From assembly GCA_965661285.1 (NCBI GenBank), contig CBFIDD010000006.1, forward strand, positions 61,887 through 125,886: a stretch of DNA of 64,000 nt. The letters run 5' to 3'. This stretch comes from Poseidonia sp. Lineage in GTDB: Archaea > Thermoplasmatota > Poseidoniia > Poseidoniales > Poseidoniaceae. Below the pieces are notes generated by a model. The model ran no database searches. It saw only the letters and a program-made list of their open reading frames with translations, and was not told the DNA's origin. Shown here one piece after another: positions 1 through 64,000 of the stretch (its first letter is position 1; each line of letters starts with the position of its first letter). The position numbers and the translations under genes were made by a program.

Positions 1-3000
1 CGACATGCCCTCAAAGACAGCCGTGCCTTCTCCGCCTGCGGGGACAGAAATGGTTTGCGACATCTCTGCGCCGCCGGGCGGGGTCAAGTAGACAATCACC
101 GACGGGGCGTCGAGCAGTCCCTCGTTCTTCACGGGCACGCGGACAGCGCCGTCCTGACCTGCAATCAAGTCCGAAGCCGTAGCGATGTCTGCGGTGTTGA
201 GGGTGAGTTTGATGGTCGCCTTTTGGATGCTGACAACCACTTCTTCACGCTCAACATCGTCACTCTGACTGTTGACATACACAGTCAGGTCAAAGTTGCC
301 CTCGGCGAAAGATGCGGGAGCGAACACAGTAAATTGTTGCGTACGGGTTTCGCCCTTGTTCAATGTCAGCGTCGAGGTCATCGGGGTGACCGACCAGTCG
401 GCTGGTATACCGCTTTCAAGCAACTCAATGCTAAAGGAATCCTGGCCGTTTCCATCGTTGGTCAAATCAAAGGAGAATTGACGCTCGATGAGGGCGGACA
501 TACCGACTTCTTCCGTAGCCTCAGAGATGGAGAAGCCATACGTCTGTGGCACGAAGACCTTCACAGAAGCCTGTGAGGACTCGCCAAGGTCGGTTTGCAA
601 GCGCATTGTCATGCGGTGGCCGTTGGTTAATTTCCAAGCATCCTCAACACCGGGGAGCGTAATCTGAACCTTGATGTTCTCAGAGAGAACGGCCGGTGTT
701 TCGGCGTCTCCAATGCCCAAAGCAACGCTGATGCTGTCTTCGTACGATTCGCTCGTTTCGTTGTAGAATTGAACGGTCCACAGGTCAGAATCCTGTGCAA
801 GGCCCATCTCTCCGGTTACGGAGAACACGTCCATCAGTTCGGTGCCGTTGTACACCAAATCGTAGTCAAAGGTGATGGTTGAGTAAGCCGATTCGTTCGT
901 GGTCGACACCGTAGCTTCAATTTCTGAATCGGATGCACTTAGCAGAGAGGCGCCAACAAGTGAAGCCTCGCCAAAGGTGATGTCAACAGCGGAATTCACT
1001 CGGCGGTTGTACTGCAGGGTCGCAGAGATGGTTGAATCAGCGGAGACTGAAGTGGTCTGACCACCGTAGTATTCCATCTCGAGGTTGGTGCTGTGTTGGA
1101 CCGTCATGAATTCACTGTCGAAGGCTACGCTGCCTTCAGGGAACAGTTCGCGAATCTCGCCGTCGGCGGGTACATCCATCACCCATGACAGTTCGTCAAA
1201 GGTGACTTCTATTTGCACCTCATCACTGATCATGCTCGCGCCATCACCATCAGAACCAGCGTCATGCTCGTTTTGTTCGATATCCGTCCACGCTGTGGTC
1301 AATTCAACATAGCCACCAAGGGCCATGACCATGGTGATGTTTCCACCGTCGGAAACAGAGGCATCCAACAATCCGATAGCTACACCACCGCCGTTGAAAC
1401 CGGGTTCAGACTCTGTGACTATAACCACCCATTCACCAGGCTGGACGCTGCTCGTCCATTCCAGGACGCTTCCGTTCATTGTACCGTCAACGTGGATGGG
1501 TTCACGCTCAACACCCGCAACCGGGTAGAGAACGATGTTCGCGTTAACAAGGCGGGCAGCATCAACTTGGTCGGTAACGCTTCCTTGAACGTCAACCGAG
1601 CCAGCAGTCACTTCAATGTCTGTGGAGTCTGGACTGTCATGGACGGTATATCCGGATTGGTTTTGCGTCTCGTAATACACGGTTTCGAATCCTTCGCGCT
1701 CGACCGTGACGTTGTACACATCGCGAATAGGGACAAACACCCGCCAAACACCCTCGTCGTCCGTCATGACGGTTTCAAAGAATGACGTGTTGTCTCCTTG
1801 TACGGTCACGCTCATGTCGGGAAGTCCTTCGTTCAGGCTTGGCGCACTGTTGTTGTCAAGATCCCAGTAGACCTTTCCACCGATCTCGACCTCAAGGGTG
1901 GCGAATTCGGGCTCAAGTATGAGGCGGTTGTCGGTGGCCGACGTCGTGGTAAATGATCGCTCGCTGGTGTCCAAGAACCAAGATTTTCCACCGACCGTGC
2001 GGTTGAGGTACAGGCTCCACGTCCCGGGCATCAGTAATTCAGTCGAGTTCCCATCAACATCGGTTCGCTCAAACGTGATGTTGCCAAGACCATCGTGGCT
2101 GACAGCGGTAACCGTCATGTCCGAAAGTTTGGCGTTGGTTTGTTCCTCCCACAGTTGCAATGTTACCTCAACACTGATGTCTGTCTTCAAAGACAATCCA
2201 GTACGTTCGTTAGCGTTCTCACCTACAACGAGCGTCTGACGCAAGATCTCGGTGTGGTCGCCGTTGTCAAACGGAGCAACGATGATGAGCCAATCCCCAG
2301 CAGGCACATAAGCAGCGAAGGATCCGTTGACATCCGAATCAACATTGAACCACTGGTCGTCAGCTTCGTTGTAGAGCAGGAAGTTGTTGGCAATGCCTTC
2401 ATCGGTAGTGTTCACAAGGGTACCGGAAACCAAGTAGGTGTTCTTCAGGGGCACCTCAAAAGGTTCGTCAATGGCTTCGAGACCAACACGCAGGGCGTCC
2501 AAGAACACTTCGCTCACGAGGTCGTAATCGGTGGCGTTCTCGTCACCCGCCGAGGTTCGGTTGAACACGACATCGTACCCGCCGGGTGTCAACGAGACGG
2601 TGATGAGACCGGGCTGCGTGTAATCATCAGCGGTGAAGTACAAACTTTCTCTGTTCTCGTTAGCGGGTCGCAAAGCGAAGTCAGGCGACACCATGGTGCC
2701 GTTCTCGAACGTGCCGTCTTCGGCAGAATCCAGGTACATGTGGAGGGTGACCTCCACCGCTTCGGGGTGAACAATCAGTTCCATCATGGAAAGTTGCTCT
2801 GTTGCTGACCGGTTAATGACGAGGTCGTCAATCCCGGTTGCATTGAGGCGACTGTCTTCAACAGTAATATCCCATGTTCCATCGGGGAGTCCAAACATGA
2901 ATTCTCCAAGTTCGGAACCGGATGTTCGCCAAATCAATCCCGCATCGTTTGTGGCCGTGATGTCTGGCGATTCCCACGTAGCCAACGAAGAACTCCACCG

Positions 3001-6000
3001 AGTGAGGTTGTCGTAGAGATGAACCATACCGTTCACGGTTGTCGTCGGCTCGAGGTAGAGCGCACCGAGGTCCAGGTTTTCACCAAGTTCTGCTGAAACC
3101 AGTTGGCCGTAGCCGCGGTCAGAGATGACACTCTCGGTCGTCATGTGGTAAGCGAATCCTGATGGGACGCGAACCGAAAAGAATCCGGTCACGTTGGTGG
3201 TTGAGGAGAACGCAAGGTTGCCGGAGACAAAGTTCACCGTCAGAGCGGAAGCCGGCTCTGTCGTTTTCTCTCTGTCTTCCAGAGGCGTCTCCTGGAGCCA
3301 AACATCGTAATCATCAACAACGGTCGTACGCATGGTTCCGTTGATGTAAATAGCCTTGGCATAGGTGACATCCTTGGTGATGTCGTCATCGCCCGGCGTC
3401 AGTTCAACCTGATCAAAGAGAACGAATTCGGGGTTGACATCGTCGTTGATGTTCCAAACACCAAAGAGCAACTCCGCGTAGAGTTCACCGTTCTCATCGC
3501 TGGTCGCAACAACAGGTTGTAATCCACCAGCATCGTTTTCAAAGGTGATCGTTCGATTTGCGACATCGAAAAGCGGTTCTTGTGTCGCTGGGTCAACAGG
3601 AGAAACCAGTCGCAGTGTGATATCCGAGTTGTCAGGCACATTGAGTGCCAGCGTGATGTTGGATACATCGTCATCAATAACGGTCGTTTCATTAAAATCG
3701 TACCAACCGTCGTTGTCAATGTCACCTCGGTAGTAGTAGGCTCCGGGTGCTACGGGTCCATAGGAGAACGTCCCGTTCTCGTCAGTGAGAATCATGGCCG
3801 CAAACTCTTCTCCGAGTTGGACGTCGACCAATTCAATGGTTTGATTGGGCAGAACCTCGTTGTACATGTCCATCAAGGTGTCCTCGAAGATGGCGCCAGG
3901 CAGCGTCATCTTGAGATCGTATGAAGGTTCAATGCCGATTTCGACAGGGTCGGGCAAGACGACTTCTTTCCCGTTCTCCAGTTGTGCAATCATTTGGTAA
4001 GTACCTGGGAGCAAACCGGTCTTGTAAAATGAACCGGGCTCAACCATGGGTCCTGAAAAGGCACCTACACCGATGAACAGTCCCGTACCGTTGAAGGTAC
4101 CTGTTCCTTCAAAGAGACCCGCTCCTTCGATGGTTTCTCCTTGGCCCGCTTCTTGATCACCGTACGTTCGGCTGAGGGTGGACGTGCCTTCAGAGGTGTA
4201 AGTACCAAAGGCATCTACGGTACCCTCAAGACGGTAGGTCGGAACATCGCCACTGTCATCGATCATGCACAACGATTCGTTCGCTGGCATGATGGCATTG
4301 GATTCATTGTCAAACTCACAGTTTGCGACGTTCGCAGGTTCAACCCACGTCGCATCAATCGTACCTGCACCAGACCATGTACCGTTAGCAAAGAACGAGC
4401 GATCGTTGCCAATTTCCCGCGTGAACGTTCCAATAAAGTTGGTCGCAAGGGCAATCCCCTCGCTGTCGAAGGATCCGTTCTCTGTCAAGGTGGCTTCACC
4501 GGTACCTTGGAGGATTCGTGATTCCTCCGAGGTGAATGAACCGCTGGTCGTTTCCACGCTGTAGTTATCGGTCATGGACCAAATGTTTCGGAGGATGAAC
4601 GATGTCTCGGCAATGGGATCACCGTTGAAGGCCTCATCTCCCGTCCACGAAACCGTCCCTGAAACACCGCTGCTTTGCACGGCGATGTCGAGGGTGTTCT
4701 GCATCTCAACCATGCGTTCGGCTTCGTCGGCGGTGACATTGAGTTGGGCCTCACCCAGCCACGTCATGTTCGCAACTTGGCCAAGAATTGCCGTGATTTC
4801 GTTGATTTCTCTGTCATCGTTGACATCGGTGAGAATATCGCCCAACCGTTCTCCGTAGGAACCATCACGAATCTTGTCCTGTGCCACGGTTGGATTGTAC
4901 TCACCTGCAAATGCAGAGATACGGATCTTCCCCGCAGGTGCAAGGAAACTGTAGTGACCGTCATCGTCTGCATCAACAAAGCCAATGGGGACCCAGTAGG
5001 TGTCTTCATCCAAATCCTCAGTACCTTCTCCGGAGAACGCATCGCGCTCAACAAGCAAACGAATACCTGAGAGGCCCTCGCCGTTATCGCTCATGGTCAC
5101 TTGTCCGGTCATTTCTGCACCGGGATAGTACTTGAGAATCTTCACCAGCGTGTTGGCCGATTGGATTTGGTCATCGGGGTTTTCGCTGTACCAGTTCGCC
5201 ACAACGAAATGGTTCATCATGGCACCCGGAAGCGGCAATGAATTGGTCAGTATGGTGCCCGGGGAGCCGGATTGTCCGAAGTGCTGCGCTGGTTGTGGGT
5301 TGCTCGATCCTGCATCCAGACCGAGTGTGGAGGCTCCGTATCCAACGTAGGATCGGGCGACCATCGTTTCGAAGAAGGCAGGATTGTGATCCACGCGCAC
5401 GTCCTCGATCTGCAGCGGGTCAATGTCAGCACCAGATTGCTGGTTGAGGAAGTCCTTCTGCATGGCTTCGTCCACTTCTTCCCGGGTCATTTCGTCCTGG
5501 AAGTCACCGCGAACTGTTTCGTAGACCTCATCCATGTAGGTCGTAATGTCCTGTCCTGCCAGGATGGTTGGTGCCCCAAAGATACCCATTGGTTGACCAC
5601 GGTTGTAGTTTGAGTCTGCGGTGTATCGCCCTGCGCGTGGGTAGAGACGGTCATCGATTGCAAAGTATCGGATTTCATGATCCCGAGAGATGGTTTCACC
5701 GGGAGCGCCTTCGTAGTTTTGTACCTTGTACAATCCTTCAAGGTTGATTAAGTCGTTGTACAGGTCGTGAATGGTATGATCCGGGTCTGCATCAAAGGCA
5801 TCGGTGAGAAGTTGAGTAGCCATTGCCAATCTCGCGTTCTTTCGGTGGATCGAGGTGGAAACAGAATAATACTCATCGAGCAGATCGTTGGTGTACCAGT
5901 AATCGCCAAAGATCGTGTGTGTCCGGCCGTCAACGGTCTCCTGAGAGGTTCTCACGTTGTTGTTAAACGCAATATCAGCTTGTTCTATTGACCCGTACGC

Positions 6001-9000
6001 ATCTCCCACACAGGTGGTGGCAGTGTCGTCAGCACAAGGGAGGATTTCGCCTTCCTTCCAAATCTTGTAGACCTTGTTGTTGGCGTCGAACAGCCCTGCT
6101 TCATGGGTGTATCCCTCAGCCATGACCACATCTCGGTTGGTTTTGATGACATTAAACGAACGAAGTTCAATGAAATCGACCATGGTCTCATCAGAGTTGG
6201 TCTGGATGGTCACAAAGTCCGAGTATTGCTCATCGTTGAGGTACTTCAAGAGCGTGTTTTCAAAGGAGGTGGTAAAACGATAGTTTCCATCGGAAGAGGC
6301 ATATGTGCGATCACCTTCAGAGAGTTGCCAAATGAACATGGCCGTCAGATCGTCTTGATTGCGAGCCAACAACATGTTTCCAGTCGCTGGAATACCGGAT
6401 TGGAAGTTATCGGAAACCGAGGGGTGTTCACCCGTGCTCAGGGCTTGGAAACCGTAGTCCCACCAAGAAACAAAGGCTGGTTTTTCGGAGTAGGGCATGT
6501 CCGCGTCTTGATTTGCTAGCCATTGATACGCAGCATTCCAGCCGTTATCGTTGAACGAAGAACCGAAGCTTCCCAAGTACCAGCGGCCGTCATAGGTGCT
6601 GCTGTCGAGGATAGAAACCCCGAGTCCGTCCCAACGAAGGATATCGGGGACGATGTTGTAGATTCGCTCGTCAATTTCGCCTTCTTGGTTTGCAGTTCCA
6701 GGGATGGCAGAATCCAAACCGTAGGTGGCCTGTTGACCGAAAATCATGATCATGACGAGGAAGACTGCTGAAAATTGTGGCGTGCGCCACACGGCTTTGC
6801 GAGCACCGGCAATACGGTCACCGGGCGTTCGGATACCGAACTTCTTCCACGAGCGAACCAGTCCTCTCCAGTTGGCCCACTGCCAGAGGGCCACGATACC
6901 AGCGGCGCCGAGAACAGCCATGATGGGGGTGGCGTTGAACATGAAACGTGCGGCGTTCCAAGCCATGAAGGTGGCAGCGAACACCCACACGCCAAAGACG
7001 AGGGCTGTGCCGTTGCGGTGTCGAAGGCCACGCCAAAGCAAGCCGCCGCCCATGATGAGCGCCAGCAAGAAGGTGATGGGGCCAAAGGAAGCAAAGAGTT
7101 GAGCACGGTTTGGTGCATTTGCTTCCGCAACGGTTCCGAAAATCTTGGTCTTGGTGAAATATCCGCTACCGGTGAACAAAACATCCCACGCACTGGATAA
7201 ATCGAGTGATTTCAAGACGAAGAGGATGGAAAAGAACACTGTGGCGAGCGCAGCAAGTGTCCCGAGGACAAGCAACCACGGCTTGTCGCGGAATCCGGTC
7301 GTCACGAAGGAAATGGCCAGCGTGAAACCAAAGATGAACAAGAAGGGTTGCAGACCGGTCGAATCAAACACCAGGTTGAGTTGAGGGTGCCCGTAGAAGG
7401 GGAGCGCCATCAAGAAAATGGTGGTCAGCATCACGAGGAACATCACGCTGAGCGTGGTCGAATCTCGGCGTCGGAACATGTTTAATGCCACTTGAAGGGC
7501 GTAGGCCAAAAACAGAATTGACGGACCGACAACGAAACCTTTCCAGCCAAGTGCAACAATTCCGAAGGCGACACCGGCCAATACAGCGTTGGCCATGGCG
7601 GCCTGACGGTGCTTGGCAACATCACCGAAGGCTCGGACAAACGACATCGGATGGGCCGAGGTCGTTTTGGTGATTCGAGCTGAGCCTGCATACTTCACCG
7701 CTCGCAGCCAGTACATGAATCCAATAGAGATGAAGAGCATCACGAAGGAGTCGTGGTCAGCCAGCGCCCATGTCGAGTGCGTAACGTGAGCTGGCATGAA
7801 GGCGATGAGCCAAGCAGCGATGACACCCGCACCCTTTCCGAAGTGTTCTTTGGCCATGATGGCGATTGGGAAGATGGTAAGGGCCCCGTACACGGCTGGC
7901 AAGCCGAGCATGCTCCACCAGACCGCATCCTCGGGTGTACCAATGAACGGCTCAAGAATCATAGCACCAACGGCCATGGACCACGAAAAGAGAGGCGGTC
8001 GTGGGTTGATGCCACCCACGGGATAGAATCGGTCCGCATCAACGATGAGGTGGGCGTTGTTTGCGAGGATGTAATCGACAACCCGCTTCATGTACCACGG
8101 GTCGGAACCTCCCGTCATGTCCCAGTTTCCTGTTCCAAAGGCGTTCATGGACGGCACAGCATACCACTGTATGCGAATGGCAAGACCGACCAGGAAGGCT
8201 AGCGCCACCATCATGCCGGCGCCGTGGGAACGCAAGAAGAGACGTGCCTGTGAAGGCTCATGCTCTCCGCGGTTGGCCCAGCCGCCGTAGGACTCATGGT
8301 TGCCGATGTAGTATATCCCGACGCCGAGGAAGAACGTGAAGCCCAGCCAAATCAAGGCGCCCCACGTTCCGTCGAGGTCTTCGGAATACCAAATGCCGGC
8401 CTCAAACCAAGCAGCTACTTGGTAGAGCGTCCACATCGAGCCAACGAGCATGGCACGTGTGTACCATCGCTCGGCGACCATGCCGGCCACAATGAGCGCA
8501 ACAACACCGGTCAGGAAGGCACTCCAGTAGCCGACATAGCCGTGATAGCCTTCTTCAGTCGTGATGCCCAACTGGTCGATGAGGCCCACCGAATTGAAGT
8601 GGTAGAGCGACCCAGCAAATGCAAGAACCCACACACCGAGCGCAATCATCAACGGAAGCGCATCTCGGTTGAATCCGGGTTTGTGGCCGAGGAACGAAAA
8701 CCAACCTTCCTTTCCAGCAGGGTTGAGGTTGCCTCGCGCGAGGACACCGGCCAAGAGGCCGGCCGCCGCAAACATCGTCAAGTAGGCAAAGAATACATAC
8801 GCCGTAGCTTGGCGTTCAAGGTTCATGGTCGAGACCAGTTGGCCGCTTTCCATGGAATAGGTCGATGGGAGTGCAGCGAGTGCATCGCTAGCAGCTGCCA
8901 AAGCAAACCAGAAACCGACGGCTGTGAAGGCCATCATGGTCATCCATTCGTGGCGACCTCGAATGTCGAGATTTGAACCGACCAGGACGATGACGGCGAA

Positions 9001-9315
9001 CATCAATGCAGCGACAGCGTCAACGCCGGCGAACATGTAGAGGACTTCCGCTCCGACAAAAGCCAAAACCAACACGCCGAGGGAAACGGTGGTCGTGGAA
9101 ACATCGGGTCGAGATGCCTGAACGATGCGTGGCACCAGCGCCAGCATGGATGCGATGGCGACGACGAGCATCGGCATCAGGTTGTTCAACGTCAAGTCGT
9201 ATTCTACGCCTACGACTCTGGTGGTGGCAAGAGCGAGCAGCACGGCCAGAGGTGCGAGCAGCAACCCCATGATGGCACTCGGCTGTTCAGCCTTCGTTTC
9301 CATTTCTTCTTCCAT
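1..9315 (-). CDS. aglB: Giant oligosaccharyltransferase AglB/STT3 with extra N-terminal multi-TM domain and long C-terminal extracellular beta-rich region (3' end outside window)
   Basis: Not in the ORF track because there is no stop before the window edge. Manual translation from ATG 9315 (MEEEMETK..., GAGGGA SD upstream) gives GSDPWYMKRV (~8110-8080), ADHDS (~7750), RFMFNATP (~6940) and PAFVSWWDYGFQALSTGEHPSVSDNFQSG (WWDYG at 6465-6451), all in one frame. Spot-checked lines down to position 1 are stop-free. Confidence 0.92.
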   Translation of the reverse strand, partial: MEEEMETKAEQPSAIMGLLLAPLAVLLALATTRVVGVEYDLTLNNLMPMLVVAIASMLALVPRIVQASRPDVSTTTVSLGVLVLAFVGAEVLYMFAGVDAVAALMFAVIVLVGSNLDIRGRHEWMTMMAFTAVGFWFALAAASDALAALPSTYSMESGQLVSTMNLERQATAYVFFAYLTMFAAAGLLAGVLARGNLNPAGKEGWFSFLGHKPGFNRDALPLMIALGVWVLAFAGSLYHFNSVGLIDQLGITTEEGYHGYVGYWSAFLTGVVALIVAGMVAERWYTRAMLVGSMWTLYQVAAWFEAGIWYSEDLDGTWGALIWLGFTFFLGVGIYYIGNHESYGGWANRGEHEPSQARLFLRSHGAGMMVALAFLVGLAIRIQWYAVPSMNAFGTGNWDMTGGSDPWYMKRVVDYILANNAHLIVDADRFYPVGGINPRPPLFSWSMAVGAMILEPFIGTPEDAVWWSMLGLPAVYGALTIFPIAIMAKEHFGKGAGVIAAWLIAFMPAHVTHSTWALADHDSFVMLFISIGFMYWLRAVKYAGSARITKTTSAHPMSFVRAFGDVAKHRQAAMANAVLAGVAFGIVALGWKGFVVGPSILFLAYALQVALNMFRRRDSTTLSVMFLVMLTTIFLMALPFYGHPQLNLVFDSTGLQPFLFIFGFTLAISFVTTGFRDKPWLLVLGTLAALATVFFSILFVLKSLDLSSAWDVLFTGSGYFTKTKIFGTVAEANAPNRAQLFASFGPITFLLALIMGGGLLWRGLRHRNGTALVFGVWVFAATFMAWNAARFMFNATPIMAVLGAAGIVALWQWANWRGLVRSWKKFGIRTPGDRIAGARKAVWRTPQFSAVFLVMIMIFGQQATYGLDSAIPGTANQEGEIDERIYNIVPDILRWDGLGVSILDSSTYDGRWYLGSFGSSFNDNGWNAAYQWLANQDADMPYSEKPAFVSWWDYGFQALSTGEHPSVSDNFQSGIPATGNMLLARNQDDLTAMFIWQLSEGDRTYASSDGNYRFTTSFENTLLKYLNDEQYSDFVTIQTNSDETMVDFIELRSFNVIKTNRDVVMAEGYTHEAGLFDANNKVYKIWKEGEILPCADDTATTCVGDAYGSIEQADIAFNNNVRTSQETVDGRTHTIFGDYWYTNDLLDEYYSVSTSIHRKNARLAMATQLLTDAFDADPDHTIHDLYNDLINLEGLYKVQNYEGAPGETISRDHEIRYFAIDDRLYPRAGRYTADSNYNRGQPMGIFGAPTILAGQDITTYMDEVYETVRGDFQDEMTREEVDEAMQKDFLNQQSGADIDPLQIEDVRVDHNPAFFETMVARSYVGYGASTLGLDAGSSNPQPAQHFGQSGSPGTILTNSLPLPGAMMNHFVVANWYSENPDDQIQSANTLVKILKYYPGAEMTGQVTMSDNGEGLSGIRLLVERDAFSGEGTEDLDEDTYWVPIGFVDADDDGHYSFLAPAGKIRISAFAGEYNPTVAQDKIRDGSYGERLGDILTDVNDDREINEITAILGQVANMTWLGEAQLNVTADEAERMVEMQNTLDIAVQSSGVSGTVSWTGDEAFNGDPIAETSFILRNIWSMTDNYSVETTSGSFTSEESRILQGTGEATLTENGSFDSEGIALATNFIGTFTREIGNDRSFFANGTWSGAGTIDATWVEPANVANCEFDNESNAIMPANESLCMIDDSGDVPTYRLEGTVDAFGTYTSEGTSTLSRTYGDQEAGQGETIEGAGLFEGTGTFNGTGLFIGVGAFSGPMVEPGSFYKTGLLPGTYQMIAQLENGKEVVLPDPVEIGIEPSYDLKMTLPGAIFEDTLMDMYNEVLPNQTIELVDVQLGEEFAAMILTDENGTFSYGPVAPGAYYYRGDIDNDGWYDFNETTVIDDDVSNITLALNVPDNSDITLRLVSPVDPATQEPLFDVANRTITFENDAGGLQPVVATSDENGELYAELLFGVWNINDDVNPEFVLFDQVELTPGDDDITKDVTYAKAIYINGTMRTTVVDDYDVWLQETPLEDREKTTEPASALTVNFVSGNLAFSSTTNVTGFFSVRVPSGFAYHMTTESVISDRGYGQLVSAELGENLDLGALYLEPTTTVNGMVHLYDNLTRWSSSLATWESPDITATNDAGLIWRTSGSELGEFMFGLPDGTWDITVEDSRLNATGIDDLVINRSATEQLSMMELIVHPEAVEVTLHMYLDSAEDGTFENGTMVSPDFALRPANENRESLYFTADDYTQPGLITVSLTPGGYDVVFNRTSAGDENATDYDLVSEVFLDALRVGLEAIDEPFEVPLKNTYLVSGTLVNTTDEGIANNFLLYNEADDQWFNVDSDVNGSFAAYVPAGDWLIIVAPFDNGDHTEILRQTLVVGENANERTGLSLKTDISVEVTLQLWEEQTNAKLSDMTVTAVSHDGLGNITFERTDVDGNSTELLMPGTWSLYLNRTVGGKSWFLDTSERSFTTTSATDNRLILEPEFATLEVEIGGKVYWDLDNNSAPSLNEGLPDMSVTVQGDNTSFFETVMTDDEGVWRVFVPIRDVYNVTVEREGFETVYYETQNQSGYTVHDSPDSTDIEVTAGSVDVQGSVTDQVDAARLVNANIVLYPVAGVEREPIHVDGTMNGSVLEWTSSVQPGEWVVIVTESEPGFNGGGVAIGLLDASVSDGGNITMVMALGGYVELTTAWTDIEQNEHDAGSDGDGASMISDEVQIEVTFDELSWVMDVPADGEIRELFPEGSVAFDSEFMTVQHSTNLEMEYYGGQTTSVSADSTISATLQYNRRVNSAVDITFGEASLVGASLLSASDSEIEATVSTTNESAYSTITFDYDLVYNGTELMDVFSVTGEMGLAQDSDLWTVQFYNETSESYEDSISVALGIGDAETPAVLSENIKVQITLPGVEDAWKLTNGHRMTMRLQTDLGESSQASVKVFVPQTYGFSISEATEEVGMSALIERQFSFDLTNDGNGQDSFSIELLESGIPADWSVTPMTSTLTLNKGETRTQQFTVFAPASFAEGNFDLTVYVNSQSDDVEREEVVVSIQKATIKLTLNTADIATASDLIAGQDGAVRVPVKNEGLLDAPSVIVYLTPPGGAEMSQTISVPAGGEGTAVFEGMS

Positions 9316-9460
9316 TATTATCCCTCATTTTAGGTCCAGCCTCAAGGCTGGCGTCGTTGGCCACTTCTGAACCCCTTTTGAAGATGCCTGTTTTGAAAAT
9401 GAGGACCGTGATGCAGTCGCTCTTTTTCAAGCCGTTTGAAGGAGGGATTTCTGGGCGAAT

Positions 9461-10750
9461 TTACCTCATCGCACGATGAGCGATGTCGGTGCGGAAATGG
9501 CCACCCTTGAGGTCGATGTTCGCCAGCAAATCATACGCCGCTCGTTGGGTGGCTGCAAGGTCCGGACCGAGGGCGGTGCACGAGAGCACGCGACCGCCGG
9601 AAGCGAGGTAGGTGCCAGCCTCGTCAGTTGACACACCGGCAAAATTCACCCATGCTCGCCCGTAGGTGGTTTGGGAAAGAAGTGAGGAAAGTCCCCCGAG
9701 CGGGCGGCCTTTGACGGGCGAGGCAGGGTAGCCCTCCGAGGCGAGGACAACGGTCACTGCCGTCCCCTCGTTCAATTCCAACGCAACATCCTGCAGCCCA
9801 TCGGTAGCCGCACCGTGAAGGAGAGCGTACATGTCGGTCTTCACAAGCGGCAACGTGACCTGACATTCTGGGTCGCCAAATCGAACGTTAAACTCCACGA
9901 CATACGGGTCGTCGTGTTCGTCGATCATCAACCCGATGAAGAGGACGCCACGGTAGGGCGTCGTTTGGCTTGCGAGGTGCTGATGCATCGGTTCAACGAT
10001 GCGGTCAACGATTTTTTGGTGGACGCTGGAGGAAACAACCGGAGCAGGACAATACGCCCCCATACCGCCCGTGTTGGGGCCCTTGTCGCCGTCGTAGGCT
10101 CGCTTGTGATCCTGGCTCGCTGGCAGCGTCCGGTAGGCTGTGCCGTCCATGACCACGAGCATGCTCGCTTCTTCGCCGGGAAGGAAGGCTTCCAGAAGAA
10201 CAAAACCGTCGGTGGATATTGAGGATTCAATGAAGGCCTTGGCTTCATCCCTGTCGGAGGTGACCACAACGCCCTTTCCACCGGCCAACACGTCCCGCTT
10301 CACCACCCATGGGTTACCGGCATACCTGTCCAATGCTGCGTCGATGTCGGCGTTGGCGTCTAGCCGCTGGTAGGCTGCGGTTGGGACGCCGGCCTGTTCC
10401 ATGGTTTGTTTGGCATGAAGTTTCGAGCCCTCCAAGTGGGCCAGGGCTGCTACGGGACCAAAACACGGGATTCCCCGTACCTGACAGGCATCGGCAAGCC
10501 CTTCGCACAACGGGGCTTCTGGACCCACGACCACCAAATCCGCATTCAGTTCCGAAAAAAGTGAAACCAACGCCTCAATCTCCATGGAAGAGGCATGATT
10601 GGTCGCGATTTGGGCGGTTCCTGCGTTTCCCGGAACACAGTGGAGAGAGCCGACTTGAGGCGATGCAGCAAGCGATAGACACAGGGCGTGTTCACGTCCA
10701 CCACCGCCGACAACAACAACCGTTGCTCCATCCATGTCTCTCTGGGTCAT
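9461..10750 (-). CDS. purD: Phosphoribosylamine--glycine ligase
   Basis: GGGGREHAL, PGNAG, VVGPEAPL, LEGSK, LAGGKGV, QDHKRAYDGDKGPNTGGMGAY, EFNVRFGDPE and GGRVL motifs. Confidence 0.97.
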   Translation of the reverse strand: MTQRDMDGATVVVVGGGGREHALCLSLAASPQVGSLHCVPGNAGTAQIATNHASSMEIEALVSLFSELNADLVVVGPEAPLCEGLADACQVRGIPCFGPVAALAHLEGSKLHAKQTMEQAGVPTAAYQRLDANADIDAALDRYAGNPWVVKRDVLAGGKGVVVTSDRDEAKAFIESSISTDGFVLLEAFLPGEEASMLVVMDGTAYRTLPASQDHKRAYDGDKGPNTGGMGAYCPAPVVSSSVHQKIVDRIVEPMHQHLASQTTPYRGVLFIGLMIDEHDDPYVVEFNVRFGDPECQVTLPLVKTDMYALLHGAATDGLQDVALELNEGTAVTVVLASEGYPASPVKGRPLGGLSSLLSQTTYGRAWVNFAGVSTDEAGTYLASGGRVLSCTALGPDLAATQRAAYDLLANIDLKGGHFRTDIAHRAMR

Positions 10751-10835
10751 TCGGCATTGAATAAGGCCTTCGTGAATCCGAAATGGCCGACCAATCGGGA
10801 AGAATGCTTATCCGCCATGGTGCTGTGAGCGAATC

Positions 10836-12716
10836 ATGCGAACTCGTGTCCAATCAGTTGCGCTTTTCCTCTGCCTGCTCATGCTCACCTTACCTTTGGC
10901 TGCGGCCACGCCACCCAGCGATGGCGAGAACACGACCGTATCGTCCTCGGAAACGTGGTCGGATGATGCGCACATGAACGGCCATGTTGTGGTCAACAAC
11001 GGTGCCACGCTGACCGTCAACGCCAACATCACGGTCGAGACCGGGTCCTCCATCACCGTGGAGGAGGGCGGACAGTTGGTGGTGACCAACGGTGCACTCA
11101 TCAGCGATGACCTGAATGCTGGCCTGATGGTGAACAGCATGTTTGCAACGCTCACCCTCAATTTTGGAGACCTCGCAGACGAGGGTGTGCTGCAACTCAA
11201 ATTTGACCACACCATCGATGCCAATTCCAAAATGGACGTCGCCCTCGGTGATGAGACCATCAACGCCTCCGGATTGGATGTGATTCAGTTCAATGCGCCG
11301 CTCAACGACACCGACCTCATCATCACCTTCGACTCGTACTACTTCACGCCGACCTATGTTCTGTGGGCCAAGGCCATTTACGGCGGCGGGAACACCGAAA
11401 CCTTGCTTGCACAGGACATTGACGCTGCCGATGCACCGCTGTACTGGTTCCAGTCTGGCTTCGATATCCTAGCCCATGGCGACCTCTCCATCACCTCCAG
11501 CACCGTCTCCGGAGCGAGCATCCATTGCGAATCCCTGTGCCGGTTCGACGGGACCGAACTGGTGGGTAGCGCACCCATCGATGCTGCTTCGACCTCAACG
11601 GTCACCGTATTGGACAGCATCATCAGCGGTTCACGTTCCGATGAAGACATCGTCCTCAACGACGGGGCCCAAATCACGTACACCAACAGCCAGGGCACAG
11701 GTGGTACCACGGACGCTTGGATTCGCCTCCTCTCCCAGCGAACGTTGTCCACGAACATCCCCTACGGCAGCCTCGATGTCTACGACTTGGGTTGGGGAGC
11801 AGCCGACTGGAACGATTTGACCGACGAAAACGGCGATATCGTCCTCGTGGACGAAGGCGCCACCAACGAACACAAGCGTATCATCGAATGGATGGACGGC
11901 ACTGGAACCGTCCAGCAGGAAGACGCCAGCATCACGCTCTCCATCTCCAGTTCTTGGGGGACGTTTTCCAAGACCATCGATGCACCCACAACCGCTGAAG
12001 CCAGACTCGAGCTCGACCTTCCTTACGTGGCCGTGACCTCCGTGGTGCCAGAAACAACCACCGGCGTGGCCAACAAGAGCGTCTCAGGCATGGTGACGGT
12101 ATCCAACACCGGCGATGCTGATGTTTCAAGCGTCAGTATTTGGTGCTACCAAGGCGACGACATCGCCGACACCACACAAATGGTGGTCAGCCTTGCCGCT
12201 GGAGAAACCAAAGAGGTGCCCTTCACGTGGTACGTTTACCGCTCGGGTGAAGCCACCCTCAACTGCAAACCACTGTTGCCCTCAAACCTCGACAACATCG
12301 CTGATTTGGTCATGGATGATGTCGGCGGCACCTCTGAAATCGTCACGTGGGAATACGAAGAAGAAGTGGAAGAATTCCCCTACATCATTTGGATTGTTGC
12401 CATTCTCGGATTCATGGGGCTCGCTGTGATCGTTGCATCACAAGCACGCAAGCAAGTTTCAGCCAAGTCCTACGCCGCTCACGAAACCTTCGATGAAGAG
12501 GAAGATGATGAGGAACACTCCGAGGAGGCCGTCGCATCGGAGGATGTCGAGGCTGCCGACGACAAAGAGGATACCGAGGTCGCCGAACATGACGTAGCCG
12601 CTGGGGAAGAAGCCGACGAAGGCCAGGATGAAGAGGTTGAAGAACAACCCTCCAAAGAACAGGAAGAGGAGACCTCCACATCCATCTACGACCTTCAGCC
12701 CGTTGATGAAGACTGA
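10836..12716 (+). CDS. Secreted/surface protein with beta-rich body, CARDB-like domain, C-terminal TM helix and very acidic cytoplasmic tail
   Basis: Signal peptide; VTVSNTGDADVSSV...SLAAGETKEVPFTW (CARDB-like); TM YIIWIVAILGFMGLAVIVA; E/D-rich tail. Confidence 0.75.
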   Translation: MRTRVQSVALFLCLLMLTLPLAAATPPSDGENTTVSSSETWSDDAHMNGHVVVNNGATLTVNANITVETGSSITVEEGGQLVVTNGALISDDLNAGLMVNSMFATLTLNFGDLADEGVLQLKFDHTIDANSKMDVALGDETINASGLDVIQFNAPLNDTDLIITFDSYYFTPTYVLWAKAIYGGGNTETLLAQDIDAADAPLYWFQSGFDILAHGDLSITSSTVSGASIHCESLCRFDGTELVGSAPIDAASTSTVTVLDSIISGSRSDEDIVLNDGAQITYTNSQGTGGTTDAWIRLLSQRTLSTNIPYGSLDVYDLGWGAADWNDLTDENGDIVLVDEGATNEHKRIIEWMDGTGTVQQEDASITLSISSSWGTFSKTIDAPTTAEARLELDLPYVAVTSVVPETTTGVANKSVSGMVTVSNTGDADVSSVSIWCYQGDDIADTTQMVVSLAAGETKEVPFTWYVYRSGEATLNCKPLLPSNLDNIADLVMDDVGGTSEIVTWEYEEEVEEFPYIIWIVAILGFMGLAVIVASQARKQVSAKSYAAHETFDEEEDDEEHSEEAVASEDVEAADDKEDTEVAEHDVAAGEEADEGQDEEVEEQPSKEQEEETSTSIYDLQPVDED

Positions 12717-12940
12717 ACGTCACGCTTGGCATTCAAGGCTACCTCGCCTTGCAGGGTCAGCACAGCATGGTGTTGCTGTCGCCTGATGGGCCTTGGGAAG
12801 GATGGAGCTGTCTACGATGAAACAGCCACTTTGACCGAAGGAGAATCATCGGCAGTTTCTACGAGCGAGCAAAACACCCCATGGGTGCCTGAGCTGAGAA
12901 ACGTACTCAGCGGCCAAAGACCGATGATTCAAGCATGCAC

Positions 12941-14152
12941 TCAGCAGGTGGTGCCAACGCCGTCGCCCTTATCAACAGTAGGGCTGGCTTGCTGATCGCC
13001 TGAAGTGAGATCAATGTTCCAACAATATTCAGAGGAGTAAACCGTCTGGTCACCAAGGGTGTTGGTAATCTCAACGGTGAATGTATACTCTCTTGGCCCG
13101 TCGTAGAACTCAGACTTGTCGAGGTAGTACACACCCGAGGTGTCCGTGCCTGACCCTGTCAAACCAAACCAGCCTGCCGTGGAACCGCTTCCTGAGCCGC
13201 CACCCTGTGCGGCCCAGGTCGCTTGATCGCCATCGACGTTGATGACGCTCTCACTCCAGGTCTCGTCGCCCGAAACGGTGACTTGGACTTGATAGTCAGC
13301 GCTCATTGGGCGAAGACCGACTGCGGAGAATCCACCTCCATCTTCTGCATCTTCGTTCGGACCGAGCAGTCCAACCAGAACTTCCATGGTGATGCCAACG
13401 TATTCGTCGGCGTCGTTGCTGTCATGGAGTTCTGCGATACGAACACCGGCATTTTGGGCCTCACGGGTGGTGAAGCGAGATGGAATCTCGATTTCGCCTT
13501 CTTGACCGTTTGAGCCCACGCCCTTGATGACATACGCAACGCCTTCGTTTCCGGCGTAGTCCTCGCCGTTTCCAGCAAAGAAATCTGCGAGTGGAACCTT
13601 GAATTTCTTCATGTCGTTGCTCACATCACCCGAGTCGGACCACATTTCAACGCCGTCCGCTTCAATCGACACATCCACCGAAGACATGGTGCCTCGCACC
13701 TTGAACGAGAGTTCGTTGGTGTCTTCGTTGAGTTCAACTTCCGAAATGGCCATCGAGGCGTTGGTGGGCACGAGCATGACCGCTGCGTATGGGGTGGTGG
13801 CAATGAGAAGGGCGACCACGACGCTGGCGCCGAGTTTGACTTGGTTGATGCTGCCGCGCATCCGTTCGCCCTGCACGATGGCCCCAATGCCCAAGACGAG
13901 GACGATGGCGACCACAGCAAAGCCCCAAGCGCCGCCCTGTAGCGACAAAATGGCACCGAGGAGAATGATCACCCAGCCGGCGAGACTCACCTGTGTAGCT
14001 TTGTCTGGCCCGCCGGAGGCTGCGGGTGCCGACGTTGACGTGGAGGGGGCGGGTTGGGATGCAGCCTTGACCACCACCGGTTCGGGGTCGGCAGTTTTCG
14101 GTTCGGCTTCCGTGTCTTTTGCTGCGTTGGCTTTGTCCAGTAATCCACCCAT
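12941..14152 (-). CDS. Hypothetical membrane protein (3 N-terminal TM helices, acidic extracellular domain)
   Basis: 403-aa ORF with host-like codon usage and hydrophobic segments at about aa 55-128. Confidence 0.75.
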   Translation of the reverse strand: MGGLLDKANAAKDTEAEPKTADPEPVVVKAASQPAPSTSTSAPAASGGPDKATQVSLAGWVIILLGAILSLQGGAWGFAVVAIVLVLGIGAIVQGERMRGSINQVKLGASVVVALLIATTPYAAVMLVPTNASMAISEVELNEDTNELSFKVRGTMSSVDVSIEADGVEMWSDSGDVSNDMKKFKVPLADFFAGNGEDYAGNEGVAYVIKGVGSNGQEGEIEIPSRFTTREAQNAGVRIAELHDSNDADEYVGITMEVLVGLLGPNEDAEDGGGFSAVGLRPMSADYQVQVTVSGDETWSESVINVDGDQATWAAQGGGSGSGSTAGWFGLTGSGTDTSGVYYLDKSEFYDGPREYTFTVEITNTLGDQTVYSSEYCWNIDLTSGDQQASPTVDKGDGVGTTC

Positions 14153-14242
14153 GGTTAATCCCCGTTGTGCTACGGTTTAGCGAACGGTGTTATCAAATCA
14201 ACCCCTGTATGTGTCACAGGGAGGGGTTTTGTTGACGGAGCG

Positions 14243-15178
14243 TCAAAGCCCGGGAGCAGACTCTCGCCATACCTCTTCTTCACCGTCTTCTTCGGTGTTG
14301 AGGAAGCGACGACCGGCTACGGCGCCTGCGAGGGCGATCATCGAGATGGCCGGGATGATTTCGAAGCCAGGGAGGTAGACGCCACGAACGTAGACGGTGA
14401 TCATCTGCGACTCACGGTTGCAGCCACCGTTCTGGCAAGCAAATTCCGATTCAGCATAGAACTCAAGCACGTGGTAGGCATCCGACCAGCCTTGGTTCTT
14501 TGGCGTTCGGACCATGATGCGAGCGGTCTCAGGAGCGGTGTTGGGCTCGATGGTGACGACTGTTTGTGGAAGGTTGACGGTGAAGCCGGCCTCTTCAAGG
14601 GTGTCGCGGGTGTTTTCGGTGACGCCGATCTTCATTCGGTCGATTTGGTTGCCAAAGTTGTACACCTTGAACTGGAAGTTCTTATCGGTCTTGGGCATCA
14701 ACTGGACGAAGGGCTCAACGGCCTCAACTTGAACGATGCTGAACTGCATGATGTTGATCAGGGCGTTCACCTGAGAAGAAGCGGTGTTGGGCGGTGGCAG
14801 GTTGTTCAATTCCTGAACTTGAGCGGAAACCGTCAGTTGGCGGGATTGCATCTGCATGTAGGGGTTGGCACGAACGACCACTTGGAAGTCGACCTCTTGG
14901 CCTGCACCGACATACATGTCGCCGGGTGCGGCCGTGGCGAGACCGTCGCTGGTCACCTGAATGGCGACCTTTTCGACGTAAGCCGTCGGGTTGGAGACGG
15001 TACAGGTCGTGTAGCCGGTGAGCGTGGCACCGGGTTTGACTTCGACCTGAATCTGTCCGGGGGCGCAGGTCATGGAAACCGCAGCACCGGAGACTTGTGC
15101 AGAGGCAGGAACGGCCACCACCATCAACGAACAGAAGTAGATTCCCAACAAGGCCACAACTCGCTTCCATGCCGACAT
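14243..15178 (-). CDS. Surface protein with PGF-CTERM-like archaeosortase signal (choice-of-anchor T-like)
   Basis: Start moved to ATG 15178 (GGTGA SD; the longer ORF runs up to the tRNA 3' end). Signal peptide; C-terminus VYLPGFEIIPAISMIALAGAVAGRR. Confidence 0.75.
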   Translation of the reverse strand: MSAWKRVVALLGIYFCSLMVVAVPASAQVSGAAVSMTCAPGQIQVEVKPGATLTGYTTCTVSNPTAYVEKVAIQVTSDGLATAAPGDMYVGAGQEVDFQVVVRANPYMQMQSRQLTVSAQVQELNNLPPPNTASSQVNALINIMQFSIVQVEAVEPFVQLMPKTDKNFQFKVYNFGNQIDRMKIGVTENTRDTLEEAGFTVNLPQTVVTIEPNTAPETARIMVRTPKNQGWSDAYHVLEFYAESEFACQNGGCNRESQMITVYVRGVYLPGFEIIPAISMIALAGAVAGRRFLNTEEDGEEEVWRESAPGL

Positions 15179-15273
15179 TGTCTCACCTATCGTTCTCCCC
15201 AACCCCCCCCACCTCATAACCATTATGGGTCTGTTGTGCGAAAGAAAGGCAACCTTGCAGGCCAACAGCAAGG

Positions 15274-15347
15274 TGGGCCCGAAGGGAGTTGAACCCCTGA
15301 CCTCCCGGTTATGAGCCGGGCGCTCTAACCAACTAAGCTACGGGCCC
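15274..15347 (-). tRNA. tRNA with CAT anticodon, most likely tRNA-Ile2 (agmatidine-modified) rather than Met
   Basis: Reverse complement GGGCCCG TAGCTTAGTTGGTTAGAGCG CCCGG CT CAT AA CCGGG AGGTC AGGGG TTCAACT CCCTT CGGGCCC A forms a full cloverleaf. The GGGCCC acceptor stem is typical of archaeal tRNA-Ile. Confidence 0.93.
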
Positions 15348-15387
15348 CATAACAGGCTCAAACATGAGCATCATGAACCTTCTTGTC

Positions 15388-16689
15388 TCAATCAAACTGA
15401 GCCAATGAGGATTGTGAGGGTTTGATCCACTCACGAACGTTGCGCTCCATGTCATCACGAACCGCTTCTGGCACGAAAATCAAACACCGTTCGTGCGGTT
15501 GAGAGAGCGAGCGTATGAGCGCAGAATGCTCCGACGCGTCGCGACCGTCTTCCAGCACAATCCCGCCATTGTAGGGGAGGTAGCCACGCTTTCGAATGGT
15601 GGCTTGTATCAGGTCAAGGTCGGCATCATAACCTTCTGCCTCGAGTGCGTCTCGGATTCGAGGCATGACGACATCACACATCTCCACCGTGAGATGGTCA
15701 ATGCGAAGCGATTTGTGGAAATTTTTCCGAGACAGCAGACGGCTTGCATAGGCCGACAAACGGGAGTCGCCGTGCTGGGCCCAGCCGGGGAGAGCGACCT
15801 TGACGTGAGCGTCGTTGAGCAACACGTATTCATCAGCAGAGAGGTCCTCGTTCAGCAGCATGTGAGCCAACTCCGGTGAAACCTCGAGTTCCCCGTTCTG
15901 AGCCAGAATGCGCGCCCGCTCGAGCATGTTGACCAGATAGGCCTGCGTGAGCATGTTGACCTTGTGAAAATACACCTGCTGATACATGTGGTAGCGTGTG
16001 ACGAGGTAGGCTTCAATGGCAGGAAGACCCCACCGCTTGACGTACATCCGCCCGTCTTCACCCACCCGCAAGGCACGAATAACACGAGCGCTGTCAAATC
16101 CGCCGATTTGTGCGCCGGTGTTGGCTTGGTCTCGAATCATGTAGTCCATGCGGTCAACGTCCAGTTGACTGCTGACAATTTCCTTCATGAAACGAGGAAT
16201 CGGCACACCGTCGTGAACATCATGCCCGTCCATGAGCGCAAACAGACGCCCGAGGCGCTTCTCGCCGAGGGTTTCTCGGACCGCTTGACCGATGGCGGTG
16301 GTTGGCGATTCGAGGATGTCTCGCCCCCACGCTTCGTGGGAGCGAAAGGTGGCGTACACCCGAGGCGTTTCCAGCAGATGCGAGTAAGGCGGATGTCCGA
16401 TGTCGTGGAGAAGCGCTGCCAATTGAACGAGTTCTTCGTCCTCCTTTGACAAGAGACCCGGATGAACCTCTTGGAGGTGTGCGGCCAGGCGGCCGGCCAG
16501 ATGGTAAGCGCCCAGCGAATGTGCGAAGCGATTGTGGGTTGCGGCCGGGAAAACATACTCGCAGGTCGACAATTGTTGAATGGCTCGGAGGCGTTGAAAT
16601 TCAGGCGTATCGATGATGGCTGCATGTGAGGCAGGCACCAAAATGTCCCGGTGGATTTCGTCGCGAATCACGCGGTCCCTGCCGTTCAT
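15388..16689 (-). CDS. HD-domain phosphohydrolase, SAMHD1-like (putative dNTP triphosphohydrolase)
   Basis: IRDEIHRDI, FQRLRAIQQL, HNRFAHSLG, LLHDIGHPPYSH, DVDRMDY, RYHMYQQVYFHK; likely start ATG 16689. Confidence 0.9.
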   Translation of the reverse strand: MNGRDRVIRDEIHRDILVPASHAAIIDTPEFQRLRAIQQLSTCEYVFPAATHNRFAHSLGAYHLAGRLAAHLQEVHPGLLSKEDEELVQLAALLHDIGHPPYSHLLETPRVYATFRSHEAWGRDILESPTTAIGQAVRETLGEKRLGRLFALMDGHDVHDGVPIPRFMKEIVSSQLDVDRMDYMIRDQANTGAQIGGFDSARVIRALRVGEDGRMYVKRWGLPAIEAYLVTRYHMYQQVYFHKVNMLTQAYLVNMLERARILAQNGELEVSPELAHMLLNEDLSADEYVLLNDAHVKVALPGWAQHGDSRLSAYASRLLSRKNFHKSLRIDHLTVEMCDVVMPRIRDALEAEGYDADLDLIQATIRKRGYLPYNGGIVLEDGRDASEHSALIRSLSQPHERCLIFVPEAVRDDMERNVREWIKPSQSSLAQFD

Positions 16690-16787
16690 ATTGCCTTGGG
16701 GGCACCTTGTTTCTTTATAGCCCTTCGCGGATAAATGGGACATCCCGCGTGAACAACGCATAAGCGTGAAGGAGACCAGCGGCAACC

Positions 16788-18539
16788 ATGGCCGACGCCG
16801 TGAAGGGCTTGATGGACAAAATCACCAACGACGACCCCGAAACTCGGGGGCAGCAGTTGTGGGTGATGTTTGCGCTCGCCATGTTTCTGGTCGCCACCCT
16901 CAACTGGTACGCCTATGTGCGAGAACCCGAAGTCATCGACGTCGGCCAGTTGCTCGAATACAAAAACGAGGTTGTCAAGGTTGAAGGCACGCTGATTTCG
17001 TGGGTCGAAGACCCTTACGCCTCGGGCGACGACCGTATTGACGCGATTATCGATGACGGCACCGGCGTGGTGGAATCTCGTTGGTACCGACCCGGTGCGA
17101 TGCCACCCATCGGCACGACCGTGACAGTGATGGGTGATGTGATCGAGTACGATGGACGCATCTGGATACAATCACTGGGCGCAGGGGCGATGGAATGGAA
17201 AGCCTCCGACCTGCCTGAAGTTGAAACCCTCGCCATCGCCGATGTGGCTCAAGACCCTGCTGCCTATGCAGGCGAGACGATTCGGTTGACCGGTTTTATC
17301 AGTAAATCCATCACGCCCGACGCCACCTTTACCTCTGCCTACCTTGGCGACCATCCAAATTACGGAAACTCAGAGCACCAAATGCACCTCATCATCCGTT
17401 CGGCTATCGGTGACTGGGTGGAAGCCACTTCCAAAGTCGAAGTTCAAGGCATTCTGACCTACCAGCAACGCGACCTGCGATGGAGTCTGCAAGTTCAAGG
17501 ACCTGAAATTCTCGTTGACCGGAACCACGTTGTCAATGTGCCACAACTCGACTGGAATGCACAGGCCACCTGGAGCTATCAATCCGGTCAGACGGTCACG
17601 ATGACCGGCGTCTTGACCACGACATCAGAGAACTGGGCGCTTTACGGGCCGACAGGAACGTCCATCTGTGTGCTGCCAACCGAAGCCGACCGTCAAGCCG
17701 ACGCCTCCACCTCCATGCACAACACGCTCCAAACGGTTGAGGGGCGGCTCTTGTGGTCGGAAACCGAGTCGGGTTGGTGCATTGACGCCAACGAAGGCTC
17801 ATCGCCCTCGCTGGTCAACCCTGAAACGCCCATCAGTCTGCTGGCCATGCTCTCTGCCGACCCCGTTGGCATGGTGGCTGACCCTGACGCCACCTACACC
17901 CTCTCGGCCTACGTCAAGTACGCCGTGGAACCTGGAGTTGAGAACGAAGAGGCCTACTTCGTGGATTCCGCTGCTTATTCACCGGGATGGACCACCGTGG
18001 CGGTCACCGTCCCGGGACCGCGCAGCACCTGGCTTGAATCGGGCCAAAACATCATCGCAAACGTCTCGGTTGGTTGGGACGATGAAGACATGCGAATCCG
18101 ACTGACGGTTCACGACTACACGTCGGGCGTCGTCCCCTCGGCGAGAACCTTGTTGTGGGACGATGGCGCAACGCAGTGGAGTTATGCACGGGATCAGAAC
18201 GTTCTCTTGAACGGAAAGGCGGAACGTGTTGACGACCAGTGGCGGCTCGTTCGGGACGGTTCAAACGAATCCGTGGTCTTGAATCTCCAAGGTCAAGCCA
18301 TTGGAGTGGACGAGTACCATTCCAACCAATCCATGACGTGGACAGGGCGCTTGCGTCAGGTGCAAAGCGATGACGGCATGAGTCTTGTTTACACCCTGGA
18401 CCAGGCCGATGTGCTCGACAGCGATGGCGACGGCTTGGGCGACACGCTGGAGGACATCATCGGAACTTCCTCCACCTCTGAAGACACCGACGACGACGGT
18501 GTTTCTGACCGTGAAGAACATGTCAACGGAGAAGCATGA
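16788..18539 (+). CDS. Membrane-anchored protein with ~5 tandem OB-fold-like repeats and C-terminal DxDxDG Ca-binding motifs
   Basis: N-terminal TM; repeats such as YKNEVVKVEGTL...IDDGTG...GTTVTVMG and DPAAYAGETIRLTGFI...KVEVQG; DSDGDGLGD and DTDDDGVSD. Confidence 0.72.
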   Translation: MADAVKGLMDKITNDDPETRGQQLWVMFALAMFLVATLNWYAYVREPEVIDVGQLLEYKNEVVKVEGTLISWVEDPYASGDDRIDAIIDDGTGVVESRWYRPGAMPPIGTTVTVMGDVIEYDGRIWIQSLGAGAMEWKASDLPEVETLAIADVAQDPAAYAGETIRLTGFISKSITPDATFTSAYLGDHPNYGNSEHQMHLIIRSAIGDWVEATSKVEVQGILTYQQRDLRWSLQVQGPEILVDRNHVVNVPQLDWNAQATWSYQSGQTVTMTGVLTTTSENWALYGPTGTSICVLPTEADRQADASTSMHNTLQTVEGRLLWSETESGWCIDANEGSSPSLVNPETPISLLAMLSADPVGMVADPDATYTLSAYVKYAVEPGVENEEAYFVDSAAYSPGWTTVAVTVPGPRSTWLESGQNIIANVSVGWDDEDMRIRLTVHDYTSGVVPSARTLLWDDGATQWSYARDQNVLLNGKAERVDDQWRLVRDGSNESVVLNLQGQAIGVDEYHSNQSMTWTGRLRQVQSDDGMSLVYTLDQADVLDSDGDGLGDTLEDIIGTSSTSEDTDDDGVSDREEHVNGEA

Positions 18540-18548
18540 GGCGATAGC

Positions 18549-20051
18549 GTGCTTGAAGGGTATTTTTTGGACTTGGCGTGGCTCCTTGGCGCCTTGTTTT
18601 TCGGGGTCATGCTCGGTTCACTCACCGGCCTTATCCCCGGTTTCCACGTAAACAACGTGGCGCTCATTCTTCTCGCTCTTTCACCCGCTCTGCTCGATTT
18701 GGGCATCCCGCTTGCATCGGTTGCGGCCATCATCGTCTCGACGGGCACCGTCCATACCTTCCTGAATTACATCCCGTCCGCCCTTATCGGCGCACCCGAC
18801 GGTGACACTGCGTTATCGCTCCTGCCCGGACATCGCATGCTGCTCTCGGGCAACGCCGCACGAGGGGTTGCTTGGTCTGCTCGGGGCTCGCAACTCGGTC
18901 TGTTTCTTTCGTTGCCGTTGATCGTGTTGGCACGTATCGCCTTTGGACCCGAACTCGGTTGGTACGACAACCTACGCTCGGTTCTCCCGTTTGTTCTCCT
19001 CACCATTTCCTTTCTCTTGCTTGCCACGGAAACCACCCGCCTTGACTGGCCGAAATGGCTCCAGAAGATGACGGGCAACAAACTCGGCCGTGATTCACGC
19101 TTTGCAGGATTCCTGGCTGCAACAGCCTTCTTTTTGCTGGCCGGACTCTACGGATGGGGCGTGTTCACCCTCCCGGCTCGTTCCCCCATCGGGATGCCCG
19201 ACGCCAGCCTGCTGCTACCGAGCCTCGCCGGCTTGTTTGGTATCGCCAACCTCTTGGACATCTACGCCACAACTTCGCATCTTCCTCCTCAGCGAGAAAA
19301 CTGGGCTTTGCCACCGGCCCGCCCCCTTGTGGTGCCGTGCTTTTGGTCGAGCGTCGCAGGAGCCTCAATGGGTGTCCTGCCCGGCATGACGGCATCCCAA
19401 GCAACCGTACTGGTGATGGGTGGTCGGAACCTCGCTGCAAAAGCACAAGGAAAGCAGGGGTATGGCATGGATTGGGAAACTCGGCGCCTGACTGAGTTAA
19501 GCGATGATGAATTGCTTGAAATCGCCAAGGCGGAAGCCGAGGAAGGCGTCGAAGGTCCACAGACGAAGCAAGATTTGGAAGTGATTGCTCTCCTCTCAGC
19601 GACCAACACAGCGGTTACGGTCATGGTTCTGGGCTTCCTGTACATCATCAGCCGCTCTCGTTCCGGCGCTACGCTGGCCCTGAAGATGATGTATCCCATC
19701 GAGACATGGTCCTCACTCGAACCCACCTCTGACTTCATTCGGTTGTTGGCGGTCACCCTCGCTGCAGGACTGCTGGCGATGCCCATGATGCGCTACGTGG
19801 GCAGCGGTATGTTGCGCCTTCATGCCGCCATTCCTCTGCAGCAAATGGTGATGGGCGTGATTCTCTTTGTCGTCGCGCTCGTCTGGCTCTCAACCGGCTT
19901 CGTCGGCATCGGCGTTCTCATCGTCGGCACCATCATTGGCCTGCTGCCACCTCGCATCGGCATACGCCGGTCCCACGGGATGGGCATCATCCTCGTACCC
20001 ATCATGATCTACACCTTTGCGCAGAAATTCGACAGCTTTGGATTCATTTGA
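18549..20051 (+). CDS. Archaeal TctA-like (tripartite tricarboxylate transporter family) permease
   Basis: GSLTGLIPGFHVNN, HTFLNYIPS, SLLPGHRMLLSG, LLPSLAGLFG, GVLPG, SRSG, RIGIRRSHGMG; about 12-13 TM helices. Confidence 0.88.
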   Translation: MLEGYFLDLAWLLGALFFGVMLGSLTGLIPGFHVNNVALILLALSPALLDLGIPLASVAAIIVSTGTVHTFLNYIPSALIGAPDGDTALSLLPGHRMLLSGNAARGVAWSARGSQLGLFLSLPLIVLARIAFGPELGWYDNLRSVLPFVLLTISFLLLATETTRLDWPKWLQKMTGNKLGRDSRFAGFLAATAFFLLAGLYGWGVFTLPARSPIGMPDASLLLPSLAGLFGIANLLDIYATTSHLPPQRENWALPPARPLVVPCFWSSVAGASMGVLPGMTASQATVLVMGGRNLAAKAQGKQGYGMDWETRRLTELSDDELLEIAKAEAEEGVEGPQTKQDLEVIALLSATNTAVTVMVLGFLYIISRSRSGATLALKMMYPIETWSSLEPTSDFIRLLAVTLAAGLLAMPMMRYVGSGMLRLHAAIPLQQMVMGVILFVVALVWLSTGFVGIGVLIVGTIIGLLPPRIGIRRSHGMGIILVPIMIYTFAQKFDSFGFI

Positions 20052-20069
20052 AATTTGGACGTGAACGAC

Positions 20070-23000
20070 ATGAAGAAAACCCTGACCGCCACCAGCCTAT
20101 TGCTCGTATTCCTCTTCTCCCTGACCTCGCCGCTGGCCAACGTACTCCACGACCACCAAGAGGCGAGCGATACCTCTGCCCGCTCCACAGCGTGCACGGG
20201 CTATGTTTGCATCAACGAAGTCATTCCAAACCCAAACGGTCGCGACGATGGAACCTACCCGGACGGCGAGTGGTTTGAACTCTACAACAGCGGCCCGGTC
20301 GACGTTGATTTGACGGGATGGAAAGTGACCACCAGCGCCCAAAAATCACTGGATTTTGATTCAGCTACCATCGTGGGCTACCAAGCTGGCAACAGTTCCA
20401 CCTGGACCATCAGTCCCGGTGAATACGTGGTGATTGCTCGAAACGGAGACAGCAACTTCTACATGACGAACACGGGGTTGAGTATGACCTTGGTGGACGG
20501 CAGCAACAACAACCTCCACCAAGCGACATGGGGACAGGTCTTGTCGGGAAAAAGCTACGAACAAGACCCCAGCAGTGCCACGGCCAACTGGATTCAAACC
20601 AACAACCCAACCCCCGGTCAAATCAACACCGCAGCAGCGACCAACAACCTGATTCCCGGCGACCTCATCATTACCGAAGTGATGGCCAATTCATGGCCGT
20701 CCTACGATAACGAATCGTGGCCCGGTGGCGAGTGGGTTGAAATCCTCAACACCGGGTCGAGCGATATTGACCTGACGGGGTATAGCATTGAGGATGCGGC
20801 AGGAAACGTCCTCCCGTTCAACGCCTCGCATTTGGTCAACGCCTCTCAAACCATGCTCATCGCACCCGGAGAACACCGCGCGGTCGCCGTTAACGCCACC
20901 AGCGGATACGGCGTGCTCAACAACGGTGTGGAGAGCCTCACCCTCAAGTGGCCCAATGGCAGTCGCTCGCAAGAGATTTCATGGTCGTCGACCGTGCAGG
21001 GCTTTTCCCTCATCGTATCCACCCAGTCCAGCGCTCCGTGGACGTATGCGCCCTACCCGACACCCGAAGGGATGAATCCACTGCCGCTCGAATTGATGCC
21101 GCGCCAGGTCGGCGACATTCAGATGACCGAGATACTCCCCAACGCCACCAACGACGGGGCCACCTTCCCCGACGGCGAGTGGATCGAACTCCACAACACC
21201 GGAAGCGGTACCGTTGACCTCATGGGATGGAGCATCATGGACGGCATGGGCAACTTGACCTTCCTCGACCCCGGCACCCTCGTGTTCAACACCACGCAAG
21301 GTTCGACCACCATCGATGCCGATGGCCGTCGGTTGGTGCAGTTCACCAGCCACACCGAGTTGTGGGACAATTACAACCACATCTTCCTTCGAGACGTGAC
21401 CGAACAGGTTGTGGATACCGCCGCCTACACCACGGATTACGGCGAAGACATGGCCCTGATTCGCACAAACAACCCAGCCGACCCGTGGACGCCTGCTGCA
21501 TGGAAGACGCCGGGTCAGCCCGAGCCAGGCACCATGCCATCCTCCACCACCGTACGCTTCTCTGAAATCCTGCCCGATGCTGTGGGCTCAGACAGTCAGA
21601 CATGGCCGAACGGCGAATGGATTGAGGTGTACAACTACGGCGCCACCGACGTCGATTTGGCGGGCTGGAAGCTCCAAGCCGCCTCCCGTTCATTGACCCT
21701 CCACGAATTCAACATGCCGTTGCAGGAAACCACCAACCTACGTGCAGGCGAAGTGGCCCTCATCGCCTTGAACGGAACCAGCAGTTTCTATCTCAAACAC
21801 ACCTCTTCGGATTCCATCGGTTTGGTTGACGCCTCCGGTTCAACCGTGGACACCATCGCATGGTCAGACACGGTTGAGGGCGAGTCCCTCGTCGCTCCCA
21901 ACAGCACGCATGCAGGCGTTGGCCCCAACGCAAGCTACGCTACTGGCAACTGGTTGTTGTCCGCTTGGGCCACGCCCGGCGAGGTCAATCCTGTTTGGCC
22001 CGCCTACACCGGCTCGACTGAACTCGCCATCACCGAGGTGTTGCCGTACTGTAACGACGATTCCATCGAGCCGACCGAAGACTGGGTCGAGGTTCATAAC
22101 CAAGGCTCAACACCACTGAACATCAGCCGTTGGTCGGTCATGACCGCTGACGGCGACCGACGATTCATGCGAATGGACAGTTTGTGGGCGGAAGAAAACC
22201 AAACCGCGAAACTCGTCCTGCAACCCGACGAGCGGGCCGTCTTTACGATGGAAGAATTCATCCTCACCGGCTTGGGCGATGCCTTCGAACTTCTCCACCC
22301 CGACGGCGACATTGTCGACAGCGCTGCATGGGTCGTCATCACCGATTGTCAAACCCTGATGCCGGGCGATCAAACGAGCGATGATTGGCAACACACCCTC
22401 TGGCCCACGCCAGGCCAAGCCGAGCCCGACCCCTCAAGTTTCGCCACGAAGGATGACGTCCGGTTCACGCGGCTCATGCCGTCCGGTTCGACCGACATCT
22501 CAAGCGACATGGAATTCGTTGAGGTCGCAAATCAGGGCGACAAGCTGGCCGTTCTCAACGGCTGGACGCTGCGCACAACCACCGGTGCCAACAGCATGTA
22601 CAACGCGACCATCACCGACCTGATGATACAACCCCGCACCTCCGTCCTGCTGGCCAACGATGCGGATGCACTCGGCGTCTACGAAGACGGAAGCGTGGTG
22701 GACATTGACAGCGCCCTTGACCGGACGTTTTACTTCCCCAACTCCGGTGCTGCACTCCAACTTCTTGACAGCAGCGGTGCTGAGGTTGACACACTGGTTT
22801 ACGGCAACGGGCCCGTATCGGTCTCGGGATGGAGTGGCATCGCGCTCGTTGAGCCCATTTCCAACCTCGACAACCTGATTTATCTTCGAGGCAGTGGTTG
22901 CGGAGAAACACCCGACACCAACACGGTACAGGATTGGCACGAGCAGTGGAGCCGCCTGGGCGGCAGCACCTTCTGCTTTGATACGACCATTGCAGCCAAC

Positions 23001-24947
23001 GGCGCCATCACCCCGTTGATCGGCCCGGAGAACGGTCTGGTCGACCTGTTGGCATGGATAGATGGGGCCACAACCTCGCTTCACGTTCACATGTACCAAC
23101 TTCAAGAGGTGCACCTGGTCGAAGCCATGATCAGCGCTCAGAACCGTGGCGTGGACGTGAACGTTGTCCTCGACTACGGCGACAACTGGTGGAGTGAATT
23201 CGCTCTTGATACGCAGCGCGGCATGGCGACAAGCCTGCTCGCGGCCGGCGTGGATGTGAAGTGGTTTGGCGATGCGGGTGAAAACCCCTACGCCTACATC
23301 CACAGCAAGGTCGGCGTTCGGGACAACGAAAGTGTGTGGATCGGTTCGGGCAATTGGAAATCGTCCTCGCATCCAGCACCCGGCGAGGCTGGAAATCGCG
23401 ATTGGGGTGTGCTCGTTGCGGATGAAGGCTTGGCCACGATGGTGCTCAATCACCTCGTCTTTGATGAAAACGTTGCTCGGACCCACGTCACGCCGGTCCA
23501 AGCCTCGGACGCACCCAGCGGTTGGAGCATGCCCGCCTCCGGTGCCATCGTGGGCGAGACGGCCACCGCCATCGAAGGCGACTTTGAGGCCAACCTGCTG
23601 GTCTGCCCCGACAACTGCATCGATGAAATCGTCGATGTTTTGGACGGTGCGGAAACTGAAATTCTACTGTCCCTCCAGTACCTCGATACGGATTGGTCTT
23701 GGGGATGGGGAGACAACCCCATACTCGAAGCGTTGGAGGATGCTGCTGCGCGAGACGTCCGTCTTCGCTTGATGTTGAACGGCGCCTACCTCGACGAGGA
23801 CATCCAAAGCGCAGTGGACCTGTTCAATGAGGAATGGAACTTCACCAAGGGCTACGACACATCTGCCATCGTGATGAGCAGCGACGATACGGTCACGAAG
23901 TTGCACAACAAGGGCATCATCGTCGACGGTGAACACGTGCTCGTCTCTTCCATCAACTGGGGAGATTCAGCACTTGTCCGCAACCGAGAGATGGGGCTGC
24001 TCATTTCCAGTCCAACCGTGGCGCAGGTCTACATGGATTCGTGGCACGACGATTGGCAACGTGTTGACAACACCACCGACACCGACCAAGACCGGCTTCT
24101 CGATGCGTGGGAGGTGTTACACGGCCTGAACAGAACCCAACGCAGTGTGGTGGGCGAGGCAACGAGCGATGAATCACAGGTGGACATTGACGACGATGGA
24201 CTCACCAACTTTGCCGAGCAACTCCACGGCGGCGACCCAAACATGGCCGATACGGATGGCGACTGCATCCCCGACGGTTTGGAAGTCGCATGGGCGCAAT
24301 CCAGCGCCCTGAACAGCGGCGTGGAGACCATCTCGCCGAGCGCCGCCCTCTCCATGTGGGACGCTGACCAAGACGGTCAGAACGATAGCGAGGTGCTCGG
24401 TTGTGATTTGGGAGGTATTGACATCGTGCCAGTCGACAACACCACACCTGAATCGACCGATGACGATGACGATGGCGTTCCCAACGAGGACGACCAGTGC
24501 CCCGACACACCAGCCAATGTAGCGACAGACAGCAGCGGCTGTTCCGCCGACCAGCGAGCTGCCCTCGTGGAAGACAGTTCGGAGAGCACCGGCGGAGACT
24601 CTGCACAGTCGTTCTTCCTCATCCTCATGTTGTTCGCCCTGGCCCTGGCGGGCGGAACGTATGTGGTTCTGCGAGGAAAGCAGAACGAAGCAGCAGAGGT
24701 CAAGGACGCCATCAGTGAAACCGCTTTCGCAGAAGTCTCAACCACGCCGGTGAGCAACGAACACTGGCAGCAACCCGTTCTGGACGGAACGGGAAGCACC
24801 GGCGTGACGCCTGAAATGTTGGCACGTGTTCCCGGTTGGACCGCTGATATGGTTGAACAATACCTCCTCCAAGGTTGGACGATTGACCAGTTGGCCACCT
24901 ACTATCAGGAACAGGTGGCCCAGCACGAGAAGCAAGAGCAACATTGA
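20070..24947 (+). CDS. Secreted, C-terminally anchored protein with 6 lamin-tail domains and 2 PLD (HKD) domains (nuclease or phospholipase)
   Basis: Signal peptide from ATG 20070; six I(N/T/S)E.....EW(V/I)E(L/V)xN-type LTD starts; HSKVGVRD (23301) and HNKGIIVD (23904); DxDxDG/TSP3-like repeats; TM FFLILMLFALALAGGTYVVL. Confidence 0.88.
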   Translation: MKKTLTATSLLLVFLFSLTSPLANVLHDHQEASDTSARSTACTGYVCINEVIPNPNGRDDGTYPDGEWFELYNSGPVDVDLTGWKVTTSAQKSLDFDSATIVGYQAGNSSTWTISPGEYVVIARNGDSNFYMTNTGLSMTLVDGSNNNLHQATWGQVLSGKSYEQDPSSATANWIQTNNPTPGQINTAAATNNLIPGDLIITEVMANSWPSYDNESWPGGEWVEILNTGSSDIDLTGYSIEDAAGNVLPFNASHLVNASQTMLIAPGEHRAVAVNATSGYGVLNNGVESLTLKWPNGSRSQEISWSSTVQGFSLIVSTQSSAPWTYAPYPTPEGMNPLPLELMPRQVGDIQMTEILPNATNDGATFPDGEWIELHNTGSGTVDLMGWSIMDGMGNLTFLDPGTLVFNTTQGSTTIDADGRRLVQFTSHTELWDNYNHIFLRDVTEQVVDTAAYTTDYGEDMALIRTNNPADPWTPAAWKTPGQPEPGTMPSSTTVRFSEILPDAVGSDSQTWPNGEWIEVYNYGATDVDLAGWKLQAASRSLTLHEFNMPLQETTNLRAGEVALIALNGTSSFYLKHTSSDSIGLVDASGSTVDTIAWSDTVEGESLVAPNSTHAGVGPNASYATGNWLLSAWATPGEVNPVWPAYTGSTELAITEVLPYCNDDSIEPTEDWVEVHNQGSTPLNISRWSVMTADGDRRFMRMDSLWAEENQTAKLVLQPDERAVFTMEEFILTGLGDAFELLHPDGDIVDSAAWVVITDCQTLMPGDQTSDDWQHTLWPTPGQAEPDPSSFATKDDVRFTRLMPSGSTDISSDMEFVEVANQGDKLAVLNGWTLRTTTGANSMYNATITDLMIQPRTSVLLANDADALGVYEDGSVVDIDSALDRTFYFPNSGAALQLLDSSGAEVDTLVYGNGPVSVSGWSGIALVEPISNLDNLIYLRGSGCGETPDTNTVQDWHEQWSRLGGSTFCFDTTIAANGAITPLIGPENGLVDLLAWIDGATTSLHVHMYQLQEVHLVEAMISAQNRGVDVNVVLDYGDNWWSEFALDTQRGMATSLLAAGVDVKWFGDAGENPYAYIHSKVGVRDNESVWIGSGNWKSSSHPAPGEAGNRDWGVLVADEGLATMVLNHLVFDENVARTHVTPVQASDAPSGWSMPASGAIVGETATAIEGDFEANLLVCPDNCIDEIVDVLDGAETEILLSLQYLDTDWSWGWGDNPILEALEDAAARDVRLRLMLNGAYLDEDIQSAVDLFNEEWNFTKGYDTSAIVMSSDDTVTKLHNKGIIVDGEHVLVSSINWGDSALVRNREMGLLISSPTVAQVYMDSWHDDWQRVDNTTDTDQDRLLDAWEVLHGLNRTQRSVVGEATSDESQVDIDDDGLTNFAEQLHGGDPNMADTDGDCIPDGLEVAWAQSSALNSGVETISPSAALSMWDADQDGQNDSEVLGCDLGGIDIVPVDNTTPESTDDDDDGVPNEDDQCPDTPANVATDSSGCSADQRAALVEDSSESTGGDSAQSFFLILMLFALALAGGTYVVLRGKQNEAAEVKDAISETAFAEVSTTPVSNEHWQQPVLDGTGSTGVTPEMLARVPGWTADMVEQYLLQGWTIDQLATYYQEQVAQHEKQEQH

Positions 24948-24979
24948 AACGGGACCTTGTGCAGAGAAATTCGATACCC

Positions 24980-25744
24980 ATGGAGATTCGAAGCAGTAAC
25001 CCTGTCCTCAATCAAACATTCTGGAGCAACCTGACCGGCAACGACCGGATGACCATCGACGGCAGCCTCCGCAAGATCGGCTTCTTGCTTGCCGTTACGG
25101 TGGTGAGTGCATTCGTGTCTGCAGTACTCTGCATGAACGCGATCAACAACGGCAACGGGGGACTCTATATTGGTGGCTTTATGCTCCTTGGCTTTGTTGG
25201 AGGCGGCATCATTGCCCTGGTGGTCTTCATGACCCGCCCCAAAAATCCAGCGGCTCTCATGAGCCTCTATGCCATTTTGGAAGGCATGGCCATTGGCGCC
25301 ATGTCGTTAATGTTGGAGCTCACAGCCTACAAGGGCATTGCTCTGCAAGCCGTCTTCGGCACCATGGCCATCACCGCCACGATGTACGTGATGTATGCCT
25401 CTCGAATCATCCGACCGACCCCAGCGTTCAACAAGGTCGTCGGTGGATTGGTCATCAGTATCTTCTTTCTGTACCTGACCTCGTTTATCCTCCAAATCTT
25501 CACAGGGTATGATGTTCCGTTCCTCCACTCCTCAGGGCCGATTGGCATTGGACTGACCGCCTTCATTTTGGTTGTTGCCGCGCTCACCCTCATCAGCGAT
25601 TTTGGCTTCATCGAATCTGGCTCACGCTACGGTGCCCCGAAGAACATGGAATGGTATGCTGCTTTTGGGATCTTGATTTCTTTGATTTGGATTTACATCG
25701 AAACGCTCCGCCTGCTCGCCAAACTCCAAGCCTTCAGGGAATGA
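24980..25744 (+). CDS. Bax inhibitor-1/YccA family membrane protein
   Basis: MEIRSSNPVL, MTIDG, YAILEG, DFGFIE, GAPKNMEWYAAFG..LIWIYIETLRLL. Confidence 0.9.
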   Translation: MEIRSSNPVLNQTFWSNLTGNDRMTIDGSLRKIGFLLAVTVVSAFVSAVLCMNAINNGNGGLYIGGFMLLGFVGGGIIALVVFMTRPKNPAALMSLYAILEGMAIGAMSLMLELTAYKGIALQAVFGTMAITATMYVMYASRIIRPTPAFNKVVGGLVISIFFLYLTSFILQIFTGYDVPFLHSSGPIGIGLTAFILVVAALTLISDFGFIESGSRYGAPKNMEWYAAFGILISLIWIYIETLRLLAKLQAFRE

Positions 25745-25750
25745 GGCGTC

Positions 25751-26698
25751 ATGTCGCGGTCCATCCCTACGATTGACTTTCGACTGGCCGTGTCCGACTC
25801 GCCAGCAGAACGAGCGATGTTTGTCGACCATGTTGGTGATGCGCTCAAAGACATTGGCTTCTTCGCCCTCACCCACCATGGGATTCCTCGTGAACTCATC
25901 GAGGAAACCTATGCACGATGCGATGCGTTTTTCGGCCTTGACGAAGCCACCAAGTCCACCTATCTGCGGCCAGACATCGGCCACCAACGCGGCTACACCG
26001 CCTTTGGTGTAGAGCATGCAAAAGATAACCCTGCACCCGACCTCAAAGAGTTCTGGCAAACCGGACGACCTTATCCTGAAGACGGGACCGTGCCAACTTA
26101 CCCTAAGAACATCTGGCCCACCGCACATGTGGAAGGGTTTCAGGCCACCACTGAAGCGCTGTTCACAAGCATGGAAACATTGGCCCAACACCTGTTGTCT
26201 GCGTGTTCACGCTATCTCGGAAAACCAGAGGATTGGCTCTCCAACATGTCAAACGAAGGCAACACCATCATGCGCATGATCCACTACCCGCCACTGGGTG
26301 AAAACACGCCAGAGGGTGCCGTACGCTCCGCTGCACACGAAGATATCAATTTCATCACGTTGCTCGTAACCGCCACCGCTGATGGGCTGGAAGTGATGGA
26401 CCATGACGGGACATGGATCAAAGTCAAAGGCGACCAAGACGCCATCATCGTCGATTCGGGCGATATGCTCCAGAACTTAACCAACGGCTTGTTCAAATCA
26501 ACCACGCACCGTGTGGTGAATCCAAAGGACAGCAACACGCGCCGGTATTCGATGCCCATGTTCGTTCATCCACGAAACGAAATTGACTTGACACCGCATC
26601 CGGATTTTGTCGCCATGACCGGAGGTCTTCCAACCTACGCATCCATCAATGCCGGCGATTATCTCCATCAGCGCTTGAAGGAAATCGGATTGATTTGA
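25751..26698 (+). CDS. 2-oxoglutarate/Fe(II)-dependent dioxygenase, isopenicillin N synthase family
   Basis: IPTIDF, GFFALTHHGI, DLKEFWQ, HEDIN (HxD), HRVVNP, RYSMP (RxS). Confidence 0.93.
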   Translation: MSRSIPTIDFRLAVSDSPAERAMFVDHVGDALKDIGFFALTHHGIPRELIEETYARCDAFFGLDEATKSTYLRPDIGHQRGYTAFGVEHAKDNPAPDLKEFWQTGRPYPEDGTVPTYPKNIWPTAHVEGFQATTEALFTSMETLAQHLLSACSRYLGKPEDWLSNMSNEGNTIMRMIHYPPLGENTPEGAVRSAAHEDINFITLLVTATADGLEVMDHDGTWIKVKGDQDAIIVDSGDMLQNLTNGLFKSTTHRVVNPKDSNTRRYSMPMFVHPRNEIDLTPHPDFVAMTGGLPTYASINAGDYLHQRLKEIGLI

Positions 26699-26702
26699 GG
26701 CG

Positions 26703-28040
26703 TTGCAGGTGGACTTTGAAGAACTCCTTGAAGCCGTGGAAAATGGCCGGTCTCAAAACAAAAGCGACTTGGAAGCGTTCGTCGCCATGGTGGCCGATGG
26801 AAGTGTGTCCAAACCCGACGCCACACGATGGCTCAAAGCCGTTCACACGTACGGATGTACGGTCGAGGACACGGTTGTGTTGACCAACGCGATGATCGAT
26901 TCTGGAGCCAGACTTCAGTGGTCGCCCGGTGCCCCGGTGGTGGATAAGCACAGCACGGGAGGTGTTGGCGACAAAATGTCGCTCATCCTCGCTCCTGCGC
27001 TGGCAGCAGCCGGATGTCGCGTGCCCATGCTGGCAGGTCGCGGCCTTGGCCACACCGGCGGAACCATCGATAAACTCGAATCCATTCCTGGATTCAACTG
27101 TGCACTTTCGCCCACAGAGATGGAGAGAGCCGTTGAAGAGGTGGGGTGCTGCATCGCCGTTCAGAACGAGGCGATCGCACCGGCAGACGGTGTGCTCTAT
27201 GCCCTCCGTGATGTCACAGATACCATTGACAGCGTGCCGCTCATCACCGCATCCATCGTTTCAAAGAAAGCCGCCGAGGGTTTGGACGCCCTCGTTCTGG
27301 ATGTAAAAACCGGTACAGCGGCGTTCATGAAGACCCGCGAAGAGGCGAGAACGTTGGCCACGTCGATGGTCAGGACCGCCGAGGGACTCGGTGTCCGCAC
27401 CGTCGCACAGATCACGTCGATGGACGAGCCCATCGGAACCCACGTCGGTAACGCCTTGGAAGTCATTGGAAGCATCATGGTGCTCCAAGGCAAAGGCTCT
27501 CCCGATACACGGGAACTCGTCGTCATGCAAGGCGCAGCCTTGCTTTCAATGACCATGAAGGATGTTGACCTCGATGAAGGGAGACGCCGAATCGAGGCCG
27601 TGCTCAACAACGGAAAAGCACTGGATGTGTTCCGAGACATGTGTGTCAAACAAGGCGTTGAGACGACCGTCGCTTCGATCTTGACTACGCATCCTGAAAA
27701 GGTTCTCAAAACCGCCCCGCATCAAACCGCTGTCCTCGCAAAGCAGGACGGTTTTGTATCGACGTACGACGCCATGAAGATGGCCACGCTCGCACGTAAA
27801 CACGGTGCTGGTCGATTTGTGCTTGAGGATGAAATCGACCCGCTGGTTGGCTTCGTCATTCAAGCCCCGAAAGGCACGGACGTGAAGAAAAACCAGCCAC
27901 TATTCGCGTTCCACCACACGAAGGAACTCACCGCTGAGGAGTTTCATGAGCTGAAATCGCTGGTCGAGGTTGATGAAAACAAACCGGACCTCCCGCATCG
28001 TTTGATGGAATTGATTGACTCCACCTCAACGAAGGCGTGA
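26703..28040 (+). CDS. deoA: Thymidine/pyrimidine-nucleoside phosphorylase (bacterial type)
   Basis: DKHSTGGVGDK, GRGLGHTGGTIDKLESIPGF, APAD..LYALRDVT, SIVSKK, DVKTG.AAFM, VGNALE. Confidence 0.9.
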   Translation: MQVDFEELLEAVENGRSQNKSDLEAFVAMVADGSVSKPDATRWLKAVHTYGCTVEDTVVLTNAMIDSGARLQWSPGAPVVDKHSTGGVGDKMSLILAPALAAAGCRVPMLAGRGLGHTGGTIDKLESIPGFNCALSPTEMERAVEEVGCCIAVQNEAIAPADGVLYALRDVTDTIDSVPLITASIVSKKAAEGLDALVLDVKTGTAAFMKTREEARTLATSMVRTAEGLGVRTVAQITSMDEPIGTHVGNALEVIGSIMVLQGKGSPDTRELVVMQGAALLSMTMKDVDLDEGRRRIEAVLNNGKALDVFRDMCVKQGVETTVASILTTHPEKVLKTAPHQTAVLAKQDGFVSTYDAMKMATLARKHGAGRFVLEDEIDPLVGFVIQAPKGTDVKKNQPLFAFHHTKELTAEEFHELKSLVEVDENKPDLPHRLMELIDSTSTKA

Positions 28041-28066
28041 TAAAGGGGATGCTTGTCGCCCACCTT

Positions 28067-28142
28067 GCCGATTTAGCTTAGCTGGTGGAGCGTGGGACTG
28101 TTAATCCCAAGGTCGTGGGTTCGAGCCCCACAATCGGCGCCA
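28067..28142 (+). tRNA. tRNA-Asn(GTT), CCA encoded
   Basis: GCCGATT TAGCTTAGCTGGTGGAGCG TGGGA CT GTT AA TCCCA AGGTC GTGGG TTCGAGC CCCAC AATCGGC G CCA. Confidence 0.96.
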
Positions 28143-28286
28143 ATCTCCCTTCATGCCCCGTTTTCATCGATTGAACGCCTTGGGTTCGAGGTTTCCAATT
28201 CACACGACGCCGTGGACAAGAGGGCGTTGTTTAACCAATCCCGAGAAATGTTGATGAGGAATGATGTTCAACGCCCATCCGAAAGC

Positions 28287-29246
28287 ATGGCTGGCCGTTG
28301 TCGTACCCACTTCGCTGTGGTCCTGATGGTGCTGATGATGTCACTGGGAAGCGGTTGTCTCGGTGAGGCTCCTTCTGCATCAACGGCCGCAGATGCTGAG
28401 TCGCTTGAGGCGCTGGCCAACCCGTGCACCCTACCGTCCGACGAACAGACCCAAGTCATGACCACCATCACGGTCAACGGGGTTGAGCGTTTTTTCCGCC
28501 TCACTGTTCCACCTTCGGATGAAGGGACGAAACTTCCCATCGTTTTGGCTTTCCACGGCGGAGGTGATGCAGAAGAGGACTTCCCACAACAAAACGAGTT
28601 TGACCAACTGGCCTATCAAGAGCAATTCATCATGGCCTATGCCATCGCAGAAGGGGATCGAACGCCAGCCGAAGGCGATTGGTTTCTGAACACTGCAGCG
28701 ACCTCTCGAGACGACAACGATTTCGCCCAGTCCGTGGTCACAGAACTTTCGTCTGCGTATTGCATCGATCACGAGCGCATTTACGCCATCGGATATTCCC
28801 TTGGTTCCATGTTCACCTACGAGGTCGCCTGCCAGCTGAATCATCAATTCGCTGCGGTGGCATCGTTCGCTGGAACCATGCCTGTTGAACCCGAGAGTTG
28901 TGATCTCAGCGGCAACATCGCTGTCCTCCATGTCCATGGAAAACTCGACTACATCATCGATTACGACGACGATTGGGATTGGAAAGATGGTGAACATGAA
29001 GGGGTAGGAACGATGAGCAACATACCCGGCATGATTGACGCTTGGGCCGACAGGGCAAATTGCGGCAGCGATGACGTTGCTTCGGATTTCTTTTTGGAAC
29101 ACATCACCCACTCGGCTTGTCAGGGTGATACACGTATTGAGCACTACGGACTGGAATACCATGAGCATACATGGCCTGATGAGGTCGACGGAACACCGAC
29201 ATACGAATTGATGTGGGAATTCCTCAGCGACTTCACCAACGCTTGA
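28287..29246 (+). CDS. Lipoprotein alpha/beta-hydrolase, PHB-depolymerase/LpqP-like esterase
   Basis: Lipobox-like SLGSGC; PIVLAFHGGG, IDHERIYAIGYSLGS (GxSxG), HVHGKLD, HTWP. The track start overlaps tRNA-Asn, so the start was moved (28248 also possible). Confidence 0.85.
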   Translation: MAGRCRTHFAVVLMVLMMSLGSGCLGEAPSASTAADAESLEALANPCTLPSDEQTQVMTTITVNGVERFFRLTVPPSDEGTKLPIVLAFHGGGDAEEDFPQQNEFDQLAYQEQFIMAYAIAEGDRTPAEGDWFLNTAATSRDDNDFAQSVVTELSSAYCIDHERIYAIGYSLGSMFTYEVACQLNHQFAAVASFAGTMPVEPESCDLSGNIAVLHVHGKLDYIIDYDDDWDWKDGEHEGVGTMSNIPGMIDAWADRANCGSDDVASDFFLEHITHSACQGDTRIEHYGLEYHEHTWPDEVDGTPTYELMWEFLSDFTNA

Positions 29247-29260
29247 AAGAGCGAATCGGC

Positions 29261-30637
29261 TCAATCACGTGCGGCCATTTCAAGCGTCCGAAACGGTGCT
29301 TCTTCGGAGGGGTACACACCCCAGTAGGCTTCTCGAGCCTCTTGATTCGCCTGCATGCACAGCACCACATCACCGGGTCGGTCCGGCATGGTTTGGGTGC
29401 CGTTCAGGTGCTCGATCATCGGCTGGATGTTGGACATGTTCACCACGCCCCAACCGACTTGTGTGCACGGTGCAACGGGAGAAATTGGCATGGTGCCTGC
29501 GCTTGGGTCCCAGGTGGAGAAGGAAGGATACCATGCGGACAAGTTCAATGCATTTCGTACCACGGCATTCGTGATGGCCGCCTCTGCTCCAGCATTGGGA
29601 TGACCCACCGGCCAAACACCGTTCACGAGCGAACCGTTGCGGCCTTCTGCTGATGCCCCCGAACCCATGTCGCCCACCTCTTCACGTAGATGTTCGAGCA
29701 CAAAGGAGAGAATACCGGCCGTTCGAGGCGTTGCAAAGGATGTCCCGGAGGTTTCGTGGTACCCGTCAACATCGTCGTGATTTGGCAACACTTGCGTCCA
29801 ATCAGCAGCGATATCGGGGTAGGACCCGCTCATGGTCTCTTTCTGGTCATCGCCCTCTTCTGCGTAGCCTGCGATGCCAATGGACCACGGAGGACCTGCC
29901 GTGGCGTCTTGAACAGCGGGTGATGGCGTATTATCGGCTGCACCGGTGTGAATCTTGTTGTTCACCACCACCGTTTGGTGTGTCCCTGTTTCGATACCGG
30001 GAACCGGAAGCGAACCAATGGCGCCAAAGGAAGTGGTCACGATGTCGACGAGCGGTTGGTTGCCGGCTGCAAGCACCGCTTCGGTGGAAAAACCCTCCAC
30101 GAAGAAAATCACGGCGTCGGGGTTGGCGTCCAACACCGCACCGGTGACGGCCGTGCCGTGCCCGTCAGAGGGGTCGTCAAGAATATGGATGTCGGTGCCA
30201 CCGTCGGGTGAAGTTCCGATGATTTTCGTGCCCTCAAAATATACAATGTCCGAGGTGGTGATGGTGTCCCAGCACGACGCTCTGTCAGCCTCGTAGCGTT
30301 CCTGCCATGTGCCCTCGAAGGTCGGGGTACAGGTCTTGGTCACACCAAGACCGTCGAGCAACCATTCGGGGTAGATCTCGTTGGTTCGGAAATGATCGTG
30401 ATAGACGTTGATGCCCGTATCAATGGGGGCGACAACGGAATACGGACGCCAATCATCTCCAGAAGGCTGAACGGCATTGACCAGGTTGGTGGTGGTGTCG
30501 GAGGAACCCAACATGGAGAAACCTACGAAAAGACTCGCAACGAGTAAGGTCGAGAGGAGAACCGCAAGCGGGCCTCTCCGGGTATCACCAGCGAGTGTTG
30601 ACTCATCAAGGAGGCCCGAATCCACCTTCTCATCCAT
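29261..30637 (-). CDS. S8 family (subtilisin-like) serine peptidase, membrane-anchored
   Basis: IDTG, HGTAVTG and SGTSFATP catalytic triad motifs; N-terminal TM. Confidence 0.9.
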   Translation of the reverse strand: MDEKVDSGLLDESTLAGDTRRGPLAVLLSTLLVASLFVGFSMLGSSDTTTNLVNAVQPSGDDWRPYSVVAPIDTGINVYHDHFRTNEIYPEWLLDGLGVTKTCTPTFEGTWQERYEADRASCWDTITTSDIVYFEGTKIIGTSPDGGTDIHILDDPSDGHGTAVTGAVLDANPDAVIFFVEGFSTEAVLAAGNQPLVDIVTTSFGAIGSLPVPGIETGTHQTVVVNNKIHTGAADNTPSPAVQDATAGPPWSIGIAGYAEEGDDQKETMSGSYPDIAADWTQVLPNHDDVDGYHETSGTSFATPRTAGILSFVLEHLREEVGDMGSGASAEGRNGSLVNGVWPVGHPNAGAEAAITNAVVRNALNLSAWYPSFSTWDPSAGTMPISPVAPCTQVGWGVVNMSNIQPMIEHLNGTQTMPDRPGDVVLCMQANQEAREAYWGVYPSEEAPFRTLEMAARD

Positions 30638-30684
30638 GGTTTTGCCTCGCCGTCATACACATCAAGGTATGCCTAAAATGGACA

Positions 30685-31641
30685 TCATTCCCATTCGATG
30701 GTACCCGGTGGCTTGTGCGTGATGTCGTAAACGACACGATTCACGGCACCCTTCACCGTGTTGGTGATACGGGTGCTGATCTTTTGCAAAATCTTGTGAG
30801 GGATTTCTGAGTATCGGGCAGACATGCCGTCCATTGACTGAACAGCGCGAACGACGATGGTTTCCCCATACGCTCGCACGTCACCGTGAACGCCAACACT
30901 GCGCACGGGCAAGAGGGCTGCAAAGTACTGCCATGGAATGTCCATTTCGCCTCGTTCGGCAGCGGCTTCAAATTCCTCTTCCACGATGGCACACGCCTCT
31001 CGCACGACCGCAACGCGCTCGGGTGTCAATTCACCGAGGGTACGAACGGCCAAACCGGGTCCAGGGAAGGGTTGACGCTCGGCGACATTGATGTCAAGGT
31101 TGCGAGCCAATTCGCGAACCTCATCCTTGTAGAGTTCACGCAGCGGCTCAACCACTTCCAGGGTCATGTCTTCCGGTAGACCACCGACGTTGTGGTGCGA
31201 CTTGATGGTGTCTCGCACGCCACCTCCCGATTCAATCCAATCGGGGGCGATGGTCCCTTGTACGAGGTATTTGGCTCCGCATTTTTTCTGCTCGTCTTCA
31301 AAGATTCGAATGAACAATTCACCGATGACCTTTCGCTTCTGTTCAGGTTCGGTGACGCCCTTGAGCGCTTCGAAATACCGGTCTGCGGCTTTGACCGTGA
31401 TGAGATTGATCCCCTGTGCTTCGAGGAGAGCTTCAATTTGCTCGGTCTCGTTCTTTCGCATGAACCCTGTATCGACATAGACACAGTGGAGAAGATCGCC
31501 GACGGCTTTGTTCGCGATGACGGCCGCTACGGTCGAATCCACACCGCCAGAACACGCGATAATGGCCACGTCGTCAATGGTCGCCTTGAGGGATTCAATG
31601 CTCTCAGCAATGAATTCCTCGGCGTCAAACATCTCAGGCAC
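30685..31641 (-). CDS. guaA: GMP synthase, ATP pyrophosphatase subunit (archaeal split type)
   Basis: SGGVDSTV, PEQKRKVIG, QGTIAPDWIES, IKSHHNVGGLP, PFPGPGLAVR, KPPGTIEWE. Confidence 0.96.
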   Translation of the reverse strand: MPEMFDAEEFIAESIESLKATIDDVAIIACSGGVDSTVAAVIANKAVGDLLHCVYVDTGFMRKNETEQIEALLEAQGINLITVKAADRYFEALKGVTEPEQKRKVIGELFIRIFEDEQKKCGAKYLVQGTIAPDWIESGGGVRDTIKSHHNVGGLPEDMTLEVVEPLRELYKDEVRELARNLDINVAERQPFPGPGLAVRTLGELTPERVAVVREACAIVEEEFEAAAERGEMDIPWQYFAALLPVRSVGVHGDVRAYGETIVVRAVQSMDGMSARYSEIPHKILQKISTRITNTVKGAVNRVVYDITHKPPGTIEWE

Positions 31642-32113
31642 CGCCGTTAACTTCCTTGTCTTGGGCCTTCACTCGGTCGATTTGGTCAAGTTTGTTCTGC
31701 TCAAGCGCAGCGGAATACTTGGGGTTGGAAAGCGCCAACATTTGGACGGCGAGATAGCCGGCGTTGTCGCCACGGTCAACGCCGACGGTTGCTGCAGGAA
31801 CACCGGGTGGAAGTTGAGCGATGGAGAGGAGAGAATCGTAGGGGACACGACCGCCACAAGGCACGCCGATCACGGGCTTTGTGGTCAGTGCAGCGACGGC
31901 GCCGGGGAGGGCTGCTGCAAGGCCGGCCATGGCGATGAACACCGAACAGCCGTCGTCAATGGCGTCACCGACGATTTGCTCGACGAACTTTGGCGAGCGG
32001 TGGGCTGAGGCGACCCGAAGTTGGTAAGGAACATCGAAGTGTTCCAAAATTTTCGTGCACTTTTGGGCGATTGGGAGGTCTGAGGAAGACCCGAGCAATA
32101 TGGTTACATCCAT
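31634..32113 (-). CDS. purE: N5-CAIR mutase / AIR carboxylase
   Basis: GSSSD, SAHRSP, AGLAAALPG, PVIGVP, PPGVPAATV. Confidence 0.96.
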   Translation of the reverse strand: MDVTILLGSSSDLPIAQKCTKILEHFDVPYQLRVASAHRSPKFVEQIVGDAIDDGCSVFIAMAGLAAALPGAVAALTTKPVIGVPCGGRVPYDSLLSIAQLPPGVPAATVGVDRGDNAGYLAVQMLALSNPKYSAALEQNKLDQIDRVKAQDKEVNGGA

Positions 32114-32175
32114 GACGATTTCCCAGCGCGGGTGGTTCTTTATGATGACTGATTCAACCGATGAGTGAGGTCATC

Positions 32176-32844
32176 TCATTCTTCGGCGGATGCGATGGAT
32201 GAATCATCTCGCAGGACCTCAAAATCAAGGCCCCACGCCGTGTAGGCTGGGAGCGCCGATTCGGGAACTAGGGGTTCGAGACAAAGAAAGGTTGCATCGC
32301 CGTCCACGGCACCGTACATCGTACACAGGCCGCCTTGAGGAAAGCGATAGATCCCCATTCGGCCGTTTGTCCATCGTCCGTATTGCACACCCCAGTTTTT
32401 CATCGCGCCCTGTGGAAGCGGTGTTTTCACCGACCAGGGTGTCCGCAAGGCGGGCGCGTTACAGGAGGCGAGGTGGTTCAAACTCACGTACATGTTGGCC
32501 ACGGCACCGAACACCAAGCCGTAGGAAACCCACCACCACGCGTCCAATTCCAGCCCCCAAACTACACCGATGCTCACGGCTGCCGAAACAAGGGTCGCCA
32601 CCGTCAATTGCATTCGCGGTTCTTGAAGGGATGAGCGACGTTGCCCAGCACCGGAGGCAAAGGCCAAGATGAGCATCAAGAGGGCCACGGCGGCCAAGGT
32701 CAAACGGTGCTGTGCATACCGCGAGAAGATGGCCATCAACACCATGAACCCGACCGGTAACAGCGCCCAGGAAAAGGCGAGCAAGGTGATGGCAAAATCC
32801 TGCTCCACCTCGGTTGCACGCCAACCGTCCGGTACGTCATCCAC
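32176..32844 (-). CDS. Hypothetical membrane protein (4 TM)
   Basis: Hydrophobic segments; start moved to GTG 32844 to avoid overlap with gcvPB (start uncertain). Confidence 0.65.
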   Translation of the reverse strand: MDDVPDGWRATEVEQDFAITLLAFSWALLPVGFMVLMAIFSRYAQHRLTLAAVALLMLILAFASGAGQRRSSLQEPRMQLTVATLVSAAVSIGVVWGLELDAWWWVSYGLVFGAVANMYVSLNHLASCNAPALRTPWSVKTPLPQGAMKNWGVQYGRWTNGRMGIYRFPQGGLCTMYGAVDGDATFLCLEPLVPESALPAYTAWGLDFEVLRDDSSIASAEE

Positions 32845-32884
32845 GACGCTTGGTCGGGGATGCGTGGAATAATTCTTCCTCAAT

Positions 32885-34384
32885 TCACGCTTCATCATAG
32901 GGATGACGCAGGCAGAGATTTCGCGCAGCGTACACCTCGTCAACCCGACGAACCGGCGTGGTGATGGGAGCTTCATGGAGCGCCTCTGGGTCGGTCTTCA
33001 AGACTTCAGCAAATTGTTGGGCAAACGTGTCGAGGGTGTCCTTCGACTCGGTTTCGGTCGGCTCGATCATCATGCACTCGGGGACGACCAGTGGGAAGTA
33101 GACGGTGGGCGCCATGTACCCTCGGTCGAGCAGACCTTTGGCGACGTCCATAGCGGAAATGCCCAGCGCTTCCTTCGCAGGTTGCATCGAGAGGGTAAAC
33201 TCGTGCTTGGCCACCTCGGTCTCAGCACCGTCCTCAAAGAGATGGTCGACACCGGCTTCCTTGGCTGCGCGGTGAATCGCATGGCGAAGATAGTTGGCGT
33301 TGAGGACGGCGTGCTCGGACATGGTCTTCAGTCCTGAACCGTAGCGTCGATAGTACGCCCAGCAGCGAATGACAGCACCAGCGTTGCCGTGCCATTGTTG
33401 CACCTTGCCGATGCTGTGTTCGGGTTGCTCCCAATGGTACCAGTGTTCGTCCACCGTGGAAGGGAGTTCGTCGGCCGTTGGCGCTCGCCGGGCTGCGAGT
33501 GGACCTGGCAAGAAGGGAGCCAGGTGAGCTTTCACGCCAATGGGACCCGAGCCGGGACCGCCACCGCCGTGAGGTTGTGAGAAGGTTTTGTGCAGGTTGA
33601 AGTGAACCGCATCGAAGCCCATCAAACCCGGAGACGTGATCCCAAGGATGGCGTTGAAGTTCGCGCCGTCGTAGTACATTTGACCGCCAGCCTTGTGAAC
33701 AATTTCGCTGGCAGCCTTGATGTCGGCTTCGAACAATCCGAGGGTGTTGGGGTTTGTGATCATCATCGCAGCCGTGGTTTCATCGGCCACGGCAGCGAGG
33801 GCGTCCAAATCCATTCGACCGTCCTCGAGGCTCGGAATTTCAACGATTTCAAAACCCGACATGGCGGCGCTGGCAGGGTTGGTGCCGTGAGCCGAGTCCG
33901 GCACGATGACCTTGGTTCGCTTGTCATCGCCACGCAGGCGGAAATACTCCTGAATGCAACGCACAGCCGTAAATTCACCCTGCGCACCGGCAACGGGTTG
34001 GAGGGTGACCTGGTCCATGCCAGCGCAGACCTCCAACATGTGTTGCATTTCGTAGAAGATGGACAGCAAGCCTTGGAGATGATGCTCGGGCTGATGGGGA
34101 TGGATGTCGGCAATGCCGGGGAGTTGTGCGATGACTTCGTTCACTCTCGGGTTGTGCTTCATCGTGCAGGAGCCCAACGGATAGAAGCCGGTGTCAATAC
34201 CGAAGTTTCGCTTTGACAACCACGTGTAATGGCGCACCATTTCCGGCTCGGAGAGTCGTGGCCACCTGGCGGCGTCTTTGCGTATGAGACCCTTTGGCAC
34301 GGCGGGTTGCGTCGAGGTGCTGAGGGCCGCAGGCTGGCTGTAGCCAGTGTTTTCGGCGCCGTTGTGGTTGAACAGATGGCTCAT
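32885..34384 (-). CDS. gcvPB: Glycine dehydrogenase (decarboxylating) subunit 2
   Basis: YPLGSCTMKHNP, AGAQGE, SAHGTNPASA, HFNLHKTF.QPHGGGGPG, EPTETE; ATG 34384 overlaps the gcvPA stop. Confidence 0.96.
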   Translation of the reverse strand: MSHLFNHNGAENTGYSQPAALSTSTQPAVPKGLIRKDAARWPRLSEPEMVRHYTWLSKRNFGIDTGFYPLGSCTMKHNPRVNEVIAQLPGIADIHPHQPEHHLQGLLSIFYEMQHMLEVCAGMDQVTLQPVAGAQGEFTAVRCIQEYFRLRGDDKRTKVIVPDSAHGTNPASAAMSGFEIVEIPSLEDGRMDLDALAAVADETTAAMMITNPNTLGLFEADIKAASEIVHKAGGQMYYDGANFNAILGITSPGLMGFDAVHFNLHKTFSQPHGGGGPGSGPIGVKAHLAPFLPGPLAARRAPTADELPSTVDEHWYHWEQPEHSIGKVQQWHGNAGAVIRCWAYYRRYGSGLKTMSEHAVLNANYLRHAIHRAAKEAGVDHLFEDGAETEVAKHEFTLSMQPAKEALGISAMDVAKGLLDRGYMAPTVYFPLVVPECMMIEPTETESKDTLDTFAQQFAEVLKTDPEALHEAPITTPVRRVDEVYAARNLCLRHPYDEA

Positions 34385-35754
34385 GCTTCCACCCCCGAAT
34401 GCGACGACCACATCGCTAATTGAGCGGAGAGCGCCTCGATTTCACGCAGTGTTGTTTGGTCGGTGGCGGTCACCAAGATTTGGTTGGTCGTCCCTTCGTA
34501 CCAGCTTCCAAGGTCCAAGCCTCCGATGATGCCGATGCTGTCAAGATAAGCCAAACAGGCTTCGGCAGACCCCGGCACTTCAATGGCGAATTCGTTGAAG
34601 TGGTGCGCATCGTGAACGAGACGGACACCGGGCGTTTCGGCCAGCACGTCCTTGGCTTTTTGACAGGCCATCATGTTTCGATGGGCGAGTTCTCGCAAAC
34701 CGTCGGGGCCGAGCAAAGCCATGTGCATGGCGCCCATGAGCGCAATCAGGGTTTCGTTGGTGCAGATGTTTGACGTGGCTCGGTGCCGACGAATGTGTTG
34801 CTCACGGGTTGAGAGCGTCAAGCAGTACGCTTCTTTCCCATCGACGTCAATCGAACGGCCAACGATTCGGCCTGGCATCAAACGAAGGTAGGGCTTGGTG
34901 CAGGCGAAGATGCCGTAGAGCGGGCCGCCGCCGGTAACCGGACTTCCCAAGGGTTGACCCTCCCCGACAACAATGTCGGCTCCGTAGTGTCCCGGTGCTT
35001 CAACCACACCCAACGAGACCGGCTGAACACCAACGATGAGGGCGGTGTTTGAACCGATGATCTCCTTCACGGCGGTCAATCCTTCGTCGAGAACTCCGAG
35101 CGGATTTGGTTGTTCAAGGTACACGCCGCATGAGCCAGCAGCCGCCTTGAGGTCCTCAAGGTCAAGGGTTCCATCGTCGTTGTGGGCGATGAAACGAATG
35201 TCGATTTCTGCACCTTGGCAGTAGTTCTGCATGACCGACAACTTGTCCGGTGGCGTCAGGGCGGAGACATACACCGTGTCCGGTTGGCTGGCTTTTCGGT
35301 TGTGGACACGCACAGCGCAGGTGAGCGCTTCTGCAGCCGCCGTCGAGCCGTCATAAAGCGAGAGGTTCGCAATGGGCAGGCCAACCAGTTCTGAAATCAG
35401 CGTTTGGAATTCCCACATCGCCTGCAGCATACCTTGGCTCACTTCGGGCTGGTAGGGCGTGTACGCTGTCAAAAATTCACCACGGGTGACGAGCTGAAAC
35501 ACCGAAGCAGGGACATAATTACGATACAAGCCGGCGCCGAGGAAGGAAGGACGGGAACCCATGGCGACGTTGGAGCCGAGCAGTCGGCGAGCATCGCTGA
35601 GAATTTCCTCTTCCGATTGTGGTGCGGGAAGCGGCAACTCGCCCTTAAAGCGCACATCTTCGGGAATGTCTGCGAACAAATCCTCCATGGATTTGAGTCC
35701 CATTTCTTGCAACATTTCTGCTTCTCGGCCTCGGTTTGGTAGTTGGTCAACCAT
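34381..35754 (-). CDS. gcvPA: Glycine dehydrogenase (decarboxylating) subunit 1
   Basis: FLGAG, EFLTAYTPYQPEVSQG.LQ, TREQHIRR.RATSNICTN; likely start ATG 35754 (MVDQLPN). Confidence 0.96.
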   Translation of the reverse strand: MVDQLPNRGREAEMLQEMGLKSMEDLFADIPEDVRFKGELPLPAPQSEEEILSDARRLLGSNVAMGSRPSFLGAGLYRNYVPASVFQLVTRGEFLTAYTPYQPEVSQGMLQAMWEFQTLISELVGLPIANLSLYDGSTAAAEALTCAVRVHNRKASQPDTVYVSALTPPDKLSVMQNYCQGAEIDIRFIAHNDDGTLDLEDLKAAAGSCGVYLEQPNPLGVLDEGLTAVKEIIGSNTALIVGVQPVSLGVVEAPGHYGADIVVGEGQPLGSPVTGGGPLYGIFACTKPYLRLMPGRIVGRSIDVDGKEAYCLTLSTREQHIRRHRATSNICTNETLIALMGAMHMALLGPDGLRELAHRNMMACQKAKDVLAETPGVRLVHDAHHFNEFAIEVPGSAEACLAYLDSIGIIGGLDLGSWYEGTTNQILVTATDQTTLREIEALSAQLAMWSSHSGVEA

Positions 35755-35874
35755 GATGCACGCACTCCACCGGTTGGGAATGTTGACCTCCATACGCGCT
35801 CCGCTCATAATGAATTGCTTCGCTCCACTTGAATACAGGGAACACGCTATCACGAGAAAGCCCGTGCGGCAAGC

Positions 35875-37023
35875 ATGGTCCGAGTGGCAATGGTGGTCAC
35901 CAATGCTTGCGCCCCGGACCCACGCGTTCTGCGCCATGCAAGGTGGATGCAAGAAGCCGGCTACAGCGTGACGGTCCATGCCTTTGACCGTACAGAAGAA
36001 CATGCGATGAGCGAGAATCACCACGGCGTTCGCATCATGCGCTACAGGCTGGGCCCCGTGGCCTACGGGGGAACGCTCAACACCTACCGTGGCATTCGGA
36101 GGTTCCATCAGAAGGTGGTCCGGACGTTGAGCAACGACCCGCCCGCTTTGGTCTACTGCCACGATGCCGACACGCTCCACATCGGTTGCGCCCTCAAAGC
36201 GTCTCACGGCGTCCCGTTTGTCTTTGACATGCACGACCTCGCCCATACTTGGGTACGCTATGCTGCCCCGAACTCTCGGCTGCGTGCTGCCGTGAGCGGT
36301 CAAATGAAAAAGCGCATGTTGGCCCGTGCAAAGAAAGCAGCGACGATTATCACCTCAAGCGCACAAGTCAACGAGAACGGTCCTCGAGGATTTGTTGAAT
36401 GGCTGAAGCATCACGGCCTCGATGGGTGTGTCGTCGAAAATCGTCCGATGCCACCGTTTGGCGAGGTGAAAACACAGCCTGAGGACGAATGGACCGTCGG
36501 CTACATCGGTCGCGTTCGGGACATCAAAGCCTTTGACCTGCTGGTGCGAGCCGTCAAAACACTTCCACCTCACGACCGACCAAAGATTCGCGTTGCGGGC
36601 GACGGTACGGCTGCGGCCAAGGTACGCATCATGCTCATGGAAGAAGTGGAGCAGGGCCACCTCAACGCCGAGGTCAGCGGAGCCTTTGGGCAGGAGGACC
36701 TCCACGACCTTGTTTCTGAGGTGGATGTCATGTACGCCATGTATGCTCCACTGCGAGGCAACATCCTCCAAGGCGCCTTACCGGTGAAGATGTTCGATGC
36801 TGCTGCACAAGGCATTCCCTGCGTGGTGAACGATGACTGCCTCATGGGCGACCTCGTGCGCTCGGAGGGACTTGGACTCGCCGTTCCTTGGAACGAGCCG
36901 GAACACATCGGTCGTGCGCTGGTTGAGCTCAAGAAGCAGGTGGTTGGCTTGAAGGCAAGCGGTGAGCGAGAGCGAAAGCGATGGCTTGACGCCATGGCCG
37001 AGGTGTTCGCGCTGATTCAGTAG
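35875..37023 (+). CDS. Glycosyltransferase family 4 (GT-B)
   Basis: DPRV, CHDADTL, FDMHD, VGYIGRV, LPVKMFDAAAQGIP. Confidence 0.88.
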   Translation: MVRVAMVVTNACAPDPRVLRHARWMQEAGYSVTVHAFDRTEEHAMSENHHGVRIMRYRLGPVAYGGTLNTYRGIRRFHQKVVRTLSNDPPALVYCHDADTLHIGCALKASHGVPFVFDMHDLAHTWVRYAAPNSRLRAAVSGQMKKRMLARAKKAATIITSSAQVNENGPRGFVEWLKHHGLDGCVVENRPMPPFGEVKTQPEDEWTVGYIGRVRDIKAFDLLVRAVKTLPPHDRPKIRVAGDGTAAAKVRIMLMEEVEQGHLNAEVSGAFGQEDLHDLVSEVDVMYAMYAPLRGNILQGALPVKMFDAAAQGIPCVVNDDCLMGDLVRSEGLGLAVPWNEPEHIGRALVELKKQVVGLKASGERERKRWLDAMAEVFALIQ

Positions 37024-38180
37024 AAAGGCGGGCGAACAACGACAGCCTTGACCGATTTTCGGGGACTGGCCACCACCAGGACCTCATCGCCTTCCTCCAC
37101 ACCTGCGAGGTAGCCGATACCGATACCAACATTGTCAAGACTTGGCGAGGGTGCGCCAGAAGAAAGACGACCGAGGGCCTGACCATCGAGGGACGTGACC
37201 GCTTTGCCGGGTCGTGGGAGCGGGCCTTTTTCCACATACTTGACCCCCCACCAGCGTTCATCTGCAGGGTCGTGGCCAATCACACGATGTTTACCGATGA
37301 AGTCGTGGTCCAAATCCAGGCCAAAGGGCACGTTGGTTTCCCAAGAATCACGGGAGAGGAAGTCATCATCGTCCTGCGAGAGCGCAGGCGAACAGAAGTC
37401 AACACCGGACAAAAGGTAGCCTTTCTCCAGTCTCAGCGTATCTCGGGCGCCCAAACCCACCGGCGTTGCACCGTTGGCGACGAGGGCACGCCAGAGCGCC
37501 GGAGCAGAGGCGTTGGGTACGAAAATTTCGTAGCCGGCCTCGCCAGTATACCCGGTTCCTTGAATCCAGCCGGTGGTGCCCAAGGCATTGTCGGTGAGCG
37601 CTCGCCACTTGAAGCGACCCACATGCTGGCCCTCACCCATGGCCGCATCGAGAATGGTTTTGGCCTCCGGACCCTGAAGGGCCATGATGGAGGTTGAGGC
37701 TGAGAGATTTTCCATCTCTACCGAACCGTCTTCGGGGAGATGTTTGCTGAACCAGGACCACATGACGTCGATCATGGAGGCATTGGGGACACCCAAGATT
37801 TCCGATTCGCTGACAACGGCGAAAATCATGTCATCGATCAAAAACCCGTCCTCATCGAGGAAGTGGGTGTAGGCACAACGCGGTGGTTGGATGGCCGAGA
37901 CACGCTGCGTTGCGATGGATTCCAGCCATTCACGAACATGGGGCCCTGTGAATCGAAACGAGCCCATGTGCGAGACATCAAAAAGACCGGCACCGGAACG
38001 GGTGGCCAGATGTTCCTGCTTGATGTTGGAGTACCAAATCGGAAGTTCAAAACCGTGGAAATCAACCATGTTCGCATCCAATGCCAGATGCTCCTCATAC
38101 AGCGCAGTTCGTACCGGTGCGGTGCCGCTCATGGCCTGCTGTCGTCCGAAGGACTCCATAAACATCCGTTCACGATTCAT
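37017..38180 (-). CDS. gcvT: Glycine cleavage system aminomethyltransferase T
   Basis: RTALYEEH, MVDFHGFELP, GLFDVSHMG, ALQGP, TGYTGE.GYE, GLGARDTLRLEKG. Confidence 0.95.
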   Translation of the reverse strand: MNRERMFMESFGRQQAMSGTAPVRTALYEEHLALDANMVDFHGFELPIWYSNIKQEHLATRSGAGLFDVSHMGSFRFTGPHVREWLESIATQRVSAIQPPRCAYTHFLDEDGFLIDDMIFAVVSESEILGVPNASMIDVMWSWFSKHLPEDGSVEMENLSASTSIMALQGPEAKTILDAAMGEGQHVGRFKWRALTDNALGTTGWIQGTGYTGEAGYEIFVPNASAPALWRALVANGATPVGLGARDTLRLEKGYLLSGVDFCSPALSQDDDDFLSRDSWETNVPFGLDLDHDFIGKHRVIGHDPADERWWGVKYVEKGPLPRPGKAVTSLDGQALGRLSSGAPSPSLDNVGIGIGYLAGVEEGDEVLVVASPRKSVKAVVVRPPFY

Positions 38181-39595
38181 TGCGTAGCTGGAAGCCCGCG
38201 CGTGATTTCGGTGCCGTGATGAATTACACGCTCGAGGAAACGGTCAAGCGTATCTCGGTTGACGTGTTGATTCACCACCACCATCCGTATGATGACATCA
38301 TCACCGATGTTGGACCGACTCACCATGAACGAGCCCTCTTGTATCAACCGATTGCGGATTTCGGTGTTGAGTTCGTTCAAATCCACGCTTCCGTCCTCAC
38401 TGGTGTAGCGGAAGCAGACGTTGGTCCACATGCGAGAGGACATCATCTCCAAGCGAGGATGAGCTGCAATGTTCTGCTCAAGGTACGCTGCGTCTGCCAT
38501 GCGTGTATCCACCATACGAGCCCATCCAGCATCCCCACGAGCTCGCCATTCAAGCCAGAGTTTGAGGGCGTCGTTTCGCCGTGCACACTGGAGTGAATAG
38601 CGCCCCAAATCGTCGAGTTCGGCATCGCTGTGGAAGAGATAGTGGGCGACGTTGGTGTGGTCGCACAGGCGCCGCAAAACAACGGGGTTTTTGACCAAAA
38701 ATGCGCTACAGATGAGCGGAACACCCATCATTTTGTGCGCGTCCCAGCACACACTGTCGGCTTTTTCGACCCCGTCCATCAATCTGCGGTGCTCGTTCGA
38801 GAACAAGCATGTGCCTCCCCAAGCCGCGTCGACATGGAGCCAAAGGTTCTCCCGGTGAGCAATCGTTGAAAGGGCCTCGAGATCATCATAAGCACCCCGC
38901 ACGGTGGTTGCAGCGGTCGCAACAACGCAAAGCGGTGTCAGACCTTCTTTCCGTGCAAAGGCAATTTCGTCCTCAAGCCGTTCGGGCATCATTCGCCCGT
39001 CTTCATCGCACTGAACCTTAACGATGTTTTGATGACCGATTCCGATCACGTTAGCCGCCATGAGAACGGAGTAGTGAGCCTCCGCTGATACGAAGATGAC
39101 CGATGAACGCCCGTCAAACCCTGTTTTTGTTGAACCGACCATCTGGTGTTCCCGGGCGCAGAGCATACCCAGCATGTTGCCGTTGGAGCCGCCTGTGGTC
39201 AGGGTTCCAAAACCGTCGGGAAAGCCGACCATTTCGCACATCCTGCGAAGGATGGTTTGTTCGATGACGGTGGCGATCGGGGACAACTCGTAGGTGTACA
39301 TCGAGTTGTTTGTCATGGAGGCGATCATCTCGCCTGCCAGGGCTGGAAGGGACAAACCGCCCCAAAGCGGATTCATAAATTCAGGGCGATGCGTCTTGAC
39401 GCTGTTGGCGATGAAGGTATCCAAGTCGTCCAGGACATCGTTGAGTCCATGACCTTCGAGCGGGAGTTGCAAGTTCAAGGTCCGACGCATGGTGGCGAGA
39501 CTCGCAGGGGGGTTGACTCGACCGGGTTCATCTCTTGAGCTGATGTAGTTGACGATGCGTTTGGCAACTTCGTCGAGAAACTCGTTCGATTCCAT
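38177..39595 (-). CDS. Group II PLP-dependent amino-acid decarboxylase (GAD/CSAD-like)
   Basis: NNSMYTYELSP, GGSNGN, AHYS, HVDAAWGG, SVCWDAHKMMG (PLP lysine), QCARRNDALKLW. Confidence 0.9.
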   Translation of the reverse strand: MESNEFLDEVAKRIVNYISSRDEPGRVNPPASLATMRRTLNLQLPLEGHGLNDVLDDLDTFIANSVKTHRPEFMNPLWGGLSLPALAGEMIASMTNNSMYTYELSPIATVIEQTILRRMCEMVGFPDGFGTLTTGGSNGNMLGMLCAREHQMVGSTKTGFDGRSSVIFVSAEAHYSVLMAANVIGIGHQNIVKVQCDEDGRMMPERLEDEIAFARKEGLTPLCVVATAATTVRGAYDDLEALSTIAHRENLWLHVDAAWGGTCLFSNEHRRLMDGVEKADSVCWDAHKMMGVPLICSAFLVKNPVVLRRLCDHTNVAHYLFHSDAELDDLGRYSLQCARRNDALKLWLEWRARGDAGWARMVDTRMADAAYLEQNIAAHPRLEMMSSRMWTNVCFRYTSEDGSVDLNELNTEIRNRLIQEGSFMVSRSNIGDDVIIRMVVVNQHVNRDTLDRFLERVIHHGTEITRGLPATQ

Positions 39596-39945
39596 AACGC
39601 TCAGTGGATGGCTTCCGCGGGCCGCTTATGAGGGTGTGTATGGCCAATACTGGCAAAAAAACAGGTTCAATACCATCACTTCAACCGAAACTGAATATTA
39701 CACACCCGTCATGAATAAAAAGCCCATAGAATACCAATTCACGAGCCTTATCGAGGAAAAAAAGATTAAAAATTTTAACTTGAAAGAAGAGAAAATCGAC
39801 TAGGTGTTCTGTTCAAACAGATCGTCCAAAACGGGCTGTTTCTTATCCCCGGGACCCGCTGAGGCGCCCAAAACCATCTCTTTTTTCCATTCATCCTGCA
39901 TATTTTTTCAGCAAGTTTGAATAGAAACGGCGTCTTGGGCGGGTC

Positions 39946-40806
39946 ATGCTCGGCCACGTGGGCGGTAAATGGCTCGACCGGTTGCACCAACAACTTGCGA
40001 AAGAACTTCGGTCCATCGGATGGACACAAATGCAGATCGCAAAAGCGACCGGCTCAACCCAGAGCACCGTTTCACGACTCGTCACCAAATCCGCGCTTCC
40101 GCTCGGTGCGTCCGCCGATGAGGACACCATTGATGGCTGGGCCCGGGAACTGGCCCAATCGCTCGCTCAATTCGGCCCGGATGCGACGATTGTACGCCAG
40201 CGACTGGTGTTCGAACTCCAATTTGGCGGAACGCAAACACTTCGTTATGACAAGACCCTGACCGGCGTTGACCTTGACGTGGACCAATCCTCCAAAGCCA
40301 TTCTCCGACGCCTCGACTGGGCGACCGGGCGTCTTGATTTGAAGCGACTGAAGACCTACATGCCAGCCGTTGGAATGAACATTGCCACATGTGCACCCGA
40401 TGCCACCGCTGCCGACCAAGTTGCAGCCTATCCTGGCAGGATGACACTGGTCGATAGCGTCCTTCGCCGGCACGAAACTCCCGTATTTGGGGGCTCAAAT
40501 CATTTGGCGAAACTGCTTCTCCAAGCCAAGGGGATTGACTCAGAAAAAGTGGCGATCCTTAACCTCAAGCCGCCAACACTCGACGGCATGGTTGACCAAG
40601 GAGACATCAACTACATCTCTGACGAATTGGATTACAGACTCGGCTATGCCGTGAAGGGTGAACTCCAGCCGCACGAAGGTCGTCTCGACCTCATTCTCGA
40701 CGAGGGAGCGTTTGGCTGGGAGCCCTCCCTCTACATCCTCGGACCAAACCCCATGGACCTCATTGACCGAACACATGCGATCATCGATGCGATGGACACG
40801 GAGTGA
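39946..40806 (+). CDS. HTH + ThiN-like domain thiamine regulator (ThiR-like)
   Basis: N-terminal HTH GWTQMQIAKATGSTQSTVSR; ThiN-like MPAVGMNI, VAAYPGR, FGGSNHLA, DEGAFGWEP; precedes thiBPQ. Confidence 0.8.
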   Translation: MLGHVGGKWLDRLHQQLAKELRSIGWTQMQIAKATGSTQSTVSRLVTKSALPLGASADEDTIDGWARELAQSLAQFGPDATIVRQRLVFELQFGGTQTLRYDKTLTGVDLDVDQSSKAILRRLDWATGRLDLKRLKTYMPAVGMNIATCAPDATAADQVAAYPGRMTLVDSVLRRHETPVFGGSNHLAKLLLQAKGIDSEKVAILNLKPPTLDGMVDQGDINYISDELDYRLGYAVKGELQPHEGRLDLILDEGAFGWEPSLYILGPNPMDLIDRTHAIIDAMDTE

Positions 40807-41939
40807 TGAACATGCGAACAACACTACTGATTTTGACAATACTGATAGCAGCACCCCTCAGCGGCTGCATCGAAACACTGGAACCCTTGACTGCAGACGA
40901 AGACGGACGCTGTGCAATCCTGGAGCCAGGGCGCACGTCCGACGGTGTCCTGCGCATTCTCACCTACGATATTGCCGCATTCTCCGAAGAGATGTTGACG
41001 ACCTTCACGAACCAGTCCGGGTACGAGATTGAAATGATTCGGGTTGATGATTCCGGTGGCATTCTTGAGCAGCTCCTGCAAACACAGCAAGCCCAACAGG
41101 CGGACCTGGCCATCGGACTTGACAACACCTACCTCCAAACCGCCCTGAATTTCTGTTTGCTCCAACCGCACCAAACCAACGTCACCGGCATCTCCACCAC
41201 GGCCCTTGAGCCGTACAGTGGGCCCAATGCCCTCCCGTTTGACCGAGGGGACGTCTGTTTGAACTACGACGAATCCCGAGTGGACGGCACCAACCTCACC
41301 GTACCAACCTCGCTATGGAACCTGACGCAGCCCGAATGGTCTGGGCTCACGGCGTTTCCCTCCCCCGTCACCTCCTCTCCTGGCCGGGCGTTCATGTCGG
41401 CGACCATTGACTACTTCGAAAACGATGACGACACCTCCACCGATGCGTTCGATTGGTGGGAAGCGATGGCCGACAACGATGCTATCTTCACCACCGGTTG
41501 GACAGAGGCTTACGAAATCCACTACAGCGGCGGCTACGGCGAGTGGGTGGAAGGCCATCTCGGCGATGCTGCCATGACGGTTTCGTACTGCCATTCCCCG
41601 GGCGTAGAGGCCTTCTACAGCGGGAATTGGACAAAATCCACCTCCCTCACGTTGGAACGGTCGACCTTCCACCAAGTGGAGTATGCCGGCGTCATTAACG
41701 GTGGCACCGAACTTGAAGCGGCGAACGCCTTCATCACGTACCTGCTTTCCGAGGACGTCAATCGGAACATGCCCGAAAACAACCTCATGCAATCGGTGCT
41801 TGTCAACGCCACGTGGCCCGAAACCGACGGCTATGCATACCACACGGATCTCCCGACGATGAACGCTCAAATCAGCAACGAACGCATTGCAGACGAAATG
41901 GAAACGTGGATTTCCGAGTGGAAGAACGCCACAGCGTAG
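40806..41939 (+). CDS. thiB: Thiamine ABC transporter substrate-binding lipoprotein
   Basis: Lipobox LSGC; LTYD, ADLAIGLDNT, TSSPGRAF, GWTEAY, VSY.HSP, QVEYAG. Confidence 0.9.
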   Translation: MNMRTTLLILTILIAAPLSGCIETLEPLTADEDGRCAILEPGRTSDGVLRILTYDIAAFSEEMLTTFTNQSGYEIEMIRVDDSGGILEQLLQTQQAQQADLAIGLDNTYLQTALNFCLLQPHQTNVTGISTTALEPYSGPNALPFDRGDVCLNYDESRVDGTNLTVPTSLWNLTQPEWSGLTAFPSPVTSSPGRAFMSATIDYFENDDDTSTDAFDWWEAMADNDAIFTTGWTEAYEIHYSGGYGEWVEGHLGDAAMTVSYCHSPGVEAFYSGNWTKSTSLTLERSTFHQVEYAGVINGGTELEAANAFITYLLSEDVNRNMPENNLMQSVLVNATWPETDGYAYHTDLPTMNAQISNERIADEMETWISEWKNATA

Positions 41940-41947
41940 GTGAGACC

Positions 41948-43708
41948 ATGTCTGCCGAGTGGAGGGCCCGTTTTGCGGGCGTGCCACTCATCCAGTGGAT
42001 GGCCGTTGTGTTTGTCATCGGCCTGGGGCTTTTTCCCATCACGTTGGCGTTGCTTCGCCTTTGGGCGGTCACCGGCATCACGCCCCTTGTGGCCCTCACT
42101 ACGTTTCATGAACAGCCCGGTGCCGTCGAAGCGTTCCGCTTTTCACTCTTGGAGGCGATGGCCTCGACCGGGATCACCGTACTCATCGGCTTGCCCCTCG
42201 CTTGGGCGTTTGGTCGCTATCAATGGCGAAACATCGGGCTGAAGCGCGCCCTTCTGTTCCTTCCGTTTGTCACACCGCCCATCGTCGCTGCAGTTGGCTT
42301 CCTGGCGCTGATGTCGCCGGGTGGTGTCCTTCACACACTCGGATTTGACCTTCGTGCAGAATCGGGCCTCATCGGCTGGATTGCAACGGAAACGGGATGG
42401 GAGCATCCCGGACATTTCATCGCCCTCGTCACCGCTCACGTTTGGTTCAATCTCTCGCTGATGATTCGCTTCGTTGAACCGGTCGTCGCACAATTGGACC
42501 CGAGATGGGAAGAACAATTGGCGCTGCTTCCTGCAGGCGATACCCGATACGGCCGGTTTCGCCATCTCTGGTTGCCCGTTCTCGGGCCCGCAACGTTGGT
42601 AGCGGCCACATACACGTTTTTCTTCAGTTTCACCTCCTTCGCCTTGGTCAAGTGGCTCGCACCGTCTTCAAACACCTTGGAATCCTTGTTGGGGGAAATG
42701 GGAGGGACGGCAGGCATTCCGGGGTACCGTGTGGAAACAAGTCTCGCTGTGCTCGCCATCGCCACCTTCCAAATGCTGCTTATGCTCGTGATGCTCATCT
42801 TGGCAGGTCGGTTTGAGCGACGCCACAGCCAAGTCTTGTCATTGCATCACGAATCCATGAACAGGGAGCGGCACGGAAAGCCATCGGGGCGGTGGACGTG
42901 GTTCGTCAACGGTATGCTCGTCATGCTGCTGGCACCGCTCGCTTCGGTTCTTTTGGCCTCGTTCCGTGTTCGAGGGGTTGACGGCGACAGCTCGGCACAG
43001 TGGACGCTTGAAGGATGGCGAAGGGCATGGAGTGGTGATTTCTCAACGGTTCCTTTGATGGAGGCCTTGACCAATTCCCTATCCTATGCCTTCATCGCCC
43101 TCCTCGTCGCGTTGCCGGTGGGATACGCCGTCGCTTCGTGTTTGGTAACCCTGCGAGAACAGGGGCATGAGCGGGCTGCAGGCGTCTTGGATTCCTTGTG
43201 CATGCTGCCGTTGTCGATGTCGGCCGTCATGGTTGGGCTTGGTATGGTAGCCGGTATTTTGCAGTGGTATCCCGAGATGTTTTCCTTCCCGTACCTCCCA
43301 GCTGTCCCTCACGTCATGTTGGTGTTGCCCTTTGTCATCCGATTGATGGTGCCCGCCATTGAGCGAATTGACCCTATTTACGCCGAACAGGCCTCCCTCC
43401 TCCCGATGGGGCCGGTCAGCGTCTGGTGGCACGCACGGGGTTCGTTTTTGGTGGTACCCGGCACGATGGCGGCTTCCCTGTGCCTCGCCTTTTCCATGGG
43501 TGAATTCGGTGCGACCTTTTTGGTGGTTCGCGTCGGTTCGTGGGACTCGCTTTCAATTCTGGTGGACCAGGTCGCTTCGAGGCCGAAGTTCGACCCCTAT
43601 GTGTTTCCCACCGCCATGGCTTTAGCCACCATTCTGATGCTCACCACGCTGCTTGTGCTCTCCATCAACGAGCGTGCACGTGCCTGGAGGTCTCGACATG
43701 ATGTTTGA
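41948..43708 (+). CDS. thiP: Thiamine ABC transporter permease
   Basis: Two permease halves (LPFVTPPIVAA, AHVWFN, FTSF; SMGEFGAT); start ATG 41948 with GGTGA SD. Confidence 0.85.
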   Translation: MSAEWRARFAGVPLIQWMAVVFVIGLGLFPITLALLRLWAVTGITPLVALTTFHEQPGAVEAFRFSLLEAMASTGITVLIGLPLAWAFGRYQWRNIGLKRALLFLPFVTPPIVAAVGFLALMSPGGVLHTLGFDLRAESGLIGWIATETGWEHPGHFIALVTAHVWFNLSLMIRFVEPVVAQLDPRWEEQLALLPAGDTRYGRFRHLWLPVLGPATLVAATYTFFFSFTSFALVKWLAPSSNTLESLLGEMGGTAGIPGYRVETSLAVLAIATFQMLLMLVMLILAGRFERRHSQVLSLHHESMNRERHGKPSGRWTWFVNGMLVMLLAPLASVLLASFRVRGVDGDSSAQWTLEGWRRAWSGDFSTVPLMEALTNSLSYAFIALLVALPVGYAVASCLVTLREQGHERAAGVLDSLCMLPLSMSAVMVGLGMVAGILQWYPEMFSFPYLPAVPHVMLVLPFVIRLMVPAIERIDPIYAEQASLLPMGPVSVWWHARGSFLVVPGTMAASLCLAFSMGEFGATFLVVRVGSWDSLSILVDQVASRPKFDPYVFPTAMALATILMLTTLLVLSINERARAWRSRHDV

Positions 43709-44348
43709 ATTGAGAAAGGCTGCTGTACGCCTTGGAGACTGGTTGGTGTTTGAGGGTGTGAACCTCCGTGTTCAACCGGGTGAAATTGTGTCCATTCTCG
43801 GTCCGAGCGGATGTGGAAAAACCACGTTGCTTCGTGCTTGTTGCGGACTTGAGCATCTTGAATCCGGTGAGCGCTTCTTGAACGATGTCCCGCTCCAAAA
43901 CGCCAGTGTTGAACGTGAAATCACCATGCTTTTTCAGCAACCTGTCCTCTACCCTCATCTCAACGTCGCACAAAACATCGCACTCGGAGCGGAAAAGAAG
44001 ATGGGAAAATCCGAGAAAATGAAACGCATCGCCGCCATACTCAACGCCATCGGGCTGGACGAGTTCCAGGTTCGAGGCGTGGCAGGGCTGTCGGGAGGCG
44101 AAGCACAGCGGGTGGCCTTTGGGCGTGCGTTGATGCAGGAACCCAACGTGATCATGCTCGACGAACCGTTTGCCTCGGTGGACGTCAAACGCCGGTTGGA
44201 CCTTGCCGCTATGACCCGAACGCATCTCAAAGAACGCAACATCACGGCCCTTCACGTCACGCACGACAAAGAGGAGGCTGCGGTTCTCTCCGACCGCATC
44301 ATTCATTGGAAGGAATTGGTAGAGCCGGACACAGAGGTCGTTGAGTGA
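43698..44348 (+). CDS. thiQ: ABC transporter ATP-binding protein
   Basis: GPSGCGKT, LSGGEAQRVA, MLDEPF, HVTHD; symbol assigned from context. Confidence 0.85.
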   Translation: MMFELRKAAVRLGDWLVFEGVNLRVQPGEIVSILGPSGCGKTTLLRACCGLEHLESGERFLNDVPLQNASVEREITMLFQQPVLYPHLNVAQNIALGAEKKMGKSEKMKRIAAILNAIGLDEFQVRGVAGLSGGEAQRVAFGRALMQEPNVIMLDEPFASVDVKRRLDLAAMTRTHLKERNITALHVTHDKEEAAVLSDRIIHWKELVEPDTEVVE

Positions 44349-45040
44349 CGCCAGGCATGAAGCATGATTGGCCCGTCATTGACCGGTGGTGGCCAGACCG
44401 GGCATCGTGGTCCCGACTGAAGTACGCCTCGTTCCTCCTCTCGCTCTTTCTTGTCTTGGGTGCGCTTCCTTACGGTCTCATCAATCGATTCTCCGCTTGG
44501 CGTGGAACGAGCACGTACAATTTTGAGATGTCGCTGGACTGGGATTTGCCTTTTGTCCCCTGGATGGTCATTCCCTACTACTCGTTTTACCTCTATTTCC
44601 CCTTGGCAGCCTGGTTGGGCGCCTCAAACGGGTTCCGCCGTCAAGGCTTGGTGTTCTTTCAAAGGTTGATCGTGGCTGCTTGGATAGCGTTTGCCATGTT
44701 TCTCATCTTCCCCGTAGAGATTGAACTCCGCTCCCAGGCCACCGGAGCTGAGGGGTTGTTTGGCTTGTTGATGGCGGGCCTCCATGAGGCCGACGCACCG
44801 TACAATGCGTGGCCGTCCGTCCATGTCCTCTTGGGCATCCTCGTCGTCTTCTTCGTTCGATTTGTCGAGCGGAAGAACGAAACCTGGACGCCGCTCAAAG
44901 GGGTAAGTTCGTGGACAGCATGCGCGTTGCTGGTGGCCTCCACGGTTCTCATCAAGCAGCACTACGTGTTTGACGCCATATCGGGCACAGCGTTGGCCTT
45001 CGTGCTCTGGTATGGCTGGATTCGCCCTGCGCTCAACTGA
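44345..45040 (+). CDS. PAP2-superfamily membrane phosphatase (Aur1/IPC-synthase-like)
   Basis: D.PYNAWPSVH, STVLIKQHYVFDAISG; several TM helices. Confidence 0.82.
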   Translation: MTPGMKHDWPVIDRWWPDRASWSRLKYASFLLSLFLVLGALPYGLINRFSAWRGTSTYNFEMSLDWDLPFVPWMVIPYYSFYLYFPLAAWLGASNGFRRQGLVFFQRLIVAAWIAFAMFLIFPVEIELRSQATGAEGLFGLLMAGLHEADAPYNAWPSVHVLLGILVVFFVRFVERKNETWTPLKGVSSWTACALLVASTVLIKQHYVFDAISGTALAFVLWYGWIRPALN

Positions 45041-45102
45041 GGAACAGTGCTTGAGAAATCAAAGAATTATTTTTTTAAATCACCGTTCACTAAAGAATTT
45101 CC

Positions 45103-45345
45103 GTGGCTGAGGTTGAGTGCCCCACCTGCGAAGGAGACGTCGAAGTCCCCAATGTTTCTGGCCATTACACCTGCCCGCTTTGCGATGCAGAGTTCGAATT
45201 TGAATCACAGGGCTTCTCCAATGACGAAGGTGAGGTTGGAAAAATCAATCCCATCCTCTATTTTGTTGGTGTGATGGCGATCGCCATGGTTCTAAATTTC
45301 CTTGCCAGCGTGTTGGGCTTGGACCAACCAGGATTTGGACCATAG
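45103..45345 (+). CDS. Small zinc-ribbon protein with C-terminal TM helix
   Basis: CPTC...CPLC; TM ILYFVGVMAIAMVLNFLASVLG; GTG start after an AT-rich promoter-like tract. Confidence 0.65.
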   Translation: MAEVECPTCEGDVEVPNVSGHYTCPLCDAEFEFESQGFSNDEGEVGKINPILYFVGVMAIAMVLNFLASVLGLDQPGFGP

Positions 45346-45405
45346 ACGAATCCCTATCTGCTTGTACGATGCTTGGTCAACACAAACAGCCGGAAAACTC
45401 AGCAT

Positions 45406-46872
45406 TCAACTGAACAAGGCGTTCACGGCTTCGGCGTTGGTCAAGTAGATGGTGAGACCAACACCGGCCATAATCATCATCCACGAACCGATCATCTTGA
45501 TGTGACCGGTTGCTCGTCGCAGGAAGTTGATCATCACTTGACGACCCATCCCCACCAGCATGGTGACGGCGATCATCAAAATCAGCAAACCGACCATCAG
45601 GCCAGCGATGCCGAAGCCAATAGCGGTCGTACCGAGCGTGCTCAGGAAGATGACGAACGGGAGGACCGCTGCCGCCGTGCAGTCAATGGAGGCCGCAGCG
45701 TAGCCAATACCGTAGAGGTACATGTTGCGACGTGGCGTAAAGGTCTCATCGGCCTCCGTGGTGCTGTATTTGTCGACGAGGTTCTGAACGAAGCCCATCA
45801 CGTGGGAGGTGATGCCAAGCAACATCATCGAGCCCAACACAACGAGGAGAAGGGCGATGAAGATGGCGATGTAGTGGATAATACCCGAGCTTGCAAAGGC
45901 TTCGCCCATCAACAGGGCGACAATGCCAATGATGCCAAAGAAGGTCCACATCCCAAGACCCGAAAGCACGCCGATGTTGAAGGAACTCGGCATGCGCGTT
46001 TTGAGTTTGCCCTCCTCAATGAGTTCGTCTTCACGCGCCCCCAGCGAGAGGTAGTAGGAGATGAATCCCGGCAGGACGGGGAAAGCACAGGGTGAGAAAT
46101 AGACGAGAATCGAGAGGATGAGGCCCAACACAAAGACAGCGGTAAACGACGTCTCAGGTTCCTCCCAGCCGATTCTGGAATCAAAAGTCTCGGTGATGTC
46201 TTCGGTTAGGGCGGTCTCAAGGATCCCGTCGAACTTCTCCCACCCGTCAACGGGCGTTCCGGTCGCTTGCTGAGCGATGATGTACCCTTCTTCGTCAAGG
46301 ATGAGCACGACGGGAATTTGGCCCGTACCGCCCGTCGTGAACAAACGGACGGGATCGGTGGTGGTTCCATCATCGAGCACGGCTGCCTCAGTAGATCCAA
46401 ATCCTGTGGGATAAAGCGGAACAGTGTATTCGCCACCACTCTCACTCAGATACTCCACCGATTCTCCGTACCAAGCGCCGTAAGCGAAGATTTTGAGCGA
46501 TTTGTTGTTGGCTGCGGCCGTTGCTTGCCAGTCCTCCATCTCTTCCTCGATGTGCTCTTGGACGAGGTGACAATTGCTGCAGTCACGAGCCATCAAATCA
46601 AGGATGACCACGCTCCCGCGATGGTCGTTGAGGTTGAACCACCCGGTTTCATTCACGAAGTCCGCCTCAACATCGCTGCGGTTGAGGGACTCGTAGACGA
46701 TGTTGGGAATGGGGGCGGGTTCTGCATCGGACTGGAACAACTCGTCCATGCTGTCAAACATCGAAAGCGCAGCGAAGGAAATCGTACCGAACATCACGAC
46801 GGCGATAACAAACGCCTGCCACGTATCCTTCTGCTTGAACACACCCCAATCGGCTTGGTCCAGAAGGCCCAT
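45406..46872 (-). CDS. ccdA: Thioredoxin-like domain fused to CcdA/DsbD transmembrane domain
   Basis: VVILDLMARDCSNC (CxxC), QIPVVLILDEEG; FSPCAFPVLP, ASIDCT; likely start ATG 46872. Confidence 0.85.
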   Translation of the reverse strand: MGLLDQADWGVFKQKDTWQAFVIAVVMFGTISFAALSMFDSMDELFQSDAEPAPIPNIVYESLNRSDVEADFVNETGWFNLNDHRGSVVILDLMARDCSNCHLVQEHIEEEMEDWQATAAANNKSLKIFAYGAWYGESVEYLSESGGEYTVPLYPTGFGSTEAAVLDDGTTTDPVRLFTTGGTGQIPVVLILDEEGYIIAQQATGTPVDGWEKFDGILETALTEDITETFDSRIGWEEPETSFTAVFVLGLILSILVYFSPCAFPVLPGFISYYLSLGAREDELIEEGKLKTRMPSSFNIGVLSGLGMWTFFGIIGIVALLMGEAFASSGIIHYIAIFIALLLVVLGSMMLLGITSHVMGFVQNLVDKYSTTEADETFTPRRNMYLYGIGYAAASIDCTAAAVLPFVIFLSTLGTTAIGFGIAGLMVGLLILMIAVTMLVGMGRQVMINFLRRATGHIKMIGSWMMIMAGVGLTIYLTNAEAVNALFS

Positions 46873-46920
46873 ACATACCACTGGGCGCGGGTCGTTGAAG
46901 AATGTAGCCCAGACAATTCA

Positions 46921-49900
46921 TCAATCATCAAAAAAATCCGAATCATCACCGTCAAACGAAGGGACTTCTGCTTTTACAAGTCGCCAATGCGTGAAATTGT
47001 TTGGGTTATATTCCTCATCGCGATCGGAAGCTGCAGTGTGCCACGGAATGCGTGGCCTGTGGTCTAGATTGGAATGAAGCCAGTCAACTTTTGTTTGGTC
47101 CTCAGCCAAATCCGAATGGAAATCATCTAGACTCGATTTCAGTTCATCCGCATATTGTTTCAACTCATTTGTGAGCAAAATCGGTATTTGCCGATTGTCT
47201 GGATTAGAACTGATGACAACTTGGAGGCTTGCTGGGACGAATAACTCTGACAAGAGGTTTGCAAATGCAACCTCCAATTGGAGTTTGCTATACATATCAA
47301 ACGAAGGAACCTCGGTATTGTACGGCAGTCCTAATTCTTCCATAAGATTGCGCTTCAATCGAACGAGCGTATAATTCCAAACGGTGGATATCGCTGCGTT
47401 TTCCTGGTCTCGTAATTGGTCTTGCAACACATATCGCCCGTGTTCGACCATTCCTTCCAGTGAAACTACGCGCTGTATTGCGTTGAAAAGATCCTCCTGG
47501 GAGAAATTCTCTTTTGAGGACAGTGTCATACAAACCGACAAGTCAAATTTGAGACTCCGAATGAATTCAGTGAGCTGGATGAATTGCGACAATGGAATTC
47601 GTGGAGAGGCTTTTGTATTTCCAAACCTGTAGTGATAGGGTTTGAGACCACCTTTGAGATGAGCATCTGCACAAGCATCAAAGAATAGTTGGCGTAATTC
47701 GTCCGCACTCTCAGAATCCTTGTTCGGTTTCAAGAAAACCGATTTTACACCTTTCTTGACCACGGCGTCAAGGAAGATGTTGTTCTCAACGGCGATGTCC
47801 GCTTCTGTGAATCTTGGCGAACCATCCTCCTTCTTCACGAACTCAAAGTTAGCAACACCTTTTTTGTTATCAATTGCGTTCTTCAATTCATGGCGAGGCA
47901 GGTTCAAAACCCGTTTGGCTTCCTTCATCCAAAATTCGGGCTGACTTAACGTACGTTCTCGCACCTGCGCAACAGATTGTCGTTGCTTCGAAGACAAGTG
48001 CTGCTCAAACCAATCAAAGAATTTGTTTTCTCTTTGATATTGCATAGCGTTCTCGTCTGAGAGGAAGATGACAAACTTTAGTCCATCATCGAGGGGGATT
48101 TCCTTGGGTTTTTGGACCATGGTAACCCCGTGTTCGCCGTTGAATGTGCAGTCATAAATTCGCTCACACAATTTTTCAATGTCCATGTTCTTTTGAATGA
48201 ACTCTTGAAGCGTGGGGCCAGTTACGCCACCAATTCGGATTGTACGCATCTGCCTTTTGGCAACCGGTTTGTCCACATCAACATCCATAACGGAGAAAAA
48301 TCGGGTTACCAACTCAACAAGAACGGGACTTGCAAGTGAGGGGTGGTGCTCGAAAAGACTGTCGAGCGAGGATTGGTCTCCAAATACTGCGTAGTCTTCG
48401 TCCTCTCTATCGTCTTGTTGTTTCACGAGTAGTTTTCTGATACTCGGCCGCATCGTTTTTCCTATCAACCAGTCGGAGTTCGATTCCGGCGAGGGTGGAC
48501 GGTCGTTGAGCAACAACAGGCAAAGTGGGTCTAACTTTGTTAACGTAGAAACATCAACATAATCTTCTGAGTTGCGGGATCGGCCAATGAAATCCAGCAT
48601 GTCGTTAATGAGAGTCTGTTTGTATGGGTAGACATCGGCGATTTCAACAAAGCGATTTTCTCCATCCACTTTCTCGGAAAGAACGTTAAACAATGAGCGA
48701 ACGGAATACCTGTCCTCTTTCAAGAGGCGATGAATATCCTCGCTTCTTGAATTTTTAATCAGTTGGAGGCCTGCTCGCCGTATCAGATAGACGGGCATCC
48801 TATCCTTCAACATAAGAGTAAGAAGAGGTACGCTGTGTTCACTCTCTTCCCCGATATCGCCTTCGACTGTTGAGCTGAGGTTTTCCACGAATCCTTTTGA
48901 TTTGGTAGGGTGTTTGCGATACATAGCAATAGGCAGTCTCAAAATACATTCTGTTTGATGCTTGGATTCATAGGCCCAGCCCGGTAAAGCCAATTGAGGT
49001 TTGATAGCGTTCCACATTGCATTTAGTGATTCAGTTGCAAATCGCTCGTGAGTGAAATGGTCAATACCATCCAACCAGAATTCTGTGTTCTCTCCGATGA
49101 GATTAAACCAATAATCTTCGTCTTTTTGTTCGGCCCCAGTGTTGAAGATCTTTTCGAGTACTTCGAGCCCAGCAAGCACGCTGTTATCAGTTAGAATTGT
49201 TGAATTTTTTGAACTAAATCCAAAGTTCATAAATAATTCACTCCAGGCGTCAGCGGATTTTTCTTGCAGGTCACCACCGAAGAGATTGGTTTTGAAATAT
49301 TGTGCAAGGAGGTTGCCCTCATCTTTGTGTTTATCAGGCAACCATTCTGGGCTTTGAGACAGTAGAGCCAAGCAAGCATTGAATTCATTCACAAAATACT
49401 CGTAAACCACCGGTTTGAGGATGATGACATCATCATCCCTAATTTTCTTGCATTCAATTTGCTTCCTCAGGCCGACCATCCGCTCTAACCGTAAGCGGAG
49501 TGGATGAGTCTTATCGAAATGGTGTCCATCGCCGGCAATGGAACCAATGAAATAATTCACTATTTTTTTGCGTAGGTCCGAAGGTGATATTGAATCAATA
49601 TCGTCATTGTTGAGTTCATCAGTGAATGCTCCAATAAACATCTTCACTGCAAGGAAAGGGGCTCGACTTTTTGACAAAACCTTCCCAATCTTTTCATTTT
49701 TTGCAGCCAGTGTATGTTCAATGTGAGCGCCCTGATAGAAAATATTCGCAACCGGACTGTTTGATTTAATCATCTTTATCAGACTAAGGATCATTGAGAT
49801 GTATGGAGCATAGAGATTTGACGGGTCCTCATTGTCAACCTGTCTCTCAATAAGTGCATTGTGTGCTTCAATCAATTGCTTAAAATCGTCTGGATGAAGA

Positions 49901-52900
49901 GATTCAAGACGGGGATCCGATGGAAGTTCAATAAACTCGGGTGCCTTTGTATCATACAAATCAAAATCATTTGTATCTGCTAGGGCGAGTATGAGGTGTT
50001 CCTTTGGCCGGGAAAGAATGACATTTGCGAAACGCGTTCGTTGACCCAACAGCCGCTCATATTTTGATTCAAATGGGTCTTTTTTCATACCAGCAGTCTC
50101 GTCGTTGAACATGTACGGTTCATCGGGATCTAAGTCGTCAAGTGAGTTTTGGATGGTATCCTTGTCGATAGACCAAGGAGATATTGCCATGATTGAATCG
50201 TATTCCAATCCTTTTATGCTGATTGGATGCCAAAGAGCGATATGAATAGGGGGGGTTTGCTTCCCAAATAATTCGCGTACATCATCATGCACTTTTTTGC
50301 TCGGCAACACCATGGTAGGAGCACCGGGTGTGCGGAATAGGACGGCCCCAATCTTCACAATCTCGTCTTTCGTCAGTCGTTCAGAAATCAATCGCACACC
50401 ATGCGGTCTACCATTTTCCATAGCTTCAGTTTGAAGGCGTACTGAATCTTTACTCGCAACAATGCTTGCGGTGCCATCTGTTTTTCTCTCCCTTGGGTAG
50501 ACTTGAGATACGGAAGTTGTGAAAGAATCTTTGATGAGGTCAACGATGACTGGAATGTTCCGTTCAACAAGCGTGAGTGATTTTCTCCGATGATTATCGG
50601 CCATGCGGGCGAGACGGGAGCCACGTATTTCATCGCCGTCCCACCAAGTATTGACATTGGATGAAATCAAAGTTGAATGAGGATATTTTTCCCTCAATCC
50701 CTTAAGCAATTCAGCAGCCTTGCTGAAATGGTCTCTCCAATTGAACGGCTCCCAATCGAGGGTTTGTTCGTCATCGCCTGTGAAGAACATGGCATTGATT
50801 TCCCCCTTATGAAGAAGGAGAGCCAACTTGAGCACACTGAAATTTAAGTCTTGGATTTCATCAATCACCGTGATGTCCGACGAATAAGCAACCAATCGCT
50901 CTGCGATGGATGGCTCTTGGCTTTCTCGCTCAAAAATCTCGCGGATGACATCCTCACAAATCTTGGCTTGCGTGTAGAGCCTCAGATCTCTCCCAATGAG
51001 TTGTTGATCTTCGAGGATGTTGATGAATTGTTGGGCATCTCGCCGTGCGTTGTTTGAACGGCTTTTGTCGTTCAATTGATAGAATATCGAGAGGTATTCT
51101 TGTCTACTCGTTCCTGTATTTTCGAGGTATTCGTTCAAATTTCGACAAAGGTGTCCGTTGCGCTTCAAGATTTTGTTGTTGAATTCGTACCACAATCCGT
51201 GAGCGCTGTATCTTGAAATAAGCGGTTGAGAAAAATTGTGTTCCTTGAAAATTGAGATGAATCGCTCTTTCGTTAGGATTTGTGAGGTAAAATCATCCCA
51301 TGTCAAATCAACTTCTCCGAGCACATGGTTTCGTAATGACCAGAGAAGTTGGTCAACGGATAATGATTTGAGTTGTGCAGTTTCATAGCCTTGTTTGTTT
51401 TCAAAATACTCATCGTATCGTTTGGTGAATGATTCGCTTAGGTAAGGCGACATGGTGAGGAACAGAACAGATGGGCTTTCTTGGTAGGTTGAACCCGCAG
51501 AAACATCCAACATTTTATGAATGAAATTTGCAGCGATGTGTGTTTTTCCAGTACCTGGCGGGGCGTTGAGGAATAGAGGACTGCCTTCGAGCGGCAGTTC
51601 ACTAATAATTTCTTTTTGATCGGTGTTCAATCCCTGGAGGGGTGAAAAACTATCGCTGCCAGAGGTTGATGGTTCCACCTTGTTAAGCGAACAAGAGAAT
51701 TTCATCGCACCCTTCCACCGAGATGGTATTTCTGGATGATCACGGTAGAGGTAGAGATTGCTGACAGCAATAAATGGAGAAACCCAACGAACGTATTGAT
51801 TTTGCAGCGATTTGTCCAAAGGCACTTCATCGAGATACCTCAGAGCGAGTGAGGGGTAGCGGCCGACCAGTTTCTCAGCCGTCATCAAATCATTTTTCGG
51901 TCCATCCTTTGAACGCACCCAAACACAGTATTCTGCGAAGAGCTGGTGTGAGAATGAGAAATATTCTGGGAATTTATTGAACAGCCCATATTGAACCCCG
52001 TAGTGGATAAAGAGCGACAGAACGGATTCATCGTCTTCATTGTCCTCTTTTGAGCGCTGAATTCCGGCCGAATTATATTCTTCTCTTTCTTCATCAGCGT
52101 TCATGAGTAATGAAGATGGGACAATCAACCGCGAACCATACCGATTTCGTCGCGCAATTGCCTGTGTGTAAAAACGGGTTTCAATGAGGTCCTTCCACTT
52201 TGAACGGAGATAGATTTTCGCTTCTTTTTCACTTTTCGGAATACTGCCTATGGCGGATGTGTCGGATTTGTAAACACGTTGAATAATTTCACGACGAATC
52301 AACTTGTACATGACATCGGTTCCAAGGGACATTTCTTGTTTCTTCATCACCCAGGAAAGTGGCGTTAATCCTGTGTCGAGTAGGTTAAATTCCATTCGAT
52401 TGAAGCGTGCGTTCAATTGAGTGAGGAATTTGTCTGAGGGACGATAACGAGAACGCGGCCCCATAAAACGAGCCATAACCGGAAAAGCATGCAACATGTA
52501 TGAGAGCCCCCACATTTGTTTTTCAACCAGTGTCGTAGTAGGTTTGAGTGAATTTACCCTATCGGAGACTGCTCCCTTGGCCAACGGTGGGAGGTCAATG
52601 ACATGCATGTTTTGGGGGCTTGCAGGTTGACTTTGGAGAATGTTGAGTTCATGTGTTCTGCAGGTCCAAACAACAGGAACATCATGCCTGGTGAGTTCAT
52701 CCGCCAAATCGCTCCATGCTCGAACAATGACATCATGGAATTGGCTGTCTACGCCGTACGTCAACAAATCGAGTGTATCAACGAGAAGCGTTAAACCCCT
52801 GCCATGGTCGGAATGGAATTGGACGAACTCTTCTAAACCAAGGTTGGAAGAAGCGAGGTCATCGTTGACGTGACATCGAAGAATGATTTTCCATAGGTCT

Positions 52901-53313
52901 TTCCAATTTCTTATTTTAACTTCCTCTGGTCGGGAGTAAAATTGCATCGTGCACAAGTGAAGGACACGCTCACTACCCCCCTCCTCGACCGCTGCTTTGG
53001 CGATCCTGCTGAGTGCTATTGATTTACCAGCAGAGGGGAGTCCTTGGATGATGATGTTTCGGCTACCGTTTGGAGGGTGTTGAACCAATGCAGCCATTGT
53101 ATGGGTAAAATTTCTCAAATTAATTTGGTTGAGCAGATGTTGACGCGACATGCCTACGTGATTCACCCCAAACTGCTTCCAAAATCCGGCACTCAAGTCA
53201 TCAATGAGTGCTTCCATGTTCGGCCCATCAAGGACGATGTAATCCTGTGGAATCTTGGCATATGCGAGAATATCGCTGTGGCACGCAGTGATGAATTTCT
53301 CGAAATCAATCAT
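46921..53313 (-). CDS. 2130-aa NACHT/STAND-like NTPase fused to an SF1 (UvrD-like) helicase and a long helical C-terminus
   Basis: NTPase 1: IIIQGLPSAGKS, LLVDTLD, VWTCR, IDLPPL, FSFSHQLFAEY. Helicase: LNTDQ, APPGTGKT, VIDEIQD, TGDDEQ, IKGLEYD, LSRPKEHL. Confidence 0.85.
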   Translation of the reverse strand: MIDFEKFITACHSDILAYAKIPQDYIVLDGPNMEALIDDLSAGFWKQFGVNHVGMSRQHLLNQINLRNFTHTMAALVQHPPNGSRNIIIQGLPSAGKSIALSRIAKAAVEEGGSERVLHLCTMQFYSRPEEVKIRNWKDLWKIILRCHVNDDLASSNLGLEEFVQFHSDHGRGLTLLVDTLDLLTYGVDSQFHDVIVRAWSDLADELTRHDVPVVWTCRTHELNILQSQPASPQNMHVIDLPPLAKGAVSDRVNSLKPTTTLVEKQMWGLSYMLHAFPVMARFMGPRSRYRPSDKFLTQLNARFNRMEFNLLDTGLTPLSWVMKKQEMSLGTDVMYKLIRREIIQRVYKSDTSAIGSIPKSEKEAKIYLRSKWKDLIETRFYTQAIARRNRYGSRLIVPSSLLMNADEEREEYNSAGIQRSKEDNEDDESVLSLFIHYGVQYGLFNKFPEYFSFSHQLFAEYCVWVRSKDGPKNDLMTAEKLVGRYPSLALRYLDEVPLDKSLQNQYVRWVSPFIAVSNLYLYRDHPEIPSRWKGAMKFSCSLNKVEPSTSGSDSFSPLQGLNTDQKEIISELPLEGSPLFLNAPPGTGKTHIAANFIHKMLDVSAGSTYQESPSVLFLTMSPYLSESFTKRYDEYFENKQGYETAQLKSLSVDQLLWSLRNHVLGEVDLTWDDFTSQILTKERFISIFKEHNFSQPLISRYSAHGLWYEFNNKILKRNGHLCRNLNEYLENTGTSRQEYLSIFYQLNDKSRSNNARRDAQQFINILEDQQLIGRDLRLYTQAKICEDVIREIFERESQEPSIAERLVAYSSDITVIDEIQDLNFSVLKLALLLHKGEINAMFFTGDDEQTLDWEPFNWRDHFSKAAELLKGLREKYPHSTLISSNVNTWWDGDEIRGSRLARMADNHRRKSLTLVERNIPVIVDLIKDSFTTSVSQVYPRERKTDGTASIVASKDSVRLQTEAMENGRPHGVRLISERLTKDEIVKIGAVLFRTPGAPTMVLPSKKVHDDVRELFGKQTPPIHIALWHPISIKGLEYDSIMAISPWSIDKDTIQNSLDDLDPDEPYMFNDETAGMKKDPFESKYERLLGQRTRFANVILSRPKEHLILALADTNDFDLYDTKAPEFIELPSDPRLESLHPDDFKQLIEAHNALIERQVDNEDPSNLYAPYISMILSLIKMIKSNSPVANIFYQGAHIEHTLAAKNEKIGKVLSKSRAPFLAVKMFIGAFTDELNNDDIDSISPSDLRKKIVNYFIGSIAGDGHHFDKTHPLRLRLERMVGLRKQIECKKIRDDDVIILKPVVYEYFVNEFNACLALLSQSPEWLPDKHKDEGNLLAQYFKTNLFGGDLQEKSADAWSELFMNFGFSSKNSTILTDNSVLAGLEVLEKIFNTGAEQKDEDYWFNLIGENTEFWLDGIDHFTHERFATESLNAMWNAIKPQLALPGWAYESKHQTECILRLPIAMYRKHPTKSKGFVENLSSTVEGDIGEESEHSVPLLTLMLKDRMPVYLIRRAGLQLIKNSRSEDIHRLLKEDRYSVRSLFNVLSEKVDGENRFVEIADVYPYKQTLINDMLDFIGRSRNSEDYVDVSTLTKLDPLCLLLLNDRPPSPESNSDWLIGKTMRPSIRKLLVKQQDDREDEDYAVFGDQSSLDSLFEHHPSLASPVLVELVTRFFSVMDVDVDKPVAKRQMRTIRIGGVTGPTLQEFIQKNMDIEKLCERIYDCTFNGEHGVTMVQKPKEIPLDDGLKFVIFLSDENAMQYQRENKFFDWFEQHLSSKQRQSVAQVRERTLSQPEFWMKEAKRVLNLPRHELKNAIDNKKGVANFEFVKKEDGSPRFTEADIAVENNIFLDAVVKKGVKSVFLKPNKDSESADELRQLFFDACADAHLKGGLKPYHYRFGNTKASPRIPLSQFIQLTEFIRSLKFDLSVCMTLSSKENFSQEDLFNAIQRVVSLEGMVEHGRYVLQDQLRDQENAAISTVWNYTLVRLKRNLMEELGLPYNTEVPSFDMYSKLQLEVAFANLLSELFVPASLQVVISSNPDNRQIPILLTNELKQYADELKSSLDDFHSDLAEDQTKVDWLHSNLDHRPRIPWHTAASDRDEEYNPNNFTHWRLVKAEVPSFDGDDSDFFDD

Positions 53314-55213
53314 TCGTTATACCTCCTTGCAGCCATTCATTAATTAATTTGATAAGCATGCTATCCCATTTCGGCTGGTCTGTTGGCCAGTCGAGTTGGG
53401 GGCTTTTGAATGAAAATCCATCTGGAAGATTGGATAAAACATCGTTTAAAGGTTGTAAGAATTTTGACTCTATTTCACCGATACTGACAATACTGCTTTT
53501 GTCAAAAACCTTGAACAACCCCATCCATCTCGACCCCCAACCAAGCTCGGTAGAGGTAGCATACAGGTACCGATGACACCCAATTGCTTTCTCGAGAGCA
53601 TTCAAAAAATCTTCCTGGAGGATCAAACAGTAATGTGCGGGTTGGAACATCGGACTTCCCTGCACGCGTTCACCCTCAAATATCTCATCCATACAGTCTT
53701 CAAAATCATCCAATGATTTTGCATCGTGTCCAATTTCGTTCAGTAACTCAAGGATTGTGTGAAAAAATTTGTACCCTCTGCTTGATGGATTATACAAAAT
53801 GGAACGTATGCTTCTCATTTGATTTCCGTCGTTAGGTAAATTATGTCGACCATACATCCATACCTCGTAGGTGAAAAGGGCAAGTTCGTCCTCGTGATTG
53901 TATGAGTCCCAAATTTGCTCAATCGTTTCGAGTGGAATTGAGGGCAATTCTTTGAGTGATTTGCCACGAGGAGCGGCCTTGTCCATGAGATAAGCGCAAT
54001 TTATAGCAAAGAGGATGCTTTTGTGATCGTGCAGGAGACGGGTTTGGTTTAACAGGACTTGACCGCTCCTCCAGATTTTTTGGATTACCCGTTCAATCGC
54101 ACCTGCTTCTTCGTAAGTGAGGTGGCCTCTGATTTTACCGCGCTGGTAAACATCCCAAAGTTCGGGGATTTTCTCCAATGATTGAAGAGGTTTCATCAAA
54201 GATGTAAGGTTGTATCCCGCATTCTTCTTGGGAGAGGCCCCTATGTCTCCGAGTGTACGGAAATACAGGAAGGAGGAATTGGAGACGACCGACGCATCGA
54301 GGTAATTGCTTGAATAGGGAATTTCGGTTTGATCACGCCTTTGCAAACGGGAAGTGATCTCATTTTGACTTTCAACAAGGGCAAAATCGAGCGATTTGAT
54401 TCCTTCAGCCAATCTATTCGTGAGGTCGAACAGACTTGCCATTTCAAATGCATATTTTTCATGGATATTTTCTGGGGCAAGAGGTAAAGCAAGACTCATG
54501 TTGAGTGCTTGCCTGTTTTCTTTGCGGCCCTCTAGAAGGTCAAGATATTGCTCATCTAAATCATCTAGATCATGATATTCAAAGGCATTGGTCAGGAGTG
54601 AGAGGAAAAAATGAGGTGATTGGTGATGTTCTGGTCGTTGACCTACCTCGGTTGAGATGTCGTTCAACAATTGACACAAAGTTAACTCCGCACCGTCCCA
54701 CTCAAAGGAAAACTCGTCGATTTTTATCTTCTTTGAATGGTTTCTTCGGTCAAGGATAACCATTCCCGAGTAAACACCGTTCCGAAGTCCATCTCGAACG
54801 ACATCTATTTTGCCTCTTTTCATGATCGAGTGAATGGAATAAACTTCTGGTGTCGGATTGTTTGCTTCTTTGCGAGGTTTCTCTCTCAATACTTGTCGTG
54901 AAAAATGCTTGACCCACTCAGTTTCTAGCTTCATTAATCGATTCGCTGTATCAATTGAGGTCGAGGATGGCTGCAGGATATACAGTAATTTGGAGCCCCC
55001 AAGAGAGGCATTGGAGCCAGCAGGCGCACCCGTTTCAACAACATTGAGGACGGGCCTAAGGCCATCTTGGCTTTCCCATGCATGTTTGAAACCAACTCGG
55101 GCATCGTTTGTAGAGTTGGAGGACCTATTGAAATCAAACTCTGGCTGTTCATCTTCAAATACGACCTTCCTCGCCAGAGCGATGATTTCCCGGCGGGATT
55201 TCGCATTCATCAA
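53306..55213 (-). CDS. Hypothetical protein (635 aa), translationally coupled to the NACHT-helicase gene
   Basis: Long ORF in the AT-rich island; 8-bp overlap with the next gene, with a GGAGGT SD inside its 3' end; no family recognised. Confidence 0.8.
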   Translation of the reverse strand: MMNAKSRREIIALARKVVFEDEQPEFDFNRSSNSTNDARVGFKHAWESQDGLRPVLNVVETGAPAGSNASLGGSKLLYILQPSSTSIDTANRLMKLETEWVKHFSRQVLREKPRKEANNPTPEVYSIHSIMKRGKIDVVRDGLRNGVYSGMVILDRRNHSKKIKIDEFSFEWDGAELTLCQLLNDISTEVGQRPEHHQSPHFFLSLLTNAFEYHDLDDLDEQYLDLLEGRKENRQALNMSLALPLAPENIHEKYAFEMASLFDLTNRLAEGIKSLDFALVESQNEITSRLQRRDQTEIPYSSNYLDASVVSNSSFLYFRTLGDIGASPKKNAGYNLTSLMKPLQSLEKIPELWDVYQRGKIRGHLTYEEAGAIERVIQKIWRSGQVLLNQTRLLHDHKSILFAINCAYLMDKAAPRGKSLKELPSIPLETIEQIWDSYNHEDELALFTYEVWMYGRHNLPNDGNQMRSIRSILYNPSSRGYKFFHTILELLNEIGHDAKSLDDFEDCMDEIFEGERVQGSPMFQPAHYCLILQEDFLNALEKAIGCHRYLYATSTELGWGSRWMGLFKVFDKSSIVSIGEIESKFLQPLNDVLSNLPDGFSFKSPQLDWPTDQPKWDSMLIKLINEWLQGGITND

Positions 55214-55385
55214 GGCCTCTAATACGCCACACTATTTATGCTAATTGAAGATGAAATCGTATGCATTGATAGTAATCACAACTGATTTACCTATTTCAAC
55301 CACCACCGGAGGAGGTATGGCCGGCCGAATTGTGCTTCCAACACTCAATCCAAATATGCTAGAAACCGCTGACCTCGAATAAAGG

Positions 55386-55679
55386 TGAAACGGCGCAAAC
55401 GAACTCGTCAATTCAAGGCAGGTTGTTCATGACGGCTCAATCCGGCCTTGTGATGATTCAATATGGGCTCGGCCGGAATTGAACCGGCGCAAACGAACTC
55501 GTCAATTCAAGGCAGGTTGTTCGTTGCTGGTTCATTCCGTCCTTGAGTTGCAGAGATATGGGCTCGGCCGGAATTGAACCGGCGCAAGCGAACTCGTCAA
55601 TTCAAGGCAGGTTGTTCGTTGCTGGTTCATTCGGTCCTTGAGTTGAAGAGATATGGGCTCGGCCGGAATTGAACCGGCG
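55386..55679. repeat. ~3 tandem 95-bp units each containing the tRNA-Val 3' end (T-arm + acceptor strand)
   Basis: ATATGGGCTCGGCCGGAATTGAACCGGCG at 55461, 55556 and 55651; CGAACTCGTCAATTCAAGGCAGGTTGTTC recurs with the same period. Confidence 0.93.
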
Positions 55680-55726
55680 ATCTTCGCCATGTGAAGGCGA
55701 CGTCATAACCCCTAGACCACGAGCCC
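55654..55726 (-). tRNA. tRNA-Val(CAC)
   Basis: Reverse complement GGGCTCG TGGTCTAGGGGTTATGACG TCGCC TT CAC AT GGCGA AGATC GCCGG TTCAATT CCGGC CGAGCCC A. Confidence 0.96.
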
Positions 55727-55771
55727 TAGGTAAACCGCCGACCCGCCTCAGGGGTATAAGCCATACCGTGT

Positions 55772-56857
55772 TCAACGGTGCTCGTTCAAATGCACGACGC
55801 CGACCTCGAGTCGCTCGTGGGTTGGATGAACTTCAACGAGGAGCACGGGGACCTCGATGACCTCAGCCAAATCCTCGGCCAGCGAGAGCGGCAACTCAAT
55901 GCGCTGGTGGGACGCATCGTAGCGAAGCCAACCATCGGCCATCCCCAGTTCTGCCTTGAGTTCTGCCATGTCGTCTTGGGCGTCTTTAAGGGAAGTCGGA
56001 ATCGCACCAAAGAGCACCGTGTCGTCATCACTGAGCACCTCGTAGGGGCGAAGCGTTGCTTGTCCTCGGCGCTTGAAGCGGTTGCGAAGTTGACCCGCAT
56101 CCTTGTACTTCGCCGTGCAGAATTTCAGGTGATAGGGCTTGTCAGCAGCAGCCTCTTTGAGGCGAACTGCGAGTTCAGCCGAGCCTTCAGCAGCCGCCGT
56201 GATGCCGCCGCTCAAGTTGAATCCACGCACGTCCATGTTCTCTTGGTTACCCACCGTGATTTCCAGTTCGTTGAGGTTGAGAAACGAGACGGGGACGGTG
56301 GTCAAGTCATCGAGCAGCGCAAAGAGTTGGGCTTCCTTGTCCGGCTCACACGGGAGTTCCACGCCGACTTCGATGCCGTGTTGTGCGCAAGCTTCCATGG
56401 TCGCTCGGTACTTCGTGGTCGTACCGTCCAGAAGGTGGAAGCGAATCTCGTCCAGTCCTGCGGCACCAAAATCTGCGGCTCGGTCGGGGTCAAAGGGAAT
56501 GGAGGTGTAGGCGTGAATGTGATGGCCTGGGCCAAACGCCGCCTTGAGTTGGCGAACCGCTTCCAGTGTTTTTTCGAGGTCCAGCATCGGGTCGCCCCCG
56601 GTGATGCCGGTTCCCGTAGCGTTCATGGCGTGTCCTTCCTCAATGACCTCATCCCACGACGTGCATCGACGCTCGTTCGCAAACATATCGGGCGTCTCAC
56701 GACGGTTTTCAGAAAGCGGACAGTAATCGCAACCCCAGTGGCATTTTCCGGTGACAAACAGAACAAGTTTGCTGCCTTGCTGGCACTGGACACAGCCTTC
56801 CGCTTCGCCCTCTTCTGCGGGCAAGACTTCGGTAGCCATGGGCAAACTTCGCATCAT
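55772..56857 (-). CDS. Radical SAM protein (archaeal, PFL-activase-related family)
   Basis: GCVQCQQGSKLVLFVTGKCHWGCDYCPLS (CxxxCxxC), GITGGDP, GLDEIRFH, FLNLNELE. Confidence 0.9.
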   Translation of the reverse strand: MMRSLPMATEVLPAEEGEAEGCVQCQQGSKLVLFVTGKCHWGCDYCPLSENRRETPDMFANERRCTSWDEVIEEGHAMNATGTGITGGDPMLDLEKTLEAVRQLKAAFGPGHHIHAYTSIPFDPDRAADFGAAGLDEIRFHLLDGTTTKYRATMEACAQHGIEVGVELPCEPDKEAQLFALLDDLTTVPVSFLNLNELEITVGNQENMDVRGFNLSGGITAAAEGSAELAVRLKEAAADKPYHLKFCTAKYKDAGQLRNRFKRRGQATLRPYEVLSDDDTVLFGAIPTSLKDAQDDMAELKAELGMADGWLRYDASHQRIELPLSLAEDLAEVIEVPVLLVEVHPTHERLEVGVVHLNEHR

Positions 56858-57603
56858 GCACCCCCCTTCGTGTTCTTGGCCTCGTGCAGCAACCAGCGAT
56901 GAAAGCGCCGGTCAAGCGTGAGTTCTGGATGAAAGGTCACACCGAGTTTCTTGCCGTCGAGCACCCCAACCACTTCCTCACCAAGGTGGGCAACGGGTGT
57001 ACATTCAACCGAAGACGGGTCAAAGCGAGGAGCGCGAATAAACACGCCGGGAAACCCCTCGCTTAGGGCTGAGGCCGCTTGCGAAGCCACTTCCAAGGGC
57101 TTGTGAGCAAAACGGTCTCGTCCTGCTGGCTCGGTTTCTTGGTAGGCAGCATCGGGAACATCGAGGGTGACCTCAACCACGGCCTCGAACGATTCGCGTT
57201 GACGACCCCAGGCATTGCGAGCAATGCCAGCACGGAGGTAGGGCGTCCGTTCATCGCTGGGCGCTGCGAGCAAAATGGCGCCCGCACAGGTGCCCAAGAC
57301 CGGGCGCTCTGGGTGAGTTTCCATCCACGCAAACAAAGCCTCGAGCAGGGATTCGTAGCGGCTGGCGATGCGCATGGTGGTCGATTCCCCGCCAGGCAAC
57401 ACCAGCGCATCGAGGGTTGCATCAACATGGTCGGCCCGTCGGCATTCAACGATCTCAAGGTCGATGTTGAGTTCCTTGGCCGCTCCGCGCAGGGCCTCAG
57501 CATGCTCGTGGCGAGCACCCTGAAGCATGGCCAAACCCACACGGAGCATGGTTTGGGGTTCATGCCCTTCCCTATCAGTCCAACGCTTCTGCAGGGCCGT
57601 CAT
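56854..57603 (-). CDS. pdxT: PLP synthase glutaminase subunit
   Basis: LQGA..EH, LPGGESTT, GTCAG, RNAWGRQRESF, VFIRAP, FHPELT. Confidence 0.93.
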   Translation of the reverse strand: MTALQKRWTDREGHEPQTMLRVGLAMLQGARHEHAEALRGAAKELNIDLEIVECRRADHVDATLDALVLPGGESTTMRIASRYESLLEALFAWMETHPERPVLGTCAGAILLAAPSDERTPYLRAGIARNAWGRQRESFEAVVEVTLDVPDAAYQETEPAGRDRFAHKPLEVASQAASALSEGFPGVFIRAPRFDPSSVECTPVAHLGEEVVGVLDGKKLGVTFHPELTLDRRFHRWLLHEAKNTKGGA

Positions 57604-57653
57604 GGTGGGCCTTCAAGCACGGACTTCAAAGACCGCCATGACCACCACGAGGC

Positions 57654-58838
57654 ATGGCCCACCAAGGTGATTGCTTCCTTGTCCCCGGACCGGTTCGGAT
57701 GAGTGAGGCGTGTTTGCAAGCCATGGCAACCCCCGTCATGACCGCCCGTGGTGCTGAATTTCGACAGGTGATGGCCAAACTGAACTCGGGCCTGCGCTAC
57801 GCCTTCAACCTCAGCCCGTCCCCACCGGAGATGAAATCTGAATCGTGGACCGGTGAAGACGGCTACAAGGTCGTGGTGGTTTCTGGAAGCGGCACGGCCG
57901 CCATGGAGATGGTGATCGCCAATCGGTTCCGGAACAACGACCTCGTGCTCGTTCCAACCAACGGGAAATTCGGGGAGCGTGTCGCCGACATCTGCCGTCA
58001 ATTCTGCAACGTCAAGCAGCTCAAGTACGAATGGGGACGCTCCTTTGACCTGTACGAACTCGAACAACAACTTGAGCGAGGGTGCTACGAGGCGCTGCTC
58101 ATCTGCCACAACGAAACCAGCAGCGGCATCACCCAAGATGCGGAAGCGATTGCGGAGATGTGCGAGCGACACAACGTCTCGTTCATTCTCGACGGCATCA
58201 CCTCGGTGGGTGGCATGCCCGTCCACCCTGCCAAGTGGAAAGCAGAAGCCGTGGTCATGGGCGCTCAGAAGTGCACGGCGGGCCCCTCAGGCATCGCCGC
58301 CATCGCCATCAACGAACACGGCGTTGAGCGCATCAAGGCCATTCACCAGCAGGGCGACGCCAATCCACGCTACTACCTCGACATGATTTCAGCGCTCAAG
58401 AAAGGCGACGACGACCAAACGCCCTGGACGCCTGCCATCAACCTGGCCATGGGCTGGGGAGAGGCGTTGGCCACCCTCAAAGAAGAGACCAATGAAGCGC
58501 GTTGGGCCCGATGCGAAACCATGGCAAAAGGCGTGCGAGCACTGTTTTCCGACCTCGGATTTGCCTTGCTCGCCGATGACGGTCAACGCAGCAATTCGGT
58601 CACGGCGATTCTCTATCCCGAAGGCATTGACGATGCGTGGCGAACGGCCCTCAAAGACAAGTACGACACCCAAGTGATTGGCGCACAGGACCACCTCAAG
58701 GGGAAGATGTTTCGCGTGGGCTCCATGGGAGAAACCCCAGTCGCGGAGATGGTCGAGGGGTGCAAACGCATGCTGGCCTGCTTCCGAGACTTCGGCCTTG
58801 AACTCAAAGAGGTCAATGTAGAGTCCTATTTCAACTGA
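57654..58838 (+). CDS. Class V aminotransferase (alanine--glyoxylate/serine--pyruvate type)
   Basis: LVPGPV, SGSGTAAME, NGKFGER, HNETSSG, DGITS, GAQKC, QTPWTPA, FRVGSMG. Confidence 0.92.
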   Translation: MAHQGDCFLVPGPVRMSEACLQAMATPVMTARGAEFRQVMAKLNSGLRYAFNLSPSPPEMKSESWTGEDGYKVVVVSGSGTAAMEMVIANRFRNNDLVLVPTNGKFGERVADICRQFCNVKQLKYEWGRSFDLYELEQQLERGCYEALLICHNETSSGITQDAEAIAEMCERHNVSFILDGITSVGGMPVHPAKWKAEAVVMGAQKCTAGPSGIAAIAINEHGVERIKAIHQQGDANPRYYLDMISALKKGDDDQTPWTPAINLAMGWGEALATLKEETNEARWARCETMAKGVRALFSDLGFALLADDGQRSNSVTAILYPEGIDDAWRTALKDKYDTQVIGAQDHLKGKMFRVGSMGETPVAEMVEGCKRMLACFRDFGLELKEVNVESYFN

Positions 58839-58847
58839 GGCGAAGCC

Positions 58848-59396
58848 ATGACCCGGTGCATCGTTTTGGGACGGTTTCAACCCTTCCACTTAGGTCACGC
58901 GGGTTTGGTCAAGGCGGCTGTTGAGCATGCTGGCGGCGGAGTCGTCGTGGTCGCCATCGGTTCGGCGCAAGCGGGCTGGGAAGCCAACAACCCGTGGACG
59001 GCAGATGAACGCCAAGCCATGATAGCGGCCTGGGCGGAGAACGAAGGCCTCGAGATTGAAGTGGTTCAAATCGAGGACATCGACGACCCGCCAAACTGGG
59101 TGGAACACGCCACGCAGACACACGGGACGGGCACCCTCGTGACGTCGGACGGGCCCACCGTGGAATTGTACCGAGCTGCCGGATGGGACGTCCATGAAGT
59201 GGCGCTGAGTGAGCGAGAAACGCTGGAGGGGTGGCGTGTTCGTCAAACCGTGCGCATGCTCTCAACCGTCATGGACGATGAAGCCAGTCGGACGGTCTTG
59301 GCCGCCAGCGTCCCCGCTCCAGTCATAGAATGGCTGATTGAAAACGACGCCATGTTTCGATGTTCAACCTTTGAAACCGGCGTCCATGCCGGATGA
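58848..59396 (+). CDS. nadM: Nicotinamide-nucleotide adenylyltransferase (archaeal NadM type)
   Basis: GRFQPFHLGH, IGSAQ, NPWTADER. Confidence 0.85.
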   Translation: MTRCIVLGRFQPFHLGHAGLVKAAVEHAGGGVVVVAIGSAQAGWEANNPWTADERQAMIAAWAENEGLEIEVVQIEDIDDPPNWVEHATQTHGTGTLVTSDGPTVELYRAAGWDVHEVALSERETLEGWRVRQTVRMLSTVMDDEASRTVLAASVPAPVIEWLIENDAMFRCSTFETGVHAG

Positions 59397-59399
59397 GGC

Positions 59400-59993
59400 T
59401 CACGCTGAGGCGACGACCACACGAGCGACGAGGAGAACCTTGGACTTGTACATGTAGCCCTGCTCAAGCACGTCAACGACGGTGCCGTTGGGGAAGTTGT
59501 CGTTTGGGGGGATCGTGGTGATCGCTTCCATTTTCGACGGGTCAAACACCGCACCCTTGGCCTCGATTTGAGAAACACCATCGGCTTGGAGTTCGTGCCA
59601 CATCTTGTTGCGCAGCAAGCGAAGCCCCTGCGCCACGGGCGATTGGTCGTCGTCCTCAATACCCGTCATGGCTCGGTCAACATCACCGAGAATGGTCAGC
59701 ATACGACGGGCAAGACCCATGCCGCCGTACTGAATGAGGTCGGCTTTTTCACCCATCAATCGCTTGCGAACGTTCTGAATCTCCGCTTCCTTGTAGGCGA
59801 TTTCCTTCTCGGCGAACTCAGCACGCTCAAGGGCGACTTCGAGCGGGTCCCGCTCTTCTTCCGCTTCCTCTTCAAGCGCTTCGCTTCCTTCCTCGGTCGG
59901 CGCCTCATCGGAGGCCAACTCCTCAACAGGAATCTCCTCATCAGGAGTGGCATCGTCAACAGGCGCTTTGTCAGGCGTCTCGTCGGACATCAT
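59400..59993 (-). CDS. grpE: Nucleotide exchange factor GrpE
   Basis: AEIQNVRKR, FDPSKMEAI, GYMYKSKVLLVARVVV; acidic N-terminus. Confidence 0.92.
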   Translation of the reverse strand: MMSDETPDKAPVDDATPDEEIPVEELASDEAPTEEGSEALEEEAEEERDPLEVALERAEFAEKEIAYKEAEIQNVRKRLMGEKADLIQYGGMGLARRMLTILGDVDRAMTGIEDDDQSPVAQGLRLLRNKMWHELQADGVSQIEAKGAVFDPSKMEAITTIPPNDNFPNGTVVDVLEQGYMYKSKVLLVARVVVASA

Positions 59994-60029
59994 GCTTGGG
60001 GCGTGCAAGGTGGATTTTGAACCCAACGC

Positions 60030-60626
60030 TCATCGTGTTTGAAGAAAGGTGGAAAGATTCCAGTCCCCATGACCCCACTTCGCCGCCTCGAGGTGCTCGC
60101 GGCCGATGACCAGCACGAGGTCATCTTCGTTGACGGCACGGTTCACCGTGTGAACAAGGGCTTTGGATGCTCGAGTGTGGGCCTCAAAGGTTGGGACGAT
60201 CTTCGGATCTTCTGACTCTTCGAGTGTCTCGCCAAGCGCTTTGCGCCGGTCCATCCAATCCATCACGACCCGTTCTGCAAACTCATCCTCTGACAGGCCG
60301 TCCAGGCGTTGAACCACCGTCGTCCACGTCGTTTCGGTGTAGAGTTCATGAATGTCGTCCGCTTCTGCACCGGTGGCGTTCTCGATGTAGAGGAAGGCCC
60401 GACCTTCCCAAACTTCCCAACGCCCCGGGCTGGCCCACTGCATCAAACTCAGCAGGCCGTCTTCACCACCCTCCAGGTTGGCGAGAGCGGTGCCTGCGTG
60501 GGCTTCAGCGCTCACCGTTTGTTCGTCCATCCAATCCAACAATTCGGCCTCAGCGTCAATGGCGAATTGGGTCTTGAGCGTCGTATCCTGAACGGGCCGG
60601 ATGTCTCGGAGTGTCGCCTGTTCCAT
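60030..60626 (-). CDS. Hypothetical acidic protein (198 aa)
   Basis: 3' part of the 536-aa track ORF, from ATG 60626 (MEQATLRDI); the upstream part is antisense to drg. Confidence 0.7.
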   Translation of the reverse strand: MEQATLRDIRPVQDTTLKTQFAIDAEAELLDWMDEQTVSAEAHAGTALANLEGGEDGLLSLMQWASPGRWEVWEGRAFLYIENATGAEADDIHELYTETTWTTVVQRLDGLSEDEFAERVVMDWMDRRKALGETLEESEDPKIVPTFEAHTRASKALVHTVNRAVNEDDLVLVIGREHLEAAKWGHGDWNLSTFLQTR

Positions 60627-60839
60627 GCTTGATTTGAGTTCCCCCCACGACAGCGTGAGCAGGTGGAAAAGGGTGGGTTTGTGGACCAAGAGCCCAATCA
60701 TCTCCAACCCCATAACGAAGCGCATTTGTCCGTCCCGTTTGAGGGCATCGCCGCACCCACCAAACAAGGGGACGATGCGGCGTGGGGCGTAAGAGCCTTC
60801 AAGAACAGCCAACCAAGCCCCGATACGGGAGGGTTCGGC

Positions 60840-61955
60840 GTGGCGACGATCAAAGAGCAAATCGAAATGATTCGCGCTGAGATCGACAAGACCCAAAAGA
60901 ACAAGGCCACCAACGCCCACATTGGGAAGTTGAAGGCCAAAATCGCCCAACTCAAAATCAAGGAGGAAAAGACAGCGGCCCACTCCAAAGCCAGCGGTGG
61001 AGGCAAAGGGTTTGAAGTCCGGAAATCCGGTGATGCAACCGTTGCCCTCGTCGGTTTTCCCTCGGTGGGAAAATCCACCCTCATCTCCAAAGTGACCGAC
61101 GCTCACTCCGAAGCCGGAGGGTATGCGTTTACCACCCTCACCTGTATTCCCGGTGTCATGGAACATCGGGGTGCAAAAATCCAGATTCTTGACCTGCCCG
61201 GGCTCATCAAAGGTGCTGCCGAAGGCAAGGGCCGAGGGCGCGAGATCCTCAACGTGATTCGCAGCGCTGACATGGTGCTCTACATCGTTGACCCGTTCCA
61301 AGACGGCCACTTCAACGTCCTTCACCGAGAATTGCACAACGCGGGCTTGCGACTCAACGAAACCAAACCCCCGGTGTTCATCAAACGAACCGACCGAGGC
61401 GGTATTGAAGTCCGAAGCACGGTGGAACAGACCCACCTCACCCATGAGGAAATGGCCGACATCATTCGCTCCTTTGGCTACACCTCTGCCTTGGTCACCC
61501 TGCGTGAGAATTCCACCGCCGAGCAAATCGTTGATGCGCTGGCAGGCAACCGTGTCTACGAAAAGGCGGTCATCGCCATCAACAAAATTGACATCGCCAC
61601 CGAGCACGACATCGCCCGCGCACGCTCGGCTCTTCCTCAACAGTGGCCCATCATGAACATCTCAGCGTTCAAGGACATCGGGCTTGATGAACTCAAGGAT
61701 TTCATCTACGACAACCTTGGCTTCATGCGAGTCTTCCTCAAACCGCAGGGCCAAGAAGCCGACATGGAGGAGCCGCTGATCGTCAAAGACGATTCCACCG
61801 TGGAGAACATCTGCGTGAAGTTGCACCGTGATTTCGTGAGAAAATTCCGCTTTGCCCGGATTCGTGGGCCAAGTGCCAAGTTTGACGACCAGCGCGTGGG
61901 GCTCGACCACAAGCTGATGGACGGCGACGTGTTGACCATCGTCGTCAAGCGCTGA
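60840..61955 (+). CDS. drg: DRG/RBG1-family GTP-binding protein (OBG superfamily, TGS domain)
   Basis: TQKNKATNAH.GKLKAKIA, GFPSVGKST, YAFTTLTCIPG, DLPG, NKID, QRVGLDH; start GTG 60840. Confidence 0.95.
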   Translation: MATIKEQIEMIRAEIDKTQKNKATNAHIGKLKAKIAQLKIKEEKTAAHSKASGGGKGFEVRKSGDATVALVGFPSVGKSTLISKVTDAHSEAGGYAFTTLTCIPGVMEHRGAKIQILDLPGLIKGAAEGKGRGREILNVIRSADMVLYIVDPFQDGHFNVLHRELHNAGLRLNETKPPVFIKRTDRGGIEVRSTVEQTHLTHEEMADIIRSFGYTSALVTLRENSTAEQIVDALAGNRVYEKAVIAINKIDIATEHDIARARSALPQQWPIMNISAFKDIGLDELKDFIYDNLGFMRVFLKPQGQEADMEEPLIVKDDSTVENICVKLHRDFVRKFRFARIRGPSAKFDDQRVGLDHKLMDGDVLTIVVKR

Positions 61956-61962
61956 GAGCGTC

Positions 61963-62673
61963 TCAAGCACTCGTCACGTCAAAGAGCAGAAGGTAGCCGT
62001 CCGACGTCGCCGTGATGTCCAATGTTTCCGGACCGACAAGGTACATGCCATCGCCTTCCTCGAGGGTCTGCTCGCCAACCGTCACGCTGCCTTTGGGCAT
62101 GTGGAGGTAGCCGAGACGGTCTTCTTCGAGGGTGTAGCGCGTGGCGACCCCGTGCTTGATCTCGCCGCCGAGCATGTGAGCGTCTTGATGCAGAGCAATA
62201 CCGCCCTCGGTACCGCGTGGGCTGGCGAGGACGGGAAGGGGCTGACCGTCGTTCACCACAGGGTTCAGCGCCAATTGTTCGTAGGAAGGGGCGAGTCCTC
62301 GCTGGTCGGGGACGACCCAAATTTGCAGGAACTCGGTGGTCTGGTCGGCGTAGTGGTTCATCTCGCTGTGGGTGACGCCCGTTCCAGCGGTCATGCGTTG
62401 AATTTCACCGGGGCGAATCACAGCGATGTTTCCTTCGCTGTCCTCATGTTCAAGGCCACCGCGCAAGACGATGGAAACGATGTCCATGTCCCGGTGCCCG
62501 TGGGTCGGGAAACCAGATCCACCGGTGATGATGTCCTGATTTAACACGCGGAGCGGCCCGATGCCCATGTGTTCCGGATTGTACCAACGGGCAAACGAAA
62601 AGGAGTGGCGCGTGTCCAACCAACCGTGGTTGGCCTTTCCTCGCGCATCGGACTTGTGAATTTGGACGGGCAT
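61963..62673 (-). CDS. Pirin family protein (YhhW-like)
   Basis: HGWLDTRHSFSF, GFPTHGHRDM, HEDSEGN, MTAGTGVTHSE.N, LQIW. Confidence 0.93.
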   Translation of the reverse strand: MPVQIHKSDARGKANHGWLDTRHSFSFARWYNPEHMGIGPLRVLNQDIITGGSGFPTHGHRDMDIVSIVLRGGLEHEDSEGNIAVIRPGEIQRMTAGTGVTHSEMNHYADQTTEFLQIWVVPDQRGLAPSYEQLALNPVVNDGQPLPVLASPRGTEGGIALHQDAHMLGGEIKHGVATRYTLEEDRLGYLHMPKGSVTVGEQTLEEGDGMYLVGPETLDITATSDGYLLLFDVTSA

Positions 62674-62812
62674 GGATTTGCTTTTGGCTGAGTGATAATT
62701 AAACGCCTGCATTTTGATACTGATTGAATTCTGCACGTTCCGGATAAAATGGAATTCGACTCACAACTTCTATGAAGAAATTTTGATATTCTCACTTTGA
62801 TTGTGTCTATCC

Positions 62813-64000
62813 ATGAAGCGAAACTCCTCCGCTCTCTTCCTTTGCCTGCTGATGGTTGCAAGTTCCCTTGCTGGATGCATGGGTACTGATGATTCAGCAG
62901 TTGCAGAATTGGAGAATGACATCACGATGAAAGATGAAAAAATTGCAGAACTCGAAGCCGAAGTTGCAACATTAACGACCCAGAACCAAGATGCAGTTGC
63001 TGAATTGGCCGCAGTGCAGTCAACGTTGCAGACCACACAAACGAGTTTGGATTCTGCTAAAGTGAATGCAACCATGCACCAAGCAGAAATTTCTCATCTT
63101 GAAGCAGAGCGAGACATGGCTCAAGCCGAAATCAGCATGCTCTATGAATTGATGAGCAACATGAGCGATCAATCGAACGAAACGTTCGAGAGCATGAATT
63201 TGTATATTGCAGAACTCAATCAACACATGAGTAACCTTTCGTCGATGTTGAATGAGTTGTATGACCGACACCAAGAGAATGCGACGCTGGTGAGCCAACT
63301 CACTGCAGAACGAGACAACCTCCAAGTCGCCTTAGAGGAGGCCAACAATACGATTGCTGTCTATTTACAGGATGCAGCAGATGCCGTAGCTTCGGCTGAA
63401 TTGCAAGACCATGTTGATGGGATCATTGGGGCGACTGCACTCGATCCCAAAACAAACGGAGACCCTCAAGTTTCAATTACGAACAACGGGCTCAGCACAC
63501 AATTCACCTACACGAGCAACATCAGTGAACAGCACACTATCTATATTGAGTTCTGTAATACCACATTTGGCTGGTTGGGTGTAGAGGCGTTTGACTTTGC
63601 CACAGGTGAGGATTGGTCTCTCAAAAATGGGGGTCAGCACCGCGATACTAATCATAATTCGGCCTACCGTTATGCTTACATTGACGAGTATGGTTTTAAT
63701 TCCTACTCATGTGTGATTCTTCAAACACCTGTGTCATCGAACCAATTTAACGCTACTCTGACATACCCAAATTTGGATCTGTTCAACAATTCAATAGCTA
63801 CGAATCGTGAATTATACATCTCGGTCTGTAGGGTTAATGATTGTCGGTTCAATGATGACTGGACTACGCCTTATGAGAATACTTGGTCCACAGGGGAACT
63901 CCTACCTCACTACTTTACTATGGGTGATGTGATTCCAGTGAAAATCAACGGGGAATTACCGTGCACGCTTGGATTCATAACGGATGCAGGAGGTTCGTGC
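62813..64000 (+). CDS. Lipoprotein with long coiled coil and Cys-containing C-terminal domain (runs off window)
   Basis: Not in track. ATG 62813: MKRNSSALFLCLLMVASSLAGCMGTDDSAVAELENDITMKDEKIAELEAEV...; lipobox LAGC; heptad-rich segment; open to the window end. Confidence 0.8.
   Translation, partial: MKRNSSALFLCLLMVASSLAGCMGTDDSAVAELENDITMKDEKIAELEAEVATLTTQNQDAVAELAAVQSTLQTTQTSLDSAKVNATMHQAEISHLEAERDMAQAEISMLYELMSNMSDQSNETFESMNLYIAELNQHMSNLSSMLNELYDRHQENATLVSQLTAERDNLQVALEEANNTIAVYLQDAADAVASAELQDHVDGIIGATALDPKTNGDPQVSITNNGLSTQFTYTSNISEQHTIYIEFCNTTFGWLGVEAFDFATGEDWSLKNGGQHRDTNHNSAYRYAYIDEYGFNSYSCVILQTPVSSNQFNATLTYPNLDLFNNSIATNRELYISVCRVNDCRFNDDWTTPYENTWSTGELLPHYFTMGDVIPVKINGELPCTLGFITDAGGSC

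What the first reader, a model, noticed from the sequence alone, without database searches (positions are those of the whole stretch)
16788..24947. Candidate ComEC-independent archaeal DNA uptake machine: OB-fold anchor + orphan TctA + lamin-tail/PLD enzyme
Seen: three co-oriented genes separated by only 9 and 18 bp. They encode (i) a membrane-anchored protein with about 5 OB-fold-like repeats, (ii) a TctA-like permease with no TctB/TctC partner in the window, and (iii) a surface-anchored 6x lamin-tail + 2x HKD enzyme. Known: bacterial ComEC combines an OB fold, a membrane channel and a nuclease domain, often with a lamin-tail domain, and PLD-superfamily members include nucleases (Nuc, PLD3/4). 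Inference: the same functional parts (DNA binding, channel, nuclease, LTD) are supplied here by three unrelated proteins, suggesting uptake of extracellular DNA as nutrient or for transformation in a marine archaeon. I also recall a TctA-like gene being implicated in natural transformation of a methanogen; that recollection needs checking.
Basis: partly seen in the sequence, partly recalled or inferred. Interest (0 to 1): 0.82.

Follow-up and report, generated by a model that had tools for sequence, protein, structure and literature searches.

The report
Archaeal DNA-harvesting gene cluster, Marine Group II
This ocean archaeon carries a conserved gene cluster with a membrane-anchored chain of DNA-binding-type folds, a TctA-like membrane permease, a surface-tethered nuclease-type enzyme and a thymidine-degrading enzyme, and its first two genes resemble a pair that methanogens need to take up DNA, so it probably captures and imports dissolved DNA.

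Summary
Three co-oriented genes, 9 and 18 bp apart, encode:
- a single-helix membrane anchor with five OB-like modules;
- a TctA/DUF112 permease, with no TctB, TctC or ComEC found in the 93%-complete genome;
- a surface protein with six lamin-tail domains and two intact HKD motifs.

Fonseca et al. 2023 (PMC10133366) showed that an adjacent single-helix OB-fold gene and TctA-like gene are both essential for natural transformation in Methanococcus maripaludis.

New here:
- The trio is syntenic in 10 of 10 loci from three families of the order.
- The PLD domain is present in 63 of 71 order genomes. It appears to be lost together with TctA in 6 of the 7 PLD-lacking genomes that were tested.
- The PLD profile matches Nuc, Zucchini and NucT nucleases far better than lipid enzymes.
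- A bona fide thymidine phosphorylase follows the cluster in 9 of 9 assessable loci.

Outside Poseidoniales only the OB–TctA pair recurs.

Best reading: capture, cleavage, import and salvage of extracellular DNA. No biochemistry supports this yet. I could not compare directly with the Methanococcus sequences.

This scan had already flagged the same cluster in three other Marine Group II genomes. I rate it a new variant of a known kind.

The parts
15388..16689 (-). Divergent neighbour: HD-domain phosphohydrolase, dGTPase/dNTP-triphosphohydrolase-like. Its likely start is the ATG at 16689, not the TTG at 16785.
   Evidence: PF01966 HD (2.6e-14) plus PF19276. NCBIfam dGTP_triPase hits are below cut-off. 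It is divergently adjacent in L020, L022 and L023 and within about 5 kb in L018 and L019. The start is inferred.
16690..16787 (.). 98-bp divergent intergenic region with an AT-rich TTTATA element at 16714-16719, a possible shared archaeal TATA box.
   Evidence: Read directly from the sequence. The promoter role is inferred and was not tested.
16788..18539 (+). Membrane-anchored multi-OB protein (583 aa). The TM helix is at 16857-16919. The five beta modules are at 16923-17222, 17223-17525, 17526-17822, 17823-18137 and 18138-18422. An acidic DxDxDG tail follows to 18536.
   Evidence: AF2 model, Foldseek, internal repeats, hydrophobic scan. hhalign against the TM + 2xOB family gives probability 99.4%, E 7e-22. 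Orthologues were found in 39 of 41 relatives.
18549..20051 (+). TctA/DUF112-like permease (500 aa, roughly 11 hydrophobic segments) with the motif TGLIPGFHVNN near the N-terminus.
   Evidence: PF01970, 143.7 bits. Hydrophobic scan. It is the only copy in the genome. The family is present in 135 of 151 genomes of the phylum.
20055..24947 (+). Surface-tethered 6x lamin-tail + 2x HKD PLD-fold enzyme. The likely start is ATG 20070.
   Evidence: Pfam. Orthologues are syntenic in 10 of 10 loci. The PLD domain is present in 63 of 71 genomes of the order.
20205..22802 (+). Six lamin-tail domains: 20205-20531, 20664-20984, 21117-21428, 21552-21863, 22023-22331 and 22458-22802.
   Evidence: PF00932, six stretches. 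Boundaries come from a self-built repeat HMM.
22896..24089 (+). Two-lobed PLD-fold catalytic region. HKD motif 1 is at 23301-23324 and HKD motif 2 at 23904-23927.
   Evidence: AF2 pLDDT 87.2, pTM 0.89. Foldseek. Profile against PDB: Nuc 5.7e-15, Zucchini 1.1e-13, NucT 2.5e-13. Motifs.
24594..24677 (+). C-terminal transmembrane anchor of the LTD-PLD protein. It is preceded by acidic DxDxDG (thrombospondin-type-3-like) repeats and followed by a tail of about 90 aa.
   Evidence: Hydrophobic scan and sequence. NCBIfam gives weak hits to anchor and thrombospondin-3-like models.
24944..25744 (+). Bax-inhibitor-1-like membrane protein. It is inserted in this family only.
   Evidence: PF12811, 9.1e-62. 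It is present in L022 and L023 and absent from the f2 and f3 loci.
25751..26698 (+). 2OG-Fe(II) oxygenase. It is inserted in this family only.
   Evidence: PF14226 plus PF03171. Present in L022 and L023 only.
26703..28040 (+). Thymidine / pyrimidine-nucleoside phosphorylase, the conserved last gene of the cluster.
   Evidence: NF004490 at 440 bits (cut-off 269) and TIGR02644 at 426 bits (cut-off 409). It follows the LTD-PLD gene in 9 of 9 assessable loci.
28092..29246 (+). Alpha/beta-hydrolase at the end of the co-directional gene run. It is not conserved with the cluster.
   Evidence: Pfam esterase families. No tblastn match in the 10 related loci.

Best explanation
The cluster is a module for harvesting extracellular DNA.

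Inferred mechanism:
- A type-I-anchored surface enzyme holds DNA, or holds itself at the envelope, through six lamin-tail domains. It cuts DNA with a Nuc-type two-HKD PLD domain.
- A type-II-anchored chain of five OB folds binds the resulting single strands or oligonucleotides next to the membrane.
- The OB chain hands them to the TctA-like permease, which moves them, or their breakdown products, into the cell.
- Inside the cell, deoxynucleosides are split by the co-transcribed thymidine phosphorylase.

The OB-TctA core is the Poseidoniales version of the gene pair that Methanococcus maripaludis needs for natural transformation. The nuclease and the phosphorylase are lineage-specific additions. 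They point to nutrient (P, N, nucleoside) salvage as the main role, with genetic transformation as a possible by-product.

Shown here: domain architectures, folds, synteny and co-occurrence. Inferred: DNA binding, nuclease activity, the transported substrate and the order of steps.
For: (1) Literature. In M. maripaludis, adjacent MMJJ_13020 (OB-fold, one TM helix) and MMJJ_13030 (TctA-like, 11 TM) are each essential for transformation, and deletions were complemented. The TctA-like homologue is also essential in Methanoculleus thermophilus. Archaea lack TctB, TctC and ComEC (PMC10133366, passages and Discussion).

(2) Same layout here. A single-helix OB anchor lies 9 bp upstream of the only TctA-like gene.

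(3) Homology of the OB anchor. Its TM + first two OB modules match a widespread family of about 210 aa (TM + 2 OB) at hhalign probability 99.4%, E 7e-22. Members of that family carry PF01336, the nucleic-acid-binding OB fold. A member sits immediately upstream of TctA on the same strand in 19 of 30 loci from the phylum and in 43 of 80 loci from public genomes.

(4) Trio synteny. All three genes are present in 10 of 10 loci from three families of the order. The PLD domain is present in 63 of 71 order genomes. It lies on the same contig and strand, 4.3-7.2 kb from the TctA start, in 26 of the 28 genomes for which both places were listed.

(5) Co-absence. Eight genomes lack the PLD domain. TctA was searched in 7 of them and was not found in 6. 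Two of those also lack the OB protein.

(6) PLD profile against PDB. Nuc endonuclease 5.7e-15, Zucchini 1.1e-13 and NucT 2.5e-13, compared with PssA 1e-5 and PLD1 4e-4. Both HKD motifs are intact. Structural neighbours include the ssDNA exonucleases PLD3 and PLD4.

(7) LTDs accompany surface nucleases that act on eDNA. ExeM is one (PMC6085458, passages). The archaeal Hvo_1477 is another; its deletion impairs growth on DNA (PMC3929857, abstract and passages).

(8) Thymidine phosphorylase. It scores above the curated cut-offs and follows the nuclease gene in 9 of 9 assessable loci.

(9) Complex prediction of TctA with OB residues 1-250 gave weak support. The score was 0.46 and the best of 3 controls was 0.00. 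That mark was reached by 58 of 80 solved complexes and 2 of 110 mismatched pairs, but at 0.60 or under by only 7 of those 80 and by both mismatches that passed. The runs agree in at least 0% of contacts, and the partner's pLDDT is at least 71.
Against: - No biochemical or expression data exist for any of these proteins.
- The fold alone does not separate nuclease from lipid PLDs. The top Foldseek hit, 7e0m, is titled phospholipase D, and PLD1/2, F13 and PssA also match. NCBIfam also gives weak cardiolipin-synthase hits.
- P0001 itself has no Pfam OB hit.
- The OB-TctA pair is nearly universal in the phylum (135 of 151 genomes). Elsewhere it sits among housekeeping genes such as CDC48, PEP synthase and PolD. 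That pattern would also fit a core envelope or transport role.
- In Methanoperedens, Methanocellales, Methanosarcina, Methanolobus and Archaeoglobi loci, and in several Thermoplasmata loci, TctA-like has no adjacent OB gene.
- The nuclease partner was found next to TctA in 0 of 110 loci outside the order. One locus, L114, has a PLD-like ORF 7 kb away.
- G166 has the LTD-PLD gene but gave no TctA match.
- I could not align P0001 and P0002 directly with the Methanococcus proteins.
- No prepilin peptidase (PF01478) was found in this genome, although four type-IV-filament ATPase matches were. Pili are required for transformation in Methanococcus.
Confidence: 0.55

Rival explanations
1. It is a true natural-competence machine. 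The surface nuclease makes single strands, the OB chain guides long ssDNA to the TctA-like channel, and the imported strand is recombined. Nutrition is secondary.
For: The only genetics on this gene pair concern transformation (PMC10133366). The OB array resembles ssDNA and dsDNA binders. The genome has four type-IV-filament ATPase matches. ComEC was found in 0 of 151 genomes of the phylum, so another importer would be needed.
Against: A thymidine phosphorylase is conserved in the cluster, and an HD phosphohydrolase is a frequent neighbour. Both point to degradation. No recombination or DprA-like gene lies in the gene run. Prepilin peptidase was not found. Whether a TctA-fold secondary-transporter-like protein can pass a polymer is unknown.
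Confidence: 0.2
2. The cluster is not about DNA. The PLD enzyme acts on phospholipids or on phosphodiester-linked surface or algal polymers, the OB modules bind oligosaccharide or another ligand in the manner of a tethered solute-binding protein, and TctA imports a small anion. The Methanococcus transformation defect would then be indirect.
For: The canonical TctA family transports carboxylates (as stated in PMC10133366). The PLD fold matches lipid enzymes structurally. OB folds also bind oligosaccharides, which is established knowledge of the fold. The pair is near-universal and sits in housekeeping neighbourhoods.
Against: The sequence profile prefers nuclease-type PLDs by 8-10 orders of magnitude. 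Relatives of the OB anchor match nucleic-acid-binding OB families. No TctB or TctC was found. The conserved partner is a deoxynucleoside-catabolic enzyme. Two independent organisms show the transformation phenotype.
Confidence: 0.17
3. The adjacency is inherited gene order without a functional link between the OB-TctA pair and the LTD-PLD and phosphorylase genes.
For: The link is confined to one order. Other genes have been inserted between members: a 951-aa ORF in one family, and BaxI plus an oxygenase in another.
Against: The order is kept across three families at 29-37% identity for the OB protein and 32-52% for the nuclease protein, despite those insertions. Gaps are 3-18 bp here. The genes are missing together in 6 of 7 tested genomes.
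Confidence: 0.08

Closest known systems
Methanococcus maripaludis MMJJ_13020 (OB-fold, single TM) + MMJJ_13030 (TctA-like), natural-transformation genes (Fonseca et al. 2023, PMC10133366)
   Same: An OB-fold protein with one transmembrane helix is encoded directly upstream of a TctA-like permease of about 11 helices. No TctB, TctC or ComEC is present in the genome.
   Different: The OB protein here has five modules, compared with two in the roughly 210-aa relatives. The pair is extended by a surface LTD-PLD enzyme and a thymidine phosphorylase, whereas in Methanococcus a separate thermonuclease gene elsewhere was hit in the screen. Direct sequence comparison was not possible, and no genetics exist for Marine Group II.
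Haloferax volcanii Hvo_1477 (surface lipoprotein with thermonuclease + lamin-tail domain; PMC3929857)
   Same: It is an archaeal, cell-surface-bound enzyme that combines a lamin-tail domain with a nuclease-type catalytic domain. Hvo_1477 is needed for growth on extracellular DNA.
   Different: The catalytic domain here is a two-HKD PLD fold, not staphylococcal nuclease. There are six LTDs instead of one. The protein is 1630 aa against 327 aa and is anchored by a C-terminal helix rather than a lipobox.
ExeM (Shewanella) / Xds (Vibrio) cell-associated extracellular nucleases (PMC6085458)
   Same: The parts list is the same (LTD, OB folds, a nuclease domain and a C-terminal hydrophobic anchor), with a role in eDNA degradation and nutrient acquisition.
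   Different: In ExeM all parts are in one protein and the nuclease is of the EEP type. Here OB and LTD-nuclease are separate proteins, no EEP domain is present, and a permease gene lies between them.
Bacterial ComEC
   Same: The functional parts are analogous: an extracytoplasmic OB fold, a polytopic membrane protein and a nuclease. Relatives of the OB anchor give sub-threshold DUF4131 (ComEC N-terminal) hits.
   Different: The channel domain PF03772 was found in 0 of 151 genomes of the phylum. There is no metallo-beta-lactamase domain. The parts are on three proteins, and the membrane protein belongs to the TctA family.
Nuc (Salmonella plasmid pKM101) / NucT (Helicobacter pylori) / Zucchini, the PLD-superfamily nucleases
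   Same: These are the best sequence-profile matches of the catalytic region. The HxKxxxxD motif is present.
   Different: Those enzymes are single-HKD proteins that dimerise. Here two HKD lobes are fused in one chain and embedded in a giant surface protein. Curated NucT cut-offs are not reached.
TctABC tripartite tricarboxylate transporter
   Same: The TctA membrane subunit family (PF01970).
   Different: No TctB or TctC is present. The partner is an OB-fold anchor, and the context is nucleic-acid related.

Membership tests
TctA / DUF112 family (PF01970) | Match to the family model above the gathering score | tested here: met
   143.7 bits against a cut-off of 28.9, in two stretches covering profile positions 1-276 and the C-terminal part.
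Canonical tripartite tricarboxylate transporter (TctABC) | Cognate TctB small membrane subunit and TctC solute-binding protein | tested here: not met
   PF07331 and PF03401 gave 0 matches in the own genome, which is 93% complete. Controls rang in 3 and 4 of the 14 named genomes respectively.
Archaeal OB + TctA-like transformation pair (Fonseca 2023) | A single-TM OB-fold protein encoded directly upstream of a TctA-like permease | tested here: met
   9-bp gap on the same strand. One N-terminal helix plus OB-like modules. hhalign probability 99.4% to the TM + 2xOB family, which carries PF01336.
Archaeal OB + TctA-like transformation pair (Fonseca 2023) | Sequence homology to MMJJ_13020 / MMJJ_13030 themselves | not testable with these tools
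   No Methanococcus sequence could be reached. The one genome-contig scan returned Thermoplasmatota, Halobacteriota, DPANN and Archaeoglobi loci only. Searches with relatives returned no named Methanococcus protein.
Archaeal OB + TctA-like transformation pair (Fonseca 2023) | Requirement for DNA uptake or transformation | not testable with these tools
   Needs genetics or uptake assays, and Marine Group II is uncultured.
PLD superfamily | Two HxKxxxxD motifs in a two-lobed fold | tested here: met
   HSKVGVRD at residue 1083 and HNKGIIVD at 1284. PLDc_2 matched twice. AF2 pLDDT 87, with Foldseek E down to 4e-22 against PLD folds.
Nuc/NucT-type PLD nucleases | Closest relationship to characterised nuclease members; nuclease activity | tested here: inconclusive
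   The profile prefers Nuc (5.7e-15), Zucchini (1.1e-13) and NucT (2.5e-13) over PssA (1e-5) and PLD1 (4e-4). NucT NCBIfam scores (35-39 bits) are far below the cut-offs of 225-351. Activity was not tested.
Lamin-tail domain proteins (PF00932) | Match to the LTD model | tested here: met
   Six stretches, E 4.8e-78, 259 bits against a cut-off of 34.3. Boundaries.
ComEC | Competence channel domain PF03772 | tested here: not met
   No match in the three proteins, in the own genome or in 151 genomes of the phylum. The control rang in 10 bacterial genomes.
ComEC | N-terminal OB domain DUF4131 (PF13567) | tested here: inconclusive
   P0001 has no hit. Of 10 distant relatives scanned, 3 had E < 0.001 (P0089 2.2e-5, P0125 1.5e-4, P0113 3.6e-4), all below the 31.6-bit cut-off. 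Precomputed Pfam lists PF13567 for P0089 and P0281.
ExeM/Xds extracellular nucleases | EEP (endonuclease/exonuclease/phosphatase) catalytic domain | tested here: not met
   No EEP family appears among the Pfam hits of the three proteins.
Thymidine / pyrimidine-nucleoside phosphorylase | Score above the curated equivalog or subfamily cut-off | tested here: met
   NF004490 at 440 bits (cut-off 269) and TIGR02644 at 426 bits (cut-off 409). The AMP-phosphorylase model scored 191 bits against a cut-off of 535, so it is not met.

The most novel reading that the evidence does not exclude
The TctA-like permease with its tethered OB-fold chain is the long-sought archaeal translocon for DNA or oligonucleotides, a functional counterpart of ComEC built on a secondary-transporter fold. 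In Marine Group II it is hard-wired to a surface nuclease and to deoxynucleoside catabolism. That would make these very abundant surface-ocean archaea direct consumers of dissolved DNA and a sink in the marine phosphorus cycle.
Probability: 0.35. Interest if true: 0.85.

Novelty: new variant of a known kind. Interest (0 to 1): 0.62.

Why it matters
How archaea move DNA across the membrane is unknown. The only genetic lead is the OB + TctA-like pair of Methanococcus.

The Poseidoniales cluster adds independent, comparative support that this pair handles nucleic acid. It is fused into one conserved gene run with a nuclease-type surface enzyme and a deoxynucleoside-degrading enzyme, and the genes are missing together where they are missing.

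It also supplies soluble, expressible domains (the OB ectodomain and the PLD core) on which the hypothesis can be tested.

It further suggests that Marine Group II archaea, which are uncultured and among the most abundant planktonic archaea, use dissolved DNA as a nutrient.

In the held library I found no paper that links Poseidoniales to TctA, PLD or lamin-tail genes (search listings only).

Tried and rejected
(1) Expression. The look-up of sequencing runs (kind rna) listed no RNA holder, only 6 runs of unknown kind from 3 studies kept as contigs. I did not lay reads, so nothing can be said about expression.

(2) Reaching the Methanococcus proteins.
- The genome-contig scan with a TctA alignment kept its best 80 loci, none from Methanococcales.
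- The search for homologous proteins with P0002 was swamped by close Poseidoniales relatives.
- With the TM + 2xOB alignment it returned only 5 proteins, and with P0089 only 4.
- The listing of cluster members named only one relative, a 'Methanospirareceae' MAG protein annotated as OB-fold nucleic-acid-binding.

(3) The ESM Atlas look-ups gave only generic 'PLD-like' and 'OB-fold' clusters, mostly from Thermoplasmatota. I treat these as leads only.

(4) PDB by sequence. There is no solved TctA relative. The TM + 2xOB profile gave only weak STN1 and ExoVII OB hits (E 0.007-0.95).

(5) The 314-317-aa genes upstream of TctA in six Thermoplasmata loci were considered as divergent OB proteins. They were rejected because they read as PP-loop (GMP-synthase-type) enzymes.

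(6) The 951-aa ORF between TctA and the nuclease gene in one family is unrelated to the LTD-PLD protein (BLASTP E 0.48). It has only a weak CD36 hit, and its role is unknown.

(8) An anti-correlation with ComEC cannot be assessed, because ComEC was found in none of the 151 genomes.

(9) Correction. An earlier count said 45/80 for OB upstream of TctA. A recount gives 43 of 80. Six of the 37 loci without a match have too little upstream sequence to judge.

Full report
OBSERVATION. The first gap is 9 bp. The second is 3 bp from a TTG, or 18 bp from the ATG at 20070. The ATG opens a typical MKK + hydrophobic signal peptide and is the likelier start.

Pfam gives TctA (PF01970, 143.7 bits, cut-off 28.9) for gene 2. 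For gene 3 it gives six lamin-tail stretches (E 4.8e-78) and two PLDc_2 stretches. Gene 1 has no family hit.

A hydrophobicity scan shows one N-terminal helix in gene 1 and about eleven hydrophobic segments in gene 2. In gene 3 it shows a signal-like N-terminus plus a C-terminal helix at residues 1514-1541. Both HxKxxxxD motifs are intact, at 1083 and 1284.

An AlphaFold2 model of gene 1, built on 14 orthologues, has mean pLDDT 74.5. It shows a helix at 17-44 followed by five beta-rich modules. Foldseek matches it to multi-OB DNA binders: HIN-200 with dsDNA (E 5e-11), RPA, CST, POT1, TEBP and LEF-3. TM-scores are low, as expected for beads on a string. Profile comparison of the modules shows a duplicated two-module unit: module 2 against 4 at probability 98.9%, and module 3 against 5 at 98.4%.

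WHAT THE ORGANISM IS. Close homologues of the permease are named Candidatus Poseidoniales or Poseidoniaceae by their sources. The window therefore comes from a Marine Group II archaeon, with a genome of 1.98 Mb in 8 contigs that is 93% complete.

THE RECOLLECTION. Fonseca et al. 2023 (PMC10133366; I read passages and the Discussion) found transposon hits in MMJJ_13020 and the adjacent MMJJ_13030.
- MMJJ_13030 is TctA-like with 11 helices.
- In-frame deletions of either gene abolished natural transformation, and complementation rescued it.
- Deleting the TctA-like homologue of Methanoculleus thermophilus also abolished transformation.
- The authors note that archaea lack TctB, TctC and ComEC, and they propose the TctA-like protein as the DNA transporter.
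- A thermonuclease gene was also hit in the screen.

A search for the two locus tags and 'TctA-like protein' found only this paper, its preprint and one unrelated mention.

IS THIS THE SAME PAIR? Three lines bear on this.
- The layout is identical.
- In the own genome there is one TctA and no TctC, TctB or ComEC channel domain. The ComEC domain was found in 0 of 151 genomes of the phylum, while the control rang in 10 bacteria.
- A profile of 14 orthologues of gene 1, searched against 1.84 billion representatives, gave 151 hits. Beyond the Poseidoniales proteins and fragments these include proteins of about 210-260 aa with an N-terminal helix and two OB folds.

Of 10 such proteins scanned, all have some hit to PF01336 (nucleic-acid-binding OB fold) or its relatives. 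Three have sub-threshold hits with E < 0.001 to DUF4131, the N-terminal OB region of ComEC.

Profile-profile comparison of the two families gives probability 99.4% and E 7e-22 over 200 columns, covering the helix and the first two OB modules.

In 30 TctA loci drawn from across the phylum, a member of this OB family lies immediately upstream on the same strand in 19. In 80 loci from public genomes it does so in 43. Six of the remaining 37 loci have too little upstream sequence to judge.

The pair is absent as a pair in the Methanoperedens, Methanocellales, Methanosarcina, Methanolobus and Archaeoglobi loci, and in several Thermoplasmata loci. There the upstream gene is something else, for example a PP-loop enzyme. 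This agrees with Fonseca's remark that no clear OB homologue was found in Methanoculleus.

I could not obtain the Methanococcus sequences. Membership therefore rests on family, architecture and gene order, not on a direct alignment.

THE THIRD GENE AND THE WIDER CLUSTER. tblastn of the three proteins against 10 loci from three families of the order finds all three in the same order and orientation in 10 of 10. In five loci of one family, an extra 951-aa ORF of unknown function sits between the permease and the nuclease gene, and the nuclease protein has only two lamin-tail domains.

A model of the PLD region finds it in 63 of 71 genomes of the order: family f1 34/34, f2 1/1 and f3 27/35. For the 28 genomes in which both the TctA place and the PLD place are listed, the two lie on the same contig and strand, 4.3-7.2 kb apart, in 26. 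In the other two the TctA gene is at a contig end.

Eight genomes had no PLD match. TctA was searched in seven of them and was not found in six, which belong to three genera. In the seventh the TctA gene abuts a contig end. Two of the six were also searched with the OB protein and lack it.

One genome, G166, goes the other way: it has the nuclease gene but gave no TctA match. It is in 130 contigs, so this is unresolved.

Outside the order, none of 110 TctA loci has an adjacent LTD-PLD gene. There the pair is a two-gene unit among CDC48, DUF2240, PEP synthase or PolD genes.

Downstream of the nuclease gene, a thymidine/pyrimidine-nucleoside phosphorylase follows in 9 of 9 loci that extend far enough. 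It scores 440 bits on NF004490 (cut-off 269) and 426 bits on TIGR02644 (cut-off 409). In this window and its family, a Bax-inhibitor-like gene and a 2OG-Fe(II) oxygenase are inserted before it.

In the window, seven genes from 16788 to 29246 run in one direction with gaps of at most 51 bp. An HD-domain, dGTPase-like phosphohydrolase is a divergent neighbour in two families and lies within 5 kb in a third.

WHAT KIND OF PLD? The catalytic region folds confidently (pLDDT 87.2, pTM 0.89) as a two-lobed PLD. Foldseek's best matches are a 'phospholipase D' entry (7e0m, E 4e-22) and then the ssDNA exonucleases PLD3 and PLD4. PLD1/2, vaccinia F13 and PssA also match. The fold therefore does not decide the substrate.

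Sequence is more telling. A profile of 11 orthologues against PDB sequences ranks the hits as follows:
- Nuc endonuclease, 5.7e-15
- Zucchini/MitoPLD, 1.1e-13
- NucT, 2.5e-13
- PssA, 1e-5
- PLD1, 4e-4

NCBIfam's best hits are the DISARM PLD protein DrmC and NucT, all below cut-off, with weaker cardiolipin-synthase hits. I read this as a probable nuclease that has not been demonstrated.

Lamin-tail domains accompany cell-bound nucleases that act on extracellular DNA. ExeM of Shewanella combines LTD, OB region, EEP nuclease and a C-terminal hydrophobic anchor (PMC6085458, passages). Hvo_1477 of Haloferax volcanii combines a thermonuclease with a lamin-tail domain, and its deletion impairs growth on DNA (PMC3929857, abstract and passages).

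DO THE OB ANCHOR AND THE PERMEASE TOUCH? A complex prediction of the permease with residues 1-250 of the anchor gave weak support.
- The median score was 0.46 and the best of three controls was 0.00.
- That mark was reached by 58 of 80 solved complexes and 2 of 110 mismatched pairs.
- At 0.60 or under it was reached by only 7 of those 80, and by both mismatches that passed.
- The runs agree in at least 0% of contacts, and the partner's pLDDT is at least 71.

This neither establishes nor excludes a complex.

MECHANISM AND ODDS. The best-supported reading (0.55) is a capture, cut, import and salvage line for extracellular DNA, as set out under Best explanation.
- Pure competence (0.20) differs mainly in the fate of the imported strand.
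- A function unrelated to DNA (0.17) is kept alive by three things: the lipid-type structural neighbours, the carboxylate history of the TctA family, and the near-universal, housekeeping-like distribution of the pair (135 of 151 genomes).
- Mere inherited synteny (0.08) is unlikely given the co-absence pattern.

OTHER CONTEXT. The genome has four matches to the type-IV-filament ATPase family but no match to the prepilin-peptidase family. Pili are needed for transformation in Methanococcus, so this point stays open.

NOVELTY. The core pair is in print (2023) as a genetic finding without mechanism. The Poseidoniales extension with a tethered PLD-type nuclease and thymidine phosphorylase did not turn up in the held library. 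The searches were read as listings only, and subscription-only papers and supplements are not covered.

Within this scan the same cluster had already been noted in three other Marine Group II genomes (e1-4495376, e1-4595137, e1-4840606), and OB-TctA pairs had been noted in other archaea. I had already seen the thymidine phosphorylase link before reading those notes. They agree with what I found here but are not independent evidence. My verdict is a new variant of a known kind, of good interest.

Noticed in passing
window 46921-55213 (- strand): A low-GC island (43-48% GC against 55-59% around it) holds a 2130-aa ORF with a UvrD-like helicase/P-loop region and an overlapping 635-aa ORF with no family hit. 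It looks like a horizontally acquired element, possibly a defence gene pair.
   Followed up: partly
window 18423-18536 and 24090-24590: Both the OB anchor (C-terminus) and the LTD-PLD protein (before its membrane helix) carry acidic DxDxDG repeats of the thrombospondin-type-3 kind. The same short motif matches other large surface ORFs in related genomes (matches to residues 537-581). It is a possible shared calcium-dependent docking element.
   Followed up: no
L015:11200-14055 (and the equivalent gap in L016, L017, L021, L024): In one family of the order a 951-aa ORF is inserted between the permease and the nuclease gene, and the nuclease protein there has two lamin-tail domains instead of six. 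The ORF has only a weak CD36-family hit and no similarity to the LTD-PLD protein.
   Followed up: partly
L083, L085, L086, L089, L091, L094, L096: Some Thermoplasmatota have OB anchors of 395-467 aa upstream of TctA, intermediate between the two-module and five-module forms. Convergent 930-1000-aa surface-type ORFs lie downstream, one with PKD domains. The number of OB modules evidently varies by lineage.
   Followed up: no
L064:2232-5810 (- strand): The CDC48-type AAA ATPase next to the OB-TctA pair in one Thermoplasmatales MAG carries an intein with a LAGLIDADG endonuclease.
   Followed up: no
window 10836-12716 and 12941-14152: A 626-aa CARDB-domain surface protein and a 403-aa ORF of no known family lie upstream of the cluster. 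Weak homologues recur near it in several related loci.
   Followed up: no

What the first reader, a model, noticed from the sequence alone, without database searches (positions are those of the whole stretch)
46921..53313. NLR-like NACHT NTPase fused to an SF1 helicase in one 2130-aa protein
Seen: two complete P-loop modules. The first has STAND/NACHT hallmarks: GLPSAGKS near 53040, hhhhDTLD, TCR, and the winged-helix-type FSHQLFAEY near 51940. The second has ordered SF1 motifs Q, I (APPGTGKT ~51550), II (DEIQD ~50860), III (GDDEQ), V (KGLEYD ~50205) and VI (SRPK ~50010). About 1000 aa of apparently helical sequence follow. Known: prokaryotic STAND proteins (Avs, bNACHT) and SF1 helicases (Gabija GajB) are antiviral, but usually as effector-NTPase-sensor proteins or as separate polypeptides. 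Inference: a NACHT with only ~85 aa before it and an internal helicase is an unusual architecture, possibly a sensor-activated oligomeric helicase in an undescribed defence system.
Basis: partly seen in the sequence, partly recalled or inferred. Interest (0 to 1): 0.78.

Follow-up and report, generated by a model that had tools for sequence, protein, structure and literature searches.

The report
Archaeal NLR-like ATPase fused to helicase
A marine archaeon carries a strain-variable two-gene insert whose 2130-residue protein joins an immune-receptor-type ATP switch to a DNA-helicase motor and a fast-evolving tail, an undescribed architecture that most likely serves in defence against viruses or other invading DNA.

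Summary
ORF 46921-53313 (-) encodes 2130 aa with two P-loop modules, and their catalytic residues are invariant in 20 of 20 diverse full-length relatives. The N-terminal module is a NACHT-like STAND NTPase. Its profile matches Pfam-labelled NACHT proteins (hhalign 99.1%), but the strict NACHT Walker-B signature is only partly met. Residues 562-851 pass Pfam UvrD-helicase. The last ~1000 aa are hypervariable and match nothing.

The gene is translationally coupled to a hypervariable 634-aa partner of no known family. The pair forms a low-GC ~8.4-kb insert with its own TATA box, beside tRNA-Val and its att-like repeats. The site is empty in 14 of 20 same-genus loci. Cassettes only about 26-41% identical occupy the same site in relatives. 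Metagenome contigs show filled and empty alleles.

The family is small and patchy: 11 of 301 genomes of the order, none elsewhere in the phylum sample, and none in viral contigs.

PADLOC finds no named system. Known defence genes lie nearby in only two loci, so a defence role is inferred, not shown. Structure prediction, complex prediction, the Atlas and earlier findings were closed.

The parts
46912..55300 (.). Inserted two-gene cassette (~8.4 kb), GC 43-48% against 55-59% in the flanks
   Evidence: GC profile. Left junction at 46911/46912 and right junction near 55300 come from comparison with empty sites in same-genus genomes. Metagenome contigs join 46911 or 46912 to 55464 or 55654.
46921..53313 (-). 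BIG: 2130-aa STAND-SF1 helicase fusion protein (P0001)
53104..53313 (-). N-terminal extension, residues 1-70; too short for an enzymatic effector and poorly conserved across the family
   Evidence: Mean pairwise identity 0.10 in A4
52534..53103 (-). NACHT-like nucleotide-binding domain, residues 71-260: Walker A GLPSAGKS, Walker B DTLD, sensor-1 WTCR, LPxL
51679..52533 (-). Residues 261-545, presumed helical plus winged-helix part of the STAND module, with invariant H456 in FSHQLFAEY
   Evidence: H456 is invariant in 20 of 20. The fold was not tested.
49939..51678 (-). UvrD/Rep-type SF1 helicase core, residues 546-1125, motifs Q, I, II, III, IV, V, VI
   Evidence: Pfam PF00580 at 562-851, 35.3 bits against cut-off 23. 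Motif residues are invariant. Motif names are recalled.
46924..49938 (-). Hypervariable C-terminal region, residues 1126-2130, with one conserved block around NNIFLDA (1844-1850) and YHYRFGN (1893-1899)
   Evidence: Mean pairwise identity 0.07-0.12 against 0.22-0.28 for the two NTPases. dN/dS 0.15-0.17. Conserved block in A6. No Pfam or PDB match.
53306..55210 (-). UP: 634-aa partner protein of no known family. Its stop overlaps the BIG start by 8 nt.
53321..53326 (-). GGAGGT Shine-Dalgarno-like site 8 nt before the BIG ATG, inside the end of UP
55233..55239 (-). ATAAATA TATA-box-like element 23-29 nt upstream of the UP ATG, inside the insert
   Evidence: Its reading as an archaeal promoter is an inference.
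55654..55726 (-). tRNA-Val(CAC); its 3' end faces the cassette
55340..55623 (.). Three tandem 95-nt units, each carrying a copy of the tRNA-Val 3' end (exact 25-mers at 55465-55489 and 55560-55584), plus a degenerate copy near 55316-55335
46882..46899 (.). Degenerate tRNA-3'-end-like sequence 13 nt outside the left junction, also present at empty sites
   Evidence: The pattern was defined after seeing the site, so the statistic is indicative only.

Best explanation
The locus is an accessory, horizontally exchanged two-gene cassette of a marine archaeon. The archaeon is most likely a Poseidoniales (Marine Group II) member, judged from the record titles of relatives. Its main product is an NLR-like protein. 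A NACHT-like STAND ATP switch (residues ~71-545) is fused to an intact UvrD-type SF1 motor (~546-1125) and to a ~1000-aa hypervariable region. It is co-translated with a hypervariable 634-aa partner. I read it as an undescribed conflict or defence system. In this model the variable C-terminal region, alone or with the partner, recognises an invader-derived cue. That releases the STAND module to bind ATP and oligomerise, which brings several helicase motors together on invader DNA or replication intermediates. The motors then unwind or strip it, or hand it to a nuclease that is not yet recognised. Shown: the architecture, conservation of both catalytic sites, purifying selection along the whole length, the coupled operon, insertion/absence polymorphism, patchy distribution, low GC, and no match to named systems. 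Inferred: the defence role, oligomerisation, the direction of signalling, and binding between partner and BIG. I put about 0.6 on a conflict or defence role of some kind and about 0.4 on this particular order of events.
For: Architecture: Pfam UvrD-helicase at 562-851 passes its cut-off. The N-terminal profile reaches Pfam-labelled NACHT proteins. Four of 9 members hit Pfam NACHT, best E 3.4e-7. hhalign gives 99.1%, E 1.8e-18, over 163 columns covering Walker A, Walker B, sensor-1 and LPxL. The best PDB hit is the Orc1 AAA+ domain, E 9e-8, from the sister clade of STAND.
Both sites look active: the Walker A, Walker B and sensor-1 residues and SF1 motifs I-VI are invariant in 20 of 20.
Sensor-like tail: mean pairwise identity is 0.07-0.12 after residue 1125, against 0.28 (NBD) and 0.22 (helicase). 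The tail is still under purifying selection, dN/dS 0.15-0.17.
Operon: the same 8-nt stop/start overlap occurs in the window, L001 and L016. UP lies directly upstream of BIG in 25 of 56 metagenome loci and in L001, L002, L003, L016 and L021.
Accessory and mobile: the family was found in 11 of 301 genomes of the order and 4 of 401 of the phylum sample, all within the order. The site is empty in 14 of 20 same-genus loci. Cassettes only ~26-41% identical sit at the same tRNA-Val site, with flanks 70-87% identical. Filled and empty alleles occur in metagenome contigs of two studies. In a second genus the partner-less version was absent from between M28 and M50 peptidase genes in all 20 fetched loci; 13 had the two genes under 100 nt apart.
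Cassette GC is 8-10 points below the flanks in several loci.
Defence neighbours: a DNA methylase plus an unknown gene lie right after BIG in L002. A pVip-like radical-SAM gene plus a kinase lie 2.7 kb from BIG in L071.
PADLOC gave no hit above P-loop level for BIG and none for UP.
Against: No experiment or structure supports any step. Known defence genes lie next to the cassette in only 2 loci. The other cluster representatives of flanking ORFs scanned (61 in all) were housekeeping genes or had no match, so defence-island enrichment is not shown. Most contigs are too short to judge. No nuclease or other killing effector was recognised in BIG or UP. No N-terminal effector exists, which departs from characterised Avs and bNACHT proteins. 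dN/dS gives no sign of positive selection at the divergence tested, and dS is near saturation. The strict NACHT Walker-B signature is not met. The winged-helix assignment rests on a motif only.
Confidence: 0.4

Rival explanations
1. It is a defence system wired the other way. The SF1 helicase acts as the nucleic-acid sensor, as GajB is said to sense DNA ends. The STAND module amplifies the signal by oligomerising. The effector is hidden in the variable C-terminal region or in the partner protein.
For: A review passage states that GajB, a UvrD-type protein, senses DNA termini. The C-terminal region holds a strongly conserved block, NNIxLDA...YHYRFGN, shared by cassettes only 24% identical, which could be an active site. 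UP keeps invariant E256, R288 and H546 among 31 sequences.
Against: If the C-terminus or UP were an enzyme effector, one would expect more conserved catalytic residues. Nothing after residue 1125 is invariant across the 20 family members. UP is missing altogether in the genus-g2 type and is replaced by an unrelated ~516-aa protein in another subtype. No nuclease, protease, TIR or SIR2 profile matches.
Confidence: 0.2
2. It is a selfish mobile cassette. The Orc1/Cdc6-like ATPase plus helicase would serve the cassette's own replication, excision or integration at tRNA-Val, and UP would be an unrecognised recombinase.
For: The insert sits beside tRNA-Val among direct copies of the tRNA 3' end. 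At least three divergent cassette types use the same site. The best PDB match of the N-terminal domain is Orc1, a replication initiator. Many metagenome contigs end within a few hundred bases of the cassette ends.
Against: The own genome holds a single copy. No integrase, transposase or Rep profile matches in Pfam, NCBIfam or PHROGs. UP has no invariant Tyr or Ser nucleophile among 31 sequences. No terminal inverted repeats or target duplication were found at the junctions. None of the 56 contigs shows a circular overlap. None of the 422 pattern matches in viral contigs encodes a relative. In other lineages the cassette lies away from any tRNA. In genus g2 BIG is inserted alone.
Confidence: 0.15
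3. It is an accessory genome-maintenance helicase that resolves replication or transcription conflicts or takes part in repair. The STAND module is a regulator, and there is no role in conflict with invaders.
For: UvrD/Rep-type helicases have such roles in bacteria (listing and abstracts). The whole protein is under purifying selection.
Against: Presence is patchy: 3 of 42 genomes of the own genus. The site is empty in 14 of 20 same-genus loci, including relatives with 95-97% identical flanks. Low GC, allelic replacement by versions ~26% identical, and a hypervariable half of the protein are not what a maintenance enzyme shows.
Confidence: 0.1

Closest known systems
Bacterial NLR-related NACHT proteins (bNACHT; Kibby et al., passages read)
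   Same: A NACHT-type nucleotide-binding domain acts as the central switch. A long variable region lies C-terminal to it. The genes are accessory.
   Different: There is no N-terminal effector; only ~70-90 poorly conserved residues precede the P-loop. A complete SF1 helicase sits between the STAND module and the variable region. Walker B is D-T-h-D-[L/I], not D[GAS]hDE. The host is archaeal. The gene is usually coupled to a partner gene. No PADLOC hit.
Avs (antiviral STAND) families
   Same: STAND NTPase with a large, diverse sensor-like C-terminus; single-gene or two-gene accessory loci.
   Different: No nuclease, TIR, SIR2 or protease effector is present. PADLOC Avs models do not match P0001. 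One relative (L017) gives Avs1b at E 5.6e-4 over 35 residues. A 2026 survey of about 90 STAND families mentions helicases only as phage targets in the passages I read; its supplements were closed.
Gabija GajB and other UvrD-type defence helicases
   Same: PF00580-type SF1 motor with motifs I-VI. There is a weak PADLOC GajB alignment over 562-851 (E 3e-4).
   Different: No GajA (OLD-type nuclease) partner. The helicase is fused to a STAND module. Pfam does not detect UvrD_C. phmmer finds no solved helicase at E<=1.
Orc1/Cdc6 AAA+ initiators
   Same: The best solved-structure match of the N-terminal profile is yeast Orc1, residues 408-572, E 9e-8, covering Walker A to Walker B.
   Different: Sensor-1 is Arg in a WTCR motif, as in STAND proteins, and the closest profile matches in the large library are NACHT proteins. 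The gene is not core and not present in every genome.

Membership tests
NACHT clade of STAND NTPases | Walker A GxxxxGK[ST] with an AAA+-type core | tested here: met
   G-x-P-S-x-G-K-[ST]; S94, G96 and K97 are invariant in 20 of 20. It aligns to the NACHT Walker A in hhalign.
NACHT clade of STAND NTPases | Walker B signature D[GAS]hDE: a small residue after the Mg-binding Asp, then two acidic residues (definition read) | tested here: not met
   The family has D179-T180-h-D182-[L/I]. T replaces G/A/S, and the second acidic residue is hydrophobic in the members seen.
NACHT clade of STAND NTPases | Significant match to the NACHT profile | tested here: inconclusive
   The window's own protein gives only AAA_16 (E 0.046) and nSTAND5 (E 0.078). 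Four of 9 family members hit PF05729, best E 3.4e-7. Profile-profile comparison with six Pfam-NACHT modules gives 99.1%, but those targets were picked from the family's own search hits.
STAND NTPases in general | Sensor-1 Arg after strand 4 (hhhT/S-x-R), followed by a helical domain and a winged helix with a conserved His | tested here: inconclusive
   W-T/S-C/S-R with R219 invariant and H456 invariant. The hhalign alignment stops at residue ~259. The fold could not be predicted. The consensus motifs are recalled.
SF1A UvrD/Rep helicases | PF00580 N-terminal domain above the gathering score and ordered motifs Q, I, Ia, II, III, IV, V, VI | tested here: met
   PF00580 35.3 bits against 23, residues 562-851. 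K590, D818, E819, Q821, G846, D847, Q850, R918, K1034-E1037 and R1102 are invariant. Motif naming is recalled.
SF1A UvrD/Rep helicases | UvrD_C (PF13361) C-terminal domain | tested here: not met
   It is not reported by Pfam at E<=1. Motifs V and VI are visible by eye only.
Gabija | GajB together with a GajA OLD-family nuclease | tested here: not met
   PADLOC GajB matches reach only E 2e-4 to 3e-2. No GajA hit. The neighbour UP has no PADLOC hit.
Avs | STAND with an N-terminal effector and a match to Avs models | tested here: not met
   No Avs model matches P0001. The N-terminal extension is ~70-90 aa with no domain hit.
Integrase-borne integrative element | A tyrosine or serine recombinase, or a transposase, inside the insert | tested here: not met
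   The insert holds only UP and BIG. UP has no Pfam, NCBIfam, PHROG or PDB match. UP has no invariant Tyr or Ser in 31 sequences.

The most novel reading that the evidence does not exclude
This is a new class of archaeal innate-immune receptor in which an NLR-type STAND switch directly gates a UvrD-type DNA motor instead of a nuclease, NADase or pore. It is specified by a hypervariable tail and an exchangeable partner protein. It is carried as a promoter-bearing mini-cassette that is swapped between strains at an att-like slot beside tRNA-Val, a form of cassette exchange for immune genes in uncultured planktonic archaea.
Probability: 0.3. Interest if true: 0.8.

Novelty: new variant of a known kind. 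Interest (0 to 1): 0.62.

Why it matters
STAND/NLR proteins are the shared core of innate immunity in animals, plants, fungi and bacteria. In characterised cases they signal to nucleases, NADases, proteases or pores. A family in which the switch is fused to an intact helicase motor would add a different output, or a nucleic-acid-sensing input, to that logic.

The family comes from Marine Group II-type archaea. These are among the most abundant surface-ocean archaea, they are uncultured, and their virus defences are barely known. The tRNA-Val site, with filled and empty alleles and cassettes about 26-41% identical in one genus, also gives a tractable natural example of gene-cassette turnover that can be followed in metagenomes.

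Tried and rejected
No fold-based test of the STAND module, the C-terminal region or UP was therefore possible.

PDB sequence searches gave nothing useful for four queries. UP profile A3: best hit was a designed protein at E 0.0016. C-terminal block A6: best E 0.99. Helicase segment alone: 0 hits at E<=1. Whole-family profiles A1 and A4: P-loop-level hits only.

PHROGs gave only P-loop and helicase-level hits for BIG and none for UP. NCBIfam gave nothing.

The C-terminal region was searched among shorter proteins. Only 2 fragments turned up, so no other architecture was found.

An UP word search found one close relative only.

UP against the second partner type (UP2) by hhalign gave 0.2% probability, so I treat them as unrelated.

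Viral contigs: 422 pattern matches, 0 relatives.

Circular-overlap test on the 56 metagenome contigs: none.

I looked for terminal inverted repeats or a target duplication at the insert ends and found none convincing.

The radical-SAM gene next to the tRNA in the window (55772-56857) looked like a possible viperin, but it has no PADLOC hit. It is present at empty sites too, so it is not part of the finding.

Expression: no RNA holder was listed among the sequencing runs, and all runs laid were contigs. Stretches of the cassette without cover in some runs say nothing.

dN/dS gave no signal of positive selection, and dS is near or past saturation.

Literature: four full-text searches were run. 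Passages were read in PMC13581612, PMC7159879, bioRxiv 10.1101/2022.07.19.500537 and PMC10952713. None turned up a STAND or NACHT protein fused to a UvrD-type helicase, or this family. All other titles were seen as search listings only. Supplements were closed, and the STAND family tables of PMC13581612 and the NACHT clade table of the Kibby preprint could bear on this claim.

Full report
OBSERVATION. The minus-strand ORF 46921..53313 is open for 2130 codons. Pfam recognises a UvrD/REP N-terminal helicase domain at residues 562-851, 35.3 bits against a gathering score of 23. It gives only a weak AAA_16 match at the first P-loop. PADLOC gives P-loop-level matches only (GajB, MkoA, mad8; E 2e-4 to 3e-2). 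NCBIfam gives nothing of use.

FAMILY AND CONSERVATION. A word-based search found five full-length relatives of 2110-2145 aa at 33-82% identity (alignment A1). An exhaustive profile search with the N-terminal 560 residues (A2, 9 sequences) against 1.84 billion representatives found only 71 proteins at E<=1e-3. About 25 of these are 1967-2416 aa long and the rest are mostly fragments.

In an alignment of 20 full-length members at 14-82% identity (A4), the invariant columns fall into two groups. The first NTPase keeps S94/G96/K97, D179/T180/D182, R219 and H456. The helicase keeps G587/G589/K590, D818/E819/Q821/D822, G846/D847/Q850, R918, K1034-E1037 and R1102. Nothing after residue 1125 is invariant.

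Mean pairwise identity in A4 is 0.28 for the nucleotide-binding domain and 0.22 for the helicase. It is 0.07-0.12 for the C-terminal ~1000 residues. Between the window and its 78%-identical relative L042, dN/dS is 0.06-0.10 for the STAND part, 0.13 for the helicase and 0.15-0.17 for the tail. The whole protein is therefore maintained by selection. These figures are rough because dS is about 1.

N-TERMINAL MODULE. The A2 profile's best solved-structure match is the AAA+ domain of yeast Orc1, E 9e-8, covering Walker A to Walker B. [quoted passage not shown]

The weakest significant hits in the large library are multidomain proteins. I scanned 10 of them with Pfam, and 6 pass the NACHT gathering score. 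They have architectures such as TIR-NACHT-FGE-sulfatase, trypsin-NACHT-FGE and NACHT-WD40, and the matched stretch coincides with their NACHT domain.

Scanned singly, 4 of the 9 A2 members hit Pfam NACHT (best E 3.4e-7), 7 hit nSTAND_NTPase5 and 4 hit AAA_16. The window's own copy reaches only E 0.046 for AAA_16.

A local hhalign of A2 against six of those NACHT modules gives 99.1% probability, E 1.8e-18, over 163 columns. The alignment places GLPSAGKS on the Walker A, LLVDTLDLL on 'lllLDGLdE', WTCRxxE on 'ftCRs', and I-x-LP-x-L on 'i-l-x-pL'. The targets came from the family's own hits, so this is not fully independent.

The strict NACHT signature D[GAS]hDE appears here as D-T-h-D-[L/I]. I therefore call the module NACHT-like STAND and do not file it as a NACHT sensu stricto. 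The winged-helix reading of FSHQLFAEY rests on the invariant His456 and on recalled motifs only. The hhalign alignment does not reach it, and no fold could be predicted.

HELICASE. Apart from the Pfam match, the domain is remote from solved helicases. phmmer finds none at E<=1. Pfam does not report UvrD_C. All ATP-binding and coupling motifs are nonetheless invariant, so I expect an active motor.

TAIL AND PARTNER. The C-terminal region has no Pfam, PADLOC, PHROG or PDB match. It has no transmembrane segment. It was not found attached to anything else. One block, NNIxLDA...YHYRFGN (residues 1844-1899), is shared with cassettes only 24% identical.

The upstream ORF is 53306..55210 (-), 634 aa counted from the ATG. 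It ends 8 nt inside the BIG ORF, with a GGAGGT 8 nt before the BIG ATG. The same 8-nt overlap is seen in L001 and L016.

UP has no match in any library. It is extremely divergent, with a median pairwise identity of 17% among 31 sequences. It keeps E256, R288, F401, H546, L565 and W615.

A UP profile finds a UP gene directly upstream of BIG in 25 of 56 metagenome loci, and also in L001, L002, L003, L016 and L021. Other subtypes carry an unrelated ~516-aa upstream gene, in at least 7 loci (hhalign 0.2%). The 2237-2239-aa type of a second genus has no partner at all. BIG is therefore the constant core and the partners are exchangeable.

CONTEXT. The two genes lie in a GC trough of 43-48%, against 55-59% around it. 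On one side is a DsbD-like membrane protein gene. On the other is tRNA-Val(CAC) at 55654-55726, followed by a radical-SAM gene and pdxT.

The tRNA 3' end is repeated exactly at 55465 and 55560 in 95-nt tandem units. A degenerate copy lies near 55316. A further degenerate copy lies at 46882-46899, just outside the left junction (the pattern was chosen post hoc).

I fetched 20 same-genus loci around the DsbD-like gene. In 14 the order is DsbD-like, tRNA-Val, radical-SAM with no cassette. The other 6 contigs end at that point.

Alignment with the closest empty sites, whose flanks are 95-97% identical, places the insert at 46912 to about 55300. That is 9 nt past the BIG stop at one end and about 90 nt upstream of the UP start at the other. 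The insert includes an ATAAATA box 23-29 nt before the ATG.

Metagenome contigs from two studies join 46911 or 46912 to 55464 or 55654 with 11-12 other letters between. In X3 the shorter side of the joint is 44 letters. In X6 the sides are 22-23 letters, below the 30 that the tool advises, and I laid the contigs at 90% likeness. The same runs also hold cassette contigs, and contigs of a third study (X9) bridge both junctions.

Two other genomes of the genus (G184, G134) and metagenome loci L042, L043, L046 and L047 carry cassettes at the same tRNA-Val site. These are only 26-78% identical to the window's. The flanking genes of G184 and G134 are 70-87% identical to the window's.

In other lineages the cassette lies elsewhere, with no tRNA nearby. 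In a second genus the partner-less gene sits between M28 and M50 peptidase genes. I fetched 20 genomes of that genus, chosen to exclude known carriers. None had the gene there. In 18 of them M50 lies 5-1606 nt from M28, and in 13 the gap is under 100 nt.

Many metagenome contigs are 8-9 kb long and stop within a few hundred bases of the cassette ends. That is what strain-variable islands do to assemblies.

DISTRIBUTION. The own genome holds one copy. At order level, 11 of 301 genomes match (E<=1e-5). Ten of these are among the 149 genomes of the window's family, the eleventh is the window's own genome, and there were 0 of 149 in the other large family. Two of the 11 match the helicase part only. 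In the phylum sample, 4 of 401 match with the N-terminal profile, all inside the order. No relative occurs in the viral contig collection. The record titles of L001 and L003 name Candidatus Poseidoniales.

DEFENCE LINKAGE. I scanned 61 cluster representatives of flanking ORFs. Pfam and PADLOC gave mostly housekeeping families. There were two exceptions. In L002 a DNA methylase and an unknown gene lie directly after BIG. In L071 a pVip-like radical-SAM gene with a nucleotide kinase lies 2.7 kb away. This is suggestive at most.

INTERPRETATION. The architecture is secure. For function, the accessory status, low GC, allelic turnover at one site, a hypervariable half, a hypervariable partner, an NLR-type switch and a defence-type helicase family all point to a conflict system. 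I give about 0.6 to that class and 0.4 to the specific order 'variable tail or UP senses, STAND oligomerises, helicase acts'.

The rivals are as follows. The helicase may be the sensor, with a hidden effector (0.2). The cassette may be selfish and use the Orc1-like ATPase and helicase for itself (0.15). Against that rival: no recombinase, a single copy, no circles, no viral hits, and non-tRNA sites elsewhere. The protein may be an accessory maintenance helicase (0.1).

NOVELTY. STAND immune proteins and UvrD-type defence helicases are each known. I found no report of the two in one polypeptide, nor of this family. The searches were made, with passages read. Supplements were closed. I rate it a new variant of a known kind.

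LIMITS. All fold statements are therefore sequence-based.

Noticed in passing
window 55340-55679, and L016 15255-15470: There are tandem 95-nt units, each starting with an exact copy of the tRNA-Val 3' end. The window has 3 copies plus a degenerate one. The empty sites in L022, L034 and L039 carry two copies at 95-nt spacing. They look like scars of repeated site-specific integration at this tRNA, yet no integrase is nearby.
   Followed up: partly
window 49939-51678 compared with L042: Synonymous divergence between the window and its 78%-identical relative is 0.44 in the helicase segment, against 1.0-1.7 in the rest of the gene. This may reflect recombination within the gene or extra constraint on that DNA.
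   Followed up: no
L001 5169-8029 and 11-12 related metagenome loci: In one subtype two further ORFs of no known family (556-580 aa and 397-399 aa) lie on the same strand directly upstream of UP and BIG, with GC intermediate between cassette and flanks. They may belong to the system or to the host backbone.
   Followed up: partly
L020 1549-20000 (genome G164): A distant 2112-aa relative sits in a run of same-strand large ORFs (1144, 512, 2112, 675 and more than 1660 aa). Those scanned have no Pfam match.
   Followed up: no
L071 8407-12127: An operon of a 740-aa unknown protein, a nucleotide kinase and a viperin-like radical-SAM enzyme (PADLOC pVip, best E 8.9e-79) lies convergent to a BIG gene. 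The 740-770-aa protein recurs next to BIG in 5 loci.
   Followed up: partly
window 1-9315 (-) and 20055-24947 (+): There are two other very long ORFs in the window: one of more than 3105 aa that runs off the window start, and one of 1630 aa. Neither was examined.
   Followed up: no
genus-wide: In several MAGs of the genus the contig ends within 100-450 nt of the start of the DsbD-like gene. Assemblies often break exactly at this tRNA-Val site, as expected for a population-variable island.
   Followed up: partly
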